Assembly: GCA_973895155.1 (NCBI GenBank)
Contig: OZ316891.1
Span: forward strand, 32,375,208-32,439,207
DNA length: 64,000 nucleotides
From: Marsupella aquatica
Lineage: Eukaryota > Plantae > Marchantiophyta
Reading direction: 5' to 3'
In this document: one piece after another, positions 1 to 64,000 of the stretch
Position numbering within the stretch: the stretch's first letter is position 1
Layout of the letters: every line of letters starts with the position of its first letter
Made by a program: the position numbers and the translations under genes
Notes under the pieces: generated by a model
Told to the model about the DNA's origin: nothing
Seen by the model: the letters and a program-made list of their open reading frames with translations, nothing else
Databases searched by the model: none

Positions 1-1624
1 TCTACAAACGTCACAAAATATCTGGCTCCACCCAACGACGGCTCCGGCGCTGGACCCCAAACATCCGAATGTACATACTCAAGAATTTCATGAGAATGGT
101 ATGAACTAGAACTGAAACTCACTCTCCTCTGCTTGCCAAAGATGCAATCTTCACAGAAAGAGAGTTTACCAGATTGAGCGCCTTGAAACAAATCTCTGTT
201 TTCCAAGGCTGCCAATCCTTTACCACTCAAGTGCCCCAACCGTGCATGCCACAAATCTATGGCTTGTGTGCGACCAGATGTTGAGGGTGCTTCAATTGAA
301 GCAGCCGTAGATGACTCTACAACAGATGTTGCCGCTGCATCCAAACATTCCACCACATAATCCACATGCTCCACTCTAGGAGCAATGACATCTCCTTCCA
401 AGATGTACAAATTATTCTGCCGTAGCGCCTTAATCAAAGATACATCATCTTTGACGACAAAGAGCGCACCATCACGTGCAATGAAATGAGATCCACCAGC
501 TTCCAAAGCACCAAGAGAAATCAAATTCTTAGAGATGTCTGGTATGTGTCTGACTCCCATCAGTGCTCGCACAACACCATCAAACATCCGGAATTTGATA
601 GTCCCCATGCCAACAATCGCACATCGGACTCCATTTCCGATTTCCACAGTACCGGTACAAGGTTGGTAAGTGGAGAAATATGATTGCGTTGGACACACGT
701 GATAAGAGGAACCCGAATCCAACATCCATTTATTGTCATACACAGAATTCACAGCACCAATACATAGCACTTCAGCAGCATCCTCATTATCAGCAATCAC
801 AATACCAGCCGACGATGAGGACGCACCATTGGAAGCAGGATGCTTCTGCTTTGACAGAGAAGGATAATTCCACTTGGTGTGGCCCTTCTCATGGCAATGC
901 CAACACTGCACTTTCTTACTACGGGACTTAGATTTAGATCTACTATGTGATTTAGATCTAGATTGATCCGTAGTACGCTCCGTCGATCTGCCTCTAACCA
1001 CTAGGGCAGCAGACTCATTGTCACGGCCAGAAAGTTGTCGCTTGCCCCATTTTGCAAGAATGGTAGCCTTTACCTCATCCAGCTTCAACGTAGACTTGTC
1101 ATGTGTGATGACTGTCACCAACGTCGAATAGCTCTGAGGAAGCGACATCAACAAATGCATCGCAAGATACTCATCGATCAACTTGTCTCCCGCCGTGGCC
1201 ACCTCGTGCACAATCTCATCAAAGAGACTGAGGTGATCACGCATGTTGCCACCATCCTTCAACTTCAACCTGAACAGCCGCTCCAAGTGATAAATGCGAG
1301 TAGTCAACGAAGTACTCTGGTATAGCTGAGTAAGCATATCCCAGATTTTCTTGGCATTCCAATCCATCCCCAACACGTTCTTGAGAATGTTGTTTGCCAG
1401 AACAACTCAATTGTGCTACACGCCTGCACCGACATGTCCTCCCACTCCTCATCTGTTAGATTCGAGGGTTTCACTCCAGTGAGGGTCTTCTCAAGACCCT
1501 GCTGGATCAACACATTGGTCACCTTCCGAGTCCAGAGGCTGAAGCTGACCTTCCCGTCAAACTTCTCCACCTCAAACTTTGGCGCCGCAAGCTTTCTTGA
1601 AGTCATTGATGCTGCCACAAACAC
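1..1624 (-). pseudogene. Copia gag-PR-INT polyprotein, frameshifted
   Basis: KFEVEKFDGKVSFSLW gag start (ORF 1304-1624); protease WMLDSGSSYHVCP at ~690-730; LWHARLGH at ~230-255; integrase LEYVHSDVWGPAP at ~45-85. The frame is broken several times. Confidence 0.88.
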
Positions 1625-3237
1625 ACAGGAAACACAACCGAAATACCTCCACCCAAAAAGTCACCAAAAAATGAAAGTTGGTGAAAGTGGAAATGGAATG
1701 CACTGCCGCGTAGCCTGCAAGGTACACTACCAAGATCTGAAAATGATTTGGCAAAAAACTTCTCCAGCGAAAACTTATTCAACCCGGACCGGAGGGGGGT
1801 CAAAATGGCCGTTTTGACCCCCGTCGGGTATCTTAGGTCCCGAAAAAATTTCGCAATAGTTAAATGCAAATCGATTTCACAGGCCCGTGCTCAACTCCCT
1901 TGAGTATCCCCTTGCAAAGCAGTGCGAAAAAATTCTGCCTCAACAACCGCCGAATTCGGAAATTTTGTCCAAAATTCAGCTCTCTGGAAAAGTATCTTTC
2001 GGAGGGAATCAAAGTACAGTCAAATTTTACAGCAGAAGAAATGTGGAGCCAACACCTGTCCACCTGGGAAGTAAGAGTAATCGCGGAGAGAAAAAGAAAA
2101 GAACAAAAAAAAATGAAGACTAGGGACGAGAGTTCGTCCCTACCGACCTCAAAAAATTCTTTAAAAAAACTTTTCCGTGCCTTGCCCTCCCGCACATAGG
2201 GTCGCGCATTGACCCTTTAAATACTTCCTCGTACCCTCCTTAAATGCACCTGAGCCCTCCTGGCTAGCTCGTACATTTATAGGGCCTCGTGCCCTTGAAA
2301 CCACTTAAGTGCTCCCGAAAGGAGGGAGCATTAAAACTCCCCTCTCACCCCTTCTCCAAGCTGCAGCATAGGGCCTTGAGCCTAATTAAAAACTCCCAAG
2401 GGAAAGGAGTGCTCGCTCCCCCTCTCCCCCTCTTCAATGCTCATAGGGCCTTGTGCCCAAAGAAAATGACTCCCGTAAGAAGGGAGCACAAATCCTTCCC
2501 TTCCCACTTAATGCAGTACTTTCAAGTACTGTACTTGCAGGTACAGTTGTACCTGCTCACACCTTGGGCCTGCAGGAAAATACTCCCGTGAGGAGGGAGC
2601 TCCCTCTTCCCACTGTACCTTCGGGTACAGTTGTACCCCGCCCACCTGCTTGTGCCTTTGGCCTCGTACCGCCACGTATAGGCGTATGTATGATGGGGCT
2701 TGTACACTCACCCTGGTAGTCCTCTCGTACTTTCCTGCCGCTCTGCCGAAAAATGTTGCGCAGCGGCGACTCGAGAGAAAAGCCCAACAAGCAAAATTTT
2801 GCAACTTTGGCTTACGAAAACTTGACTTTTAACGAGAAGGAAAACGGCCCCACTGGCCCCACAACGAGAAGAGTCGAAACATAAACAAAGCATAACCTAG
2901 AGCATCAAGCTCTTAACAGCAAACTCAAGATGAGATTACTCCGCACTCGGAAAACGAAAAGTAATGAAACTTTCGCCAGAACTTAGTGCATACCGACGTG
3001 CATAGAAGATCGTTGGACTGGACACCCAACAATCCCTTCAGAAAAACACAGTGACACATCCAACACTTCAAAGAAGTTACAATTGGAAAACCGTCACCCT
3101 TTCTGAACACGAATCCTTCAAAATGAAACGGCCAGTGAAAAGATCACGCAACCGTCGACGACGATTCAATCTTTCACCACGATCCAACACAACGATCGCT
3201 CTCATCACTGCCCAGGCCACCGAACCACGAACACGAA

Positions 3238-3249
3238 GCTCTGATACCA
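3238..3249 (-). promoter_or_regulatory. Primer binding site, tRNA-iMet
   Basis: Minus strand reads TGGTATCAGAGC, 2 nt from the LTR end. Confidence 0.93.
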
Positions 3250-3251
3250 CT

Positions 3252-3546
3252 TGTAAGAAACCGTCGGCTCCGGACTAGACAACAATGCGGAAACATGAGA
3301 GACACTCAATCAGACGCTACACCGACGAGACCACCCGAGTGGAGAAACTCCTGAAGGCTCCATAGCAAATGAGAGTACATGTGAAGAATGAGGGAGAGAG
3401 TGCTCTCCCTCCAGCCTATACCCCCCAAGGGGGCCAAGATGAGTGGGCCTAAACTAAGCGGATCTTATCCTAATGTAATCTAGGGTTAAAACTAACCCGA
3501 GTAAGGCCAAGCTAACTATGTCGGGAACTAGAGTCAATTCCTAACA
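3252..3546 (-). repeat. 5' LTR of the copia element (~295 bp)
   Basis: TG...CA ends (TGTAAG at 3252, CTAACA at 3546), adjacent to the PBS. The partner LTR is outside the window. Confidence 0.8.
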
Positions 3547-3816
3547 GGTATGAGTGCTATTGGAGCCGATAAGGTTCCGTCAGGTTTGTGTGAGAGGGTA
3601 CTTCTCACTTGTGAAACATTGAAAGGTCATCTTTCAATGTTGAGCCTTGGAGAGAGAGGAGCTTGAGTGTGGCTATGGTGGCTGTGAGCTCCGCTTGTGT
3701 AACGTGGATTCCTTGAGTAGTGCAAGGTGCGTTGGCTTGACATACGTGTGTGATCGGATCGGTGCGGGATCGATGGGGTATTGTTGACCGGGATCGTTGT
3801 GCCGATTGTATTGAGA

Positions 3817-6800
3817 TTATTGTGGGTTTTGGACATGTGTGGACATGAGTTCCACTTGTATTCCATTCTCTTGTGTTTGTGATGTGGCAGTGTGACTATG
3901 TCTGGATGTATGAGACAAGCGATGTATGTTGTGTAGCGATATGTATGCGCACGACACACAAATTAACAATACTACAAAATGACAAGACATGTTGATATCA
4001 TGGAAAGCCTGCACAGAAATCATGTTCTTCTCTGTGATAGATCCAGCATTCCCTGTCATAGAATGATCACCATACCTCAACCATAGCCTCCACAATCGGA
4101 AGAACCAAGATACCTTTGATGCCAAGACAACACGGGTTCTTAGGTCATGCTTAACAGAGAAGAAAATATCTATGTAGTTTGCACAAACCTCCAAGTATAT
4201 CATGGTCCCAAAGCTTTTGTCATGACAAACATCTCGTCGCTCATACATATGATGCAGGCAGGCCTGCACTCTCCTTGAAGCTATTTGTTGTGGGCCAGCC
4301 CAATTTTGTCTATCTGTCCTATTCACATCATCCCAATGCAAACCATGCTCATGAATTGCATAATGGTTATAAACAGATATGACATATGACAAAGATGCAT
4401 GCTGATCACCAAGAACTAACATAGCAGACACTCGGTCCAATGGGTTAATTGCCTTCTTGCCATTGTGAGGTGGGTCTTGGTCTCCAAAACCATATAGATC
4501 TCCATTCGGAAGTATGGACACTGAGTATTGCCACCCAACCCATCCTACACTGTACCTAGGAAAGGAACCATTCATAGCAGTATAATCTTCCATCATCAAT
4601 TTCCTACAACGAGCATCACCATCACTAGCATGGCCCAACAAAGGACCAACACTGTCTCTGCAATGTGTGTCCCACATGGACTTCAGCTGCACCCAATGCT
4701 CTCTTACCCAGGGAGCTCTAAACTTGTTACATGTTGGTAGAACACACAATGCCAATTTAGGCATCTTTGCATGTAGAGGATTGACAATGATTACTCTAGC
4801 ATACATGCCTTTGGCATACTACTCAAAAGTACTTACAGTCTTGTCATACCCTTCAGTACCTGCTCCAACCAGTACTTCCAAGCCAAAAGAACATGTGTGC
4901 TCCTCTAAGGGGCCACAGAAACCAATGAGGGTGTCATATTTAGCTTCCCATCTGTCACACACAATACAATACAGACATCAGCTCATGATGTGCAAACTCA
5001 TCCAACACATTGAAAAGAACAAGCTAATTTACTACAGAGACAAAAACACAAACCTGGGTCTCTCTTTTATCCTTGTTTCATCCTCAGCAAACATTACTGG
5101 TACATCTCCTGAAATTCCAAGTGACTGCTTTGATGCACATAGTACTCTGCACACCTCCTGGAATATCTCTTTTTGAATGCCAGCTCTAAAGGGTGGTAGT
5201 TTTGCTCTATCACATTTAAAGGTCTTCAGACCTGGACCACCTAGGTTTGCCTAGAAACAATGAGCCACTTGTCTACCTCCAAACTGGAACATGGCTTGGG
5301 AAAAGGCCTTGGTTCTCTTACTGTATCGATAACCCTTAGCAACTCTCTGCAAGTTCTTAGCTACATCTGTCAGGAAATCCCACAACCCTTCCTTGCCCCC
5401 AAAAGCACCACGCCTATGTCCATTAACATAGAGTGCAAGTGAGGTTTTCAAAACCACGTCCATTAATGGACACCCTGTGACATTGCTTGTGCCTAAAACA
5501 ACCTTGTATACCAATAACTGACTGGCTAGTTACATTGAAAACCTCAGCACAGGTGGTACGGTCACAGTCCCAGACATTCCCTCCCTCTTGATCATCAAGT
5601 ATGCCCTTCTCAGCCATAGAATCCCCTGTCCACTTGACCTCTGACTCCCACAGGCCCCAACAAAGCAAACTTAAACTTGGCTCAACGGAGGAATACAACC
5701 CACCTCTGCCTGAACTGCTCCTTGCAGCAGAGCTGTCCTCTCTAAAGAAATTCAGAATAGAATTTTGAGATGGAAACAGATCACGAGCATCAGGCTTCCT
5801 TGGTCTCCCCTTCTTCCCTGCCCTCAGTGCAGCCTGGGTACTGGTGACGATGTTCTCAAGTGCATCCATATGATCTCGACTGACAAGGTGTTGCCTTAAA
5901 TTGTGTTCCAAATTGGATTTCTTAGGGCACATGTCAGTATGTAGCTTGCCACAGACTATACATCTCACCTTAAACAGGAATGACCTCTGTGCAAATGTTG
6001 GATCAATGGGAGATGGTGTGATAGAGAACACTTCTACCACCCCACCTACCTTTGCATTCAACTTTCCCACAATTTCCACACCAGCCCCTATTTGCATACT
6101 ATGATCAAACAGTGGTTGCTGTATAGTGTCAGCAGCCGTCACCAAAGCTCTAGCTAAACCCCTTCGCTTACACCAGTTCTTCTTGTGTTTAGGGTTGGTC
6201 AGGTGCTTTGTCTTGAAGTTGCTAAAGCAATTTGCGATGGACTTGAGCACCTGTGAAGTGGCTGCATTCCCATAAGTCTCCCTACACTCTAAGCATTCAA
6301 GATGACCTCGACACTCCCCTCCCTCATCCCACGTCTGCACTTTCCACTTGTGCTCACCAAAGCCCTTCTGGTTTACCCAGGATTGTAGCTTCAACCACTC
6401 ATCATTCCATGCCTTTGATGCAACCTCAAACATGAGGTGAGACTCAAAGGAGCCTGTGACAGGCTGTACAGTAGCCTGTACTGGCACCCCTTGTGTTTGT
6501 CCTTGAGACAATGGAGTCGTGCCTGCCACATTGGACACAGTGGCAGCAGATGAATGAGAGGAACCAATAGTGACCCTCTCCGTAGGCAAGGCAACTGAGG
6601 GTAATTCTGCAATCACGTAAATTGTCCCTTTTAGTTCAGTCACCCCAACAGTCTTCTCTGAAAAGCGTTGGACTCGACCAGGCAACCTCTCATCCCAAAA
6701 ATCAAAGTCAAACTTTACTGCACCAACACATTTTAGACAAAAATCTGCCAGAGTCTGCCCTTCTTTGAAGGACATGACACAGATTGGCGTATCAGGCTTT

Positions 6801-6829
6801 CCTCCCTCCTCTCCATTTTGTTCAACCAA
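3817..6829 (-). pseudogene. P-element-like DDE transposase with two N-terminal C2H2 (U1/matrin-like) zinc fingers, disrupted
   Basis: ORFs 5423-6829 (CLEC...HLTNPKH, CIVC...HLVSRDH), 5251-5514 and 3817-4806. Motifs VMFAEDET (~5075-5095), SDGD, DPPHNGKKAINPL and DRQNW resemble the P/THAP9 RNase-H fold. Stop at 5251, a frameshift near 5450-5514, and a probable intron at ~4955-5055. Confidence 0.55.
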
Positions 6830-6925
6830 ATACTTAGGTCCCTTTCATTCATCGAAATACTTAAGTCCATAGCATTCAACCAAATACTTAAGTCCATAGC
6901 ATTCAACCAAATACTTAAGTTCATA
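6821..6925. repeat. 27-bp tandem repeat, ~4 copies
   Basis: Unit TTCAACCAAATACTTAAGTCCATAGCA. Confidence 0.9.
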
Positions 6926-7006
6926 TAATTTAGGTTGTCTTATGGGTCCACTACAAAAAAGGTTGAAGTTTGTAAGATGGTGGAATTTGTAGCAGTCATT
7001 ATGTGT

Positions 7007-7690
7007 CTAGTCATGGGTACTAGGGATATCAAAACCCTTTGGAATGACATGGTGATTATAGTAAATCATGTGCCACTGTCCAATGTCCCAGGTGTCTCGG
7101 CCCCTCACCCCTCTCCTCAAGTGCTTGTCTGCTGTTGGTCCTTCATCACAACACCATGCACGAGGGCATCTATGACATTGGACAAAGTCCCAAATGCCCT
7201 CCCGATACTCCTTACAGACCTCACAGTAATGTCGTGGGCATATAAAAGCATCGGGATGTGCATCAGGGTTATCTGGATGGCGGGTGAATGACATTTTCCC
7301 CAATTGCAGAAGTGTCCGGAGGCAACCCACATGGTAAAATGAGTAGCAATCATCATGAGAACACTAGACCACAAGGGGCTCGTCTGTGCTGGGTCTCAAG
7401 GTTCTGCCAAGGAGCCCACAACCAAAACATCTTCCTCTATTTTGCTAACAGAGGTCACAAAGCCAAGCTGCAGCCCAATCATGACCTCTAGAAATGACAA
7501 TGCGCTGACATGTAGGTCCATGGCCATCTTCTTCATCAGGGTTGTGGCCATCAACTACATAATGAAAATGGCAACCACAAGGGCCATCAAGAACAAAACA
7601 GTTCCTCCCTTGTCACATTCAAAACAGCAAGGGGGATCCATACGAAGGTGCTCCATATGCCCAAATCTTGGATCTAGCAACTGACGAGCG
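7007..7690 (-). pseudogene. NSD-type PHD/Cys-His finger fragments
   Basis: FICPRHYCEVCK...QCHRCPRAWC in ORF 7007-7330; CCFECDKGG upstream at ~7605-7630; frameshifted. Confidence 0.5.
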
Positions 7691-8709
7691 ATGTGTGCCA
7701 TGCTGAACAAGATCTGCAAAATTACCTTCAAAAATTAGGGACAGGCATGTGATGTACCAGAAGGAGCAACAGTCCACCAGCAATCACAGCCAGTAGCCTC
7801 CACAAGGGGCATCACTTCCTTGTGGGCTCCTTTGATCCATCCTACAATATGAGGAATGCAGATTAGAAGTCAGCAACTTGAATGTGCATCATCATCACGG
7901 GCAGAACCTGCACGTGTCCCACCACAGACACAATCATTGATGAAATGACAAGTATTCCATGCTAGGCAACCGCCCCATGCCATTCTTGCCATGTACTGTG
8001 CAAAAGTCTGCACTATGTTTGAGTGACCTCCCCTACAACAATCACATGTTTGGGTGTGACAATGGAGACAAGCCTCCAGGAAGACACAGTCCTCATCCAA
8101 CACCCCAAGTGTCTGTTTAACATACTGTTTGGGACTAGTGGGGATGTATTCAGCCTCCTGTAATGGTGGTGAGGCAGACTTGGATAGCCCCAGGTCACAA
8201 CACAGTTTGCAGGCACGACCCCATTGTGAATCATCTTCACACGGAATCGCTCACCCTTCTGTTGATGGTACTCAGACAATGCATTGCGTGTCACAACCAT
8301 CTTTAGTGCACCTAGACTGAGATTGTGCTCACTCCAACAAAATGACAAGGCAACAACAAACAGGGTACGGGGGCCAACCTTTGCTCGGACCCTAAACTTC
8401 CCCACTTTCTGCCTTGCGCTAGAATGTCCCTGCAAAACAAAGCAACTAATTTTTAAAAACCTACACACCAAAGGAACTACACACTGCTCCAAGAACCAAA
8501 CAGCAAATCTGCAAAGAATTGCAGTAGACAAGCAACGCTTTATTAAATTGCTCCAAAACTGAGAAAGGTTACATTTATAGTAAGCTAAACACATTTACGT
8601 TTTGGCATGATCAAGTTTACACTTCTCCAAACTGCACCTGCCTTATCCTGTTTCATCTTTTCTACTGTTCTCTTAGTGTAGTCTACCTCAGACTCTACCT
8701 CAGTCAACA

Positions 8710-9021
8710 TTAAGTTGAAAGGGCCTTCTTCCAATAGGGCTCCTGCTTTGAGGGATTTGCACATCCATTCAAATGAGACAACTTTTTCAATGCCTGCTCT
8801 TGAATGAGTGAATTAACACCAGACCATGTCCACTTGGACATGACTGCTCTCCAAGAACCAGCAATAATGTGAGTGGTGTTGCTGGAAGCAACAATGCAAA
8901 GCTGACCATGACGTTCAATTAGCTTTCTATGGAAAACTTCAAAACGGGCTCTTGAAAATTCATTTGGAACTAAGAAGGCATTCACACCTTGAAAAATTGG
9001 CTTCAAAACTGAACAGGGCAA
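8710..9021 (-). pseudogene. BRCT-like domain fragment (DNA polymerase lambda N-terminus-like)
   Basis: IFQGVNAFLV...RARFEVFHRKLIERHG...THIIA matches the BRCT pattern. The upstream part is interrupted by LTR insertions. Confidence 0.5.
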
Positions 9022-9050
9022 AACCTTTGGTGCAGACTCATATCTACAAC

Positions 9051-12000
9051 TGTCACGTCATCCGCCTTGGCCGTAACTCAGGCTTAAGCTTTAAACGGGC
9101 ATCTCCTTCGTAAAAATGAGGGTTCGGGCAGGGAGGGAAGCGCGTCATGCACCTAATTCACGAAAACTAGCGCTAAGTGCGCCTACTGTTAGATACGGAC
9201 ATCTCCTAGGTATGGTTTGTGTTCCGCCGCCGGAACATACCTTAGTCGATAACAGGATCGACCCCGGCTTAAGGACTTCTAAGCCTTCGTGTTGTCCGCC
9301 TTTGATCCGGATTCTATGATACAGGTCCTCAACCCGTGCTCGCAACCACATACCCGCAGGTTGCACCCCGTGCACGACTTGGGTAGTGCGTTCGGCCCCG
9401 GCGTTGTCACCTATACACAAGATTCACACACACACATACATGCGCACAAGCATACAATCTCGATTTACATGAAGGAAATAATGGGAAAGGATTTTACTAC
9501 ATAGGGGACATGTGCGTACACTTGGTTGACTTGATAGCTCCGGAATGAATAGGTTCAAGGCCGAGAGAGTATACTACAACAGAGCCCGGCTCCGCACTCG
9601 CCTGACGAGCTTAGTCCTACCCCCTCCCCTTGGTACTCTTTCATTCCCAGAGGTCGGGACTCCCCGCACATACCACGGATGTCCAACTCTGAGACTAAAA
9701 CCCCCCCTTGCCTCTACCGAGGGGTGCACTAAATACTAAGGGCTGGGGAACGGAGTGTCCTCCCGCCCGAAGATCCGCTGACTTAGGTCCTAACTAATCT
9801 GACCGTCAGGCCAAAAAACGGCCGTGTCTTATTAGAAGATCCTAATCTATGCAGGCTGGACAGCACGGCAGTGCTGCTGTAACTAAGGTAGGTGCCTGTC
9901 CCAATAGCCTGACTTTAGCTACTCCTAACCCTATTCTATTCCTACTCCGCTGCTAATGTCTGGCACGCTTGCCAGAGCCGCCCGAGTGGGAGCGGTCTTC
10001 CCGCTGTCTGCAAAGCCTGTCGTTGTCCGACTTGAGGAGCTGGACTTGGTCTAGCAGAGATTCGTTCTCTCACTTTGCCGCGTCCGTCTCCTCCGCTGCC
10101 TCCTGGCATGCCTCCTCCAGCTGCTGGGCGTTGCTAGTCAGCTTGCCTACCAACTGGTCCTGCTTATCGGCTTCGGCTTGTAGCGTGGCTATTTCTGTAG
10201 TGTCCCGTTGGGCTCGTTCTTTGGCCTCCTCCAAGTCTTTCTGCCAGATGACAGTTTGTTTCTTCAAACTGTCAATCTGGGACCGGAGCCGTGAAATCTT
10301 GGCCTCGTTCCCTGCTTTGGCCTGCTTGGCTAGGGCGGTAAGGGCATGCGCCTTTGCTAACGACTCGTCGGCGGCTGCGACCTTGGGTCGTAGTTGCAGA
10401 AGCTCCGCCTTCTGAGCCGCAACCTCGTTCTTTAAGTATACGGACTCCTCCCGGTATCGCTCTATCCTCTGAAGGGCCTCCGACTGGGCCCGACCGGCTT
10501 TTACTATGGCAACCAACTCCTGATTGAAGAAACAGGCTACCTTCCGGGCCATGAACTCCCCGGTATCCCGGGCAATTTGATGAGAGAAATCTCCCAGAAG
10601 CCCATTCAGAAATGTGCCCGGTACGAAGAGTTCTGGGTGGTCTAGGTTGTGCCTGTCCGGAGTTGGGCACGGGCAGACGTCAACACGCGCGGGGGCCGGG
10701 GCAGTGACATCCAGCCCTGGTGACGCGTTGGAAGGGGCTGGAGTGTCCTGCTGCTGCAATGTCCGGTTCTCCGGAATAGCCACCGCCGGGTCATTGGGGG
10801 GCCCGGGCTCGAGTAAGACCTCCGTTGTACCGACTTCTGTACTTAGCCCAGCCTGTTGGATCACATCTACGGTTGCGATAACCGACCCATCCGGTACCTC
10901 CTCGGTCACGACTACAGCTACTTGCGGGGGTGGGGTGGGTGAAGCTTGCGTGTCCGTTGGACTTCGTGCCTCGGGTTGGGGCCGTCTCTCCAAGGCCGGG
11001 AACACCCACCTAGCGGGGACCAGCCTTGCAATGTTGACACGGGGAAGGGTTTGTCGATCAAACCAAGCGTACCACTCAAGAATGATCTCGATGTGGCTAG
11101 CGAAATATGCCTTCCCGCCAATATATAGTGTCTTCTTTTGCTGCTCCATCTCTTCATGGAATTTCTTAGCAAAGTACGATGCCCACCTCCTGGGTCGATA
11201 GTTCTCGACCTGGATAACCTGGGCGGCGGAGATCTCCCCCCGGGGTTCCATCATGTGGAGAGCGTACCTTTGGAACTCCAGCCGCTCAGCTATCTCGGGC
11301 ATGAGGCAGGTCCTCATCACGAACCCGTTGTCCACTGCTCCCTCCAAAGGAAAACTTGAGGATTGGTACTTGGCTCCCTTGCCCCCGGGAGCCCGTGATT
11401 CGACTCGATGGTCACCTTCGGGTAGTCCGAAGATCATCTTGAGCCGTTCTTCCGTGAGGGACATATTCCTTCCCCGCAGCCGAGTCTGTTGACGTACGTC
11501 GTCATAATTCTTGACGAATTCTATCATGTCCTCCCCGTAGTACCTGCAAGTGTTCCAGGGGAGAGAGGTGAGGTGCTCAAATCCCTGAGTCTTCAGGTAC
11601 ACCGCATGCTTGGGATGGAGGATGTTGTTATGCACGTTTTCCCCCATGCGGTGCATTGTCACCTTGGCCACGGCTACCGTGGCCAATGGTAACCCAGATG
11701 CAGTGGTCGGTTCCTTCCTCTTCTTCCCCCGTGTCTGGCTCGGGGATGGTGACACCTCCCCATCCTCTCTATCGGGCACAGGTAGTGCTACCGCCGTTAG
11801 TAATGGGCCCGGGGCGGCCACGGTCATCGTGTTGTCTGCTGGACCCGCTCCGTGGGTCCGAGGAGGGGACGATGTAGTGTCGGCTCCCCAAGTGCTTGCT
11901 CCTCTTGGCCGCCTGAGCAAGGGTGGGGTAGGTTCGTCGTCGTCGCTAAGGTCCACAGCGTTGATAACGGAGCGTACTTGTACTGCTGGCGGGGCGATTG

Positions 12001-13028
12001 GCGGTGGGGGTTGGCTAGGCTGAGGCTGAGGCTGAGCCTGAACCTGAGTCTGCATTGGTATGGGTACGGGTATGGGGTCCATCGGGCTGGCGCCGGTGGT
12101 TGCGGGTCTAGTTCCCATGAAGCTCTGCAGGTGCTGGTAAAAGTTCTCCGAAACAAGTGCGGACAACCTTGTCGAACGGTTAGTACTGGACTCACTGTTG
12201 ATGATAGCCCAAACCTGAGCAGGGATGTGGTCGAAGTGATGTCGTTGCAAGTCGATCGTCCCCAGGATATTGAAGACCTCGTCCGGAAGCCGAAGCAATG
12301 CTTCCCAAAACCCGATATATTTGTCTCCGTTGAAGAAGTACCCAGATACCTCAGCTGGTCGGTAAAGCTCGCTCTGGGATGGGTAGTCAAAGTTAAGGAT
12401 GTAGTGGTGTCGTCCTGCTAGGCGGATGGCTCTCTCGTACTCGCGTTCTATTTCGTATCGGCGCGGGTTGGCGTGTTTCAATGAGTTGGCCAAGTGCCTT
12501 CCGGTAGATAGGAACTGCGTCCAGAATCGAATGGCCAAACTGGAGAGGATCGTGCGCGACATTTAGAGGAGATAGTAGTGGCGACTTAGAGAGAATGAGA
12601 GAGCTGGGATCAAAGCTGGCGCATGGACTGATGGACTGGTGCACTCCAAAGGGTCGGCTCCCTCTTTATACCTTGAGGGCTTGCCAATCCCCCATCATCT
12701 CCTCGTTGCCCATAGGCTGAACCGTTCACGCTTGTAGTGTACCGGCCACTCCGCCGGTCTGAGTCACCACGTGTCAGCGGATGCCTCCCAAAGTTTGTTA
12801 TACGGACCCGAGGGAGGGCCCCTCCACGCTTGTAACCCGGGCATGCGAATGGGGACGTGCCGCCAGCCCGAACATGAATTCCCCTTATTGACTAATGATT
12901 TCCTACTCATAATGGCTACCTAAATACTGTCGTTATGCTAATCATAGCGGCCTAAGATACCCCTAACGCGCATGCTAGGCACAGTTTAGACCAAATTACT
13001 CATTACTCGCCATACCGGCGGCGTCACA
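9051..13028 (-). mobile_element. Solo LTR, family B (3978 bp), protein-coding
   Basis: Ends TGTCAC...GTCACA; 5-bp TSD ACAAC at 9046-9050 and 13029-13033; no gag/pol inside. Confidence 0.85.
10070..12562 (-). CDS. LTR-encoded 830-aa protein (conserved plant-transposon-protein-like domain, Pro-rich linker, coiled coil)
   Basis: ATG-initiated ORF with a TATAAA ~100 nt upstream (12665-12670). Block LPW..EFVKNYD..TRLRG..SLT..IFGLPEG is shared with the family A and C ORFs. The frame stays open ~39 codons past the TGA, so this stop may be a recent CGA>TGA change. Confidence 0.75.
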   Translation of the reverse strand: MSRTILSSLAIRFWTQFLSTGRHLANSLKHANPRRYEIEREYERAIRLAGRHHYILNFDYPSQSELYRPAEVSGYFFNGDKYIGFWEALLRLPDEVFNILGTIDLQRHHFDHIPAQVWAIINSESSTNRSTRLSALVSENFYQHLQSFMGTRPATTGASPMDPIPVPIPMQTQVQAQPQPQPSQPPPPIAPPAVQVRSVINAVDLSDDDEPTPPLLRRPRGASTWGADTTSSPPRTHGAGPADNTMTVAAPGPLLTAVALPVPDREDGEVSPSPSQTRGKKRKEPTTASGLPLATVAVAKVTMHRMGENVHNNILHPKHAVYLKTQGFEHLTSLPWNTCRYYGEDMIEFVKNYDDVRQQTRLRGRNMSLTEERLKMIFGLPEGDHRVESRAPGGKGAKYQSSSFPLEGAVDNGFVMRTCLMPEIAERLEFQRYALHMMEPRGEISAAQVIQVENYRPRRWASYFAKKFHEEMEQQKKTLYIGGKAYFASHIEIILEWYAWFDRQTLPRVNIARLVPARWVFPALERRPQPEARSPTDTQASPTPPPQVAVVVTEEVPDGSVIATVDVIQQAGLSTEVGTTEVLLEPGPPNDPAVAIPENRTLQQQDTPAPSNASPGLDVTAPAPARVDVCPCPTPDRHNLDHPELFVPGTFLNGLLGDFSHQIARDTGEFMARKVACFFNQELVAIVKAGRAQSEALQRIERYREESVYLKNEVAAQKAELLQLRPKVAAADESLAKAHALTALAKQAKAGNEAKISRLRSQIDSLKKQTVIWQKDLEEAKERAQRDTTEIATLQAEADKQDQLVGKLTSNAQQLEEACQEAAEETDAAK

Positions 13029-13093
13029 ACAACCCATGGCACAGTCAACTCTAAAGCTAAAGGCCCTGTTGTCCTCTACAACAATGTGGAGCT

Positions 13094-16000
13094 TGTGATG
13101 CCTAGACAGGAATCACTCGGCCGGTTAAGTGGGTAAAGCAGGAAGGCACCCTAGGAACACCTTAGTATAGTGACAAAACAAGGAAAATATAAACAATTAG
13201 GGGCAACCATGGAACCCGGGCAGAGGCCGGAGGTAAGGCTGAGGGTGAAAACCCGATTAGGGTTAGGGCGCGTTAAGCGTCGGCGGCTAGGAAGGATCAA
13301 CGGGAAGAAGGACCGGCAGAGGAGAGGGGTAAGGAGCGCTTGCAGGAGATGGTGGCTCATTTGCGAGCACGAACTAGGCAGACGACTACGGGAAGCCAAC
13401 TACTGTCAGCTGCTTAGGCAAGCACTCGGGGAGAGAGTAGATACCGACGATCAACCTAAGGAGGGTATGAGCAACGTCAATCAAGCGGCACATTTCTGGG
13501 GATGCCTGTTCGAACGGGCAACTGAGTACATCAAGACTTACGAGGACGAGGAGTCAGAAAGGGCAGCTCGAGAACGGCAAGAGCTCGCTCGATTGTGGGA
13601 GCTGCAGAAGACGGCTTTCTTAGGAGGCGAACTCATCAAGGACGAGTTCCTGTGGACGCCTACTTCCAATCAACTCGACGATCTTCTATTTTGCAAAGAT
13701 AGCGTCGTCGGCATCCGAGAGGCCATCAAGAACTGCAACGACATACACTGGGAATTAAAGGGTAGCACGGAAAGGTGGACCCAGGCAACGGTGCTAGGAG
13801 AAACCTCCACGGCAGCAGAGATGAAGAGGAAGGGAGCCGTCAACGATGAAGCCACCCCGGCAAAAAGAACGAGGTCGGCGGCACCAAAGAAGCCAGCCGA
13901 GCAGCAGAGCAGGAGGCAGGGAGAAGCCGAAGAGGAGGAGGTCGATCCCATCAAGGCCATTCCAACCAGGGATGACACCTGGAAGGGCTGGGCGGCAACC
14001 CTACCGGTGGAGGTGCAACTACATTTTGCACGGGAGGAGGATGCATGCTTTACGGCCATGCAGACCAAGAAGTACCAAGGCTTCATGGCCGGATCCGGCT
14101 TGGAGGCCTTTGTAAGATTACCATGGCTGAAGCCGGAGGTACCGGAGTCAGACCTATTAGAATTCGTGGGGTCATGGGAACCCGAGACCAATTGCACGAG
14201 GATATATGGGAAGGATTTCTATCTTACTCCCAAGGTGATTGCCGAAGTGTTTGGCTTGCCGATGGGCAATAAGACCAAAGTTGATACCAGGAAGACCTTG
14301 CCTGACAAGGAGTTCCGGTCGTTCCCCGGGCCATCAACGAAGAATGGCTTCTTCCGGAACACCTGCACCAACCCGCACATAGGAGAGATGATCGACTTCT
14401 TGCGGGTGACCATGCATTGTAACTTGCCGAGGGCAGAGATCGGCAAGGCACAGGTCTATCTGGCAGAAAGGCCAGACCCAAGCCGGGACTACAACGGGTA
14501 CCTCCTCAACCAATTGAAGAAGATCTTAAAGGAGGAGCAGCAGGTAATCGGCATGGGGAGCGTGTCGCGGCTTGGCTATCACATGCCGCTGTTGTGCCGG
14601 TATGCCAGAGGTCAGACTTTTGCCCCGATACTTCCCCTGCAGGTAAGGGCACCCGAGGAAGCTCCAACGCCGAGGCCGTTGGTTGAGAAGCCTCAACCAC
14701 CTGTTAGTCCTACGATCGAGCAGGTGTTTAGGCCCAGGAAGGAAGACTTGCCGATGCAGCAACCAGGCATGCAGAGTCTGCTGAAACTACTGGAGAAAGA
14801 AAAGAAATCGGCATCGGCAACAACAACGGCAATGGCAACAATGCAGGACACTACTACAGAGGTAGGCCTACACCGGCTCACAAGAGAAAACCCCTTTGCT
14901 GGAGACAAGGAGAGAATCAGGCCGGAATCCAAGCCAGGTGTTCGAATGTACGTGGGAACCTCAAGCTCCGAATCTGAGGCAGAATTGCCTGAAGCTCCTA
15001 CCGAGGAAGAGGAGAGGGAGAAGCCGGAAATCCAAGAGGTAGAGGAGGCAGTGGAGGACTGCAGCCATGATAATTCCGGCTATGGGTCGGACCATCACGT
15101 TCCAGGAGTAAGGACCTGTGGCCGGTTTGTCCCCACACTTCCAAGGGTAGTGCGAGGGGACCCCAACCAGCAGAGTAGCCCTGAGTCTCCCCCACCAGAT
15201 GTTGCTCCCCCGAGCTTCGACGGCATAAAACAGACGGTGCAGGAATTTCAGGAGCGAATCAAGCAGGAGGAAGAGGCCGCCCTGGCTAAGGAAAAGGATT
15301 TACCAGGAGGAGATTGGCCGGAGGACATCAGGCGGCTAGCCGAAAAAGGAAGCAAACCTCTAGCCACGATTGAAGAGATCCGCAGGACGGCTTGGGAGCA
15401 GAGGCCACGATGGGCGATGCCGATCACTTCTACTTACTCCACCTACGCTAAGAATAGAGCCATGGAGTATGGTGAGATGTGTGGGGAACTTGCACTCGGC
15501 ATCTTTGGAGAGGAGTTGGAGGTAGGACCCTTTTTCCATAGGGAGCAGTTGGAGAAGCACCAATTAGAAGAAGCGGTGGCTTTAGAGAGAAGCAAGAAGG
15601 ACGAGGTCATTCGGCGGCTTAGGAGGATGGGAGCCGAGATTGAAGATCTAAGGGCGGCCAAGAAAGCCCAAGATGAACTGCGGATTAAACGACATGAGCT
15701 GAACATCATGCAGGGGCAGTTGGACGCCGCGCAGGTTGATAATCAGAATATCAAGGATAAACTGACTCAGACGCAGGAAGAGTTGGCCGACACGATCAAA
15801 GAAAGGGAAAAGTGGAAGCAAGAGCTGAAGAATACAGAGGAGGCCCACATAACAGCCAACAGCCGGGCCATGGCGGAGACCCAAAGAAAGGAATGGGCGT
15901 TGAAAGGGGAGCTCGAGAAAATCCGCGGAGCCCTTGAGCAGAAGGAGGTCGAGTTAGGGAAATCCTATCAAGGGATTATGGCGCTGCAGCTGGAGCTTGC

Positions 16001-17741
16001 GTCCCTGACGGCCAGCTTCAAGGCCGACCTAAGGGAGAAGGACGAGATGCTCGAACAGACTTACGCCAAGATGAACCAGATGGAGTCTGTCATCATTGCA
16101 GAGCTCGACAAGGAGCTAAGAGCAACCCAGGAGGAGAAGGCTACCTTGAAGAAGGAATTGGAGGAAGCCCACAGGGAGCAGGAGGAGGCCAAAAACGAGC
16201 TGGAGGGGGCACGTAAGGACCTGGATGAAACCCAAGAGGAGTTGGAGGAAATCACGAGGAAGATGGAGAACCTACAGCGGCGGGCCGACAACCAAACAGA
16301 GCGGCTGAAGAAACAAGCCGCAGTATTTAAATGCTTAGCTGCAGCAGGTCCATCTCCTGTTGGGACAAACCAGTTACCAGGGGTGGTAATTGCCGAAGGA
16401 CAAGCCGCGCCACCTGCACCAGTGCCGGAGGTAAGTGGGAAGGGGAAGGGACCAGCTGCCGAGCCACCAACGAAGAAGAAGCGGAAACCTTCAGGGTCAA
16501 GGAGTAATACGACTTCACAGGCCGTGGTGATCAAGGAGGTAGACCCAGCACCGACCCCAGACAGGGTCATGGCTAAGGATCCAACTATCCTAGGGAAAGG
16601 GGAGGCCGAAGCCGTGGGGTTGGCTGAAGCCGAAGCCGTGGGGTTGGCTGAAGCCGAAGCCGTGGGAGTTGTCGAGGCTGAAGCCGAAGGTGGACCCAGT
16701 CAGGCCGATGGAGAGTTGACTCGGTCAAGGGCAGGTAATCTGTCAGTAGGCGGGCCAACGGCAGTGGCTGAGGAGGAAGTGTTGGGGGCGTCCATTGAGG
16801 ATCCACCACCGGTGTCGTGACGGTGCAAGGGCGCCGTTCCTTTTAGGGAGGGCGGACGTGGAGGGAGGAGGCGTGAGTGGGCAGGGCGGGCGCGGATCTC
16901 CACGTTTAGGATTAGGATCAGAACCAGGAGCGGCCCTGACACTTAGCTTAGTGGGATTGCGGTTCCACTGGTAGGAGCAACACTTGTGCTCCTGCCTTGC
17001 TGTACATAGGTAGATTCGGGCAAGTAGATTACTGTTAGGTAGATTAGGCTTACGATGCAAAGAATGGCGGATCCACTACCAGGATAAGTACCTGGGCAGC
17101 GGGGAGCTCAGGGCCTCTTCTTTAGCAAGTTTTTAGTTTGCACCAGCCGGGCTGGGATCAAGTAGTACAAGAAGCTCTCGGTTAGTCATACAGTGACCCT
17201 TGTGTATATTCATGTTTCCTCATGCCTAAGAGCTGAATAGAGTTGGCCTCACGGCTTAGTTCGCAGAACTTGTGTATGAGATGTACTGTTTGTATGGCAA
17301 GTGCATGGTATGACTCAGTCAGAATGAGTCATTTTGCTATTTGTGTGTCGCATTAACTTGTGTGAAGAGTGCCCACATCAACAGAAGGAAGGAAAGTAAG
17401 CAGGGGAGTGAGAGTTGGATGTGTCGAGCTGAGAGAGGTCTTAGCGGCTTAACCAAGCCTATTGGGGATCATTCCGGCGGCGGAATCCAAACATACCTAA
17501 CAAGACGGAGGGGAAGACAGGGGAAGACAGGGGAAGGCCTATATTAGGCCGGCTACGTATCTCATGACCCGATGAAGGATCTGTCCAGTATATGTGTGTA
17601 AAATGTTAATAGTAGTAGTAGAAGGTTAGCAGCGTCCCATGCCGCTAAGCCGCGGAAACGGCCTCGCCAAGCACGAAACCTGCGGGAATCGGCTTGAGCT
17701 GGGGGGTTTCTTGGGTTTAGGGAGCCATGGGACGCACCACA
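13094..17741 (+). mobile_element. Solo LTR, family A (4648 bp), protein-coding
   Basis: TGTGAT...ACCACA; TSD GAGCT at 13089-13093 and 17742-17746; near-identical to the LTRs at 24111 and 33927. Confidence 0.95.
13209..16820 (+). CDS. LTR-encoded ~1200-aa protein (Arg-rich N-terminus, conserved domain, long coiled coil, acidic tail)
   Basis: Uninterrupted ORF (track 13170-16820, first ATG 13209) lying entirely within the solo LTR. Confidence 0.85.
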   Translation: MEPGQRPEVRLRVKTRLGLGRVKRRRLGRINGKKDRQRRGVRSACRRWWLICEHELGRRLREANYCQLLRQALGERVDTDDQPKEGMSNVNQAAHFWGCLFERATEYIKTYEDEESERAARERQELARLWELQKTAFLGGELIKDEFLWTPTSNQLDDLLFCKDSVVGIREAIKNCNDIHWELKGSTERWTQATVLGETSTAAEMKRKGAVNDEATPAKRTRSAAPKKPAEQQSRRQGEAEEEEVDPIKAIPTRDDTWKGWAATLPVEVQLHFAREEDACFTAMQTKKYQGFMAGSGLEAFVRLPWLKPEVPESDLLEFVGSWEPETNCTRIYGKDFYLTPKVIAEVFGLPMGNKTKVDTRKTLPDKEFRSFPGPSTKNGFFRNTCTNPHIGEMIDFLRVTMHCNLPRAEIGKAQVYLAERPDPSRDYNGYLLNQLKKILKEEQQVIGMGSVSRLGYHMPLLCRYARGQTFAPILPLQVRAPEEAPTPRPLVEKPQPPVSPTIEQVFRPRKEDLPMQQPGMQSLLKLLEKEKKSASATTTAMATMQDTTTEVGLHRLTRENPFAGDKERIRPESKPGVRMYVGTSSSESEAELPEAPTEEEEREKPEIQEVEEAVEDCSHDNSGYGSDHHVPGVRTCGRFVPTLPRVVRGDPNQQSSPESPPPDVAPPSFDGIKQTVQEFQERIKQEEEAALAKEKDLPGGDWPEDIRRLAEKGSKPLATIEEIRRTAWEQRPRWAMPITSTYSTYAKNRAMEYGEMCGELALGIFGEELEVGPFFHREQLEKHQLEEAVALERSKKDEVIRRLRRMGAEIEDLRAAKKAQDELRIKRHELNIMQGQLDAAQVDNQNIKDKLTQTQEELADTIKEREKWKQELKNTEEAHITANSRAMAETQRKEWALKGELEKIRGALEQKEVELGKSYQGIMALQLELASLTASFKADLREKDEMLEQTYAKMNQMESVIIAELDKELRATQEEKATLKKELEEAHREQEEAKNELEGARKDLDETQEELEEITRKMENLQRRADNQTERLKKQAAVFKCLAAAGPSPVGTNQLPGVVIAEGQAAPPAPVPEVSGKGKGPAAEPPTKKKRKPSGSRSNTTSQAVVIKEVDPAPTPDRVMAKDPTILGKGEAEAVGLAEAEAVGLAEAEAVGVVEAEAEGGPSQADGELTRSRAGNLSVGGPTAVAEEEVLGASIEDPPPVS

Positions 17742-19119
17742 GAGCTTACTTGGATCCTAGCCTCCCCAAAACTTCTGTAGTCAAACGAGAACCCAAACTC
17801 GTGCTCACCACCCAAGATTGATTGAATCTGCACATTCCTCAGTGCACAATTAAAACATATCACAGTTATTCTGTCTCTGTACATTCAAATCAGTCAAACA
17901 GTTGAATAATTCTGCACAACTTCAACTATAGTACATACACCAGACCATAACTGAAAAGAGGGGAGATCCACACCTGGAGTATGTTGTCCTCTGCACAACA
18001 CTGATATAGAATACAGCCCTAAACAACACGATCCGAGACCCACGTACCACTAGTAAGTGAACTCGCCCTACAAAGACAACAATGGAGCAAATAATTCAGA
18101 ATGTAGCCCTTGTAGACAATAATGTTGACCTGCATTGTGACATCGTTCACAACAAGCTTCCTTCAATACTCCAAGAAGATTTAGACTCTGAGGGTCTGTC
18201 TGTCTACTACCTCCGCAATTCTACCTTGAGGTCCTACGTTGAAGGCAACTCTAGCTGTGCATTCTGCTAAGCCAAGCTGCAACAAAACAAAACCAAAGAA
18301 GACTTTCATTCACTTTGGAACCCACAAAATGAGTCATTCATAGCAACATTCATACCTTCATTGCACAGCATAGTGCAGGATCAGATTGGATCTGATTTGG
18401 ATAGCGAGCACTAATCACAATGAAGATCGAGCACCGATCACAAAGGAAGCACCAATCACCAAGAAATAACTGATCACCGAGAACCACCAAGCAATGGGAC
18501 CAAATAGAATGTCCCTTGCTAAGTTCACCCTAAATGGACAATCCTGCCAATGCGAGTGGGGATCAGATGTGCAACTTTTCAGAAGCTTCTACGCTGGATT
18601 TCAGGGTAGCTCTTTTCAAGGCAATGCAATCACACAGGCTTGTGACTGTGACAACATAGACTTTGTTTGTCACTCCTGTGAAGTTTGCAAGCAAAGTGAT
18701 AGATTCTAACCTGGGAGATGAAAGACTTCCTTCACTCTTCCGCCCTCACCAAGCATTCCTTCTGGGTCTGCGTCTTTTTGCAAGCAATCACACAGCTCAA
18801 TCCTGCAACTAAAGAACCGGACAGCAGCCTAAACTTTCCGCCAACCTTCCTGTGTAGCGTTGTCATCCTCCTAACACATATAAAGAGAGAAACATAAGAA
18901 GAAAGCAGAACGCAGGGAAACCGGGAGGGAAACAAGCAAAAAGCTATGGTGGAGACCTCATCAGTTTCTATCAAGCTCGATCCAAACCAAGTAACAGTCG
19001 GCCTCACAATGTACCTCCTCTCCGAACTCACTCCAGAACTTGTGGCAGCAGCAACACTCAGTCTACCTCAATCCTCTCCAATGTCGCGGCAGCGCAAATC
19101 AGTCACAGTCACCCTCCAA

Positions 19120-19400
19120 AGTTGCGGCAGCGCAATGCAGCCCCGATTGTCACAAAGAAAGTTGAAGATCCTCCATGGCAGCATAGCGCAGCCCTCCCGA
19201 TTGTCATGATGAAAGCGCAGCGCAACCCCTCCCAATTGTCACAAAGAAAAGCAAAGTGTAGCCCCTCCCGATTGTCACGATGAAAGCGCAGCGCAACCCC
19301 TCCCAATTGCCACAAAGAAAGCAAAGCGCAACCCCTCCCAATTGTCACAAAGAAAGTTGCGGCAGTGCAATGCAGCCCTCCCAATTGTCACAAAGAAAGT
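19120..19400. repeat. Degenerate ~33-35-bp tandem repeat
   Basis: Core CTCCC(A/G)ATTGTCAC(AAAG/GATG)AAAG repeated about 7 times. Confidence 0.8.
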
Positions 19401-20712
19401 GAACATTGAGTTTGGAACTCAATGTTCGCGCGTCCTCCCTCAACCTCGGGCCCACCGTCCTCGTCCCCTACAGCCACCACCCGAGCCATTGTGCACCGTC
19501 AGATCTTAAACCCTAAACATCGACGGCCCTTACAAACCCTGAGTGGCATCATCGGTCCCCTGGGGTCCCTTAACCAACTTTAGACCCCGTCCCAATAAAC
19601 CCCAAATAGAAATTGTTGACAATTATAAAGTTTGGTTACAATAGGGCAAAAATTGAAACATTCATGTTGCGGCAAAATTAATATTTACCACCTAAAAACA
19701 CGTGTCGTAATTACAATGAGACACGTGGTCTAATGTAAACATGACGCGTGTCGCATGAACATATGACAATAAAATCCCTAACTTTTTGGACAACTTCTAT
19801 GGACTATGTCCCAATTAAAAAATGCCTATTGTTCTTTAAAGCGACCCAATAATTAAAACGGACCCTTTAGTTCTTCCACCAATCTTCAGAAGTCTTCCGC
19901 CAAACTCAATTAAATGGCCCTATACTTTGTCGCACGTGATGTGGCACTTCCACGGAAGTGACCCCCCCCCCCGAGATACCCTCTCCATAACCTAGAATGG
20001 ATGGCCCGAAGCAACATCTCGGACCTAAACCTAGGATTGAAAGTTTCTCATTTCTTGGCAATGGAACGCTCAAGAGACGACGATTCTCAGGTTTACTAGG
20101 CGACACATGGTAAGAACTGGGCTCAGGACCAGAACTTGCATCAGAATCTGAGTCAAAGATTTTGGGCACTATCTGCTGTGAGAGAGGTAGAGCTTTAAGT
20201 ATGTGACTTGGCAAACAACGAGCGACAACATTAGGAGAGTGTGACGCTGATGACATGGTCCTTATTCTATGATCTGATTAAGTAGGCTACTATATGCAAG
20301 GAGTAGCTATTGATATTGCATAAAAATTAGCAAGCTAGCAAGAATAAGGGCAATCATGGCGTTAAGAGTAGGGATAAAGGTATTTCAGCTTGAAGACTGC
20401 ACAACCAAGGCAGACACAGTTTAGGTAGTCACTGTCAAGGCCACAAAGGAGAAACTGGGAAGAGAGGATTCAGCTCTTTAAGCATACCATCTTCTTGACA
20501 AGCAAGATGGAGCATGGAGGCTCTTCAAGACGCCGGTACGGAGGTAGGCGTGGTAATTCAAGGAAGCAAGTCTCCATAGTTGAATATGAAGTTGTGGGGT
20601 ATGGTGATTGTTCTCAGGATGAAATCTAAATGTCTTGGGTGTGTAGCTTCATTTGGTTAGTTAGGTTAGTGGTTCATAGTCTAGTCTTAGAATGTTAGGG
20701 AAATAAAAGGCT

Positions 20713-21518
20713 ATGTCGCGGGTGGTTGGCGACCATAATAGAATCGGACGCCAATTATTTGCAAAAATTGAGCATTGGAAATCAGCTAAATATGTACTAG
20801 TGTACCATGATGCATATGATGGAGAGTTGGATGATGATGTTGACGATGAGGGAGATGAGGGAGATGAACCTATCCTTGAAGAAGATGCCTTTGCCCACCT
20901 TGTTGATGTTCACTTTGGACCTCATGCACCTGATGCCGAGCACCCTATCATGGAAGTGGATCAAGAAGATTGGGATCACTTGGAGACTGAAGCCAAAACA
21001 CCACTATTTGAGGGATCTCCATCCTCACGGTAAGGTTTTCCTAAAACTATCACAACTCTGGAATTTCATCTAGTGAATATTGGGCAGTCTAAGTTGTAGT
21101 GCCAGGCATGCCATCTAGCTACTTGGACTAACTGCAAAAATTCTGGTGTTTGTGGTTTTGCAAATCCAGGTTGGGTGCAACTTTGTTGATGTTGAATTTG
21201 CAAGGAGTTTTCAATGGTTCGGATGTCCATACAGATGCACTCTTCCAACTGTTCCACGACAAACTCTTGCCCCAACCAAACACTCTCCCTAGATGTGTGA
21301 GGGAGGCTAAGAAGTTGTTAGCCTCAATTGAATTGGCTTTAGACACTATCCACATGTGCCCAGGTGGGTGCATCTTGTATAGAGGGGTGTACAAGGATCA
21401 CACTCACTGCCTAGAGGAACACTGTAGGCTTCCACGGTATCGACCAGACACCATTGGAGACAAGATTGCAGAAAAGGTAATATTTTCCTCAACGCAATGT
21501 GAGAACAAGAAAGTCTGA
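20713..21518 (+). pseudogene. CACTA (En/Spm) TnpD-type transposase N-terminal fragment
   Basis: LLPQPNTLP...EAKKLL...IHMCPGGCILYRG.Y...C....C...RYR is typical of CACTA transposases. Two exon-like blocks; cut off by the LTR at 21714. Confidence 0.75.
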
Positions 21519-22232
21519 CTTTTAACGTTGCATTCTTTCAAACAACGTCGTATATGACTATGTTACTTGGTTACTTTACGTTGTCCATCTCACTTTACAT
21601 CTTTCTACCTGACATTTTTTGTTTTTACGTCGTATGGGAAGCAGTTACTAATGTCGCATGGTACATTGTATGTAAGAAACGTCGTCCTCCACCATGTTCA
21701 TTTTACTAATACATGTGACACGGGTAACATGTCACTTAACCGAACGCGGGTCCTAGATTAAGACTTATACGGTCATTAGGACCATAGCCGTAGCGTAGAA
21801 TAGCACAAATAGCCGTCTTTGCCATTATGAATAGATTAGGAGTAGGTTAGTTGATTGAATGATTACAAATTAAGGAAGAGGATTATTATGCTCGACCGCG
21901 GTACGGTGGCGGTGGCGGAGTAAAAATCCGTTAGGAGAATCATGGTTGGACCGAGATGCCGACTTTAGCTCATTATCAACAACCAAAACAGCCTTTCCCT
22001 CTCACGCTTGAGCTCACCCTGGCACCTCCATAAGAGCGGAGTCGATGGAGCTGCGAGCCATTTGCTCATTTCCACCTTTCAGAATCTGTGGATGCTACCA
22101 TTCTCTTGCCTCTTTGGCTTGAATCAAGCTGACCTTTACAAGGAGATCATCGAGGGATAAGGGCGGATTGTGGCAAGATTTAGTCAGGACGAGTAAGGCC
22201 TCCACAAGCAAGCAGACCGGCCGGACGAGAAT

Positions 22233-24110
22233 GTGGACTCAACAAACCAGACTACAAAGGTTAGTATGACCCTTACAACCTTGGGATTTTGGACCTTGTT
22301 TGGCGAGGTAGGTGCTAAGTTCTCCGAGACTTACTGGTACTCTTGTCCCAAGAAAGCCGCTTACAAAAGAAGATACGCAAAGTTGGTGGCCAAGGTAGCA
22401 CAGGTTAACTGCGAGAAGGCAGCCATCACCCAGGATTCCAGCTACAACAAGCTACGAGACTACATCACCAAGCTATATCTCAGCAAGAAAGGGCTTAGAT
22501 CGGTAGCAGAGGCGATTCTTGAAGTCCCCGCAAAGTTCTTTAGGCTGAAGGGCAGCCAGCGGCTTACTCAAGCGGAGTTTGACAAGATCCCAGGGTACCT
22601 CGACCAGCAGATCGCGGCCAAAAAGCGCCAAGAAGACATCAGCTGACAACGGGAAGTGGCGCGTAATCTTATGTTCCTCGAGGAAAGCTCCAACGCCTTC
22701 ACCCAGGATATGGCTACCCCGACACCACCAGCCCCTCAGCCAATGACCACCGGCATACCTCCTAACCGGTCCCAAGTCCGTCCAGTGAACAACACCAAGT
22801 GTTCCTCGAACTCCGAGCGTGTTAGTCCGCAGCTTGAGCAGTGTTCTCGGAAGCGGGCAAGGACGACACCGGCCCCCGAAGCAACAACGCAAACCAACGT
22901 CGCCCCTGCACCTGGCCCGACCAACCCCCCAACCAACCAGACCCGACGGCCCACGAATAACCTGAAGTCCAACTTATTACAGGTAATCCGCGTCCCCAAA
23001 GTAGTCTGGATCGCGATCAAGAAACTCGATCACGCGGACTATCTCAAGGGGCATCAGTTGGAGCAATTTGCTCACTTGCTATGGAGACCGTGCGCAGCTG
23101 GGCCAAAGGAGATTTGTGAGTTCATCTCCAATTTTGATACTGATGCATCAACCACCAAGGTTTCGGGGCAGACCTTATCACTCACGGAGCATCGGTTAGC
23201 ACAGATCTTCTGTCTGCCCACCGGACCGGTGTCAGTTGAACTCCAAATTTGGGATAAGGAGTATACGCCTCGGCACTTCAAACCCGAGGGTAAGACAGAC
23301 AACGGATAAAAGCAGGGGTCGTGCACCAATTTAGTCTGTATGGAGCGGCTTAACTTCATACGGACTACCCTTCACATGATTGAGCCACGATCCAAGATCT
23401 CCCTCCGTACAATCGTACAAGTGGAATAGTAAAAACGACGGAACTGGGCCCAATTTTTTTACCGTAGGTTTTCGGGGGAGCTTAAGCGGGCTCAGGGAGG
23501 TATGGCTATCGGGGGGAAGACTTACCTAGGAAGTCATATCGCCATCATCCTTGCCTGGTACAAAGCGCGGCGGGAGGCCAGGGGAAAGAACATGGCCACC
23601 TCAGCCCTGACTAATGTTACCCCCACTACGGAGGAGGCTACCCCGAGCAAGCAGACTACTGTGCCTCGGGCAAACCCCAAACCGGAAGCCCCGATTAATA
23701 CTCCGTCACCCCCTCCTATTGAAATTCCACCGCCCCCTTCCGTTGAGCCTCCGCTACCCCCAGTACAACCACCCCCAATCCCTCCACCACCTGCAGAAAC
23801 CTTCCCCTCCCTAGTATAGACTACGGAGGAGCTTATTGCCCCACCCGAGGAACCACTGGTGCCCGAGAGGATGGAGGACTACCAAGTAACCCCGGGGACC
23901 ATGGCCTACGACCTGGTCTAGAAGTTTAGTCAGACTCTATCAGGGGAGCTGGCGATGTACATCGGACAACAAGTCTCGGTGTACTTTCAACCAGCCTTCT
24001 TCATGTTAGAGCACCAACCACGGATCGTAAGCCGCTTGGAAGAAGAACTCATGGCAAAAGGGAATGAGATCGGGCGCCTCCAAATGCTGGTAGAACACCT
24101 CGAGGAGGAG
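22233..24110 (+). pseudogene. Family C LTR-encoded protein, N-terminal part (multiple stops)
   Basis: ORF pieces 22233-22646, 22656-23309 and 23502-23819; LLWRPC..EFISNFD..TKVSG..SLTEHRLAQIFCLPTG and IGGKTYLGSHIAIILAWY align with the 830-aa ORF. Confidence 0.75.
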
Positions 24111-24225
24111 TGTGATGCCTAGACAGGAATCACTCGACCGGTTAAGTGGGTAAAGCAGGAAGGCACCCTAGGAACACCTTAGTATAGGGACAAAACCAGG
24201 AAAATATAAACAATTAGGGGCAACC

Positions 24226-27200
24226 ATGGAACCCGGGCCGAGGCCGGAGGTAAGGCTGAGGGTGAAAACCCGATTAGGGTTAGGGCGCGTTAAGCGTCGG
24301 CGGCTAGGAAGGATCAACGGGAAGAAGGACCGGCAGAGGAGAGGGGTAAGGAGCGCTTGCAGGAGATGGTGGCTCATTTGCGAGCACGAACTAGGCAGAC
24401 GACTACGGGAGGCCAACTACTGTCAGCTGCTTAGGCAAGCACTCGGGGAGAGAGTAGATACCGACGATCGACCTAAGGAGGGTATGAGAAACGTCAATCA
24501 AGCGGCACATTTCTGGGGATGCCTGTTCGAACGGGCAACTGAGTACATCAAGACTTACGAGGACGAGGAGTCAGAAAGGGCAGCTCGAGAACGGCAGGAG
24601 CTCGCTCGATTGTGGGAGCTGCAGAAGACGGCTTTCTTAGGAGGCAAACTCATCAAGGACGAGTTCCTGTGGACGCCTACTTCCAATCAACTCGACGATC
24701 TTCTGTTTTGCAAAGACAGCGTCGTCGGCATCCGAGAGGCCATCAAGAACTGCAACGACATACACTGGGAATTAAAGGGTAGCACGGAAAGGTGGACCCG
24801 GGCAACGGTGCTAGGAGAAACCTCCACGGCAGCAGAGATGAAGAGGAAGGGGGCCGTCAACGATGAAGCCACCCCGGCAAAAAGAACGAGGTCGGCGGCA
24901 CCAAAGAAGCCAGCCGAGCAGCAGAGCAAGGGGCAGGGAGAAGCCGAAGAGGAGGAGGTCGATCCCATCAAGGCCATTCCAACCAGGGATGACACCTGGA
25001 AGGGCTGGGCGGCAACCCTACCGGTGGAGGTGCAACTACATTTTGCACGGGAGGAGGATGCATGCTTTACGGCCATGCAGACCAAGAAGTACCAAGGCTT
25101 CATGGCCGGATCCGGCTTGGAGGCCTTTGTAAGATTACCATGGCTGAAGCCGGAGGTACCGGAGTCAGACCTATTAGAATTCGTGGGGTCATGGGAACCC
25201 GAGACCAATTGCACAAGGATATATGGGAAGGATTTCTATCTTACTCCCAAGGTAATTGCCGAAGTGTTTGGCTTGCCGATAGGCAATAAGACCAAAGTTG
25301 ATACCAGGAAGACCTTGCCTGACAAGGAGTTCCGGTCGTTCCCCGAGCCATCAACGAAGAATGGCTTCTTCCGGAACACCTGCACCAACCCGCACATAGG
25401 AGAGATGATCGACTTCTTGCGGGTGACCATGCATTGTAACTTGCCGAGGGCAGAGATCGGCAAAGCACAGGTCTATCTGGCAGAAAGGCCAGACCCAAGC
25501 CGGGACTACAACGGGTACCTCCTCAACCAATTGAAGAAGATCTTAAAGGAGGAGCAGCAGGTAATCGGCATGGGAAGCGTGTCGCGGCTTGGCTATCACA
25601 TGCCGCTGTTGTGCCGGTATGCCAGAGGTCAGACTTTTGCCCCGGTACTTCCCCTGCAGGTAAGGGCACCCGAGGAAGCTCCAACGCCGAGGCCGTTGGC
25701 TGAGAAGCCTCAACCACCTGTTAGTCCTACGATCGAGCAGGTGTTTAGGCCCAGGAAGGAAGACTTGCCGATGCAGCAACCAGGCATGCAGAGTCTGCTG
25801 AAACTACTGGAGAAAGAAAAGAAATCGGCATCGGCAACAACAACGGCAACGGCAACAATGCAGGACACTACTACAGAGGTAGGCCAACACCGGCTCACAA
25901 GAGAAAACCCCTTTGCTGGAGACAAGAAGAGAATCAGGCCGGAATCCAAGCCAGGTGTTCGAATGTACGTGGGAACCTCAAGCTCCGAATCTGAGGCAGA
26001 ATTGCCTGAAGCTCCTACCGAGGAAGAGGAGAGGGAGAAGCCGGACGTCCAAGAGGTAGAGGAGGCAGTGGAGGACTGCAGCCATGATAATTCCGGCTAT
26101 GGGTCGGACCATCACGTTCCAGGAGTAAGGACCTGTGGCCGGTTTGTCCCCACACTTCCAAGGGTAGTGCGAGGGGACCCCAACCAGCAGAGTAGCCCTG
26201 AGTCTCCCCCACCAGATGTTGCTCCCCCGAGCTTCGACGGCATAAAACAGACGGTGCAGGAATTTCAGGAGCGAATCAAGCAGGAGGAAGAGGCCGCCCT
26301 GGCTAAGGAAAAGGATTTACCAGGAGGAGATTGGCCGGAGGACATCAGGCGGCTAGCCGAAAAAGGAAGCAAACCTCTAGCCACGATTGAAGAGATCCGC
26401 AGGACGGCGTGGGAGCAGAGGCCACGATGGGCGATGCCGATCACTTCTACTTACTCCACCTACGCTAAGAATAGAGCCATGGAGTATGGTGAGATATGTG
26501 GGGAACTTGCGCTCGGCATCTTTGGAGAGGAGTTGGAGGTAGGACCCTTTTTTCATAGGGAGCAGTTGGAGAAGCACCAATTAGAAGAAGCGGTGGCTTT
26601 AGAGAGAAGCAAGAAGGACGAGGTCATTCGGCGGCTTAGGAGGATGGAAGCCGAGATTGAAGATCTAAGGGCGGCCAAGAAAGCCCAAGATGAACTGCGG
26701 ATTAAACGACATGAGCTGAACATCATGCAGGGGCAGTTGGACACCGCGCAGGCTGATAATCAGAATATCAAGGATAAATTGACTCAGACGCAGGAAGAGT
26801 TGGCCGACACGATCAAAGAGAGGGAGAAGTGGAAGCAAGAGCTGAAGAATACAGAGGAGGCCCACATAACAGCCAACAGCCGGGCCATGGCGGAGACCCA
26901 AAGAAAGGAATGGGCGTTGAAAGGGGAGCTCGAGAAAATCCGTGGAGCCCTTGAGCAGAAGGAGGTCGAGTTAGGGAAATCCTATCAAGGGATTATGGCG
27001 CTGCAGCAGGAGCTTGCGTCCCTGACGGCCAGCTTCAAGGCCGACCTAAGGGAGAAGGACGAGATGCTCGAACAGACTTACGCCAAGATGAACCAGATGG
27101 AGTCTGTCATCATTGCAGAGCTCGACAAGGAGCTAAGAGCAACCCAGGAGGAGAGGGCTACCTTGAAGAAGGAATTGGAGGAAGCCCACAGGGAGCAGGA

Positions 27201-27849
27201 GGAGGCCAAAAACGAGCTGGAGGGGGCACGTAAGGACCTGGATGAAACCCAAGAGGAGTTGGAGGAAATCACGAGGAAGATGGAGAACCTACAGCGGCGG
27301 GCCGACAACCAAACAGAGCGGCTGAAGAAACAAGCCGCAGTATTTAAATGCTTAGCTGCAGCAGGTCCATCTCCCGTTGGGACAAACCAGTTACCAGGGG
27401 TGGTAATTGCCGAAGGACAAGCCGCGTCAACTGCACCAGTGCCGGAAGTAAGTGGGAAGGGGAAGGGACCAGCTGCCGAGCCACCAACGAAGAAGAAGCG
27501 GAAACCTTCAGGGTCAAGGAGTAATACGACTTCACAGGCCGTGGTGATCAAGGAGGTAGACCCAGCACCGACCCCAGACAGGGTCACGGCTAAGGATCCA
27601 ACTACCCTAGGGGAAGGGGAGGCCGAAGCCGAGGGAGTGGCTGAAGCCGAAGCCGTGGGAGTGGCTGAGGCTAAAGCCGTGGGTATTGCCGAGGCCGGTG
27701 TCGAGGCTGAAGCCGAAGGTGGACCCAGTCAGGCCGATGGAGAGTTGACTCGGTCAAGGGCAGGTAATCTGTCAGTAGGCGGGCCAACGGCAGTGGCTGA
27801 GGAGGAAGTGTTGGGGGCGTCCATTGAGGATCCACCACCGGTGTCGTGA
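24226..27849 (+). CDS. LTR-encoded 1207-aa protein (intact, 5' LTR copy)
   Basis: Uninterrupted ORF, nearly identical to 13209-16820. Confidence 0.85.
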   Translation: MEPGPRPEVRLRVKTRLGLGRVKRRRLGRINGKKDRQRRGVRSACRRWWLICEHELGRRLREANYCQLLRQALGERVDTDDRPKEGMRNVNQAAHFWGCLFERATEYIKTYEDEESERAARERQELARLWELQKTAFLGGKLIKDEFLWTPTSNQLDDLLFCKDSVVGIREAIKNCNDIHWELKGSTERWTRATVLGETSTAAEMKRKGAVNDEATPAKRTRSAAPKKPAEQQSKGQGEAEEEEVDPIKAIPTRDDTWKGWAATLPVEVQLHFAREEDACFTAMQTKKYQGFMAGSGLEAFVRLPWLKPEVPESDLLEFVGSWEPETNCTRIYGKDFYLTPKVIAEVFGLPIGNKTKVDTRKTLPDKEFRSFPEPSTKNGFFRNTCTNPHIGEMIDFLRVTMHCNLPRAEIGKAQVYLAERPDPSRDYNGYLLNQLKKILKEEQQVIGMGSVSRLGYHMPLLCRYARGQTFAPVLPLQVRAPEEAPTPRPLAEKPQPPVSPTIEQVFRPRKEDLPMQQPGMQSLLKLLEKEKKSASATTTATATMQDTTTEVGQHRLTRENPFAGDKKRIRPESKPGVRMYVGTSSSESEAELPEAPTEEEEREKPDVQEVEEAVEDCSHDNSGYGSDHHVPGVRTCGRFVPTLPRVVRGDPNQQSSPESPPPDVAPPSFDGIKQTVQEFQERIKQEEEAALAKEKDLPGGDWPEDIRRLAEKGSKPLATIEEIRRTAWEQRPRWAMPITSTYSTYAKNRAMEYGEICGELALGIFGEELEVGPFFHREQLEKHQLEEAVALERSKKDEVIRRLRRMEAEIEDLRAAKKAQDELRIKRHELNIMQGQLDTAQADNQNIKDKLTQTQEELADTIKEREKWKQELKNTEEAHITANSRAMAETQRKEWALKGELEKIRGALEQKEVELGKSYQGIMALQQELASLTASFKADLREKDEMLEQTYAKMNQMESVIIAELDKELRATQEERATLKKELEEAHREQEEAKNELEGARKDLDETQEELEEITRKMENLQRRADNQTERLKKQAAVFKCLAAAGPSPVGTNQLPGVVIAEGQAASTAPVPEVSGKGKGPAAEPPTKKKRKPSGSRSNTTSQAVVIKEVDPAPTPDRVTAKDPTTLGEGEAEAEGVAEAEAVGVAEAKAVGIAEAGVEAEAEGGPSQADGELTRSRAGNLSVGGPTAVAEEEVLGASIEDPPPVS

Positions 27850-28092
27850 CGGTGCAAGGGCGCCGTTCCTTTTAGGGAGTGGCTGAGGCCGAAGCCGTGG
27901 GTATTGCCGAGGCCGGTGTCGAGGCTGAAGCCGAAGGTGGACCCAGTCAGGCCGATGGAGAGTTGACTCGGTCAAGGGCAGGTAATCTGTCAGTAGGCGG
28001 GCCAACGGCAGTGGCTGATGAGGAAGTGTTGGGGGCGTCCATTGAGGATCCACCACCGGTGTCGTGACGGTGCAAGGGCGCCGTTCCTTTTA
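27657..28092 (+). repeat. 218-bp tandem duplication within the LTR (also at 37473-37908)
   Basis: 27657-27874 is repeated at 27875-28092 with GGGAG at the junctions; absent from solo LTR 13094-17741. Confidence 0.9.
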
Positions 28093-28992
28093 GGGAGGGC
28101 GGACGTGGAGGGAGGAGGCGTGAGTGGGCAGGGCGGGCGCGGATCTCCACGTTTAGGATTAGGATCAGAACCAGGAGCGGCCCTGACACTTAGCTTAGTG
28201 GGATTGCGGTTCCACTGGTAGGAGCAACACTTGTGCTCCTGCCTTGCTGTACATAGGTAGATTCGGGCAAGTAGATTACTGTCAGGTAGATTAGGCTTAC
28301 GATGCAAAGAATGGCGGATCCACTACCAGGATAAGTACCTGGGCAGCGGGGAGCTCAGGGCCTCTTCTTTAGCAAGTTTTTAGTTTGCACCAGCCGGGCT
28401 GGGATCAAGTAGTACGAGAAGCTCTCGGTTAGTCATATAGTGACCCTTGTGTATATTCATGTTTCCTCATGCCTAAGAGCTGAATAGAGTTGGCCTCACG
28501 GCTTAGTTCGCAGAACTTGTGTATGAGATGTACTGTTTGTATGGCAAGTGCATGGTATGACTCAGTCAGAATGAGTCATTTTGCTATTTGTGTGTCGCAT
28601 TAACTTGTGTGAAGAGTGCCCACATCAACAGAAGGAAGGAAAGTAAGCAGGGGAGTGATAGTTGGATGTGTCGAGCTGAGAGAGGTCTTAGCGGCTTAAC
28701 CAAGCCTATTGGGGATCATTCCGGCGGCGGAATCCAAACATACCTAACAAGACGGAGGGGAAGACAGGGGAAGACAAGGGAAGGCCTATATTAGGCCGGC
28801 TACGTATCTCATGACCCGATGAAGGATCTGTCCAGTATATGTGTGTAAAATGTTAATAGTAGTAGTAGAAGGTTAGCAGCGTCCCATGCCGCTAAGCCGC
28901 GGAAACGGCCTCGCCAAGCACGAAACCTGCGGGAATCGGCTTGAGCTGGGGGGTTTCTTGGGTTTAGGGAGCCATGGGACGCACCACATTTT

Positions 28993-29010
28993 TGGCGCTA
29001 GATGGAGGGG
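28993..29010 (+). promoter_or_regulatory. Primer binding site, tRNA-Asn-like
   Basis: TGGCGCTAGATGGAGGGG 4 nt after the LTR; close to the complement of the plant tRNA-Asn(GTT) 3' end. Confidence 0.8.
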
Positions 29011-29249
29011 GCATTTCTTAAGCCGTGAGATATGAAGTTAGAACGGAAGCGTAGGTAATGACTGACCTTACGCCGAGGGAAGAAAGAGTGATTCAACGGG
29101 AGAGAGCTCGACTGCAGCAGCTCGCCGGGTGGCATGATACACAGTGACTGAGAGGGGCAGAAAGAGCTGGTAGCTCCGAAACTGGAAGTGGCGTCGAAGA
29201 AGACATACCAGAGGAAGAGTCGGTAAGGAGAAGTGAGTCTCCAACCGAC

Positions 29250-31601
29250 ATGGGGGAACCAGAGGCACGGCCAGACGAGAGGCCAGGGACCAGATTGAGC
29301 CAGCGGTCGCGCATACATTACAAAGCATTTCATGGGAGAGGAGATGAGGATCCGGACGAATGGTTGGATGATTTCGAGGGAACCGCTGCAACAAATGGAG
29401 AATCGGCCATCAAGATGCAGATTCTTCCCGGCCTGTTCAAGGGTGAGGCTAGGCCTTGGTACAGAGCATTAGATGTGGAAGATCAAGCCATCTGGGATAT
29501 CTTCAAAACACTCTTTGTTAAGGAGTTTCGACCCATTGGAACTTCAGAACTAGCAGTGCTGAAGTTGGGACAACTTCGGTTCAAGGAGAACAAATCCTTC
29601 AGGAAGTTCTTGCAACGCTTTCAGAAACTGGTAAGACGTACAAAGACCAATGCATCTGAAGGTATGCAACTTCAATGGTTGGTGAATGCTTTGCCACAGA
29701 AGATGAGTTTTGCAATTAGGAAGGAGAACCCGGAGACTTTAGCCGAAGCAATTAAGGATATTCAATTATACATTAATGCAGATATCACAAGCCGGAAGAA
29801 ACAGCTTAAGTCTGAGAGTTCCTCATCAGAGGAGGGATCACCCCATAAGAAAAAAGATAAGAAGAAGAAACATTCCAAGAAGTCTAGAAGTGATAAGTCA
29901 AGCTCGGATAGTGGGAGTAGCAAGAGTGAGTCATCTTCTAGTTCTGAAGAAGAAAAAACTAGGAAAAGGAAGGGCAGAAGGAGAGGGAAGACGAAAGTCA
30001 AGATGGAGGCTAAGCCACCAGATAACATCGTAGCCCTTACCGAGCAACTTAAGGCTATCATTGCAGAGGTAAAACCAAAGAAGGTAGTACAGGAGGATAG
30101 CTCTGTATGGTGTGCCTTATGTTATAAAACCGGACACCATAAAGATGCGTGTCCTAAGCTTAATACTAATCATGTTCGGCATGTGGCTGAGATCAGACCA
30201 TGTCAGGGAGAAGTAGAGTACTTTTTGGGAGATGCCGCTGATAGTGTTTTCGGCATCAGTGAGACTGGAGCACGAGACCTATCCAACAGACCTGCATCTC
30301 TGTGGTCAGGGTTAAGGAACAATCCAGGAGAGATGTATCCTCGGATTATTCAGAACCCGTCAGTACCTCCTAGGCCGAATGTGCAAAGATTTGCGGCGTG
30401 CTATAATTGTGGTCAACCTGACCATTTTGCTAGAGAATGCCCGAATGCACGCAAACAGGGTGATGGACAACCAGCTCAGCTATGTATGGGATGCCGACAG
30501 GAAGGTCATATGCTAGGGCAATGTCCTACTTGGTTGGCAGGCCTGGCCGCAAATCATAAGCTTTTGCCGATCAAGATCTTACCGCCAGGTACTACCCCCG
30601 GAGGAGTTCAAATCAACCACATTGAACTAGGATGGCAAGAGGATGCCGAGGCAGAGTTCGTACCATCTGATGATGAGGCCGAAGCCCTATCAACCTTCTC
30701 AGAGGAGGATTTAGATCATGATTGCTACCGGGTCTCTACTCGATCTACCAGAAGGAAGGAAAGGTGGGATGGGCTGGCCAAAAATAAAGGGAAGGTTACG
30801 GAGGAAAGGATCGACTCTTCGTCAACATCAACAGAAGGAGAAGGGAGGGCTCCGGCAATACAGGTAAGCCATGAGCCCACCAGTGAAACCAATCCTTCAC
30901 AAGATAGCGACTTCAATCGAGATCATCCTAAGTTGTTCTACCCCTCTGTTACGGCTAGTGTTAAGGAACAACTAAGAGAATTAGAAACCCTGGAGAATAC
31001 CGAAGCCATTGCCAAGGATGTAAAACGAGCAAAAGCATTGTTTGCTTCGGAAGACCCAACAGCTGTGGAGACTAGCGTGGCAAAACTGGCCGAATCCAAG
31101 ACGGAAACACCACCAGAAGAGAAGCCGATTGTTCCCTATGACCTGGCTAAAGATGTACTAGAATCTAGAGTCTCGGCAACAATAGGTCAACTATTGAAAA
31201 ATAGCCCGTACTTCCGGAAGCAATTAAGGAAGGCTATTCTCGGCAAGCCGAGATTACCCAAGGTAGCAACCAGATCCGACGTACTAATGATAGAAGAAGA
31301 TCAAGGAGCCCCAGCATTACCATTAATGATTCAAGGAGAATTATTACTACGGGTACCCATCGATGGAGGATCAGGGGTATGTATTATGATTGATTCAACA
31401 GCAAAAGGGTGGGGTCTAACACCGGAGATGACTGGAAGAGTGTTGAACATGGCCAGTGGATATCAGGTCATTCCGACGGGAGTGTTAACCGGCATCAAGA
31501 CAGAGATAGGAGGTATCTTCTTTAGCATTAACTATGTAGTAATGAAGCCGGTAAATCCTACGTCATTCCGGCTATTGATTGGTAGGCCATGGCTTACCTA
31601 G
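29250..31601 (+). CDS. Gag (capsid, CCHC zinc knuckles) plus aspartic protease
   Basis: FHGRGDEDPDEWL; CALCYKTGHHKDAC, CYNCGQPDHFARECP and CMGCRQEGHMLGQCP; protease IDGGS...LLIGRPWL. Frameshift at ~31590. Confidence 0.9.
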   Translation: MGEPEARPDERPGTRLSQRSRIHYKAFHGRGDEDPDEWLDDFEGTAATNGESAIKMQILPGLFKGEARPWYRALDVEDQAIWDIFKTLFVKEFRPIGTSELAVLKLGQLRFKENKSFRKFLQRFQKLVRRTKTNASEGMQLQWLVNALPQKMSFAIRKENPETLAEAIKDIQLYINADITSRKKQLKSESSSSEEGSPHKKKDKKKKHSKKSRSDKSSSDSGSSKSESSSSSEEEKTRKRKGRRRGKTKVKMEAKPPDNIVALTEQLKAIIAEVKPKKVVQEDSSVWCALCYKTGHHKDACPKLNTNHVRHVAEIRPCQGEVEYFLGDAADSVFGISETGARDLSNRPASLWSGLRNNPGEMYPRIIQNPSVPPRPNVQRFAACYNCGQPDHFARECPNARKQGDGQPAQLCMGCRQEGHMLGQCPTWLAGLAANHKLLPIKILPPGTTPGGVQINHIELGWQEDAEAEFVPSDDEAEALSTFSEEDLDHDCYRVSTRSTRRKERWDGLAKNKGKVTEERIDSSSTSTEGEGRAPAIQVSHEPTSETNPSQDSDFNRDHPKLFYPSVTASVKEQLRELETLENTEAIAKDVKRAKALFASEDPTAVETSVAKLAESKTETPPEEKPIVPYDLAKDVLESRVSATIGQLLKNSPYFRKQLRKAILGKPRLPKVATRSDVLMIEEDQGAPALPLMIQGELLLRVPIDGGSGVCIMIDSTAKGWGLTPEMTGRVLNMASGYQVIPTGVLTGIKTEIGGIFFSINYVVMKPVNPTSFRLLIGRPWLT

Positions 31602-32254
31602 CCGAGGTAATAGAAGATTGGGGTATAAAGCAGTTCACTTTCGGGACCCCCTCTATCACGGTATCCTGGGACACTAAGGATGACCGTAGGAAAAGCATAA
31701 GGGAAGTAGATGGGTACGATAGTGGACTGGAGTCAGCCGATGAAGTACGTTGGTTAGAATGCCTCACTAACCTAACCGAAGAAGGCGTCTTTGGACCAGA
31801 GGTACCCCCCAGCGGATTATGGCAAGAACCAATGGAAGGTGACTTGGAAGAAGAAGACGAAGAGGTCGAGGACTGCTTTACAATAGAATCCACCTTTTTA
31901 GCTGCAATTCCGGAGGAAGTAAAGGATGTAGACCAATTGGATGAAACGGCTAAGTGGGGAGCAGTAGCAGGGACAGTGGATTTTCTGCAGGCGTTGTGGC
32001 AGAGCCGACGGGGTCCACAACGCCATCGATCATCGGCAAGAAATTAAATACCAAGGGATCGGCATACAAGCCGATTACGAGGGCAGCACAAATTGAGGCC
32101 CTATTAGAAGCCGAGAGAGCACAGCGGCCTAACTCTCAGGAGCAAGAGGTGGATGAGATGGACAGACACGATCTAGAGCCAAGGCAGGAAGGGGAGCCGA
32201 CCACTAATTCAAAACCAAATAGACCGGTAAGGGGACAATCTATGGACACCAAGG

Positions 32255-33938
32255 AAGGGACCATCCCATATACTTCGCAAGCCGTCAGCTTGCATCGGCC
32301 GAACGGAACTACTCTACCACGGAAAGAGAAGCATTAGGAGTCATTTATTCTTGTAAAAAGTTTAGGCATTATTTACTAGGGTACAAGGTAATCTTTCATA
32401 CTGATCATGAAAGTTTGAAGTACCTAGTCAATAAGCCGGACCTTACAGGCAGAGTAGCAAGATGGATTTTGCTATTACAGGAGTTTGACTATGAGCTGAG
32501 GATCAAGCCGGGAAAGTTACATGCCAATGCCGACTTCTTTTCAAGGATCACAGGTAAACCTGCCACGGATTGCATCGATGATCGATTCCCCGACGAGGAG
32601 CTATTCGTTGTGGAGATAGCTGGTACATGGTACCCTGAGATTTTACAATTTCTCAGCACTTCCAGATTACAGCCAGGATTAAGCCGAGAGCAAGCCGCAG
32701 TCTTTGTGCGGAAGGTCAGACAGTATCAGTGCATTAAAGGCATACTGCACAAGCATGGAATCAACGGCACGATTCAAAGGTGTTTGGAAAAGAGAGAGGT
32801 AAAACGAGTCCTACGGGCCATGCATGGAGAGGAGGCCGGAGGACATTTTGCCCCAGTAACCACGTCTAAGAAGATATTAAATGCCGGTTATTGGTGGCCC
32901 ACCTTGCACAAAGATGTCTATCAGTTTATCAAACAATGCGATCCTTGTCAACTAGCGGGAGGACCAAGGGCGTCCACCAGGCATCCACTGCACCCTATTC
33001 TACCTCTGGCACCATTCGAGAAGTGGGGTATTGATTACATTGGACCTCTGAAACCACTGACCCACCCTCGACGGAACAAGTACATAATCCTGGCTACGGA
33101 TTATGCAACTAAATGGATAGAGGCCAGACCAACAACGAAGGATGATGCAATTACTACGGCTAGATTCATGTATGAGCAGATCTTCACCAGGTATGGAGCA
33201 CCCCTAGAATTAGTTAGTGATAGAGGAACCCATTTTTTGAATGATATAATTAGTCGTTTAAATGAGCAGTATTTAGTTAAACATAGGCCTACTACTCCCT
33301 ACCATCCAAAGGCAAACGGGTTGACAGAACGAGCAAACGGAATCATAGGAAAGATATTGAACAAGACAGTAGCTCAGAACAAACTCGATTGGGATGATAA
33401 ATTGTTTGCTGCTGTTTTTGCTTACAATCTTGCCTATAAATCCACTACCGGTCATACACCCTTCTTCTTAACCTTTGGACAAGAAGCCCTGGTACCCATG
33501 CAACTTGAGATACCGACATTTCAAGTTACAATTGAGGAAAGAGCCTCAGCGGAGGAGAGCCTAAAGGAGCGAGAATATAGGTTAGAAGCTTTAGAGGAAG
33601 CAAGAATGATTTCAGCCGAGAGAGTAGAATATAGACAGAATATCATGAAGCAGCAGTATGATAAAAGGTTAAAAGTAGTTAGTATTCATACCGGTGATCT
33701 TGTGCTACTTTATGACAGTAGGTATAATAGGTTTCCAGGAAAGCTTTACACTCGCTGGTTAGGACCCTTTAGAGTAACCATGATGTTCCCCAATGGCTCC
33801 GTGCAATTGGCCAACATTACGGGAGAGGTATATCCAGTTCGCATCCATTATGACCGCCTCAAGAAATACTATATGGACGAAGATGAAGTTGTTCGCGAGG
33901 ACGCTTCACAATTAAGTGGGGAGCTATGTGATGCCTAG
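32255..33938 (+). CDS. Truncated RNase H plus integrase (HHCC, DDE, GPF), no chromodomain
   Basis: The frame upstream of ORF 32415 reads HPIYFASRQLASAERNYSTTEREALGVIY...HTDH; then GGHF...CDPCQ, WGIDYIGP, SDRGTHF, NGLTERAN and WLGPFRV. Confidence 0.92.
33912..33926 (+). promoter_or_regulatory. Polypurine tract
   Basis: TTAAGTGGGGAGCTA immediately before the 3' LTR TG. Confidence 0.65.
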
Positions 33939-36900
33939 ACAGGAATCACTCGACCGGTTAAGTGGGTAAAGCAGGAAGGCACCCTAGGAACACCTTAGTA
34001 TAGGGACAAAACCAGGAAAATATAAACAATTAGGGGCAACCATGGAACCCGGGCCGAGGCCGGAGGTAAGGCTGAGGGTGAAAACCCGATTAGGGTTAGG
34101 GCGCGTTAAGCGTCGGCGGCTAGGAAGGATCAACGGGAAGAAGGACCGGCAGAGGAGAGGGGTAAGGAGCGCTTGCATGAGATGGTGGCTCATTTGCGAG
34201 CACGAACTAGGCAGACGACTACGGGAGGCCAACTACTGTCAGCTGCTTAGGCAAGCACTCGGGGAGAGAGTAGATACCGACGATCGACCTAAGGAGGGTA
34301 TGAGCAACGTCAATCAAGCGGCACATTTCTGGGGATGCCTGTTCGAACGGGCAACTGAGTACATCAAGACTTACGAGGACGAGGAGTCAGAAAGGGCAGC
34401 TTGAGAACGGCAGGAGCTCGCTCGATTGTGGGAGCTGTAGAAGACGGCTTTCTTAGGAGGCAAACTCATCAAGGACGAGTTCCTGTGGACGCCTACTTCC
34501 AATCAACTCGACGATCTTCTGTTTTGCAAAGACAGCGTTGTCGGCATCCGAGAGGCCATCAAGAACTGCAACGACATACACTGGGAATTAAAGGGTAGCA
34601 CGGAAAGGTGGACCCGGGCAACGGTGCTAGGAGAAACCTCCACGGCAGCAGAGATGAAGAGGAAGGGGGCCGTCAACGATGAAGCCACCCCGGCAAAAAG
34701 AACGAGGTCGGCGGCACCAAAGAAGCCAGCCGAGCAGCAGAGCAAGGGGCAGGGAGAAGCCGAAGAGGAGGAGGTCGATCCCATCAAGGCCATTCCAACC
34801 AGGGATGACACCTGGAAGGGCAGGGCGGCAACCCTACCGGTGGAGGTGCAACTACATTTTGCACGGGAGGAGGATGCATGCTTTACGGCCATGCAGACCA
34901 AGAAGTACCAAGGCTTCATGGCCGGATCCGGCTTGGAGGCCTTTGTAAGATTACCATGGCTGAAGCCGGAGGTACCGGAGTCAGACCTATTAGAATTCGT
35001 GGGGTCATGGGAACCCGAGACCAATTGCACAAGGATATATGGGAAGGATTTCTATCTTACTCCCAAGGTAATTGCCGAAGTGTTTGGCTTGCCGATAGGC
35101 AATAAGACCAAAGTTGATACCAGGAAGACCTTGCCTGACAAGGAGTTCCGGTCGTTCCCCGGGCCATCAACGAAGAATGGCTTCTTCCGGAACACCTGCA
35201 CCAACCCGCACATAGGAGAGATGATCGACTTCTTGCGGGTGACCATGCATTGTAACTTGCCGAGGGCAGAGATCGGCAAAGCACAGGTCTATCTGGCAGA
35301 AAGGCCAGACCCAAGCCGGGACTACAACGGGTACCTCCTCAACCAATTGAAGAAGATCTTAAAGGAGGAGCAGCAGGTAATCGGCATGGGAAGCGTGTCG
35401 CGGCTTGGCTATCACATGCCGCTGTTGTGCCGGTATGCCAGAGGTCAGACTTTTGCCCCGGTACTTCCCCTGCAGGTAAGGGCACCCGAGGAAGCTCCAA
35501 CGCCGAGGCCGTTGGCTGAGAAGCCTCAACCACCTGTTAGTCCTACGATCGAGCAGGTGTTTAGGCCCAGGAAGGAAGACTTGCCGATGCAGCAACCAGG
35601 CATGCAGAGTCTGCTGAAACTACTGGAGAAAGAAAAGAAATCGGCATCGGCAACAACAACGGCAACGGCAACAATGCAGGACACTACTACAGAGGTAGGC
35701 CTACACCGGCTCACAAGAGAAAACCCCTTTGCTGGAGACAAGAAGAGAATCAGGCCGGAATCCAAGCCAGGTGTTCGAATGTACGTGGGAACCTCAAGCT
35801 CCGAATCTGAGGCAGAATTGCCTGAAGCTCCTACCGAGGAAGAGGAGAGGGAGAAGCCGGACGTCCAAGAGGTAGAGGAGGCAGTGGAGGACTGCAGCCA
35901 TGATAATTCCGACTATGGGTCGGACCATCACGTTCCAGGAGTAAGGACCTGTGGCCGGTTTGTCCCCACACTTCCAAGGGTAGTGCGAGGGGACCCCAAC
36001 CAGCAGAGTAGCCCTGAGTCTCCCCCACCAGATGTTGCTCCCCCGAGCTTCGACGGCATAAAACAGACGGTGCAGGAATTTCAGGAGCGAATCAAGCAGG
36101 AGGAAGAGGCCGCCCTGGCTAAGGAAAAGGATTTACCAGGAGGAGATTGGCCGGAGGACATCAGGCGGCTAGCCGAAAAAGGAAGCAAACCTCTAGCCAC
36201 GATTGAAGAGATCCGCAGGACGGCGTGGGAGCAGAGGCCACGATGGGCGATGCCGATCACTTCTACTTACTCCACCTACGCTAAGAATAGAGCCATGGAG
36301 TATGGTGAGATATGTGGGGAACTTGCGCTCGGCATCTTTGGAGAGGAGTTGGAGGTAGGACCCTTTTTTCATAGGGAGCAGTTGGAGAAGCACCAATTAG
36401 AAGAAGCGGTGGCTTTAGAGAGAAGCAAGAAGGACGAGGTCATTCGGCGGCTTAGGAGGATGGAAACCGAGATTGAAGATCTAAGGGCGGCCAAGAAAGC
36501 CCAAGATGAACTGCGGATTAAACGACATGAGCTGAACATCATGCAGGGGCAGTTGGACGCCGCGCAGGCTGATAATCAGAATATCAAGGATAAACTGACT
36601 CAGACGCAGGAAGAGTTGGCCGACACGATCAAAGAGAGGGAGAAGTGGAAGCAAGAGCTGAAGAATACAGAGGAGGCCCACATAACAGCCAACAGCCGGG
36701 CCATGGCGGAGACCCAAAGAAAGGAATGGGCGTTGAAAGGGGAGCTCGAGAAAATCCGCGGAGCCCTTGAGCAGAAGGAGGTCGAGTTAGGGAAATCCTA
36801 TCAAGGGATTATGGCGCTGCAGCAGGAGCTTGCGTCCCTGACGGCCAGCTTCAAGGCCGACCTAAGGGAGAAGGACGAGATGCTCGAACAGACTTACGCC

Positions 36901-38804
36901 AAGATGAACCAGATGGAGTCTGTCATCATTGCAGAGCTCGACAAGGAGCTAAGAGCAACCCAGGAGGAGAGGGCTACCTTGAAGAAGGAATTGGAGGAAG
37001 CCCACAGGGAGCAGGAGGAGGCCAAAAATGAGCTGGAGGGGGCACGTAAGGACCTGGATGAAACCCAAGAGGAGTTGGAGGAAATCACGAGGAAGATGGA
37101 GAACCTACAGCGGTGGGCCGACAACCAAACAGAGCGGCTGAAGAAACAAGCCGCAGTATTTAAATGCTTAGCTGCAGCAGGTCCATCTCCCGTTGGGACA
37201 AACCAGTTACCAGGGGTGGTAATTGCCGAAGGACAAGCCGCGTCAACTGCACCAGTGCCGGAAGTAAGTGGGAAGGGGAAGGGACCAGCTGCCGAGCCAC
37301 CAACGAAGAAGAAGCGGAAACCTTCAGGGTCAAGGAGTAATACGACTTCACAGGCCGTGGTGATCAAGGAGGTAGACCCAGCACCGACCCCAGACAGGGT
37401 CACGGCTAAGGATCCAACTACCCTAGGGGAAGGGGAGGCCGAAGCCGAGGGAGTGGCTGAAGCCGAAGCCGTGGGAGTGGCTGAGGCCGAAGCCGTGGGT
37501 ATTGCCGAGGCCGGTGTCGAGGCTGAAGCCGAAGGTGGACCCAGTCAGGCCGATGGAGAGTTGACTCGGTCAAGGGCAGGTAATCTGTCAATAGGCGGGC
37601 CAACGGCAGTGGCTGAGGAGGAAGTGTTGGGGGCGTCCATTGAGGATCCACCACCGGTGTCGTGACGGTGCAAGGGCGCCGTTCCTTTTAGGGAGTGGCT
37701 GAGGCCAAAGCCGTGGGTATTGCCGAGGCCGGTGTCGAGGCTGAAGCCGAAGGTGGACCCAGTCAGGCCGATGGAGAGTTGACTCGGTCAAGGGCAGGTA
37801 ATCTGTCAGTAGGCGGGCCAACGGCAGTGGCTGATGAGGAAGTGTTGGGGGCGTCCATTGAGGATCCACCACCGGTGTCGTGACGGTGCAAGGGCGCCGT
37901 TCCTTTTAGGGAGGGCGGACGTGGAGGGAGGAGGCGTGAGTGGGCAGGGCGGGCGCGGATCTCCACGTTTAGGATTAGGATCAGAACCAGGAGCGGCCCT
38001 GACACTTAGCTTAGTGGGATTGCGGTTCCACTGGTAGGAGCAACACTTGTGCTCCTGCCTTGCTGTACATAGGTAGATTCGGGCAAGTAGATTACTGTCA
38101 GGTAGATTAGGCTTACGATGCAAAGAATGGCGGATCCACTACCAGGATAAGTACCTGGGCAGCGGGGAGCTCAGGGCCTCTTCTTTAGCAAGTTTTTAGT
38201 TTGCACCAGCCGGGCTGGGATCAAGTAGTACGAGAAGCTCTCGGTTAGTCATACAGTGACCCTTGTGTATATTCATGTTTCCTCATGCCTAAGAGCTGAA
38301 TAGAGTTGGCCTCACGGCTTAGTTCGCAGAACTTGTGTATGAGATGTACTGTTTGTATGGCAAGTGCATGGTATGACTCAGTCAGAATGAGTCATTTTGC
38401 TATTTGTGTGTCGCATTAACTTGTGTGAAGAGTGCCCACATCAACAGAAGGAAGGAAAGTAAGCAGGGGAGTGATAGTTGGATGTGTCGAGCTGAGAGAG
38501 GTCTTAGCGGCTTAACCAAGCCTATTGGGGATCATTCCGGCGGCGGAATCCAAACATACCTAACAAGACGGAGGGGAAGATAGGGGAAGACAAGGGAAGG
38601 CCTATATTAGGCCGGCTACGTATCTCATGACCCGATGAAGGATCTGTCCAGTATATGTGTGTAAAATGTTAATAGTAGTAGTAGAAGGTTAGCAGCGTCC
38701 CATGCCGCTAAGCCGCGGAAATGGCCTCGCCAAGCACGAAACCTGCGGGAATCGGCTTGAGCTGGGGGGTTTCTTGGGTTTAGGGAGCCATGGGACGCAC
38801 CACA
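33927..38804 (+). repeat. 3' LTR (4878 bp)
   Basis: Direct repeat of the 5' LTR, with roughly 20-25 substitutions by eye. Confidence 0.95.
34042..37665 (+). pseudogene. LTR-encoded protein, 3' LTR copy with two nonsense mutations
   Basis: CGA>TGA at 34402 and CAG>TAG at 34438 relative to the 5' LTR copy. Confidence 0.9.
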
Positions 38805-38809
38805 AGGAG

Positions 38810-39280
38810 GCCACTACCCGCTGTGAAGAGTTATCCCGCACCGTCGAGCAGTGGGACGGACTAACCCAGGAGTTGAGCGAGGCATAAACAGATCTCAAGA
38901 AGCTAGACGACACCATGCTTCAGTTGCGCTCGGAATCCTCGGCTCGGGTTACCAGTCTGACCGACCTCAACAACCAATTCTTACAAGCGGCTCAACAGGT
39001 GGCTAGTCTTTTTGCCAAACGGGATAAATTGCTGGCGCAGGACCAGACCCATCACGACTCCATTAACCAGCTCAACCTGGAGGTAGCATGGCTCCAGACG
39101 GAGGCCGATGAAGCTACAAACAAGACAGAGGAGGCGGTGCGGGACAACAAGGCCTTACAAGACCGCATTACCCTACTCGTCCTCTAGCGGGGAAGACTTG
39201 GGCCCACCTCTGATCAAGGCGGCTTGAGGTCTCGCCCCGACAGGGAGACAAACCCTGGTCCAACCACAACATGCATGTAA
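38810..39280 (+). pseudogene. Family C LTR-encoded protein, coiled-coil C-terminus
   Basis: Heptad-rich frame (ORF 38915-39187) continuing from 24110 across the TSD; contains stops. Confidence 0.65.
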
Positions 39281-40147
39281 GGGGTGGTTAGCAAAGGGTG
39301 TGAGCAGGCACCGCGCGGCGCAGTGGAGTCAACGACATCTTTTTGATTAGGCTTAACGACAGAATAGCTGTCATTAGGCGTCGATTAGCGGCGCAGTAGG
39401 AAGGATTAAGATAGGATCAGTTAGGATTAGCCAACGTAGGTCCATCAACGGACTAGATTTTGGTCAGTAGATTAGCTGTTGCCACCCCGGTCAGCGCCCT
39501 TGCCGCCGACGGTCAATCGGTCAGAGGAGTGCGGTTGGTTAGTTAGAAGTTAGTTAGCCAGTAGGCATTACCCCGGGAGGTAGTATCTTCCGGTTCCTTT
39601 CCGCAAATGTAGTATTTAGGCTTCCCCTTCCGCTGTGGAAGGGGGAAAAGGCTTAGTTATTTCAGCGTAAGGAAAGGCGAGGCATGGGGAGTCCCGGCTT
39701 GAGCAAGGTTAGAGTGCACCAAGGAGTGAGAGCCAAAGTTGAGCTTGTTGGGCAAGTGCGGGGCAGGGCCTCGTAGAGACTGGGCATCGATTGCCGTTGG
39801 GCCCGCTGACCCCCTTAGAAGTCAAGTCAACTATGTAAACTGATTCTTCGCTGAGTAAATGTAGTCTTTTCCCTCTAATGTTTTCGCGAGTAACTAGTGT
39901 TGTGTGTATGCTTTGTCTGGGCAAAGGCGCCATTTTAAGGGACGTATCGGGTGTGGACTAATGGTAGGGATTGCCACCCATTGCATGTCACAAGGTATTG
40001 TCGCGTCGATGGCTTGAAAGCCCCAAGCCGGGAGTTAGTCCGAGTCACTAATTGTGGGAATATTCCAGCGGTGGAAAACAAATATACCTATGATTAGTAC
40101 GAGTTGCATAAGTGTTATACCAGTAAGTATATTGCCTTAGCCTGACA

Positions 40148-40643
40148 AACTAACCCAGGAGTTGAGCGAGGCACAAACGGATCTCAAGAAGCTGGATGAC
40201 ACCATGCTTCAGTTGCGCTCGGAATCCTCGGCTTGGGTTACCAGTCTGATCGACCTCAACAACCAATTCTTACAAGCGGCTCACCAGGTGGCTAGTCTTT
40301 CCTCCGAATGGGATAAATTGTTGGCGCAGGATCAGACCCATCGCGACTCCATTAACCAGCTCAACTTGGAGGTAGCACGGCTCCAGACAGAGGCCGATGA
40401 AGCTACAAATGAGACAAAGGAGGCGGTGCGGGACAACAAGGCCTTACAGGACCGCATTACCCTGCTTGTCCTCCAACGGGGACGACCTGGGCCCACCTCT
40501 GATCAAGGCGGCTCGAGGTCTCGCCCCGACAAGGGGACAAACCCTGGTCCATTCACAGCACGCACGTAAGGGGTGGTTAGCAAAGGGTGTGAGCAGGCAC
40601 CGCGCGGGGCAGTGGAGTCAGCGGCATCTTTTTTATTAGGCTT
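40148..40643 (+). repeat. Diverged second copy of 38860-39354 (family C segment)
   Basis: Direct alignment by eye from CTAACCCAGGAGTTGAGCG to ATTAGGCTT. Confidence 0.85.
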
Positions 40644-43600
40644 TTGCTCGTTTCACATCCTTGGCTATGGCTTTGGTATTCTCCAGGGTTTCTAATTCTC
40701 GCAATTGTTTCTTAACACTAGCCGTAATAGAGGGGTAGAACAACTTAGGGTGATCTCGATTGAAGTCACTATCCTGTGAAGGATTGGGCTCATTGGTGGG
40801 CTCATGGCTTACCTATGTTGCCGGCGCCTTTCCTTCCCCTTCTGTTGATGTTGACGAAGAGTCAATTCTTTCTTCCTTATCCTTCCCTTTATTTTTGGCC
40901 AGCCCATCCCACCTTTCCTTCCTTCTGGTAGATCGAGTAGAGACCCGGTAGCAATCATGATCCAAATCCTCCTCTGAGAAGGTTGATAGGGCCTCGGCCT
41001 CATCATCAGATGGTCCAAACTCTGCCTCGGCATCCGTTTGCCATCCAAGTTTGATGTGGTTGATTTGAGCTCCTCTGGGGGTAGTACCTGGTGGCAAGAC
41101 CTTGACTGGCAAGAGCTTATGATTTGCGGCCAGGCCTGCCAGCCACGTAGGACATTGTCCTAGCAGGTGGCCCCCCTGTCGGCATCCCATACATAGCTGA
41201 GCTGGTTGTCCATCACCTTGTTTGCGTGCATTCGGGCATTCTCTAGCAAAATGACCAGGTTGACCACAATTATAGCATGCCGCAAATCTTTGCACATTCG
41301 GCCTAGGAGGTCTGTTGGATAGGTCTTGTGCTCTAGTCTCACTGATGCCAAAAACACTATCAGCGGCATCCCCTAAAAAGTACTCTACTTCTCCCTGACA
41401 TGGTCTGACCTCAGCCACATGCCGAACATGACTAGTATTAAGTTTAGGACACCATCTTTATGGTGTCCGGTTTTATAACATAAGGCACACCATACAGAGC
41501 TATCCTCCTGTACTACCTTCTTCTTTGGTTTTACCTCTGCTATTATAGCCTTAAGCTGCTCGGTAAGGGCTATGATGTTATCTGGTGTTTTAGCCTCTAT
41601 CTTGACTTTCATCTTTCCCCTCCTTCTGCGCTTCCTTTTCCTAGTTTTTTCTTCTTCAGAACTAGAAGATGACTCACTCTTGCTACCTCCACTATCCGAG
41701 CTTGAGTTATCACTTCTTGACTTCTTAGAATGTTTCTTTTTCTTATCATTTTTCTTATGGGTTGATCCTTCCTCCGATGAGGAACTCTCAGACTTAAGCT
41801 GTTTCTTTCGGCTTGTGATATCTGCATTAATGTATAATTGAATATCTCTAATTGCCTCGACTAAAGTCTCTGGATTCTCCTTCCTAATTGCAAAACTCAT
41901 CTTCTGTGGCAAAGCATTCACTAACCATTGAAGTTGCATACCTTCAGATGCATTGGTCTTGGTACGTCTTACCAGCTTTTGGAAGCGTTGCAGGAACTTC
42001 CTGAAAGATTTGTTCTCCTTGAACCGAAGTCGTCCCAACTTGAGCACTGCTAACTCTGAAGTTCCAATGGGTCGAAACTCCTTGACAAATAGTGATCTGA
42101 AAGTATTCCAGATGGCTTGATCTTCCACGCCCAATGCTCTGTACCAAGGCCTAGCCTCACCCTTGAACAGGCCGGGAAGAATTTGCATCTTGATGGCCGA
42201 TTCTCCATTTGCTGCAGCGGTTCCTTCAAAGTCATCCAACCATTTGTCCGGATCCTCATCTCCTCTTCCATGAAAGGCCTTGTAATGAATACGCGACCGT
42301 TGGCTCAGTCTGGTCCCTGGCCTCTCGTCTGGCCGTGCCTCTGGTTCCCCCATGTCGGTCGGAGACTCACTTCTCCTTACCAACCCTTCTTTTGGTATGT
42401 CTTCTTTGATGCCACTTTCAATTACGGAGCTACTAGCTCTTTCTGCCCCTCTCAGTCGCTGTGTATCATGCCACCCGGCGAGCTGCTGCAGACGAGCTCT
42501 CTCCCGTTGAATCGCTCTTTCCTCTCTCGGCGTAGGTTCAGTCATTACCCACGCTTCCTTCCTAACTTCATATCTCACGGCTTAAGAAATGCCCCCTCCA
42601 TCTAGCGCCAAAAATGTGGTGTGTCCCATGGCTCCCCAAACCCAAGAAAACCCCCTTGCTCAAGCCGATTCCCGCAGGTTTTGTCCTCGGCGAGGCCATT
42701 TCCGCGGCTTAGCGGCATGGGACGCTGCGAACTCTCCTTCTACTACTATTAACATTTTACACACATATACTGGACAGATCCTTCATTGGGTCATGAGATA
42801 CTTAGCCGGCCTATTCTAGGCCTACCCTTGTATTCCTCTCCTGGTCTTCCATTAGGTATGTTTGGATTCCGCCGCCGGAATGATTTCCAATTGGTTTGGT
42901 TAAGCCGCTAAGACCTCTCTTAGCTCGACACATCCAACTCTCACTCCCTTGCTACTTCCCTTCATTGATGTGGGCACTCTTCACACAAGTTAATGCGATA
43001 CACAAATAGCAAAATGACTCCTTCTGACTGAGTTATACCATGCACTTGCCATACAAACAGTACATCTCATACAAAGCTCTGCGAACTAAGCCATGAGGCT
43101 AACTCTATTCAGTTCTTAGGCATGAGGAAACATGAATATACACAAGGGTCACTGTATAACTAACCGAGAGCTTCTCTTACTACTTGATCCCAGCCCTATT
43201 GGTGCAACTAAAAACTTGTTAAAGAAGAGGCCCTGGACTCCCCGCTGCCCAGGTATTTATCCTGGCAACGGATTTGTCCAGAACTTTGCTGCGTAAGCTT
43301 AATCTATCCTACCTATAATCTACCTAACTGTACAGCGAGGCAGGAGCACAAGTGTCGCTCCTACCAGTGGATCCGCCATCCCACTAATCTAAGTGTCAGG
43401 GCAGTCTCCTGGTCTTGATCCTAATCCTAAACTTGGAGATCTGAGCCCGCCCTGCCCACTCACGCCTCCTACCTCCATGTCCGCCCTTCCTTAAAGGAAC
43501 GACGCCCTTGCACCGTCACGACACCGGTGGCGGATCCTTAATAGACGCCGCCAACGCTTCCCCCGCAGCCACTGCCGTCGGTCCATCCTCTGACAGATTA

Positions 43601-44995
43601 CCTGCCCCAGACCGAGTCCACCTTTGGATTTGGCCTCAGCATCGGTCACGGCCTTCAATACGGCTTTGGCCCCCCCGTCATGTTCTAGTGGAGGATCCGG
43701 TACCTCGGCTTCATCGATAGCTGTCCCGGCCTTGGCCTTGCCATCCCCACCTTCTTCAACAGGTGGATCTATTGCCGTGACCATGCCGGAGGTTGGTGCC
43801 GGGTTGACCTCCTGGGTCACAACGGCTTGGTAAGCCGTATAACTCCCAGACCCATAAGGTTTTTGCTTCTTCTTCTTCCCTGTTTTGGTAGCTGGCCCCT
43901 TCCTCTTGCTACCTACCTCCGGCACCAGGGCGTGTGTCTCGGCTTGTCCTTCGGCCAGTACCCCTCTTGGTAACAGAGTTCCCACAATTGGAGTTGGACC
44001 AGATGAAGCTAAGCATTTAAATACTACGGCCTGTTTCTTTAGTCGCTCCATTTGGTTGTCGGCCCACCGCTGTAAGTTCTCCATTTTCCTGGTGGTTTCC
44101 TCCAACTCCTCCTGGGCTTCCTCTAGGTCCTTCTGTCCCTCCTGCAACTCCTTTCTGGCTTTCTCCAATTCCAATTTTAAGGTAGCCCTCTCCTCCTAGG
44201 TTGCTCTTAGCTCCTTGTCAAGCTCCGCTACAACCTCAGACTCCATCTTATTCATCTTGGCATAAGTCTGGTCGAGCTGGTTGTCCTTCTCATGCAAGTC
44301 GGCCTTGAAGCTGGCCGTCAGGGACGCAAGCTCCTGCTGCAGCGCAATAATCCCTTGATAGGATTTTCCTAACTCGGCCTCCTTCTGCTCAAGGGCTCCG
44401 CGGATATCCTTGAGCTCTCCTTTCAACGCCCTCTCCTTTCTCTGAGTCTCCGCCATGGCCCGGTTGTTGGCGGTTATGTGGGCCTCCTCTACGTCCCTCA
44501 GCTCCTGCTTCCACTTTTCTATGTCCTTGACCGCGCCGACCAACTCTCCTTGGGTCCGAGTCAGTTTATCTTTGATAATCTGATTGCCACACTGATCGGC
44601 ATCCAATTGTCCTTGCATGATGTTTAGCTCATGTCGCTTAATCCACAGCTCATCTTGGGCTTTCTTGGCTGCTTGCAAGTCTTCCACTTTGGCTTCCATC
44701 TCCCTAAGCCGCCGGATGACCTCGTCCTTCTTGCTTCTCTCCAAAGCCATCGCTTCTTCTAATCAGTGCTTCTCCAACATCTCCCTCTGGAAAAAAGGTC
44801 CCTGCTCCAACTCCTCCCCAAAGATGCTGAGCGCCAGGTCCCCACACATCTCCCCATACTCCATGGCTCTATCTTTAGCATAGGTGGAGTAAGTAGAAGT
44901 CATCGGCATCAACCACCTCGGCCTCTATTCCCAAGCCACCTTGCGGATTTCTTCTACGGTGGCAAGAGGGTTGCTTCTTTTTTTGGCAAGCCGCC
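40641..44995 (-). mobile_element. Truncated, diverged family A element (part of the 5' LTR 42615-44995, PBS 42593-42610, gag fragment)
   Basis: Reverse complement of ~26345-31040; gag ORFs 41385-42578 and 40813-41418; LTR-ORF fragments 44196-44750 and 43491-44174. Confidence 0.9.
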
Positions 44996-46137
44996 TGTGA
45001 TGCCTAGCCAGGAATCACTAGGCTAGTTAAGTGGGGAAACAGAGGTGTACCCTATAAACACATTAGTATAGTAACAAAAACAAGGAAAATATAAACAATT
45101 AAGGGTGACTATGGAACCCGGGCCGTGGCCGGAGGTAAGGACGCCGGGGGAGAGAACACGATTAGGGTTAGGGCGCGCTAAGCATCGGCGGCTAGGGGTA
45201 ACCAATGGGAGGAAAGACCAGAGGAGGAGAGGGGTAAGGACTGCTCGCGAGGAATGGTGGCTCATTGGCAAGCACAAACTGGGCAGACGACTACGGAAGG
45301 CCAACTACTTTCAGTTGCTTAGGCAAGCACTCGGTGTGGGAGCAGATACCAACGATTGAGTCAAGGAGGGTATGAGCAACGTCAATCAAGCGGCACATTT
45401 TTGGGGATGCCTGTTCAAACGGGCAACTGAGTACATTAAGACTTACGAGGACGAAGAATCGGAGAGAGCAGCTCAAGAACAGCAGGAGCTCGCTCGATTG
45501 TGGGAGCTACAAAAGTCTGCCTTCTTAGGAGGAGAACTCATCAAGACCAAGTTCTTGTGGACTCCTACTGCCAATCAGCTTGATGACCTTCTATTTTGCA
45601 AAGACAAAATCGTTGGCATTCGGGAAGCCATCAACCGCTGCAATGACGCGCACTAGGAGTTGAAGGGTAGCACAGAGGGGTGGACAAAGGCAACTGTGCT
45701 AGGAGAAACATCCACGATAGCCAAGATGAAGAGGAAAGGAAACAACAACGAAGAGACCACCCCGGCAAAAAGAACAAGGTCGGCAGCACCAAGGAAGCCA
45801 GCAGAGCAGCAGAACAAGATGCAAGGAGAAGCCGAAGAGGAGGAGGCCGATCCTATCAATGCCATTCCAACAAAGGATGACACCTGGAAAGGCTGGGCGG
45901 CAACCCTACCAGAGGAAGTGCAATTACATTTTGCACGGGAGGAGGATGCATGGTTTACGGCCATGCATCCCAAGAAGTACTAGGGCTTCATGGCTGGATC
46001 CGGCTTGGAAACCTTTGTAAGATTACCATGGCTGAAGCCGAAGGTGCTGGACTCAGACTTATTAGAATTTGTGGGATCATGGGAACCCAAGACCAATTCC
46101 ACAAGGGTGTATGGGAAGGATTTCTATCTCACTCCCC
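44996..46137 (+). mobile_element. Family A LTR 5' fragment (first ~1.1 kb), diverged
   Basis: Starts exactly at TGTGATGCCTAG; ORF pieces 45105-46130 match the N-terminus of the 1207-aa protein, with stops. Confidence 0.88.
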
Positions 46138-47998
46138 GGTGTTGTCGGGAAAAATGTTTGACAATTGAAGTGGAGTGTGCTAGATCTAGTCGACTTGCTT
46201 TTGTCCGGCTCGGAATGATTTAGTTCTCTGTTTGTGAAAGAAAGAAACAAAGAGGAATGTGGCGGCCTGGGGAGTATTTGAATTCATAAGGACATGTTGG
46301 AGATGGCAGTTGGAGGCGCGGAGGGCGTTAGAGGGATTCTTGGGAAAGAGTTGAGAGGAATGAGGAAACGAGAAGAGGAAGGCGAAGGGCAAAATGGAGG
46401 CAGTTGAAAAGTGATCAAGTAAAGAGGGGATAAGGAGGACGGGAGGAATAGGGCGAAAAGCTTTCAAAGGATGATCTATGCGCTCAGAAGTTTAGAGGAA
46501 AAAGGGGGAGATTCAGCTGAAAGGAAATGTTGTTGTAGTGTGGAGGTCTTGAGATTATTTTATTTTATTTTTTTGAGTGGCGGAGGCATCAGTGGTCGTT
46601 ACTCATTTGGTCGTGACTGCTATGGAAGTAACAGAGGTGATTGTTATAGTGGAGGGAGTGGGTGATGAGGTTCGACGATGGAATAGAGGGAAAGAGAGGA
46701 AATTGTTGAACAAAAAGGGCAGTATGTGCTTGCGCAAAGGAAGGGAGAAAAATGAAATGAACTGAAAGAGGTCGAGAGAATGCGAACTGTGAAAGCAGGT
46801 GGTGGTGGTGAATGTGGATAAGATAGGAGGGATGCGTGCCTGACCAGACTTTGGACCCGGATTACTGCTGCTATTGTCGTGGTTGTGGATTGAACTGTTG
46901 TCACCCAGAGGCCTTCAATTCAGTTCAATTTTGCTGATGTCCTGCAAAGAGCAGAAATTGCCAAAGAATTTGTTGTTGGCCTTGGCTGAGGAGAGGAACT
47001 GTGCGACTTGTAGGGGGGTATTTACAAAAGACAGGAACCAGGAAACAGTAATAGGAAATAGTAATAGGAAACAGTTACTGTTACCAGGAGAATTGGAGGT
47101 AAAAACCAAAAAAATCAGACCAAAAAAAGGATTCCAAACAATCAAAATTAAAGCCCATTTGAGTCATTTTCATTAAAACAGTCTCATTCCGGACGAAATA
47201 TCCCGTTGGGTAGTCCGACCCAAATTTGCGATGATTACCAGCGCCTAGCGCTGGTATCAATGAAGCGAATGGAAAGCTAGTAGGGTTTCATAGAAGAAGG
47301 AAAAATTCAACAAAAATCTACGTAACCTCAATCGAGAAGACAATGAGCGGCTGAAAACGAGGCAATTCAAATCAAAAGAGGCAGGGTCATACAACAACAA
47401 AATCCGAATCTCATTGCTAGTTTAAACCATACATTGGAGATTGAAAACCATACATTGGAGGAATGTATGGTTTTCCTCTCGATGGCTCAATCTCCAATGT
47501 ACGAAAACCATACATTGGAGATTGAGCCAATCACAAATTCATTTACTTCAAAAATGGTTGAAAAAATATCACCGAGATTACATGGGCGACGGAAAGCAAT
47601 GAGTATAAGTAGCGCCCAACACTAGCTTAAAACTACAAATCCCGCCCTTCCATGTGTAACGCCATGGAGAGGAAAATGGGTCGATCCAAAAAGCATTTCC
47701 TATAAAAATGAGCAAAAACATATTACCCAGATTACCAAATCCTAACAAAACATTAAGTACTGAAAAACGGATATAGAAAGCATCCAGCTTTAGCAGCGCT
47801 TGGCGCTAGCTTAAATATAGCTACCTAGGAACCTAATCGCTGTAGGGTTGAACTCCAAAATAACCTAAGCGACTGCAATTGGAACACCTTTAGCTCTGTG
47901 ATTGACAGTCATCATCGACTCCCGCCCTCGCCCGCTTGTAGTTTTTCTTGAATCCTAAACCCCTGAGCCGAATATAATTGGAAGAGGGAACTCAATGC

Positions 47999-48340
47999 TC
48001 ACCATGAGCTTGGCCAGGGCCCCGCAAAATTTGCATCAAGGAAGTCGACGCGCCCCAATTGCTCTTGCACACGACGTTCAATGGGCTGCTGACCATCAGC
48101 AGGAACGACTTGATGAAATGAGAACCGATCGTCAAATTTGCGTGGAGTCTGTCGGTCACCAGTCCACGGAATATTTCTCTCCCCAAGACTAATCGCCTCA
48201 TCGTAAGGAAGAGAATTACGGTTCTGAAAAGTTGATGTCTCGGTCTCAATGTCGACACAAACTGATTCGAAGGAGCTAAAGTGGCTCTCCACCGGTCGAA
48301 CTCGGGAAGCACTGAAGAAGGCAAGCATCTCGTCCAACAA
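47999..48340 (-). pseudogene. Conserved unknown cargo ORF, copy 1
   Basis: SRVRPVESHFSSFES...LPYDEAISLGERNIPW...RRVQEQLGRVDF matches ORF 53872-54312. Confidence 0.55.
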
Positions 48341-48985
48341 CATTGGTTCCCTCCTCTCCATGTGGTCGCACCTAGCTTGACAATGTCCACACGCAGGTCG
48401 ACAACATCTGCACCTTAACGTCCGCACCCAGCTCGACAACGTTCGCACCTTGCCCTAAAGTCTGCAACCAGATTGACAATGTCTGCACATTTATCGACAA
48501 TGTCCGCACCTTTCTCGACCGTCTCCAAAAGGTTGACATAGTGACTACCAAAGGACGGTCATCGGTGGACACCCGTAACATGCGAACTTCAACGGGCAGA
48601 GGACCGTTGAGTAAACAATCAAATTGCGACACGATTATTTTGAAACAGACCCAACTTAATTAGGTAACGACAATATACGGATGGCAACAGGATGGCGACA
48701 GAACGCATGAACAATATTATGATGTAAAGGTTCGTGGAAAACTGTGCACATTTGGGGAGCACCCGACGCTACTAAACGAAGAGACCAATTTAAAACCTTT
48801 TATATAAGAAATACATGTACCTCGATAATAGCGCCCGGTGCTACTAAAGACAACAAGTGGTTTTTAGATTTTTATTATGAGCATATGAAATGAAATACAT
48901 GTCTTTTCATAACAGCACCCGGCGCTAGTAAAATCTGGAAAAGAAAAATACATCAATTATCAGTTTCAGATTCTGATCCAGAGCT

Positions 48986-51520
48986 CTATGATCTGTCGGG
49001 AGGGACTGCTTCGTCATCGACATACTTGCTCTTAGAAAAGTCATCTATATACGGGTTTCTAACAAACTTTCTGTCAACTCCTCTTCGAAGGCGGAGACCT
49101 TTGTTTTCCCAGCACAGAGTCCTTTGACTATCCTCCTTCCTCGCAGCGTTCTCAGCGTAAGACAAATGGTTTCTTCGATGTATCCATTTCAAAACGTGAA
49201 ACTTTTCTTCTGAGTTGGAAGCGCTTTCTGGTATTTCATTCGGACCTGGGTAGATAACCAAGTAAGACAACCAATTGAAAGATACAATGAATAGTAAAAA
49301 ATGCATGAAGGAGCTGGAAAAGAGAAAGAAGCTTACGAGTTTCAGAACATTACTTGGAAGAGTCATCGCTATCACTCTCGCCAGCAGATTGCTCCTTACC
49401 CCCCCTGAGTTGTCTCCCCGTCCACTTCATCTGCTGTCCCCCCACTTGACTCATCATCGGAGTCAAAATTAAGTACAGACCGGAGCTTGTCCCTCTTTTT
49501 CTTTTCCGGTGGTTGAATTGGGGGAGGCAAGGTTTCTTCTTCCTTAGAAGAGAGTAGATTTAAGAACACCTTGGAACCAGTTTCAAGGAAATCCTTCTGA
49601 TTCTCCAGTCCAATTACAAACCTCCCAAAATAGTCTCCGGCTACAAAAGAGCTACCCGAACCAACTGTCCAATCTATGAAAATGTCCCGAGGACGAGTGA
49701 TGAGCTCTATCACAGACTGCATGAATCCAACCGACAAACGGGCATTCCCTACGAATTCCATCTCAGGTGTTGGATCTATATTGAGAGTGGGAAACCCAAT
49801 TAAATTAGTGATGGAGGGATCTTCTATAACAGACAGAGGTCTAAACCTCAAGTCCTTGGGTACTTTCCCTTTATGAGATACTCGGCAAAAGACGTCTAGC
49901 CTAAGCATGAATATCTGCGAGATAAACCAAGAATGATATGTCATTCCATGCATTCATACACATTCTTGAGTGTTAAAAACAGAGATCATGACTTGGAATT
50001 TACCTGTCGGTCAGTCTTTGGAGCATACATAGGAACTGAAATAACAACATTGTGTGTTGAGATGCAATGAAACTTCTTTGATTCTTGACATGCGGATATA
50101 ACCTGAGACATAGGATCGTACTCCCCATTATGCAAAACTGCTAGCATTCCGTCATCTGATAAAAATGGGTCCATTCCATGAAAGAACGATGTTGCCAGTG
50201 TGTGGTCGGGGGTATTCCATTTCGAGACTTTTCTATCTAGCAGCAATGGTTTCAGACCAGTAGGAAGGTAAATGAATCCTGCGTGTACTCCAAATGATCT
50301 TTCCTTCCCCCCATTGACAATTCCCTTGTCTCGATATCCCGACTTCATGAGGTCCTTTGCCCATTTCTCTACACCATTTACCCAGTCAGGCTTCTCCTCT
50401 TTGTTGAACGTTGTGTCATAGAATTCAGAGATGCTAGACTCAACCATGCAATGCCTTGAAAGAGTGTTTTTGACCAACTTCTCGTTGAACACCTGTTGCA
50501 GCCGCACTTTCCCGAGCGGAGGATGATCCACCTTCAATTGCCCTTTTTCGCTTCTTTCTAGTACTAATCGCATCTACTGGAGCAATTGACTTCCCTTTCT
50601 CGACGGGTGTAAGTGGGTCAGATGGAGGCCCTGTATTGGCTTCAGATGCCTCTGGGGTGGCATCTATCTTTGTATCGCCGCTGCCTATGGCGTTTGACTT
50701 TCTCCCTGCTCAAATGGAAGGCGATGTTAGAATTTGAGCGGATGGAAAATGCAAAGTATACTAACGCCCGGCGCTGGCCAAATTTCTTGAAGAGATGGAA
50801 GCAAATATAATATATATATATATATATATTCATGGAACAAATGAGACAAATGAAATCTAACATATATTGAATGGCATAGCAGCACCAGGCGCTAACCAAA
50901 GAACTACAAATTATACTTACATTTTTTCCCGAACCTTGTTGATTCACTTGGGACAGCAGTATCAGCTTTCCCTTTTGCGCGAGGCTTTTGGCTTCGGTCA
51001 ACGTGAACAACTGTGGTCTCACAATTCATTTGCAATTCTGTTGTGGACTTATCTACATCATCTGCTAGTCCCTGCTTCATGTCAGAAACAATATTGACTG
51101 GTATCTGGGACTTAGAGAGCTTGTGGAAAGCATCCTTTTCTCGGTGATCAAAGGGCGAGTCCCATCTGTCTGTATCTAGGTACCATGGACAGTGGGTTCT
51201 CTCCCATTCACTTAAAGGTTTCGCTGGGAAAATTCCCTCCGCGGGGTACATAGAGTACAAATCAGATAAATTGTCGCCTTCTGATATTACTGTCCACTTC
51301 TGAAAGGTGGCAGGATATGCCCAGAAGTAATCAGGTCTAGTTACTTCCATGTGGATGTAAAATCAGTAGAGATACCTTTTTGCTCGCTTCTGGTTCTTGA
51401 AAGTCCTCTTTGTCCGGATACTTTGAGGGCCACATTGTATTAAAAAACTTACTCTTCACCGAGTCTCCGTATCTCTTGAAATCATTCGTAACTATATCAA
51501 TGAGAGCTTTGAAAGATTCA
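48986..51520 (-). pseudogene. 3' half of the ParB-MTase-like gene, copy 1
   Basis: ORF pieces 51337-51537, 50904-51350, 49986-50573, 49396-49953 and 48986-49375 are homologous to 55133-57600; motif IFIDWTVGSGSSFVAGDYFGRFVIGLE; several frameshifts. Confidence 0.75.
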
Positions 51521-51690
51521 TGTGACGCCAATGACATGGTTCTTATTTTGTAATCTGATTAAGTAGGTTGCTGTATGCAAGGAGTAGCTATTGATATTGC
51601 TTAACAATTAGCAAGATGGCAAGAATGAGGGCAATCATGACGTTAAGAGTAGGGAAATAAAAGCTATGTCGCGGGTGATTGATGATCACA
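51521..51690 (+). repeat. Fragment homologous to 20240-20375 and 20698-20737 (CACTA-associated region)
   Basis: TGTGACGC..ATGACATGGT.CTTATT...GATTAAGTAGG...GCTATGTCGCGGGTG is shared. Confidence 0.8.
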
Positions 51691-51907
51691 TCTCTTTCAA
51701 TATGTCACCAAATCCGGATCTGTAAAGAGCATTGGAAAGATCTGGTCAAGGCGAGTAAAATTGATATAAAACATTCGAGAAACGGAGGTGTATTAAGAAA
51801 GATACGGCCTGATTAGTGTGACGGGTTAACTTGTGGCCGGAATTAGCGGATTCGGCTTCAGTTTCGGGTTAACCCAAGCTCGACCACGGCTTAGCTTATG
51901 TGAGCAT

Positions 51908-52074
51908 GGCTTCAGCTTAGCTCAGGTCAGCACGGCTTTAGCTTAGCTCAAGTAAGCACGGCTTCAGCTTAGCTCAAGTCAGCACAGCTTCAGCTTAGCT
52001 CAGGTCAGCACGGCTTTAGCTTAGCTCAGGTCAGCGCGGCTTCAGCTTAGCTCAGGTAAGCACGGCTTCAGCTT
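51908..52074. repeat. 26-bp minisatellite, 6 copies plus a partial
   Basis: Unit GGCTTCAGCTTAGCTCAGGTCAGCAC, flanked by degenerate GGGTTAG-rich sequence (51820-52320). Confidence 0.9.
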
Positions 52075-53871
52075 AGGCTTAACCCGGGTTCGGACTAGAT
52101 TGATCCCGGGTTAGACTTAACGCGGGTTAGCCTAAACTCGGGCTCAGGTTAGCATAGGTAAGCTTGGGTTCAGGCTCAGCTTAGGCTAGGTTAGCGGATA
52201 GCGGATAGCGGGTAGCGGGTAGCGGCCTAACCCGACACCACGGGTTAGCTCTACTCGGGTTAGATAGGATAGCTAGGTTAGCCAAACTCGGGCTAGCTAT
52301 GTAACTCGGGTTAGTGCAGGAGTGAGTACCCCCTCTCGGTTGCGGGGGCATAACTCTCTGTGTATTTGACCAAATCGGCTATAATTAACCTCGTTGGAAA
52401 GAGGAGCTCAAGCCACTTCCAACGCTGCTATCCACGCAGCAAATGGTTGAATAGAGAAATCAGGAGAGGAGGTGCAAGCTCGCAAAAACCATGGAGGAGG
52501 GCCAAATCCAAAGTACATAGCCAATTTGAGATAGAAATAAAGCTGCGAGTTAGGGTTCAGTAGTTAGAGATAGTGGCGGCTCTGTTAGGGCTGGGATGGG
52601 GCTCCAGCAGCGTAGCATCCACCCATTTGGGCTCAAGGAGAGAGTATATAGAGCAGCCCCCCGGTAGAGGCAGGGGGGACTTCAGTTGTGTGATCTCACT
52701 TAGACTGAGCAGCAGGGAGGAGCTCTGTGCAAGCAAGGCTGGACTTGGACGCTGCGTGTTGGGGAGAGCTTGGTGGTGCTATTACTCAGGGAGTAATCAG
52801 CCAAGCTTCACAGCAACGGGTTGCTAGGTTTGCGAGCTGGATTGTGGCTCTTTCTAGTGGGCAGCACAACTGGGTTCTTTTCCCCCGATACAGAGCCTTG
52901 GTGATAGGTGATGTATTGGTGATTGTAAACTGTGGGGAGGATGTCGATTTGATTTGTGGTGAGTACATTAGGGAGGAGGAGACATTGATTGAGGGGCAGC
53001 AGGAGGAGCATTTACAGTTCAGTCTGGCAAGGCTACGTGATCCATGGGGAGTCCTGGCCTTTGTCTGGTGGAGAGCACTAAGGGATCTATGGCCAGAGCG
53101 GAGCTTGCAGGGCAAGCGTGAGGCCGGGCCTCATTGCAATCTGGGGTAGACCGCCGTTAGGGGGGAATTTACAAACGACAGCAAACAGATAACAGTAATA
53201 GGAAATAGCAACTGGTACCAGTTAAAAGGAAACAATTACCAGTGAACAGTGTTTGGATGGTCGTGAACAGTGATCTTAAAAAAAGGTCTCAAAATCTCCA
53301 TTTGAAAGTACAAGAATAGAAAACAAAACCACCAAACCCTCGTGATAAATAAAAGAACAACACGGAAACAATTTTTTGAAACATAAAAGACGGCTGCCAA
53401 TTGAGATACACAAAATCCAAGACAAATACAAGTAGAAAAGAAAGGCCGGAATAAACATTCGCATATATTATCGCAAAATAGAAAACGCGCTCGGCTTAAG
53501 TGATACAAAATGCAGTTATCAACATCAACAATCTGGCCTAAAAATCCCATCCATGAAGTCACAGTCGACACTGTTGGAGGTTTTCGACTAATACATGAAC
53601 AGCGCTCGGCGCTAGCCAAAAACTAACTAGAAAACTAGTCGTTTCTTGGAGACAAGATGCGTCCAAACCTAGACAACATAGTCAAGATCCATTCCCTCCC
53701 ACAAAATCCGTTGTCGTTTCAATAGCGCCCGGCGCTAGCCAAAACCTAAATAGTAGACAACCGGGAAAACTCTAACGCCAGAGCTGAGGTCGACTTCAAT
53801 GCCACAAAATCCGGAAAACTTTAGCAGCGCCCGGCGCTAGCTTAAAGCGATCAGCAAAACGAAATTTCCAT

Positions 53872-54312
53872 CTAGCTTTCCGAGTTGCAATCATCATCCA
53901 CTCCTGCTGCTTCTCTCCGCCGATCTTTCTTGAAGCCGAGACCACGCAAATGAACGTATCCCTCTAAAGGTCCTCGATGAACAGCCCTCGTAAAATGTTC
54001 AATAGGAATATTACTGTCCTTAAAATCAACTCGCCCGAACATTTCTTGTACTCTTCGATCGATTGGGAGTACCCCATCAACAAGAACTCCCGGGTGAGAC
54101 GAAAACCGACTAGAGAACGGAGGCACAGGGGAATCGACAATCCAAGGGATGTTCTTCTCTCCAGGACTAATAGCCTCATCATACGGGAGAGCATGACGGT
54201 TCCAAAAAGTGGAAGTTTCAGTTTCTTTAGTCTCCATCCGTGATTCAAAAGAGCTAAAATGGCTCTCTTCCGGACGCACACGAGAAGGACAAAAAGCTGC
54301 CTCCCAATCCAT
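53872..54312 (-). CDS. Conserved unknown cargo ORF, copy 2
   Basis: 146-aa frame conserved at the protein level with 47999-48340; the start or exon boundary is uncertain. Confidence 0.55.
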   Translation of the reverse strand: MDWEAAFCPSRVRPEESHFSSFESRMETKETETSTFWNRHALPYDEAISPGEKNIPWIVDSPVPPFSSRFSSHPGVLVDGVLPIDRRVQEMFGRVDFKDSNIPIEHFTRAVHRGPLEGYVHLRGLGFKKDRRREAAGVDDDCNSES

Positions 54313-54479
54313 TGGCTCATACTAACTCGCCATGTTTCAAAGATCCTGATCTAATATGTAACCTCTCCTCCCGTAAGAACGTCGTCCGCGAGTGCTATAG
54401 CCGACAAAGGTCAAAGAAAGGTCCGCAAAGACTAAGACACCAGATAAAGGTCCGCGTACACTACCGTTCCAAAACGACC

Positions 54480-54780
54480 ATCAAACTATCATCGTCCCAT
54501 TCTATTGCCTCCCAAAACTATCTTCGCCTTGGTAACAGGTATCGTCCCGTTCTATCGCCCTGCTCTAACGTCTCGTTCTATCATCTTCCCCGAAACAAAG
54601 TCTTCCCAAACAAACTATCGTCCCGTTCTATCGTCACGTTCTATCGTCCTCCCAAAACAAAGTCTCCCCTCCCGTTCTATCATCCCGTTCTATTGTCCCG
54701 TTCTATCGTCCCATTCTATCGTCCTCCCGAAACTATCGTTGTCCTCAACTATCAACGTCCCCAACTCTCGTCGTCCCGAA
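54480..54780. repeat. Degenerate 14-bp repeat array
   Basis: Unit TATCGTCCCGTTC(T), more than 10 imperfect copies. Confidence 0.8.
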
Positions 54781-55132
54781 TAAACCTAAACTGAAACTAT
54801 AGTCGTCCCTTCCGCCCGGTCCCTAAACTATGGAATCATCATCCCGAAACTATGGTCCCCAACGGCTTTCCGACGACTGACTAAAGAACACAATCCAAAT
54901 GGCAGTTGGTATCCAATGACGATGACCGTTGACAGGAAACGACAAAGACTAAACGGCCATTTAGAGATTCCATTTGGCGAGTGCCAGGCGCTTGTAAAGA
55001 ACAGAAGTCAAAAGTAATCAACAAGTAGAGAGAAATCAACAATTTAAAAGGACCCTCAGCAGAGGGAAATAATACAGATGTTACAAGCATCGGGCGCTGC
55101 TAAAAGATTTAGCCTCAACTACCCACTACTTC

Positions 55133-55440
55133 TCACGGTTCCAAAGATTCTGAGTCGGAACCAGAATCTGTACTCTGGGATCTGTCCGTGGACACAACCT
55201 CATCATCTACGTATTGGCTGCGGGAGAAGTCATCAACATAAGGATGTTTAATGAACTTTCGGTCAACACCCCTTCGTAACCAAAGACCTTTGTTTTCCCA
55301 ACAAAGTGTCCTTGCACTTTCTGCTTTCCTTGCGGCTTTCTTTGCATAGGAGGGAAGAACAAACAGTTTTTCCGGTGTTTCTACGTTGTGTCTCGCGATC
55401 TTCCTCCGCAGTTTGAATCGTCTCCTTGCATTCCACTCTG
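55133..55440 (-). CDS. Probable terminal exon of the ParB-MTase gene (unknown domain)
   Basis: RTLCWENKGL.LRRGVDRKF...PY.DDFS conserved with 48986-49250. Confidence 0.5.
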
Positions 55441-55546
55441 ACCTGATATAACAAAGTCCATTTTGTAAGGCGCCTTTCCCCAAAACAACAAAAGAAATGT
55501 TATGAATTGACGGGAATGGAGAAAGAAGCTTACGAGTTTATGAACA

Positions 55547-58500
55547 TTACTCGGAAGAGTCATCACTATCGGTTTCATCTGCAGCTGCACGACGCTCTCC
55601 CTTTTCCTCCTCGGAGTTTCTTGTACCTTGTTCCTCTCCACCTTCACTCGATTCATCATCAGAATCAAAATTGAGAACCGACCGAAGCTTATCTCTCTTT
55701 TTTCTGTCGGCAGTAGGAACAGGTGGAGGTAACACTGCAATCTCTTTGGGAGACAACAAATCCATGAAAACCTTTGAAGCGGTTTCAATAAATTCTTTCC
55801 GGTGTTCTATCCCGAGTACAAATCGTCCAGAGAAGTCGCCAGCAATGTAAGAGCTTCCAGCCCCAGCAGTCCAATCCATAAAAATATCACGAGGTCGTGT
55901 GACAAGCTCTATAACAGATTGCATAAAACCCACAGACAGACGAGCATTTCCAGCAAACTCCATTTGCGGGAATGGATCTGATTTGAGCGAAGAGAGTCCG
56001 ATCAAATTGGTAACCAAAGGGTCCTCACTGATGGACAGCGGCCAAAATTTGGGGTCTTTGGGAATTTTACATTTCCCATTAATTCGGCCAAATATGTCGA
56101 GCCTGAGGGTAAACATCTCTTGGTCTGTCTTTGCCGCATACATCGGGTCAGACATCACAACATTATGCGAGCATATACACTGAAATTTCCTTGACTCCTG
56201 ACAGGCAGCAATGACTTGCGACATGGGATCGTACTCCCCATTGTGTAGAATTACAAGGAACCCATCATTTGAAAAAAATGGATCCATGGATTTGAAAAAA
56301 GATCTAGCCATTGAGTGATCTGGAATGTTCCATTTAGGAACCTTCTTATCAATGATAGATGGTTTGAACCCGATCGGTAGGTAAATGAAGCCGGCATCCA
56401 CTCCAAACGATCTTACTTTTCCCCCCCGAACAACTCCCTTCTCTTTAAATCCCAACTTAACGAGGTCTTTTCCCCATTTCTCCACATCACTAACCCACTC
56501 GGGCTTCTCCTCCTTGTTGAAGGTCGAGTCAAAAAATTCAGAAAGGCTTGTCTCAACCATGCAATGGCGAGACACAGTTGTTTTGAAGTTTCCAACTTCA
56601 CGTTGGAAACCAGAAGCTATAACACTCTCCCTTAAAGATTGTCCACCTTTGACAGCTCTCTTTCGTTTCTTCCTGGTACTCGTGGCGTCGATAGAAACTA
56701 TAACCTTCGCTTTGTCGACTGGAGTAATGGGGTCCGATCGAGCTCCCATGTTTGCCTCGGAAACTTCAGGTGTAGCATCCTTTTTCGTATCTCCCGTTTC
56801 CACCGTATTAGACTTCCTCCCTCCTAAAATATAACCAGGTTGTAGTTAGAATAAGTACTTTTAAAGTATTGAAAGAAGCTAGCGCCTGACGCTAACCAAA
56901 TGCAATTCACTTAAGTCGCAACCGAAGCCTAATAACCAAGAAAGAGAACAACCCTCAACAAAATATTTTTTGCCAGCGCCTGGCGCTGGCAAAATCATGG
57001 ATAGCAATACTTACTCTTCTTTCCAGATTTAGTAGACTTGCTCGGTGCTGCTAGCTCCGCTTTGGCTTTCGCGTGAGGTTTGCGACTCCGGTCCACATGC
57101 ACAACAGTTGTTTCACAGATAGTTTGCAAGTTTGTGGCAGACTTGTCTACATCGTCAAGTAGACCCTGCTTCATGTCGGACACAAGTTTTGTTGGCATCT
57201 GAGACTTTGAAAGCTTATGGAAGGCATCTTTTTCCCTTTGATCAAAAGGAGAATCCCATCTATCTGTATCTAGATACCAGGGGCAGTGAGTTCTCTCCCA
57301 TTCTGTCATTGGTCTCGGAGGAAATATGCCCTCCGTGGGGTACATAGAGTACAAATCAGCCAAGGCATCATCTTCACTTATTGAAATCCACTTCATAAAA
57401 GCTGCAGGATATGCCCAGAAGTAATCAGGTTTGGTTACCTCCATGTGCATGTAGAACCTATACACAAACCTCTTCGCTTGCTTCTGGTTTCTCTGGGTGT
57501 AATCTTCTTTGTCAGGGTACTTTGAAGGCCACATAGTGTGAAAGAACTTATTCTTCACGGAATCACCAAATCTCTTGAATTCATTTGTAACAAACTGAAC
57601 TAGATCATCAAACGAACTACAATTCCACTCTTCCAATCTATTCGCGGGCATGGTTTGCTCAACTTCACGTAGACATGAATGTAACATGCCAGCAACAATT
57701 CCCTCCACACTATTCCAAGTGATCCAAGTGTGGCACCACTGTTTGACTGGATCATCGTTAACACTTGCTGGGTGAAAAAACTGTCTCCGCAGCTCAGGAT
57801 TGCAATGTGCCACAAGTAAAGTGCTTCGTAACTTTGGGTCTAGAGCAGAAACAGCGGTGAACAATCGTGCACGGTCCATCGTACATACAACGGTGTCAGG
57901 CTTCTTCTCTCTCTTGTTTCTCTATGTGACAACATACATTTCTGCACATGTACTGAGGAAATCTTCAAATTCAGGACTTAATAAGGGCGTAATTTTTGAA
58001 GACTTCACTGCCCAATCTTTGGTTGCGTCTTTCATCATGGCCGCATGCCGTTTTGAAATCTCGTCCGCCAACCATGGACTCCCTTGAGCCTCCGCTGCCT
58101 CCATGTCGAGTTTGAATTGATGCGAGTACGACTTTATCTTATTCTCACAAAGAATGTAAACAAGTGCTTCTTGTGGCATCTTCTTCGTATACCATGACCC
58201 CTTCCGAGTTTTCAGCCGAATGCTTTCAAACTTCTTGAAATTACCCGGGTCAATCAGTTTACTGTAATACTCAAGGTCATGCGCCAGAATTCGTTTGATT
58301 CTGTTCGCATCCAGGATCCAGGAAGGCTCTACAACTGCTTGGCCAAGCCTACACAAACAAACGTTGAGAGTAAGAGTCAATGAAAAACAATTCATGTATA
58401 AGCAACGCCGAGCGCTAGTAAATACAGCACTCGCAAGATTTAAGGAAAGAACTGGAAATCATGAGAACTTACTGATTCACGGTGTGCATAGCTGCCTCAA

Positions 58501-59038
58501 TTTCAATGAGAGATCCCTTGTCTCCTTTAAATATTGTACAGAGCACACGAGGATGATATTTTGGATTGTCCGGGTTCTCCTCTGTTACAAGCGTCCAGGA
58601 GTACAGCCTGTGATTTCCATCGAATACAGAGAACATCTTATCCTTCAAGACGAGAAAATCTGGGTCAGCCTCGCATTCAGCCTCAAACTTCTCGTTCTCC
58701 AATTGCCATATTGGATCCCATGAATCACGAATGTCCTGGGTACAGGTCAGAACAATTCCGTTCTCATCCGTTGGCTGCACATAGAAACGCATCCCTATCG
58801 AAGAGTTGTAACCCATACTACGAAAAGAGTCTTTCAGCTTCTCGATGGAAGAGCTGTCTTTCTGCAGAGTATGAACCACCTCCATGTGAACCAATCGACA
58901 CAGAGGGATTCAAGGCGGCTCCTTGTCAAATCCATGAGAATCCTTTCCAAAAGACATGACATGTTTTGAAATGAGATCAATCTCAGCAAGCACGCAATCC
59001 GCAACATCCTGGATCGCCAGTGTGTCTACGTTGTCCAT
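55547..59038 (-). pseudogene. Spliced ParB/Srx-like plus helical region plus beta-class N4C/N6A DNA methyltransferase-like fusion gene (two in-frame stops)
   Basis: Exons ~59038-58473 (IEKLKDSF...GY...VFDGNHRL), 58348-57015 and 56823-55547 join in frame over GT-AG introns. The last exon has VIELVTRPRDIFMDWTAGAGSS..A....GRFVLGIE (motif X-I-II pattern). Stops at 58910-58912 and 57922-57924. Confidence 0.72.
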
Positions 59039-59483
59039 CTTTCTTCACAAAGGATTTGGACCCAAAACACCGCTGACAGAAGTGAGCGGCAACAACTTTG
59101 AGGAACGAGTTACACGACGTGTATAGACTGAACCAGTAAACGAAGACTGCGAAGATTCAGAATAAGCTCGCTCCTGGTCATGAACCACACTATACCCTCT
59201 GGAAGAAGAGGGGAATACCTCCATCGTCCTTCTAGAAGCGTACAAACTATCGTACAATGAAATTATGGAACTATAATCATCTCTGAACGTGTAATATATT
59301 CTAGCGGGAGGATGACATAACCTAGAGGAAATCCATTAGCTCTGGTGTTTGGCGGTTTCCAACGTCTGTATACGGAAGGTTTAATTACCAAAATCAAATG
59401 GTAGAAGATGCGTAACACACACGGAAGTCATAAGTTACCGTTGAATGTTACCGTTAAAGACATTTCCTAACATCATATCAATA

Positions 59484-59910
59484 CTAGCGTCGGGCGCTAG
59501 CATTAATGATGACCATCAAGGTGAACAATTTAGAGTATGCTTATAATAGCGCCCGACGCTAGTATAAACTGGAAGAAATTTAGAGGTCTTTTTGGAAGGA
59601 GCTATAACATAAATTTTGGCCTTTCCACCCCCATATTTTATTAAAGTATCCTTCAGTACATCGTTTACGGAGAAATATTTCTCAAATGTAATACTAGCGC
59701 CCGGCGCTAGTATAAATGTTCATTTATCATCCATAATCCATCAAAACCATCCTTTGAAGGCACCATTTATTCCCAATTACCACCTGGTATGTGGTCATAA
59801 TGTTCATTTTCAGGGAATTTATTCTATACTAGCGCCGGGCGCTAGTTTGGAATGTCGAGATTTCAGACACATTTTTAGTGGCGTATTTTAGTTAGCGCCA
59901 GGCGCTACTA
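59484..59910. promoter_or_regulatory. Cluster of five AGCGCC-N-GGCGCT palindromes in the divergent intergenic region
   Basis: Copies at ~59484, 59546, 59694 (ATACTAGCGCCCGGCGCTAGTAT), 59828 and 59893. Confidence 0.65.
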
Positions 59911-60185
59911 AAATTTGACAATACCTTGTCATATCTTATGGTCTGTTTAAGTAAGGTTGGTGATCTTTTTAGCAATATGTTCGTGTCTGACATCCGGACT
60001 TCTCGGGGAAAAAATGACAAAAATCATTTATGGTGCCAACGGATCCTCCATTGTCAATGTTTTATGTCGTATACAAACGGATCGGTTAACGTCAAATTCC
60101 CAGGTTCGACAGATATAAGCTGAACAATACCATGAACTTTTCTTCTTTCAAACGCTATAGCCCTCGGTTTTTGTTTTTGTTCACC

Positions 60186-63100
60186 ATGTCTCGGTCTATC
60201 GTTCTTTCTCGATTCAGTTCTGAAGATATTGTGACTATCCCCGTCCCCATGGAAGATACGTACAAGCAGGTCCGGGAGAGGTATCTCTGCGGGAGATTTG
60301 ATTTGAAGATGAATGACATTGAGGCCATTGTTCAAGAGCTCAAATCCATTGATGATATCGAGGATGCTGCAACGTTCAATGTCGATGACGATGAACGGTT
60401 TTGGCATCTCTACGCAGGGATCTCGTACTCGGTTCATTTAAGATAGCATGCAGGACTGTCCAGTTTCCCGCCGGTTCCATGTGATGTGGTTGAGATTTCT
60501 TCAAGTGAGGATGGAGATCGTACTCTAAGTCCACCGTCGAAGAAGAAAAGCCCGCTCCCCGCTGTCGTGAAAGCTGAGACTCCGGGAAGCTCTAAGCAGT
60601 TGGAGTTCGTGTACCGGCGCAGTGCGATGGATACGTTACTCAAATCAACTGGTCATAGTGAGTTGGCACGGTTCATATCAGCGGGTGATTTCAGGCATGA
60701 ACAAGTGTCCTGTCTGCCAACTAAGTACAATGGTAACGTCGTGTTTGAGTTGTCGCCCATTGATAAGATGCTCTCTAAAGGCTCTAGGCTTAGGGACATG
60801 GATCGTGCCAAAGATTGTTACATTTGGACACGCATATTTCCAACAACTGCAACTATTCATCCTAAAAACCTTTGGCAGTTTGGGAAGGTTACCTGTACGG
60901 GATTCATTGAATGCAGGAACAAGTCCTGCGACTATTTCCAAAGGAAGAAGAAGGCAAATGCTAAGGCATGGCAGGGTACTCCAAAGCTCAGTGGTCAGTA
61001 TGCTGTGGGATCTTTCATCGAAGAGGGAGGTGTTGTTTGTCATTACTGCGAACAGATTCCTTTTTGTGTGAAGTACTGCCCTGCCCGTTTGTTTTACATG
61101 TACCCCCAAGTATTACTTGATGCGGAAACATGTAGTCATATGTCCCGCCTGGCAATTCATATAGGTGAGCACAACCATCCAGGTAGAAAAACCTTCTGTA
61201 GGAGTGCGGAGAAGATAGCTGAGGATCTAATTAAAAAAAACATGAAGCCAATCCTCTATCAAAACCGGCAGGGATCTTGAATTCTGCTACAGGGTCCTTA
61301 GTGAAATCTCTCTGCGAACATGTTGACGACATGGTCGATATCGAAGAAACTGAAATGTGGAAGTCTTTGATGGTCCTTTCCACTCCGCAGAAGTTTGCAT
61401 CTCTTTGTCGGAGCGTTAGATAGACCAAAAAGGTCGGGGTGAATTAGATTTTCCCTCGCAAATGCAGAGGAAAATTCATGTGTCGTTTCTCCAGAGGTAT
61501 TTGCTTCCAGGTCAGGGATGTCAGAACGATAGGCCTCACATCTTTAAAATGACTGTGAAAGGTCACGGTTCCGGTGTGGATCTTTTGAGGCAGATGCAAT
61601 CGGGTGGAAGACTCAAAGGAGCCTGGGTAAGTTTCGATGTGATGCAGCATGTCACCACGGATTGGTTTACTTTCAGCGCACACGTCTACGACCACAATTT
61701 CCGTGCACTGTGTACAATTTTCACATGCGAGTTGAAAGGTGAAGACACTGAGTCTTTTGAAAAGGCATGGAGAGTGATGATTGAGGTTTGCAAAGAAAAT
61801 GAACTTCAGGAGGTTGTCATCCAAGGATTTATGGCCGACAATGCACAAGTTGGATGGAATGCAGTGCGAAATGTTTTTTTTGTGGACACCCGGACCCGGA
61901 GAGGGAGCGCTCTGATGCATTTCACTTTTATCAATCTTTTCATTGTCATTCCAAGGAAGGAGTACTGGAAGAATGTCAATCGGAGCATCGGAGACTTTGG
62001 GAGAAACTGAGAAATGCTCCATCATTTGTGGCAGCATACCGGGTGTCCCGAGAGATTGTTGTGTGGTGGCAATCAGGAAACTGTGTCCCCGGAAAGCTGA
62101 AGATGCTGCAAAGCTGGATATCTTGGTGGGTTGTTTGCTGGCGCCAGTGGGGCAATTTTATTCAAGTGGTAAGGCATCCATCTATCTAGACTGTAATGTT
62201 CATCAACTTCATATTAGCGCCAGGCGCTGGTTATTTTCTCCATACACGTCAAAACAAGTAGTACAAGAAATTGAAGCCAATATGTAGTTAGAATTCAGTA
62301 TTAAACATTGAAATTGTATTTCAGGCCTGTTCTACATATTTATGTTGCCAGCGCCGGGCGCTGGTAATAGAATACTACTTACGGTTGACATTTTTGTATG
62401 GCAGAGCAAAAGCGCTGAGGAAGGTGCCTTGATCCCCAACTGTACAGGGTCAGAATCAAGGCATGCGTCCATGAAAGCCTCGGCTACAAAGAAAAAGGTC
62501 GGTCTTTATGAAGCTTGCGAAGTTGACCAAAACCATGCTCTGTCTCAAGTTGCCGGATACAGTGCATACCGTAAAGGCTTGAACCGGGGGAAGGGGCCAA
62601 CTATATGGGAATTGGCGTTCCATTCCGCCGATCAAGCAGGTTCGCCAAGATTGTTTGAAGAAGCGACTAATATGCTTCTATCTAACGCAGCAGAATTCGA
62701 TTTGGAAAGAAGTACTCCCCTGAATGGAGATATAATGACGAAGTCAATGAAGAGGAAGGGACATGCAACTGGGACTGTCTCTCCACAAGATTCCCATCGG
62801 CATGACACCGTTCTAATAACCACACCAAATACTCGTGGTTTGAAAAGGAAGAACCTGAACAGATCTGACTTTTCTTCTATTCCCTCAAGTTCTGATCATC
62901 CTGTCACAAAGGCGGTGAATCTCTCAGGTATGGTCACATCAGAGAGTGATACTGATTCACTGGACTATACTCCTCAAACAACCCAAACAACAAGATCCTC
63001 AAAACCTCCGCTCAGTGCCCCAGCAGCACTTCAGAATCAACTTCCACGCACGATTGTGCTAGAGAAGGATGTCCCTCCGGGGCAGTGGCAGTTGCAATGG

Positions 63101-63934
63101 ACATCGAAGTATGGAGCAGGTCTGCAATGCAATGGTACACTGAATGGGAGTTTGGATCGCGATGAGTGTCGAAATCGTATCAAGAAGGTTGGCTTCCATT
63201 CGTCTGAAGGTGTTGTCGGAATTGTCGTGAAGGGCCATCGTCTCTTCAGGGGCGAACCCGTCTCCGAAATGATTTGGTTTTGCCCAAACCAAGCGTGTTA
63301 CAAGAGTCATCCGCGTCGTGGTGTTCAGAAGCTTCCTCCTTTTCCTGACATTTTGCCTGTTCTGAAGGGTACGAGCCTGTCTCCTTCTGAAATTACATTC
63401 TTGGAAGAGCAAGGACTTGTCTTAGCACGAACAACAAGATTGAGTCGATCTGCGCCATCTGCTTTTGACCTCAGGATAAATGTTAACGTGTTCCCAGAAA
63501 CAATAAGGTTTTTGGAGCCAAATCTCCGACTTGGTAGTCGGAATGGGAGGAACTCAAGGCCTCGGTCTAATCTCACTGTGGGTCACACAAAGCGAATGGA
63601 GTCTGCACGACAAGAAGTGATGAGTTTGGATGGGGAATGGAATGTTCAGACCGGAAATGCTTTTGGAAAGCAATTTCGAATTCGAACCCATGAGAACCAT
63701 CGATCACCAAGCACATACTTTGTCCAAATCTGTATCTTCCCCGCTTGCTCTTGTGAAGACTTCTTCCTCCGACATTCGCGTGGCAAGTCGTACATGCCTT
63801 GCAAACATCTATACTGGGTGTACATAAATGTTTTCAAACTTGAGATTGAGGAGTCGACTCTTTGTAGCCAACCTATTTTGACTTTAGGCGAAGTCAGGCT
63901 TGTGCTGGAGAGGCAGAACTTGAATGGCTTATGA
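60186..63934 (+). pseudogene. MULE-type transposase: GCM/WRKY-like Zn domain, DDE core, C-terminal SWIM finger
   Basis: CTGFIEC.NKSC...CHYC...CPAR...HIGEHNHP; VSFDV, GFMADNA, AFHFYQS and GSESRHASMK (D, D, xxH, E); CSCEDF...PCKHL SWIM. Intron 62169-62404; stops at 60444 and 61421; frameshifts in the A-run ~61235 and T-run ~61878. Confidence 0.8.
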
Positions 63935-64000
63935 GAGAGATCGAAACTGCCCAACAGGTCGTCGTTCAATATAACGGTTATTCCCTATTTTGTCTTTTTC

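What the first reader, a model, noticed from the sequence alone, without database searches (positions are those of the whole stretch)
13094..17741. Giant LTRs that encode a ~1200-aa protein: a solo LTR is a complete gene cassette
Seen: a 4.6-4.9-kb LTR (TG..CA, TSD-verified as a solo LTR and as both ends of a full element) contains an uninterrupted ~3.6-kb ORF starting ~115 nt from its 5' end. The ORF is intact in two copies. The protein has an Arg-rich N-terminus, KR-rich NLS-like patches, a conserved ~150-aa domain, a coiled coil of ~250 aa and an acidic AEAEAVG-repeat tail, with no obvious transmembrane segment. Known: extra ORFs in Athila/Tat/Ogre elements normally lie between the LTRs; ORFs inside an LTR are best known from retroviruses (MMTV sag, the nef overlap). 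Inference: an accessory gene that is duplicated at every replication cycle and survives solo-LTR recombination.
Basis: partly seen in the sequence, partly recalled or inferred. Interest (0 to 1): 0.82.

Follow-up and report, generated by a model that had tools for sequence, protein, structure and literature searches.

The report
VANC-like gene inside retrotransposon LTRs
Jumping genes in what is likely a liverwort carry a large, evolutionarily protected protein gene entirely inside their terminal repeats, so that even the lone repeats left after recombination keep the whole reading frame, and the protein is predicted, on weak structural evidence, to resemble the proteins that some plant transposons use to undo host silencing.

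Summary
Confirmed and extended. 13094-17741 is a TSD-flanked solo LTR of a young Ty3/gypsy family; the same LTR bounds a full element (24111-38804). Its ORF is intact in two copies, has two stops in a third and is under purifying selection against an older copy (dN/dS 0.33 overall, 0.23 over codons 87-1050; gag 0.15). Codons 1-86 are unselected (0.89) and homologues begin at M87, so the protein is likely 1117 aa and the Arg-rich N-terminus likely a leader. A second, unalignable family (solo LTR 9051-13028, TSD, empty site seen in reads) and probably a third, decayed one carry the same gene layout (core about 26% identical), so the design is old. Named homologues come only from the liverwort Calypogeia fissa. 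No Pfam hit; ESM Atlas leads point to Transposase_32/ATHILA, and the best of 48,161 PDB chains for the core model is VANC21 on DNA (Z only 4.5, 169 residues aligned). Best reading: an LTR-borne, own-promoter accessory gene, likely a VANC/PMD-type anti-silencing DNA binder. Transcription, U3/R position and function are untested. The full element lacks RT.

The parts
13094..17741 (+). Family A solo LTR, 4648 bp, TG..CA, TSD GAGCT (13089-13093 / 17742-17746)
13188..13193 (+). Only TATAAA in the LTR (position 95), kept in the old copy; candidate promoter of the LTR gene
   Evidence: function inferred
13209..13466 (+). Codons 1-86 (Arg-rich); open but unselected, likely 5' leader
   Evidence: dN/dS 0.89 vs 0.11 for codons 87-200; Fisher p about 0.001 for both Sd and Nd
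13467..16820 (+). Likely coding sequence from M87, 1117 aa
13467..13820 (+). Conserved helical N-terminal domain (about 115 aa)
   Evidence: HMM from B, C, P0017, P0026 scores it 25 bits vs best of 2000 shuffles 7.8; model pLDDT 69
13956..14630 (+). Conserved core domain (aa 250-474), candidate VANC/PMD/Transposase_32-like DNA-binding fold
15576..16343 (+). Coiled coil (aa about 790-1045), under purifying selection
   Evidence: period 3.55; dN/dS 0.27 for codons 791-1050
17472..17499 (+). Short palindrome plus downstream conserved word near the LTR 3' end, shared by families A, B and C
24111..28988 (+). 5' LTR of full family A element, with intact ORF 24226-27849 and a ~220-bp tandem duplication at the ORF end
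28993..29010 (+). Primer binding site (TGG start 4 nt after LTR); tRNA-Asn-like from recall only
   Evidence: tRNA identity recalled, not tested
29058..31601 (+). gag (Retrotrans_gag, zf-CCHC) and protease; one stop near its start
32250..33938 (+). C-terminal part of RNase H plus integrase; no RT; integrase stop lies in the first 12 nt of the 3' LTR, PPT directly before the LTR
33927..38804 (+). 3' LTR of full element; ORF copy with two premature stops
44996..46136 (+). Old family A' copy, LTR 5' part (85% identical), decayed ORF start
40640..44997 (-). Old family A' copy, LTR 3' part, PBS and truncated gag, inverted relative to its 5' part
9051..13028 (-). Family B solo LTR, 3978 bp, TSD ACAAC, with intact 830-aa ORF 12562-10070 (same N-terminal domain, core and coiled coil) and TATAAA at LTR position 359
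21714..24110 (+). Family C, left part of a decayed LTR-like gene unit interrupted by the full A element (ends not fixed by a TSD)
38805..40147 (+). Family C, right part: coiled-coil end in the same phase, tail with the shared palindrome

Best explanation
An old lineage of Ty3/gypsy retrotransposons, likely of liverworts, carries a selected accessory gene wholly inside its LTR, likely expressed from its own promoter at the LTR's 5' end and likely encoding a nuclear VANC/PMD-type DNA-binding protein that would help its own family escape silencing. [quoted passage not shown] Follows from the LTR replication mechanism: each round of reverse transcription puts the gene in both LTRs, and LTR-LTR recombination leaves it whole in the solo LTR. 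Inferred: a TATA-driven mRNA starts near LTR position 125 (A) or 390 (B), uses M87 and ends in the GT-rich LTR tail. The genomic RNA most likely starts near the LTR's 3' end (gene in U3, as MMTV sag; about 0.6), else the gene sits in a 4-kb R. Inferred origin: a sense 3' extra ORF was taken into the LTR when the polypurine tract moved up against the integrase end. Inferred function: the core binds a family-specific DNA word in the element, the coiled coil oligomerises, and the protein acts in trans, so solo LTRs and RT-less copies would supply it to the whole family.
For: LTR limits. B limits also by a depth step from about 1,000 to 50,000-64,000 at 9050 in runs X1 and X2, and an empty-site joint 9047 to 13032 in X5. 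Selection: dN/dS 0.33 over 813 codons, 0.23 over codons 87-1050, gag control 0.15. Indels shown for A: 8 of 12 in the 0.9-kb tail, the 4 in the ORF form two compensating pairs; for B the 3 in the ORF are 3-nt. Homology across families: core 26-27% identical (E 2e-17, 5e-16); N-terminal domain; shared LTR-end palindrome, 6 of 6 window matches in these LTRs, with a two-sided change in C. Retroelement linkage elsewhere: Calypogeia fissa model P0028 has RT-RH-IN followed in sense by the accessory C-half. Fold: ESM Atlas ranks Transposase_32 and ATHILA clusters first among named ones for two members about 22% identical (0.89/0.87 and 0.84/0.83). The VIA search of 48,161 chains ranks VANC21-DNA (9lnk_A) first, Z 4.5, rmsd 4.6, 169 residues aligned against 53-109 for the other 49 rows; I had named this group before that result. 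Papers (passages): PMD-C and the VANC DUF1985 domain share structure and PMD-A is retrotransposon-encoded (10.1101/2024.09.27.615353); VANC and the Athila domain are modelled as coiled-coil pentamers (PMC13547354); VANC binds short motifs and removes methylation (PMC5735166).
Against: No expression data, so promoter, mRNA and protein are unseen. hmmscan finds no PMD, DUF1985, Transposase_32 or ATHILA hit at E<=1 in the ORF or in 13 homologues, and an HMM search of PDB sequences did not list VANC21 at E<=10. The Atlas scores are under 0.9 with 124-148 shared features, a lead only. Z 4.5 lies in the noise band, is tied within 1 of the next rows, and rests on a model of pLDDT 64, pTM 0.45. No tandem array or significantly repeated 5-7-mer, as VANC targets have, was found in LTR leaders or tails. 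Nei-Gojobori counts ignore transition bias, which lowers dN/dS somewhat. CpG observed/expected is 0.62-0.85 and copies decay by stops, so the elements are not free of methylation-type decay.
Confidence: 0.5

Rival explanations
1. The gene is real and LTR-borne, but the protein works in the particle cycle (an Athila 'env-like' or chaperone role: particle assembly, RNA packaging, nuclear import or integration targeting) rather than against silencing.
For: ATHILA and Transposase_32 clusters are the nearest named Atlas hits, and those domains occur in Athila extra ORFs (PMC11728184, passages). Long coiled coil. The full A copy sits inside a family C gene and the A solo lies 65 bp from the B solo, which could reflect targeting. 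No VANC-like target arrays.
Against: No transmembrane segment, NLS-like patches, and the only fold match over the whole domain is a DNA-bound VANC.
Confidence: 0.25
2. The protein is a sequence-specific transcriptional activator or RNA-export factor of its own element (Tax, Tas or Rev-like), with no direct effect on silencing marks.
For: Same fold and NLS evidence. A conserved palindrome or hairpin near the LTR 3' end in three families could be its site. A similar regulatory role is proposed for Retand TRP28 proteins (PMC11963269, passages).
Against: The palindrome is shared by families whose proteins are only about 26% identical, so it may as well be a host-factor or RNA signal. Hairpin folding is not exceptional (z -0.4 to -2.1).
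Confidence: 0.17
3. The ORF is a captured or vestigial sequence kept open by recent amplification, with no current function; solo LTRs are silent.
For: 5' vs 3' LTR dN/dS 0.65 (n.s.) with two stops. A' has 6 stops and C has 7 internal stops. No RNA evidence.
Against: Such decay is expected after insertion. Lineage-level dN/dS is 0.11-0.27 in the domains, and the layout is kept across unalignable families and in Calypogeia.
Confidence: 0.08

Closest known systems
MMTV sag (superantigen gene in the LTR of a betaretrovirus; PMC11998498, passages)
   Same: A complete accessory ORF inside the LTR, present in both LTRs of a provirus, under selection; solo LTRs exist in that family too.
   Different: Sag is a type II membrane protein of a vertebrate retrovirus. 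Here the ORF is about 3.4 kb in a 4-4.9-kb LTR of a plant Ty3/gypsy element, soluble and likely nuclear, with no sequence relation.
Extra ORFs of plant OTA elements: Athila ORF (PF03078 / Transposase_32 PF20167), Ogre PMD (PF10536), Retand TRP28 (PMC6317226, PMC7264820, PMC11963269, PMC11728184)
   Same: Conserved accessory gene of a non-chromovirus-like Ty3/gypsy element, sense orientation, NLS, coiled coil; Atlas features nearest to Transposase_32 and ATHILA.
   Different: Those are described in the internal region (between pol and 3' LTR, or before gag) and are lost in solo LTRs. Here it lies within the LTR and pol abuts the PPT. No Pfam match; no archaeal RNase H seen.
VANC anti-silencing proteins of VANDAL Mutator-like elements (VANC21, PDB 9lnk) and MAIN/MAIL PMD proteins (PMC5735166; 10.1101/2024.09.27.615353; PMC13547354)
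   Same: Transposon-encoded, conserved core among variable repeat-rich regions, coiled coil; VANC21 is the top fold match of the core model.
   Different: VANC is on DNA transposons and described as dicot-specific (PMC13547354); its targets form tandem arrays, not seen here. 8% identity in the fold alignment; activity untested.
Retrosat2/RIRE3/RIRE8 (Tekay) with >3-kb LTRs and ORF0 (PMC3485330, passages)
   Same: Very long LTRs, an extra ORF, many solo LTRs.
   Different: ORF0 is described upstream of gag-pol and treated apart from the LTR; different lineage and protein.

Membership tests
Ty3/gypsy LTR retrotransposon | Direct LTRs TG..CA, TSD, PBS, PPT | tested here: met
Ty3/gypsy LTR retrotransposon | Domain order gag-PR-(RT)-RH-IN | tested here: met
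   gag, zf-CCHC, PR, RH then IN; best PDB sequence match Ty3 Gag-Pol, E 1.6e-34
Autonomous element | Reverse transcriptase domain | tested here: not met
   No RT in the internal region or window; whether other copies have it was not tested
OTA superclade (Athila/Tat/Ogre/Retand) | Placement by RT-RH-INT phylogeny | not tested
   No RT here and no reference set in hand
Tat clade | Additional archaeal RNase H | tested here: inconclusive
   None between RH and IN or after IN; the region before RH is missing in this copy
Chromovirus | Chromodomain at integrase C-terminus | tested here: not met
   No chromodomain hit; integrase ends at the LTR
PMD (PF10536) / Transposase_32 (PF20167) / ATHILA (PF03078) / DUF1985 | Pfam match at gathering threshold | tested here: not met
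   No hit at E<=1 for the ORF, the domain or 13 homologues
VANC/PMD/ATHILA-like fold | Structural similarity of the core | tested here: inconclusive
   VANC21 rank 1 of 48,161, Z 4.5, rmsd 4.6, 169 aligned; Atlas leads under 0.9
VANC anti-silencing system | Binds a short motif in its own element; targets arrayed in tandem | tested here: inconclusive
   No significant 5-7-mer repeat in six non-coding LTR parts; binding not testable
VANC anti-silencing system | Causes family-specific loss of silencing marks | not testable with these tools
   needs expression and methylome data
MMTV sag-type U3 gene | ORF wholly inside the LTR | tested here: met
MMTV sag-type U3 gene | ORF upstream of the genomic-RNA start (in U3) | not testable with these tools
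   no RNA run listed
env-like ORF | Transmembrane segment | tested here: not met
   max hydropathy 1.05 (A) and 1.27 (B)

The most novel reading that the evidence does not exclude
A liverwort-wide lineage of Ty3/gypsy elements encodes a VANC-like, sequence-specific anti-silencing protein inside its LTR, so every solo LTR is a free-standing gene that keeps de-repressing its family in trans: the host's main way of deleting retrotransposons (solo-LTR recombination) would leave the counter-defence gene behind, and the VANC/PMD/Athila fold would be a retrotransposon weapon far older than the dicot VANDALs.
Probability: 0.35. Interest if true: 0.9.

Novelty: new variant of a known kind. Interest (0 to 1): 0.76.

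Why it matters
The surveys of plant extra ORFs that I read place them in the internal region, and my searches found no plant LTR holding a whole gene. Here two, probably three, families do so under selection. It changes what a solo LTR is: not a dead end-product but a possible expressed gene. It also offers a compact test of a long-open question, what Athila/Ogre-type accessory proteins do: paralogous proteins, each with its own LTR, allow a cognate versus non-cognate binding and methylation test in a liverwort. Practically, LTR finders with a length cap and gene annotators will misread these units as host genes (Calypogeia homologues are annotated as unnamed proteins).

Tried and rejected
No whole genome is held, so genome-wide copy counts and dN/dS were not possible. 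No RNA holder listed: no evidence either way. Word-index homologue search with the whole ORF: 0 of 7993 candidates; with alignment A1, 0 of 2756 among longer proteins and 3 of 7677 in the 45-1302 aa range. P0005, P0006 and P0020 are repeat artefacts and were left out of A1. Metagenome locus scan: 35 pattern matches, none confirmed, so the position of the gene relative to LTRs in other species is unseen. Foldseek: no match at E<=0.001 for the core in PDB or viral models (best an unnamed 805-aa entry, E 6e-3, rmsd 20, not interpretable), nor for the N-terminal domain. VIA for the N-terminal domain gives only generic four-helix bundles, Z<=6, no function. Family B limits by TSD alone were ambiguous (a second candidate 8870-12909 scored equally); read depth and the empty site chose 9051-13028. 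No TSD fixes family C's ends. Rejected: env-like role (no TM); chance ORF; segmental duplication instead of LTR (different TSDs, PBS, PPT); a selected 22-codon uORF in the leader (by eye, changes against A' are mostly non-synonymous). A second PPT in Athila, which would model the PPT shift, is recalled and was not found in the passages read. Literature searches for a gene within a plant LTR found none; the liverwort/Calypogeia search gave 0 papers. Steinbauerova et al. 2011 (Genetica) and the supplements of PMC6317226 were not seen and may hold LTR-located cases.
Full report
OBSERVATION. Window self-BLAST shows 13094-17741 at about 98% identity to both ends of 24111-38804. The solo copy is 4648 bp, TG..CA, flanked by GAGCT on both sides. 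The full element has two 4878-bp LTRs with 22 differences (0.45%), TSD AGGAG, a TGG-starting primer binding site 4 nt after the 5' LTR and a purine-rich tract directly before the 3' LTR. The size difference is 12 nt in the repeat tail of the ORF plus a ~220-bp tandem duplication at the ORF end. The ORF runs 13209-16820 (1203 aa) and 24226-27849 (1207 aa); the 3' LTR copy has two premature stops. The longest stop-free run is 1221 codons, against a mean of 175 and a maximum of 364 in 300 simulations. The internal region holds gag, zinc knuckles, protease, the second half of RNase H and integrase (best solved relative Ty3 Gag-Pol) but no RT, so this copy is non-autonomous. The integrase frame ends 12 nt inside the 3' LTR: there is no space between pol and the LTR.

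SELECTION. An older, rearranged copy (A', 40640-46136, 82-85% identical) allows a test. Nei-Gojobori dN/dS is 0.33 over 813 aligned codons (Fisher p 3e-23): 0.11 for codons 87-200, 0.23 for 251-341, 0.24 for 708-790, 0.27 for 791-1050, but 0.45 for 201-250, 0.63-0.65 for the tail (all n.s.) and 0.89 for 1-86; codons 342-707 are missing from A'. Gag gives 0.15 by the same method. These values include A's own decay after insertion (6 stops). Solo versus 5' and 3' LTR gives 0.42 and 0.46 (p 0.003, 0.008); 5' versus 3' LTR gives 0.65 (n.s.) with two stops, as expected for neutral decay. The method ignores transition bias; the unselected first 86 codons serve as a rough internal control. In four runs of contigs (kind not on record), the family is abundant (15,494 and 27,025 contigs laid in X1 and X2). 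Of 12 indels shown (13 listed), 8 lie in the 0.9-kb tail and the 4 in the ORF form two compensating pairs. Of the 40 substitutions shown (of 366), 36 are in the ORF: 16 synonymous, 20 not, 0 stops.

START CODON. The only TATAAA of the LTR is at position 95, 21 nt before the first ATG, too close for that ATG to be in an mRNA starting 25-35 nt downstream (spacing from general knowledge). Codons 1-86 have low dS and high dN compared with 87-200 (p about 0.001 each). An HMM built without family A scores aa 87-204 at 25 bits (best of 2000 shuffles 7.8), and B, P0017 and P0023 begin within a few residues of where M87 falls. The protein is therefore likely 1117 aa. Against this: the 86 codons are open and in frame, and their one indel against A' is 3 nt, so a longer form is not excluded.

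IT IS NOT ONE FAMILY. The core domain (aa about 250-474) hits two more loci in the window at 26-27% identity (E 2e-17 and 5e-16). Family B is a solo LTR at 9051-13028 (minus strand, 3978 bp, TSD ACAAC, ends resembling A's) with an intact 830-aa ORF and a TATAAA 108 nt before its ATG. A rival TSD pair scored equally, but summed contig depth rises at 9050 from 914 to 64,386 (X1) and from 566 to 52,092 (X2), one X5 contig joins 9047 to 13032 (an empty site), and loose ends at 13028 read purine-rich on the element's strand, as a PPT would (low agreement, 0.46). In B, the 3 ORF indels shown are 3-nt, and 7 others lie in the non-coding LTR (12 shown of 14); 26 ORF substitutions among the 40 shown (of 429): 12 synonymous, 14 not, 0 stops. 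Family C (about 21714-24110 and 38805-40147) is split by the full A element, stays in phase over about 740 codons with 7 internal stops, and has no TSD: probable only. The three share both domains, a coiled coil and one 14-nt palindrome near the LTR 3' end (6 matches in the window, all in these LTRs; C changes both arms); folding of that region is unremarkable.

RELATIVES. A full HMMER scan of 1.84 billion representatives gave 20 proteins at E<=0.001, 3 of them repeat artefacts. Of 10 looked up, 2 are named, both Calypogeia fissa, a leafy liverwort; the rest are unnamed assembly or metagenome fragments. A profile search added two more C. fissa models. P0028 has RT-RH-IN followed in sense by the accessory C-half, and its RH-IN is 41% identical to this element's. 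The host is thus inferred to be a liverwort or close; it is not shown. Where the gene sits relative to LTRs in Calypogeia could not be seen.

WHAT THE PROTEIN IS. No Pfam family matches. ESM Atlas features put Transposase_32 and ATHILA clusters first among named clusters, both for the A core (0.89, 0.87; an unnamed cluster 0.91) and for P0010 (0.84, 0.83); the tool rates such scores as leads. The core model (pLDDT 64, pTM 0.45) has no Foldseek match. In a full alignment against 48,161 chains, rank 1 is VANC21 bound to its target DNA: Z 4.5, rmsd 4.6, 169 residues over 4-224, while the other 49 rows align 53-109 residues at Z<=3.8. Published passages link VANC's DUF1985 structurally to PMD proteins and note retrotransposon-encoded PMD-A (10.1101/2024.09.27.615353; PMC13547354). 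The N-terminal domain models as a generic helical bundle. No TM segment, NLS-like patches, heptad period 3.5 in A and B.

MECHANISM. Shown: a selected gene inside the LTR of two, probably three, families. By the known replication cycle it is duplicated at each round and survives solo-LTR formation. Inferred: own TATA promoter and a poly(A) site in the GT-rich tail give a monocistronic mRNA from any LTR. The genomic RNA likely starts near the LTR's 3' end, because gag begins 70 nt after the LTR and a 4.5-kb leader with a 1100-codon upstream ORF would hinder its translation; a very long R is the alternative. Likely origin: a sense 3' extra ORF taken into the LTR by a shift of the PPT to the end of pol. 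Most likely function: family-specific DNA binding and anti-silencing in trans (0.5 for the whole reading); rivals are a particle or targeting role (0.25), plain transactivation or RNA export (0.17), no function (0.08). Against anti-silencing: no VANC-type target arrays, ongoing decay of copies, no activity data.

NOVELTY. Reviews place plant extra ORFs in the internal region (PMC7264820, main text read; PMC6317226, PMC11963269, PMC11728184, PMC3485330, passages). LTRs up to about 5 kb are known in non-chromoviruses (PMC6317226). A gene in an LTR is known from MMTV sag (PMC11998498, passages). Five searches found no plant case; subscription papers and supplements were not seen. Also read as passages, with little bearing: PMC12859917, PMC1142308, PMC5408684, 10.64898/2026.05.08.723830. 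Two unchecked notes of this scan report LTR-internal genes in other genomes, one probably fungal, so the design may recur. Verdict: a new variant of a known kind, interest 0.76.

Noticed in passing
window 24111-38804: The full element lacks RT and the first half of RNase H but keeps gag, protease, integrase and the LTR gene; unknown whether this is one copy's deletion or a whole non-autonomous family.
   Followed up: partly
window 9051-17741 and 21714-46136: Related LTR-gene elements cluster: the A solo lies 65 bp from the B solo, the full A element sits inside a C gene, and A' abuts a second C fragment; may reflect targeting or just a repeat-rich region.
   Followed up: no
window 16821-17741, 9051-10069, 39188-40147 and the three leaders: TTAG is 9-19 per kb on the sense strand of all six non-coding LTR parts against 3.2 per kb in the flanking sequence, with few on the other strand; post hoc, could be a binding word.
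   Followed up: partly
window 38860-39354 and 40149-40643: A 495-bp, 92%-identical duplicate of the family C coiled-coil end follows the apparent C end; a second C copy or a rearrangement.
   Followed up: no
window 40640-46136: The old A' copy has its LTR 5' part and 3' part back to back in opposite orientation, with internal deletions.
   Followed up: partly
window 51818-53150: A GC-rich unit starting TGTGAC with short tandem repeats and short matches to the B and C tails, with no hit to either conserved domain; possibly an LTR relative without the gene.
   Followed up: no
window 48984-51492 and 55173-57591 (- strand): Two diverged copies (65-77%) of a multi-ORF unit with a weak N6_N4_Mtase hit (E 0.0014, below cut-off).
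   Followed up: no
window 60627-63934 (+) and 3817-6775 (-): Further transposon-like ORFs without Pfam hits where scanned, one ending in a SWIM-like Cys/His pattern (by eye).
   Followed up: no

Follow-up and report, generated by a model that had tools for sequence, protein, structure and literature searches.

A dispersed palindrome in a liverwort Mutator-like transposon family as a predicted binding site for a methyltransferase-related accessory protein

We identified 23 copies of a palindromic site in a Mutator-like transposon, present as two copies that have diverged from each other, by scanning the window, which is the entire 64-kb stretch of DNA analysed here. As a tentative explanation, which we favour on the basis of sequence comparison, the sites are predicted to be bound by a dimer of the accessory protein encoded by the element, in the manner of VANC proteins but without catalysis.

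A symmetric site in the non-coding DNA of two element copies

The full-length site is approximately TTWWRCYAGCGCC-N-GGCGCTRGYWWAA and spans 26-27 bp. Searching the 64 kb for YAGCGCCNGGCGCTR with 0-2 mismatches gives 19 matches, every one of which lies within 47239-62363, compared to a mean of 0.36 and a maximum of 3 in 100 shuffles. Three further sites (48757, 54979 and 55085) have 3 mismatches, as does an additional one at 47610 that was absent from the original prediction, and 8 of the 23 sites are perfect. That prediction had listed 22 positions for a palindrome present in more than 20 copies at up to 1-2 mismatches; all 22 exist within 1-2 bp, 19 of them at 0-2 mismatches but three at 3 mismatches. 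A half-site weight matrix, derived from the same 23 sites that it scores, recovers exactly these sites with a spacer of 1 bp in 23/23 and finds none in the window with a spacer of 0, 2 or 3; 3-mismatch matches at 54553 and at three places in the left 47 kb fail this matrix and were dropped. Moreover, when the whole window was scanned without bias, AGCGCC-N-GGCGCT was the palindrome encountered most often. As predicted, the left 47 kb, which contains other repeats, has zero sites by mismatch search and by weight matrix.

The sites are separated by 62-2720 bp, no tandem array in the window overlaps any of them, and their flanking sequences vary from site to site. The two arms also vary independently, with 77/161 outer positions matching against 73.5 +/- 5.7 in shuffles, which indicates that the palindrome is not a hairpin and is consistent with half-sites read by a protein.

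All 23 sites are non-coding, as had been claimed for both copies; non-coding DNA makes up 35% of the two elements (Table 1). In 46,412 composition-matched simulations of the non-coding DNA, no more than 2 matches were obtained, compared to the 19 observed. The core can be translated as Ala-Pro-Gly-Ala, so that coding sequence does not bar it. Sites had been reported from both introns of the copy-2 accessory gene; introns 1 and 2 do contain them, but the gene has three sequence-inferred introns, the third of which (108 bp) is site-free in both copies. Five of the 15 copy-2 sites lie in the divergent promoter, and all 15 are internal: the first is 440 bp in from the left end, and over 1.6 kb separates the last from the right end, as inferred. 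The terminal repeats have no site, and none lies close to this right end, a TIR-like sequence that starts at the window edge with the end proper outside the window.

Table 1. Features of the two element copies and locations of the palindrome sites
Feature	Position	Strand	Details
Element copy 1, diverged subfamily	47013..51520	.	Left part only; an insertion starting TGTGAC cuts it at 51520
Sites 47239, 47610, 47794	47239..47808	.	Copy-1 left spacer
Sites 48757, 48829, 48913	48757..48927	.	Downstream of copy-1 accessory gene
Sites 50762, 50880	50762..50894	.	Copy-1 intron 50707-50920, which matches copy-2 intron 2
Element copy 2, ~10.85 kb	53160..64000	.	Left end GGGGGGAATTTACAAA; TIR-like right end inferred
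Sites 53600, 53723, 53825	53600..53839	.	Copy-2 left spacer
Small ORF A, 146 aa	53872..54312	-	Conserved in copy 1 at ~47999-48358, with third-position-biased divergence
Subfamily-specific tandem repeats	54545..54777	.	13/16/62-bp units, upstream of ORF A
Sites 54979, 55085	54979..55099	.	3 mismatches each; downstream of copy-2 accessory gene
Accessory gene, 1160 aa	55133..59038	-	Four inferred exons: 59038-58473, 58348-57015, 56823-55551, 55442-55133
Sites 56880, 56974	56880..56988	.	Copy-2 accessory-gene intron 2 (56824-57014)
Single site	58403..58417	.	Copy-2 accessory-gene intron 1 (58349-58472)
Sites 59485, 59547, 59695, 59830, 59893	59485..59907	.	Between divergent accessory and transposase genes
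Mutator-type transposase	60186..63934	+	Cys/His zinc domain, D-E-D-H core, C-terminal SWIM-like motif, one intron
Sites 62215, 62349	62215..62363	.	Transposase intron (62169-62404)

Conservation, decay and a spacer variant

Positional counterparts in copy 2 are present for 6 of the 8 copy-1 sites, although the flanks have diverged; core bases are identical at 66/84 positions compared to 71/240 in ungapped flanks, and third codon positions differ by 51-63% between the copies. Turnover is also seen, with sites 47239, 48829 and 53723 having no counterpart in the other copy. These comparisons suggest that the palindrome sites carry signs of selection. The idea that they are CG-rich islands kept in spite of C>T decay needs correction, in that the sites do decay: departures from the core are C>T or G>A in 20/20 cases. 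Majority contigs of public runs have the consensus base at the window departures 56889, 58405 and 59490, while the departures 58411 and 59556 are also present in majority contigs and the C>T change at 59835 is common in runs X3 and X4. In run X1, the end of a diverged intron-1 contig enters a half-site after unrelated sequence. Run X5 has very deep short contigs over two site bins (3,929 and 1,381, compared to <40 in most bins), implying that the word is also present in some abundant repeat. The observed/expected CpG ratio is 0.85 in non-coding DNA versus 0.49-0.71 for codon-boundary CpGs, which is a weak signal, and moving away from the sites brings no steady change in CpG retention (0.75, 1.01, 0.80, 0.92).

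A distant relative, L001, with 49-62% transposase identity, has three sites within the same transposase intron that employ the same half-site with a spacer of 0. The 13-bp half-site is kept in all three, which score 31-35 bits, and one of them has perfect 29-bp arms. A site that differs between subfamilies is the pattern expected of a site for a dimeric protein; the L001 sequence covers the transposase only, however, so that the spacer change is not attributable to the accessory protein. Transposase relatives were found at 1 locus in metagenome contigs and at none in viral and prokaryotic contigs. Exact palindrome matches in 7 prokaryotic and 5 viral stretches were set aside as chance, given that none is accompanied by a second perfect site or a tblastn match to the accessory protein. 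The cognate-site inference of the original prediction is partly supported, namely for a conserved, two-fold symmetric, non-coding site of a transposon family that differs between subfamilies; the binders and function that it named are putative.

Candidate readers of the site

The accessory protein is composed of a ParB-like N-terminus (DGNHR), a middle domain, a beta-class methyltransferase (MTase) fold and a basic C-terminal exon. Sequence comparison shows its gene to be under purifying selection, and the copy-2 gene has two premature stops. The MTase part gives a model with pLDDT 82 that matches M1.HpyAVI (Foldseek E 5e-13) and CcrM (3e-12), both of which are also matched by profile, and agrees with the beta class in its fold as well as in the order of its motifs (IV before I). 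A SAM-motif-like DWTxGxG is kept. None of the 38 aligned sequences covering the catalytic motif has a DPPY-type [DNS]PP[YFW], however; the closing aromatic residue is found in 0/38, Asp is retained in 6/38, and the window sequences read YLPI/YLPT in place of DPPY in a register set by a Riccia DPPT protein that aligns to the PF01555 start. On these sequence grounds the MTase is likely to be a catalytically dead enzyme, and the earlier suggestion that the palindromes are MTase target sites is unlikely given the loss of the motif across the family. Scanning with the MTase exon gave 84 matches using HMMER and, by word-index search, no matches at near lengths.

The ParB label of the N-terminus is weakly supported. 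DGNHR is invariant in 4/4 sequences, and Atlas scores of 0.93-0.95 link this region to unnamed, DUF3723 and ParB_N-tagged clusters (2/30 matches, with the family on 11% of members). Alignment with 27 bacterial ParB domains by hhalign places both motifs in register at a probability of only 3-4%, and dropping a 42-column insert does not raise the score. There is no Pfam or PHROG match to this domain, and when phages and plasmids were searched by tblastn with the ParB exon or a homologue, all matches had E>=3. Its AlphaFold model finds no fold match with Foldseek (PDB, viral) or VIA-align, although the model, built from four sequences, is so poor (pLDDT 53) that this is no evidence against a ParB fold. 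No HTH or other DNA-binding domain was identified in the accessory protein; the 444-aa middle exon has no match in Pfam or PHROGs (best Atlas score for its last 308 aa 0.81, which is not convincing) and the C-terminal exon has none in Pfam or PDB. No ParA-type family was detected among the scanned element ORFs, nor did Pfam name a VANC-type family among them; Pfam matches to TRAPP, NRN1 and Anthrax_toxA were below cut-off and discarded as chance. What the element shares with ParABS is a repeated DNA site with two-fold symmetry, and the description of the sites as parS-like is an analogy in view of the weak ParB alignment and of the failure to detect an HTH or a ParA-like gene.

We infer that a dimer of this ParB-like/pseudo-methyltransferase protein may bind the palindrome with one half-site per subunit, the binding, the identity of the protein and the dimer all being predicted; beta-class MTases are described as homodimers (PMC10406627). 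The bound dimer would label the element as self and, with no methylation of the promoters and introns, would probably reduce their silencing, perhaps resulting in anti-silencing or self-activation as for VANC. The internal, promoter-rich sites resemble the internal pattern reported for VANC21 (PMC5735166) and are unlike the binding peaks of AtMu1 transposase, which are at TIRs (bioRxiv 10.64898/2026.08.24.746577). In addition, a ParB-like gene adjoins inverted-repeat arrays in a red-algal Plavaka element whose transposase is unrelated, according to its description (bioRxiv 10.1101/2025.02.11.637652).

The main rival, which we consider doubtful, is that the N-terminal zinc (WRKY-GCM1-type) domain of the transposase binds the sites as a dimeric self-activator or repressor. 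MULE transposases are reported to have WRKY-GCM1 DNA-binding domains for which self-regulation through internal sites was proposed (PMC1702500), and AtMu1 transposase alone is reported to hypomethylate and activate its own family (bioRxiv 10.64898/2026.08.24.746577). Here P0085 shows conservation of the Cys/His domain, and L001, the sole relative with DNA, ties the motif to the transposase gene. The placement of AtMu1 peaks at TIRs, however, is not what is seen in this element, with its site-free terminal repeats and inferred right end. By inspection the transposase fits the MULE layout of WRKY-GCM1, RNase H core (D/E/D/H) and SWIM, for which PMC1702500 is our source, although SWIM is found only at E=2, Pfam yields no MULE or GCM match, and the GCM-like label of the zinc domain was likewise assigned by inspection with no match in Pfam or PDB. 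The copy-2 gene has one stop and three frameshifts.

By analogy with bacteria, an unlikely elaboration is a eukaryotic parS-ParB clamp, in which a nucleotide-gated dimer would load at the palindromes and slide over the 11-kb element, the dead MTase would shield it from host 5mC silencing, and the spacer of 1 or 0 bp would be the key to the family. Recruitment by the sites of a host transcription factor or the ORF A protein, switching the element on, seems to us quite improbable. Non-coding, promoter-rich placement would suit any dimeric regulator and ORF A is conserved between the copies, but the 47 kb of neighbouring DNA in other repeats has no site, and the change in spacer from 1 (23/23) to 0 (3/3 in L001) is easier with a reader that co-evolves with the element. 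ORF A itself has no family match or recognisable domain; the tandem repeats near it have different units in copy 1 (21/35 bp, at 48385-48519).

That the accessory protein is an active N4-cytosine/N6-adenine MTase with an unusual active site, for which the palindrome is substrate, is very unlikely: the clear beta-class fold with its M1.HpyAVI and CcrM matches, the retained DWTxGxG and the same activity proposed for an Ectocarpus protein (PMC12477816) speak for it, but the catalytic residues are lost in a register anchored by the Riccia protein. We consider a structural or neutral origin of the palindromes, as hairpins, ends of MITEs or footprints of excision, highly improbable, since the perfect 29-bp arms in L001, the turnover and the deep X5 contigs are outweighed by arms that do not co-vary in the window, by the lack of an Rfam match, by flanks that reveal no shared MITE body, and by conservation of position where more than half of third positions differ.

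Related systems and implications

Arabidopsis VANDAL elements, as described in PMC5735166, are MULEs with accessory ORFs whose short motif is confined to introns, intergenic and terminal non-coding regions and varies between families, and the motif described here likewise keeps to the non-coding DNA of a MULE that carries accessory ORFs. VANC motifs are asymmetric, tandem-amplified 8-9-mers, however, whereas this is a dispersed palindrome of 26-27 bp; the candidate reader here has a bacterial-type MTase fold, and binding and demethylation were shown experimentally for VANC (PMC5735166), while the corresponding activities here are predicted. Likened by description, Ectocarpus Sola1-1_Ec32 has an ~1100-aa ParB-like and N4C/N6A-MTase protein, whose gene runs in the opposite direction to that of the transposase and which is suggested to act on the transposon that encodes it by binding and modification (PMC12477816); our accessory protein fits it in size, orientation and MTase fold, with the ParB part weak. 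The Ectocarpus protein is from a brown alga with a Sola transposase rather than a liverwort with a Mutator-type one, and its description names no binding site (PMC12477816). In our element the catalytic motif is lost. Similarly, the accessory genes PAG2/PAG3 of Bostrychia Plavaka are described as encoding a PF01555 MTase domain and a ParB-like domain, and the inverted repeats as proposed ParB-bound sites (bioRxiv 10.1101/2025.02.11.637652). In that cassette the fusion partners are a 2OG oxygenase for ParB and SET for the MTase, and the repeats are arrayed in tandem next to PAG3 (bioRxiv 10.1101/2025.02.11.637652), instead of being single sites dispersed in introns, spacers and promoter as here.

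Bacterial ParABS and phage ParB-N6N4-MTase systems have an N-terminal GxxR-type motif (GNHR here) and a symmetric site present more than once, and fusions of the ParB fold to PF01555 are reported to be common in phages (PMC7333895, PMC12704722). In contrast, no ParA-like gene or HTH was detected here, and the gene is eukaryotic, contains introns and resides in a cut-and-paste transposon. A role in segregation is not expected for the accessory protein. Marchantia DN4MT1 and rotifer N4CMT also have a eukaryotic, bacterial-type beta-class amino-MTase fold, but they are described as active host enzymes that keep TSPPY/SPPY, unlike the transposon-borne protein with its lost motif (bioRxiv 10.1101/2021.02.12.428880, PMC10406627).

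An accessory protein that binds its own element has already been proposed for the algal transposons Ectocarpus Sola1-1 and Bostrychia Plavaka; what the present element adds is an example from land plants, with an enzyme that is likely dead, a dispersed site of defined sequence and a variant of its spacer. Among the openly available papers searched, none dealt with the element or its motif in bryophytes. Were the clamp to prove true, a eukaryote would have turned a bacterial segregation mechanism to epigenetic defence, possibly providing a tool for site-directed anti-silencing. The element also suggests that its cargo enzyme works without catalysis. For testing the self-protection proposed for the algal transposons, it offers a defined 27-bp site with signs of selection, a naturally occurring change of spacer and, among land plants, a host group in which a genetic model is available.

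Number, form and placement of the palindromic sites

A scan of the window with YAGCGCCNGGCGCTR, allowing up to two mismatches, gave 19 matches, every one within 47239-62363, as against a mean of 0.36 in 100 shuffled sequences, and an unbiased palindrome scan returned this motif as the most frequent palindrome in the window. A half-site matrix, trained on the same palindrome sites that it then scored, found exactly 23 sites, all with a 1-bp spacer. As originally predicted, the sites are confined to non-coding element DNA (23/23), which makes up 35% of the two element copies; simulated non-coding DNA of both copies yielded no more than two matches in any of 46,412 runs. Sites are present at the 22 positions of the original prediction, although three have three mismatches and a further site, at 47610, had been left out. 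Outward extension takes the half-site to about TTWWRCYAGCGCC, and therefore the full site to approximately 27 bp.

The expectation that the motif would be rare outside this family holds for the matrix sites of the window, which lie only in the element copies, but is qualified by the public sequencing run X5, in which short, very deep contigs lie over two site bins (window 59480-59538 and 59657-59715). Deep bins in this run also cover coding parts of the element, and a second palindrome site lies 13 bases further along a loose contig end. These contigs point to amplification of the motif within some abundant repeat of organism C, the source of X5, and a diverged abundant family may explain the deep bins.

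Element architecture and site conservation

LTR retroelements and other repeats make up most of the left 47 kb of the window. Near-identical 4-5 kb repeats around gag and integrase genes carry a 1220-aa coiled-coil ORF and are very long LTR-like units, while window 4000-8000, with strong CpG depletion (o/e 0.21) and long minus-strand ORFs, is apparently another DNA transposon remnant. Beyond this lie two copies of a single DNA transposon in a nested arrangement (window 47013-64000). Copy 1 is interrupted by an insertion from 51521, and copy 2 follows 1.6 kb on in the same orientation and extends to the window edge, with TIR-like sequence starting about 40 bp past the transposase stop.

Features of the two element copies and neighbouring repeats
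Feature	Coordinates	Strand	Remarks
Copy 1, start	47013		G-run
Copy 1, truncation	51520
Copy 2, start	53160		G-run
Transposase	60186-63934	+	one intron, splicing inferred
Accessory (ParB-like/MTase) gene		-	1160 aa; four exons, splicing inferred
ORF A		-	146 aa
ParB-like exon	58472-58909
Start of intron 3, copies 2 and 1	55518-55550, 49321-49353	-	intron of 108 bp in both copies
Additional intron, copy 1	49917-50004		about 89 bp, in MTase domain; absent from copy 2
Repeats upstream of ORF A, copies 2 and 1	54545-54777, 48385-48519		tandem; differ by subfamily
Array in insertion between copies	51889-52076		26-bp tandem unit, 7 copies
4-5 kb repeats	13085-17741, 24111-28988, 33927-38804, 42615-46136

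By inspection only, the transposase zinc domain, D-E-D-H core and SWIM-like end appear to match the Mutator description of PMC1702500. In public runs of three organisms the family is represented by numerous contigs spanning a gradient of identity (1,261, 2,877, 2,230 and 266). Other copies carry an inserted base at each of the three transposase frameshifts and lack the stop at 58910-58912, and the window copy is therefore a decayed one. Where homologues are named (11 of 30 checked, plus cluster mates; others were unnamed or hypothetical only), the species are Calypogeia fissa and Riccia sorocarpa, which makes a liverwort the likely host.

Between the coding sequences of the two copies, 51-63% of third codon positions differ, as do 12-24% of first and second positions; introns and spacers are scarcely alignable. 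Six of the eight copy-1 sites nevertheless have a counterpart at the corresponding place in copy 2, and three sites lack one between the copies. Site cores match at 66/84 bases and ungapped flanks at 71/240, the pairs having been chosen by motif, which biases the former figure toward conservation; that intron 2 holds two sites in each copy is independent of this pairing. Majority contigs of the public runs have the consensus base at window departures 56889, 58405 and 59490 and share departures 58411 and 59556; 59835 C>T is frequent in runs X3 and X4. Each of the 20 departures within site cores is a C>T or G>A change, a pattern compatible with methylation-driven decay in silenced copies. Judged from these sequence comparisons, the sites are under selection and form a real, conserved cis-element of the transposon family.

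Spacing differs in L001, a distant relative on a 2,078-bp metagenome contig, whose transposase is 49-62% identical across the main segments and shares the transposase intron. Its three sites, inside that intron and of TATTGCTAGCGCC-GGCGCTAGCAATA type, all have a 0-bp spacer compared with 1 bp in the window, a comparison based on one locus, which spans the transposase but not the accessory gene. One palindrome (1172-1231) is lengthened into a perfect 60-bp inverted repeat, whose 29-bp arms we read as local arm copying.

Candidate readers of the sites

In the N-terminal domain of the accessory protein DGNHR is invariant, and an alignment of this domain to bacterial ParB motifs is in register and outscores 60/60 shuffles, but its probability is only 3-4%. 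Its neighbours in Atlas, a protein-cluster resource, are unnamed, DUF3723 and ParB_N-tagged clusters (scores 0.93-0.95), those of DUF3723 being fungal. DUF3723 is a conserved Starship cargo family; a literature search for DUF3723 together with ParB found no paper. As PMC7333895 describes it, parS is read by the HTH of ParB and not by its N-terminal domain, and no HTH was found in the accessory protein. The basic C-terminal exon (21 K/R in 85 residues) is a candidate DNA contact. The conserved start of intron 3 contains two potential donor sites, GTAATG and, 17 bp farther in and past an in-frame stop, GTAAGC; alternative splicing here would include or omit the basic domain.

The MTase exon, modelled with confidence (pLDDT 82), matches beta-class amino-MTases. 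Such enzymes form homodimers, according to PMC10406627, a habit that suits a symmetric site, and the accessory protein may likewise be a dimer. Many homologous fragments begin or end close to the additional copy-1 intron, which was therefore probably lost from copy 2.

The most likely reader is a putative element-encoded dimer. Tentatively, we favour the accessory protein, which would bind the palindromes and so protect or activate its own element. The arrangement resembles that described for VANC21, an anti-silencing protein of Arabidopsis VANDAL MULEs, with sites likewise in introns, spacers and the divergent promoter (PMC5735166). Non-coding DNA, after masking of motifs and tandem repeats, has a CpG o/e of 0.85; the value is 0.68-0.79 for coding DNA and 0.49-0.71 at codon boundaries, and the difference lends weak support to such a role. 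CpG retention showed no gradient with distance from the sites. The repeats upstream of ORF A, resembling fast-changing VANC target repeats, could be a second site class.

The main alternative, that the transposase reads the palindromes through its zinc domain, is rather unlikely: AtMu1 transposase is reported to bind at element ends (bioRxiv 10.64898/2026.08.24.746577), whereas the sites here keep away from the ends. A host factor or ORF A is a less probable reader still. That the accessory protein is an active MTase is improbable, because the active-site motif, DPPY/SPPY in the account of PMC10406627, is replaced by YLPI and YLPT in the window, FLPN/CLPN/CLPS in Calypogeia and DPPT/DLPS/DMPT in Riccia; [DNS]PP[YFW] is absent from all 38 aligned sequences that cover the position, and the domain is therefore likely a conserved pseudo-enzyme. 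Least probable is a neutral or structural origin, given that the two arms of a site agree no more often than shuffled pairs do (77/161 versus 73.5 +/- 5.7; at the Y/R position, 12/23 sites versus 10.2), that an Rfam search gave no match and that no tandem array was found overlapping a site. A hairpin was rejected on the first two grounds, and the palindrome is, as far as its sequence indicates, a DNA site.

Relation to proposed self-binding systems

Binding of the element by its own accessory protein has a proposed precedent in Plavaka elements of Bostrychia. These are reported to carry a PF01555 gene as well as a ParB-like gene that adjoins tandem inverted repeats, and self-binding is proposed for them (bioRxiv 10.1101/2025.02.11.637652). 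The concept is thus already published, as a proposal. ParB-N6N4-MTase fusions are described as common in phages (PMC7333895, PMC12704722). For bryophytes, our literature search found neither this element nor its motif described; Repbase, Iyer et al. 2011 and the supplements of the Bostrychia paper lay outside it and may bear on novelty. Three motif strings were absent from five supplements of the Ectocarpus paper (PMC12477816). New relative to the proposed systems are the land plant, the Mutator-type element, the likely dead enzyme, the dispersed site and the spacer variant. With reader and function as candidates, the element would turn an existing proposal into something directly testable.

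Follow-up and report, generated by a model that had tools for sequence, protein, structure and literature searches.

A decayed liverwort DNA transposon copy whose ParB/Srx-like, catalytic-motif-less methyltransferase accessory protein may bind the element's own dispersed palindromes

Why should a plant DNA transposon carry a gene that joins a ParB-like domain to a methyltransferase domain, and what might its product do for the element? The question is raised by 64,000 nucleotides of the liverwort Marsupella aquatica (GCA_973895155.1, contig OZ316891.1, positions 32,375,208 to 32,439,207), the whole of which we call the window. A preliminary description had reported such a fusion gene there, and had suggested that it is a DNA-binding or DNA-marking module, possibly for anti-silencing or self-recognition. 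We find that the gene lies in a dead and decayed copy of a land-plant DNA transposon. There is in our view an even chance that the accessory protein, ParB/Srx-like at one end and with a methyltransferase fold lacking its catalytic motif at the other, binds palindromes dispersed through the element itself.

The accessory gene runs on the minus strand from 59038 to 55547 as three exons that join in a single frame of 1058 codons. The GT..AG introns are those of the preliminary description, and the frame is kept only by the donors named there, with 56824 or 56821 as the second acceptor. The frame is however not open: it carries two premature stops, TGA at codon 43 and TAG at codon 331, so the copy B gene is a pseudogene and an intact gene in this copy is ruled out. 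Both stops appear, on reading the sequence, to be of the type expected from C>T decay. The predicted splicing is supported by homology. Intron 1 has the same codon position in all four homologous metagenome loci (L001-L004), L003 runs on into exon-2 homology, and in the Riccia gene models P0086 and P0088 a segment like the WERTHCPWYL of exon 2, matched by eye, is joined to the methyltransferase domain. For P0096, which is related to exon 1, and for P0043 and P0030, which are related to the two methyltransferase halves, the ENA contig given is in each case 7196 bases long; this suggests, short of proof, that the ParB-like exon and the methyltransferase are also linked in a distant genome. The two motifs picked out earlier, VFDGNHR and ELVTRPRDIFMDWTAGAGSS..GRFVLGIE, are both in the sequence.

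Exon 2 has no Pfam match, and we take as chance the weak Pfam matches to TRAPP, NRN1, PyrI_C and Anthrax_toxA (E 0.025, copy-A fragment). The conserved coding segment downstream of exon 3 may be a fourth exon or a small separate gene. Among 30 relatives checked, the 10 that carry an organism name are all from liverworts (5 Calypogeia fissa and 5 Riccia sorocarpa). Word-index searches, a weak form of evidence, gave no long homologues of exon 3 or of the transposase N-terminus.

The proposed setting in a DNA transposon, with the accessory gene opposite a transposase-like gene, is supported, and so is the claim of a second, diverged copy with the methyltransferase half. Copies A and B have a common left end (47011-47077 and 53158-53224, 84% identical), and contigs of runs X1 and X2 depart from the window sequence at 53161, which places the insertion point of copy B. 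Amino-acid identity between the copies is 61-69% in the exon-3 region and 71-76% in the 3' half of exon 2 (up to 51516). Copy A has no ParB half, and its methyltransferase exon has an additional in-frame intron at about 50003-49915. Thousands of contigs with 85-99% identity cover both genes, as is consistent with a multi-copy family, and none of the matching contigs bridges the accessory gene and the transposase-like gene.

The plus-strand gene looks like a Mutator-like transposase from motifs recognised by eye. It has frameshifts near 61232, 61418 and 61881, where contigs from other copies carry one extra base. Against Pfam it gave SWIM at E 2.8 and no match to PF10551, and in hhalign with 19 bacterial MULE-domain proteins it aligned on the second Asp with a score not above that of shuffles. 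Matches in a PDB sequence search with its N-terminus were judged to be chance, and viral contigs gave no relatives of either the transposase or the ParB exon.

Table 1. Features of the two element copies in window coordinates.
Feature	Position	Strand	Remarks
Element copy A, diverged subfamily	47013..51516	-	Left end and gene order as in copy B; truncated at 51516
Element copy B	53160..64000		Left terminus, small ORFs, ParB/pseudo-methyltransferase gene (-), transposase-like gene (+); right end beyond window
ORF near left end	53872..54321	-	Partial copy A match 48160-48312, 74% DNA identity; no Pfam match
Conserved coding segment downstream of accessory gene	55133..55442	-	Copy A match 48992-49340
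Exon 3, predicted beta-class amino-methyltransferase fold	55547..56823	-	YLPI ~56383-56372; DWTAGAG ~55876-55856 kept; acidic tail
Intron 2	56824..57014	-	191 nt, GT-AG; palindromes 56881 and 56975, both position-matched in copy A intron
Exon 2, middle region	57015..58348	-	TAG 57924-57922; WERTHCPWYL segment
Intron 1	58349..58472	-	124 nt, GT-AG, phase 2; one palindrome (58404)
Exon 1, ParB/Srx-like domain	58473..59038	-	DGNHR ~58621-58607; ~42 aa insertion; TGA 58912-58910
Transposase-like gene	60447..63934	+	Cys/His-rich N-terminus, D..D..FH core and SWIM-like C-terminus (by eye); 3 one-base frameshifts
Putative transposase intron	62169..62404	+	Holds two palindromes
22 palindromes AGCGCCnGGCGCT	47240..62362		Extended consensus WWRCY-AGCGCC-N-GGCGCT-RGYWW
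Palindrome starts, first 11			47240, 47795, 48758, 48830, 48914, 50763, 50881, 53601, 53724, 53826, 54980
Palindrome starts, last 11			55086, 56881, 56975, 58404, 59486, 59548, 59696, 59831, 59894, 62216, 62350

The C-terminal domain is, as modelled, a beta-class amino-methyltransferase fold. The Pfam N6_N4_Mtase match to exon 3 is weak (E 1.7e-3), but N6_N4_Mtase is the Atlas assignment for all 10 of the 10 best matches. Using phmmer we obtained 84 relatives, 63 of which were combined with two cluster members and the query in an alignment (A1) whose HMM matched M1.HpyAVI and CcrM, with E 3e-7 against the PDB. The AlphaFold (AF2) model of the domain has a pLDDT of 92.5, and Foldseek related it to M1.HpyAVI (E 4.6e-13), CcrM (3.8e-12) and PvuII (2.7e-9), and also to RsrI and the bdelloid N4CMT. 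The motifs are in the order IV...I, the catalytic half first and the SAM-binding half last, as in the beta class. With tblastn against phage and plasmid sequences there were weak methylase matches only.

Motif IV has an established catalytic role in amino-methyltransferases, and its aromatic residue stacks the flipped base. In the 66-row alignment the canonical form, (D/N/S)PP(Y/F/W), is found in none of the 39 rows that cover it, the window having YLPI and not DPPY. The first position is D or S in 9 rows and none of D, N or S in the other 30, the window's clade among them, and the aromatic residue is kept in none. The register was set by the strand that ends at residue 90 in the model and by the DPPT of P0047, which aligns with the start of the PF01555 profile, a point that we take to be the motif IV position. 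The SAM-binding side is by contrast well kept: the glycines of motif I (xDxxxGxG) are present in 32/40 and 36/40 rows, the window having DWTAGAG, and the motif II acid (Asp or Glu) in 34/39. Comparison of copies A and B over 474 codons gave dN 0.17 with synonymous sites saturated (pS 0.79), so that the degenerate domain has been kept by purifying selection. There is a precedent for inactive methyltransferase domains in mobile elements in DIRS1 (PMC4738411).

With regard to the earlier assignment as an N4C/N6A methyltransferase, which cited the SAM-binding end alone, the fold and the SAM motifs stand and the catalytic motif does not. The idea that the protein marks DNA through canonical 4mC/6mA chemistry is unsupported because motif IV has been lost in all 39 members that cover it, and we reject a canonical writer on this ground. 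It is quite unlikely, though worth keeping in mind above all for the Riccia clade described below, that the protein is an active non-canonical methyltransferase, or that the Asp-retaining clade alone is active, and that 4mC or 6mA is written at the palindrome to mark self. The complete fold and retained SAM motifs would fit, the palindrome core contains CCNGG and GCGC, and the Riccia proteins that retain Asp (DPPT, DLPS and DMPT) form a single six-member clade with support of 100/99 in a tree built from the 32 rows in which the N-terminal half is sufficiently covered. Writers of 4mC are moreover known in Marchantia and bdelloids. However, an enzyme of this kind would have to work without the aromatic residue of motif IV, and in 30 of the 39 rows also without D, N or S at the first position.

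The case for a ParB-like N-terminus is more moderate, and several lines converge on it. DGNHR is invariant in all 11 aligned exon-1 sequences, of which five matched a ParB-like PHROG (best E 0.054), three the DGQHR domain (E 0.033) and one DUF1015, but PF02195 (ParB_N) is not matched by the exon-1 domain in Pfam. The Atlas language-model clusters near the relative P0090 are DUF3723 (0.95; 31% of members) and ParB_N (0.93; 11%). The AlphaFold model of the domain is poor (pLDDT 51.5), and of 50 structural alignments listed for it the four longest are to two sulfiredoxins, KorB and Spo0J, with VIA Z of 3.1-3.5. Alignment by hhalign with a profile of 20 divergent ParB_N sequences gave a probability of 7% unedited and 80-84% when an insertion of 42 columns was removed, a deletion chosen post hoc on inspection of the alignment, other deletions giving no gain. 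The score is then about 35, against a shuffle maximum of 14-18, and the helix-G-strand and hhDGxxR segments are collinear. Against chromosomal ParB the result was below 1% even after the deletion.

A PDB sequence search with the ParB alignment gave no match, and alignment A2 had 5 weak matches (E 0.03-0.08) in 301 proteobacterial genomes. We discounted two GTDB matches (L005 and L006), which share the VFDGNHRL stretch only, adjoin C5-methyltransferase-like ORFs and have no Pfam ParB match. No HTH family was matched in exons 1-2, and no DNA-binding domain, HTH or other, was identified in the accessory protein. We consider ParB/Srx ancestry of the N-terminus likely, and the earlier claim holds to that extent; canonical ParB function is unproven.

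The strongest feature of the element is one that the preliminary description did not include, an array of palindromes. Allowing up to 2 mismatches, AGCGCCnGGCGCT occurs 22 times against 1.53 expected, a number reached in 0 of 100 shuffles, and bases 1-47000 of the window have none. All 22 fall outside coding sequence, in the 36% of copies A and B that is non-coding (P ~2e-10, using our inferred exon map with the putative transposase intron included). They are found in introns 1 and 2 of the accessory gene, in the putative intron of the transposase gene, between the two genes and in the left arm, a distribution that links both genes as one unit. Five are clustered in a 1.4-kb stretch between the two genes, and others are near the left end. 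The two in intron 2 stand at corresponding places in copies A and B, in spite of saturated synonymous sites and an intron alignment of no more than 51%.

All 17 mismatches to AGCGCCnGGCGCT are C>T or G>A, so the palindromes in copies A and B look methylated and not protected. The metagenome loci offer a comparison. Intron 1 of L002 has a different palindrome, ATCTCGGC-N7-GCCGAGAT, with one exact copy and one near-copy found by eye, and intron 1 of L003 has one similar to it, as expected if motif and protein co-vary. No related palindrome was found in L004 or in L001, the intron of which is cut short. We also found 75 phage loci with one exact palindrome, but they had no protein match to the accessory gene and are taken as chance.

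The array gives independent support to the self-recognition role that had been suggested, the binding itself being what we infer. We propose that intact copies would make an accessory protein of about 1060 aa, and that a dimer would recognise the two-fold-symmetric AGCGCCnGGCGCT sites in every intron and in the intergenic stretch. As the sites are in all of the introns and intergenic DNA, such a protein would coat its own family only. The methyltransferase fold, presumably SAM-binding yet catalytically degenerate, would read the DNA or act as a scaffold, and nucleotide-dependent dimerisation or spreading would fall to the ParB-type domain. The outcome would likely be that the element is shielded from CG/CHG silencing by the host, or that the divergent transposase gene is activated, in the manner of VANC and VANDAL. 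On this reading the protein is a self-recognition factor, probably an anti-silencing one, and not a canonical 4mC/6mA writer. A fuller version, modelled on parS and ParB, would have the pseudo-methyltransferase read the palindrome and a nucleotide-gated ParB clamp spread from the sites over the element, so that the host does not silence it; from one subfamily to the next, palindrome and protein would evolve together. As a whole we consider this version unlikely.

Several points count against the explanation that we favour: the sites look methylated in copies A and B, no DNA-binding domain was identified in the accessory protein, the case for ParB is moderate, and L001 and L004 gave no related palindrome. 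The transposase, too, has predicted zinc-binding domains of its own, and in Arabidopsis a MULE transposase is by itself able to bind and activate its family (10.64898/2026.08.24.746577). The palindromes could therefore be sites for the transposase, used in transpososome assembly or self-activation, and the ParB/pseudo-methyltransferase protein could do something else, for example as a cofactor or as a scaffold on chromatin. This is the main rival to binding by the accessory protein, although we consider it rather unlikely. It gains from the case of AtMu1c, the transposase of which needs no accessory genes to bind its own family and render it hypomethylated (10.64898/2026.08.24.746577), and from the grouping of sites between the genes and near the left end. 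However, AtMu1c bound terminal repeats, whereas many of the sites here are in internal introns of both genes, which is the VANC pattern, and the inverted-repeat arrays of red algae adjoin the ParB gene (10.1101/2025.02.11.637652).

It is also conceivable, but very unlikely, that the palindromes act independently of the accessory protein, as intronic RNA stem-loops, cruciforms or sites for host transcription factors. The three sites that we folded do form stable stems (z -3.2 to -5.3), and with the flanks included the symmetric stretch reaches about 23 bp. Against this, the primary sequence is fixed over 22 sites with the central base free, as is typical of a site for a dimeric protein, some sites are outside genes, and there is no Rfam match to the palindromes. 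Most improbable of all is that the element captured the gene as passive cargo and that the repeats arose neutrally, by duplication in place. Both copies in the window are broken, as passive cargo might be, but dN far below dS largely refutes it: there has been purifying selection between the subfamilies. The intron position is moreover kept in 4/4 loci, and the motifs are dispersed, do not share flanks and are excluded from coding DNA. Binding of the palindromes by the accessory protein thus remains our preferred reading.

To our knowledge, the proteins by which plant transposons can recognise their own family and lift its silencing are limited to VANC, TnpA and a small number of transposases. 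The ParB-methylase accessory genes of algae have so far been predictions with no tested site, and here there is a sharply defined candidate site, together with a land-plant branch in which canonical catalysis has been lost under purifying selection. A vague idea can thereby be put to a simple test in liverworts, through binding and the methylome, and a possible yield is a sequence-specific epigenetic tool. Our literature search, from which most subscription journals were absent, yielded nothing on the AGCGCCnGGCGCT palindrome, on a member of the family from land plants or on a loss of catalysis within the family. The novelty implied earlier is nevertheless reduced by Ectocarpus Sola1-1_Ec32 and by the ParB proteins and inverted-repeat arrays of red-algal Plavaka elements. 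Accessory genes that combine ParB and methyltransferase are already on record from Ectocarpus and from red and green algae, and the Ectocarpus precedent (PMC12477816) leads us to reject a categorically new architecture. What appears to be new, as far as our search goes, is the occurrence of a Mutator-like and catalytically degenerate form in a land plant, together with a precise candidate for the site that it binds.

Among known proteins, M1.HpyAVI, CcrM, M.PvuII and the bdelloid N4CMT share fold and motif order with the accessory methyltransferase domain, but they are active enzymes and the accessory family is without canonical motif IV. Marchantia DN4MT1, like the bdelloid N4CMT an active host enzyme, retains TSPPY and, although it has no added domains, acts across the whole genome, a comparison made by description only. 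In the case of the ParB-like exon, the language-model cluster nearest to that of P0090, fungal DUF3723, is a lead at the level of language-model features. DUF3723 is also mobile-element cargo, being conserved in Starships (10.1101/2021.12.13.472469), and no methyltransferase domain is reported for it in the available text of that preprint.

The VANC/VANDAL system of Arabidopsis resembles ours in having a Mutator-type element, an accessory gene and short family-specific motifs concentrated in non-coding DNA; VANC21 binds motifs in the introns, intergenic and terminal non-coding regions of VANDAL21 (PMC5735166). The VANC motifs are however 8-9 bp, non-palindromic and in tandem, whereas our palindromes are dispersed, and the accessory protein has no sign of VANC homology. 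Anti-silencing is a demonstrated function there and a proposed one here.

Closer still are the algal systems. Red-algal Plavaka elements have in PAG2/PAG3 a ParB-like accessory protein that is proposed to bind arrays of inverted repeats next to its gene, and the available text of the Bostrychia preprint places the PAG cassette on Mutator and Zisupton elements also (10.1101/2025.02.11.637652). By description the likeness is in the ParB-like accessory protein and in inverted repeats as proposed sites. However in Plavaka ParB is fused to a 2OG oxygenase, and the methylase has a gene of its own in which its partner is a SET domain, while here ParB and methyltransferase are in one gene; and the Plavaka repeats are tandem arrays beside PAG3, while ours are single palindromes dispersed through all of the non-coding DNA.

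Sola1-1_Ec32 of Ectocarpus has a gene for a 1104-aa protein with ParB-like and N4C/N6A methyltransferase domains opposite its transposase, and similar proteins are cited for green and red algae (PMC12477816). The two systems, again compared by description only, differ in being from a brown alga and a Sola-1 element in the one case and a land plant and a Mutator-like element in the other. Catalytic loss and a candidate binding site are found here, neither being reported for Sola1-1_Ec32 in the available text of PMC12477816. The likeness is nonetheless considerable: both domains are in one protein (1104 and 1058 aa), encoded on the strand opposite to the transposase, and for the Sola1-1_Ec32 protein the proposed role is to bind the element that encodes it and to modify that element (PMC12477816).

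The accessory gene of the transposon, with a ParB-like exon and a methyltransferase (MTase) domain, is present in copy B and, without its ParB half, in the diverged, truncated copy A. Copy B does not have the in-frame intron that is found within the MTase domain of copy A, and many of the homologue fragments start or end at residue ~179, the site of that intron. It is thus probable that the intron is ancestral and was lost from copy B. At the other end of the gene there may be a fourth exon of ambiguous frame, as in both copies the sequence GTAATG, which resembles a splice donor, coincides in part with the annotated stop (window 55550-55442) and is followed by a conserved coding segment.

Features discussed, with positions in the window or GTDB locus
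Feature	Sequence	Position	Strand
Very high-copy repeat, insertion target of copy B	window	51521-53159	
26-bp tandem array inside this repeat	window	51863-52102	
Left-arm short tandem repeat, copy B	window	54491-54749	
Left-arm short tandem repeat, copy A	window	48368-48512	
In-frame GT-AG intron within MTase domain, copy A	window	50003-49915	-
Ty3/gypsy-like element, several near-identical copies	window	13155-16820, 24172-27849, 34441-37665, 29148-33938	
Orphan ORF, 830 aa, related to Ty3/gypsy-like extra ORF	window	10070-12562	
Two Cys/His-motif ORFs, 333 aa and 473 aa	window	3817-6844	-
Protein with HNH-like N-terminus and VFDGNHRL motif	L005	9362-10822	
Protein with HNH-like N-terminus and VFDGNHRL motif	L006	2964-4418	

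Part of the target repeat of copy B matches window 20240-20374. The left-arm position is the same in copies B and A and is filled by differing short tandem repeats, with units of 13 bp and about 35 bp respectively. The Ty3/gypsy-like copies have an additional ORF of about 1220 aa, for which a Pfam search gave no significant match. The two Cys/His ORFs, also unmatched in Pfam, resemble the gene set of another DNA transposon.

The related bacterial VFDGNHRL proteins of the two loci are not recognised by Pfam and in both cases adjoin a C5-methyltransferase-like ORF; they are possibly an undescribed component of a restriction system. DUF3723, a cargo family of fungal Starships, clusters by features with the ParB-like domain of the accessory gene, a hint that DUF3723 proteins may also be ParB/Srx-type accessory proteins.
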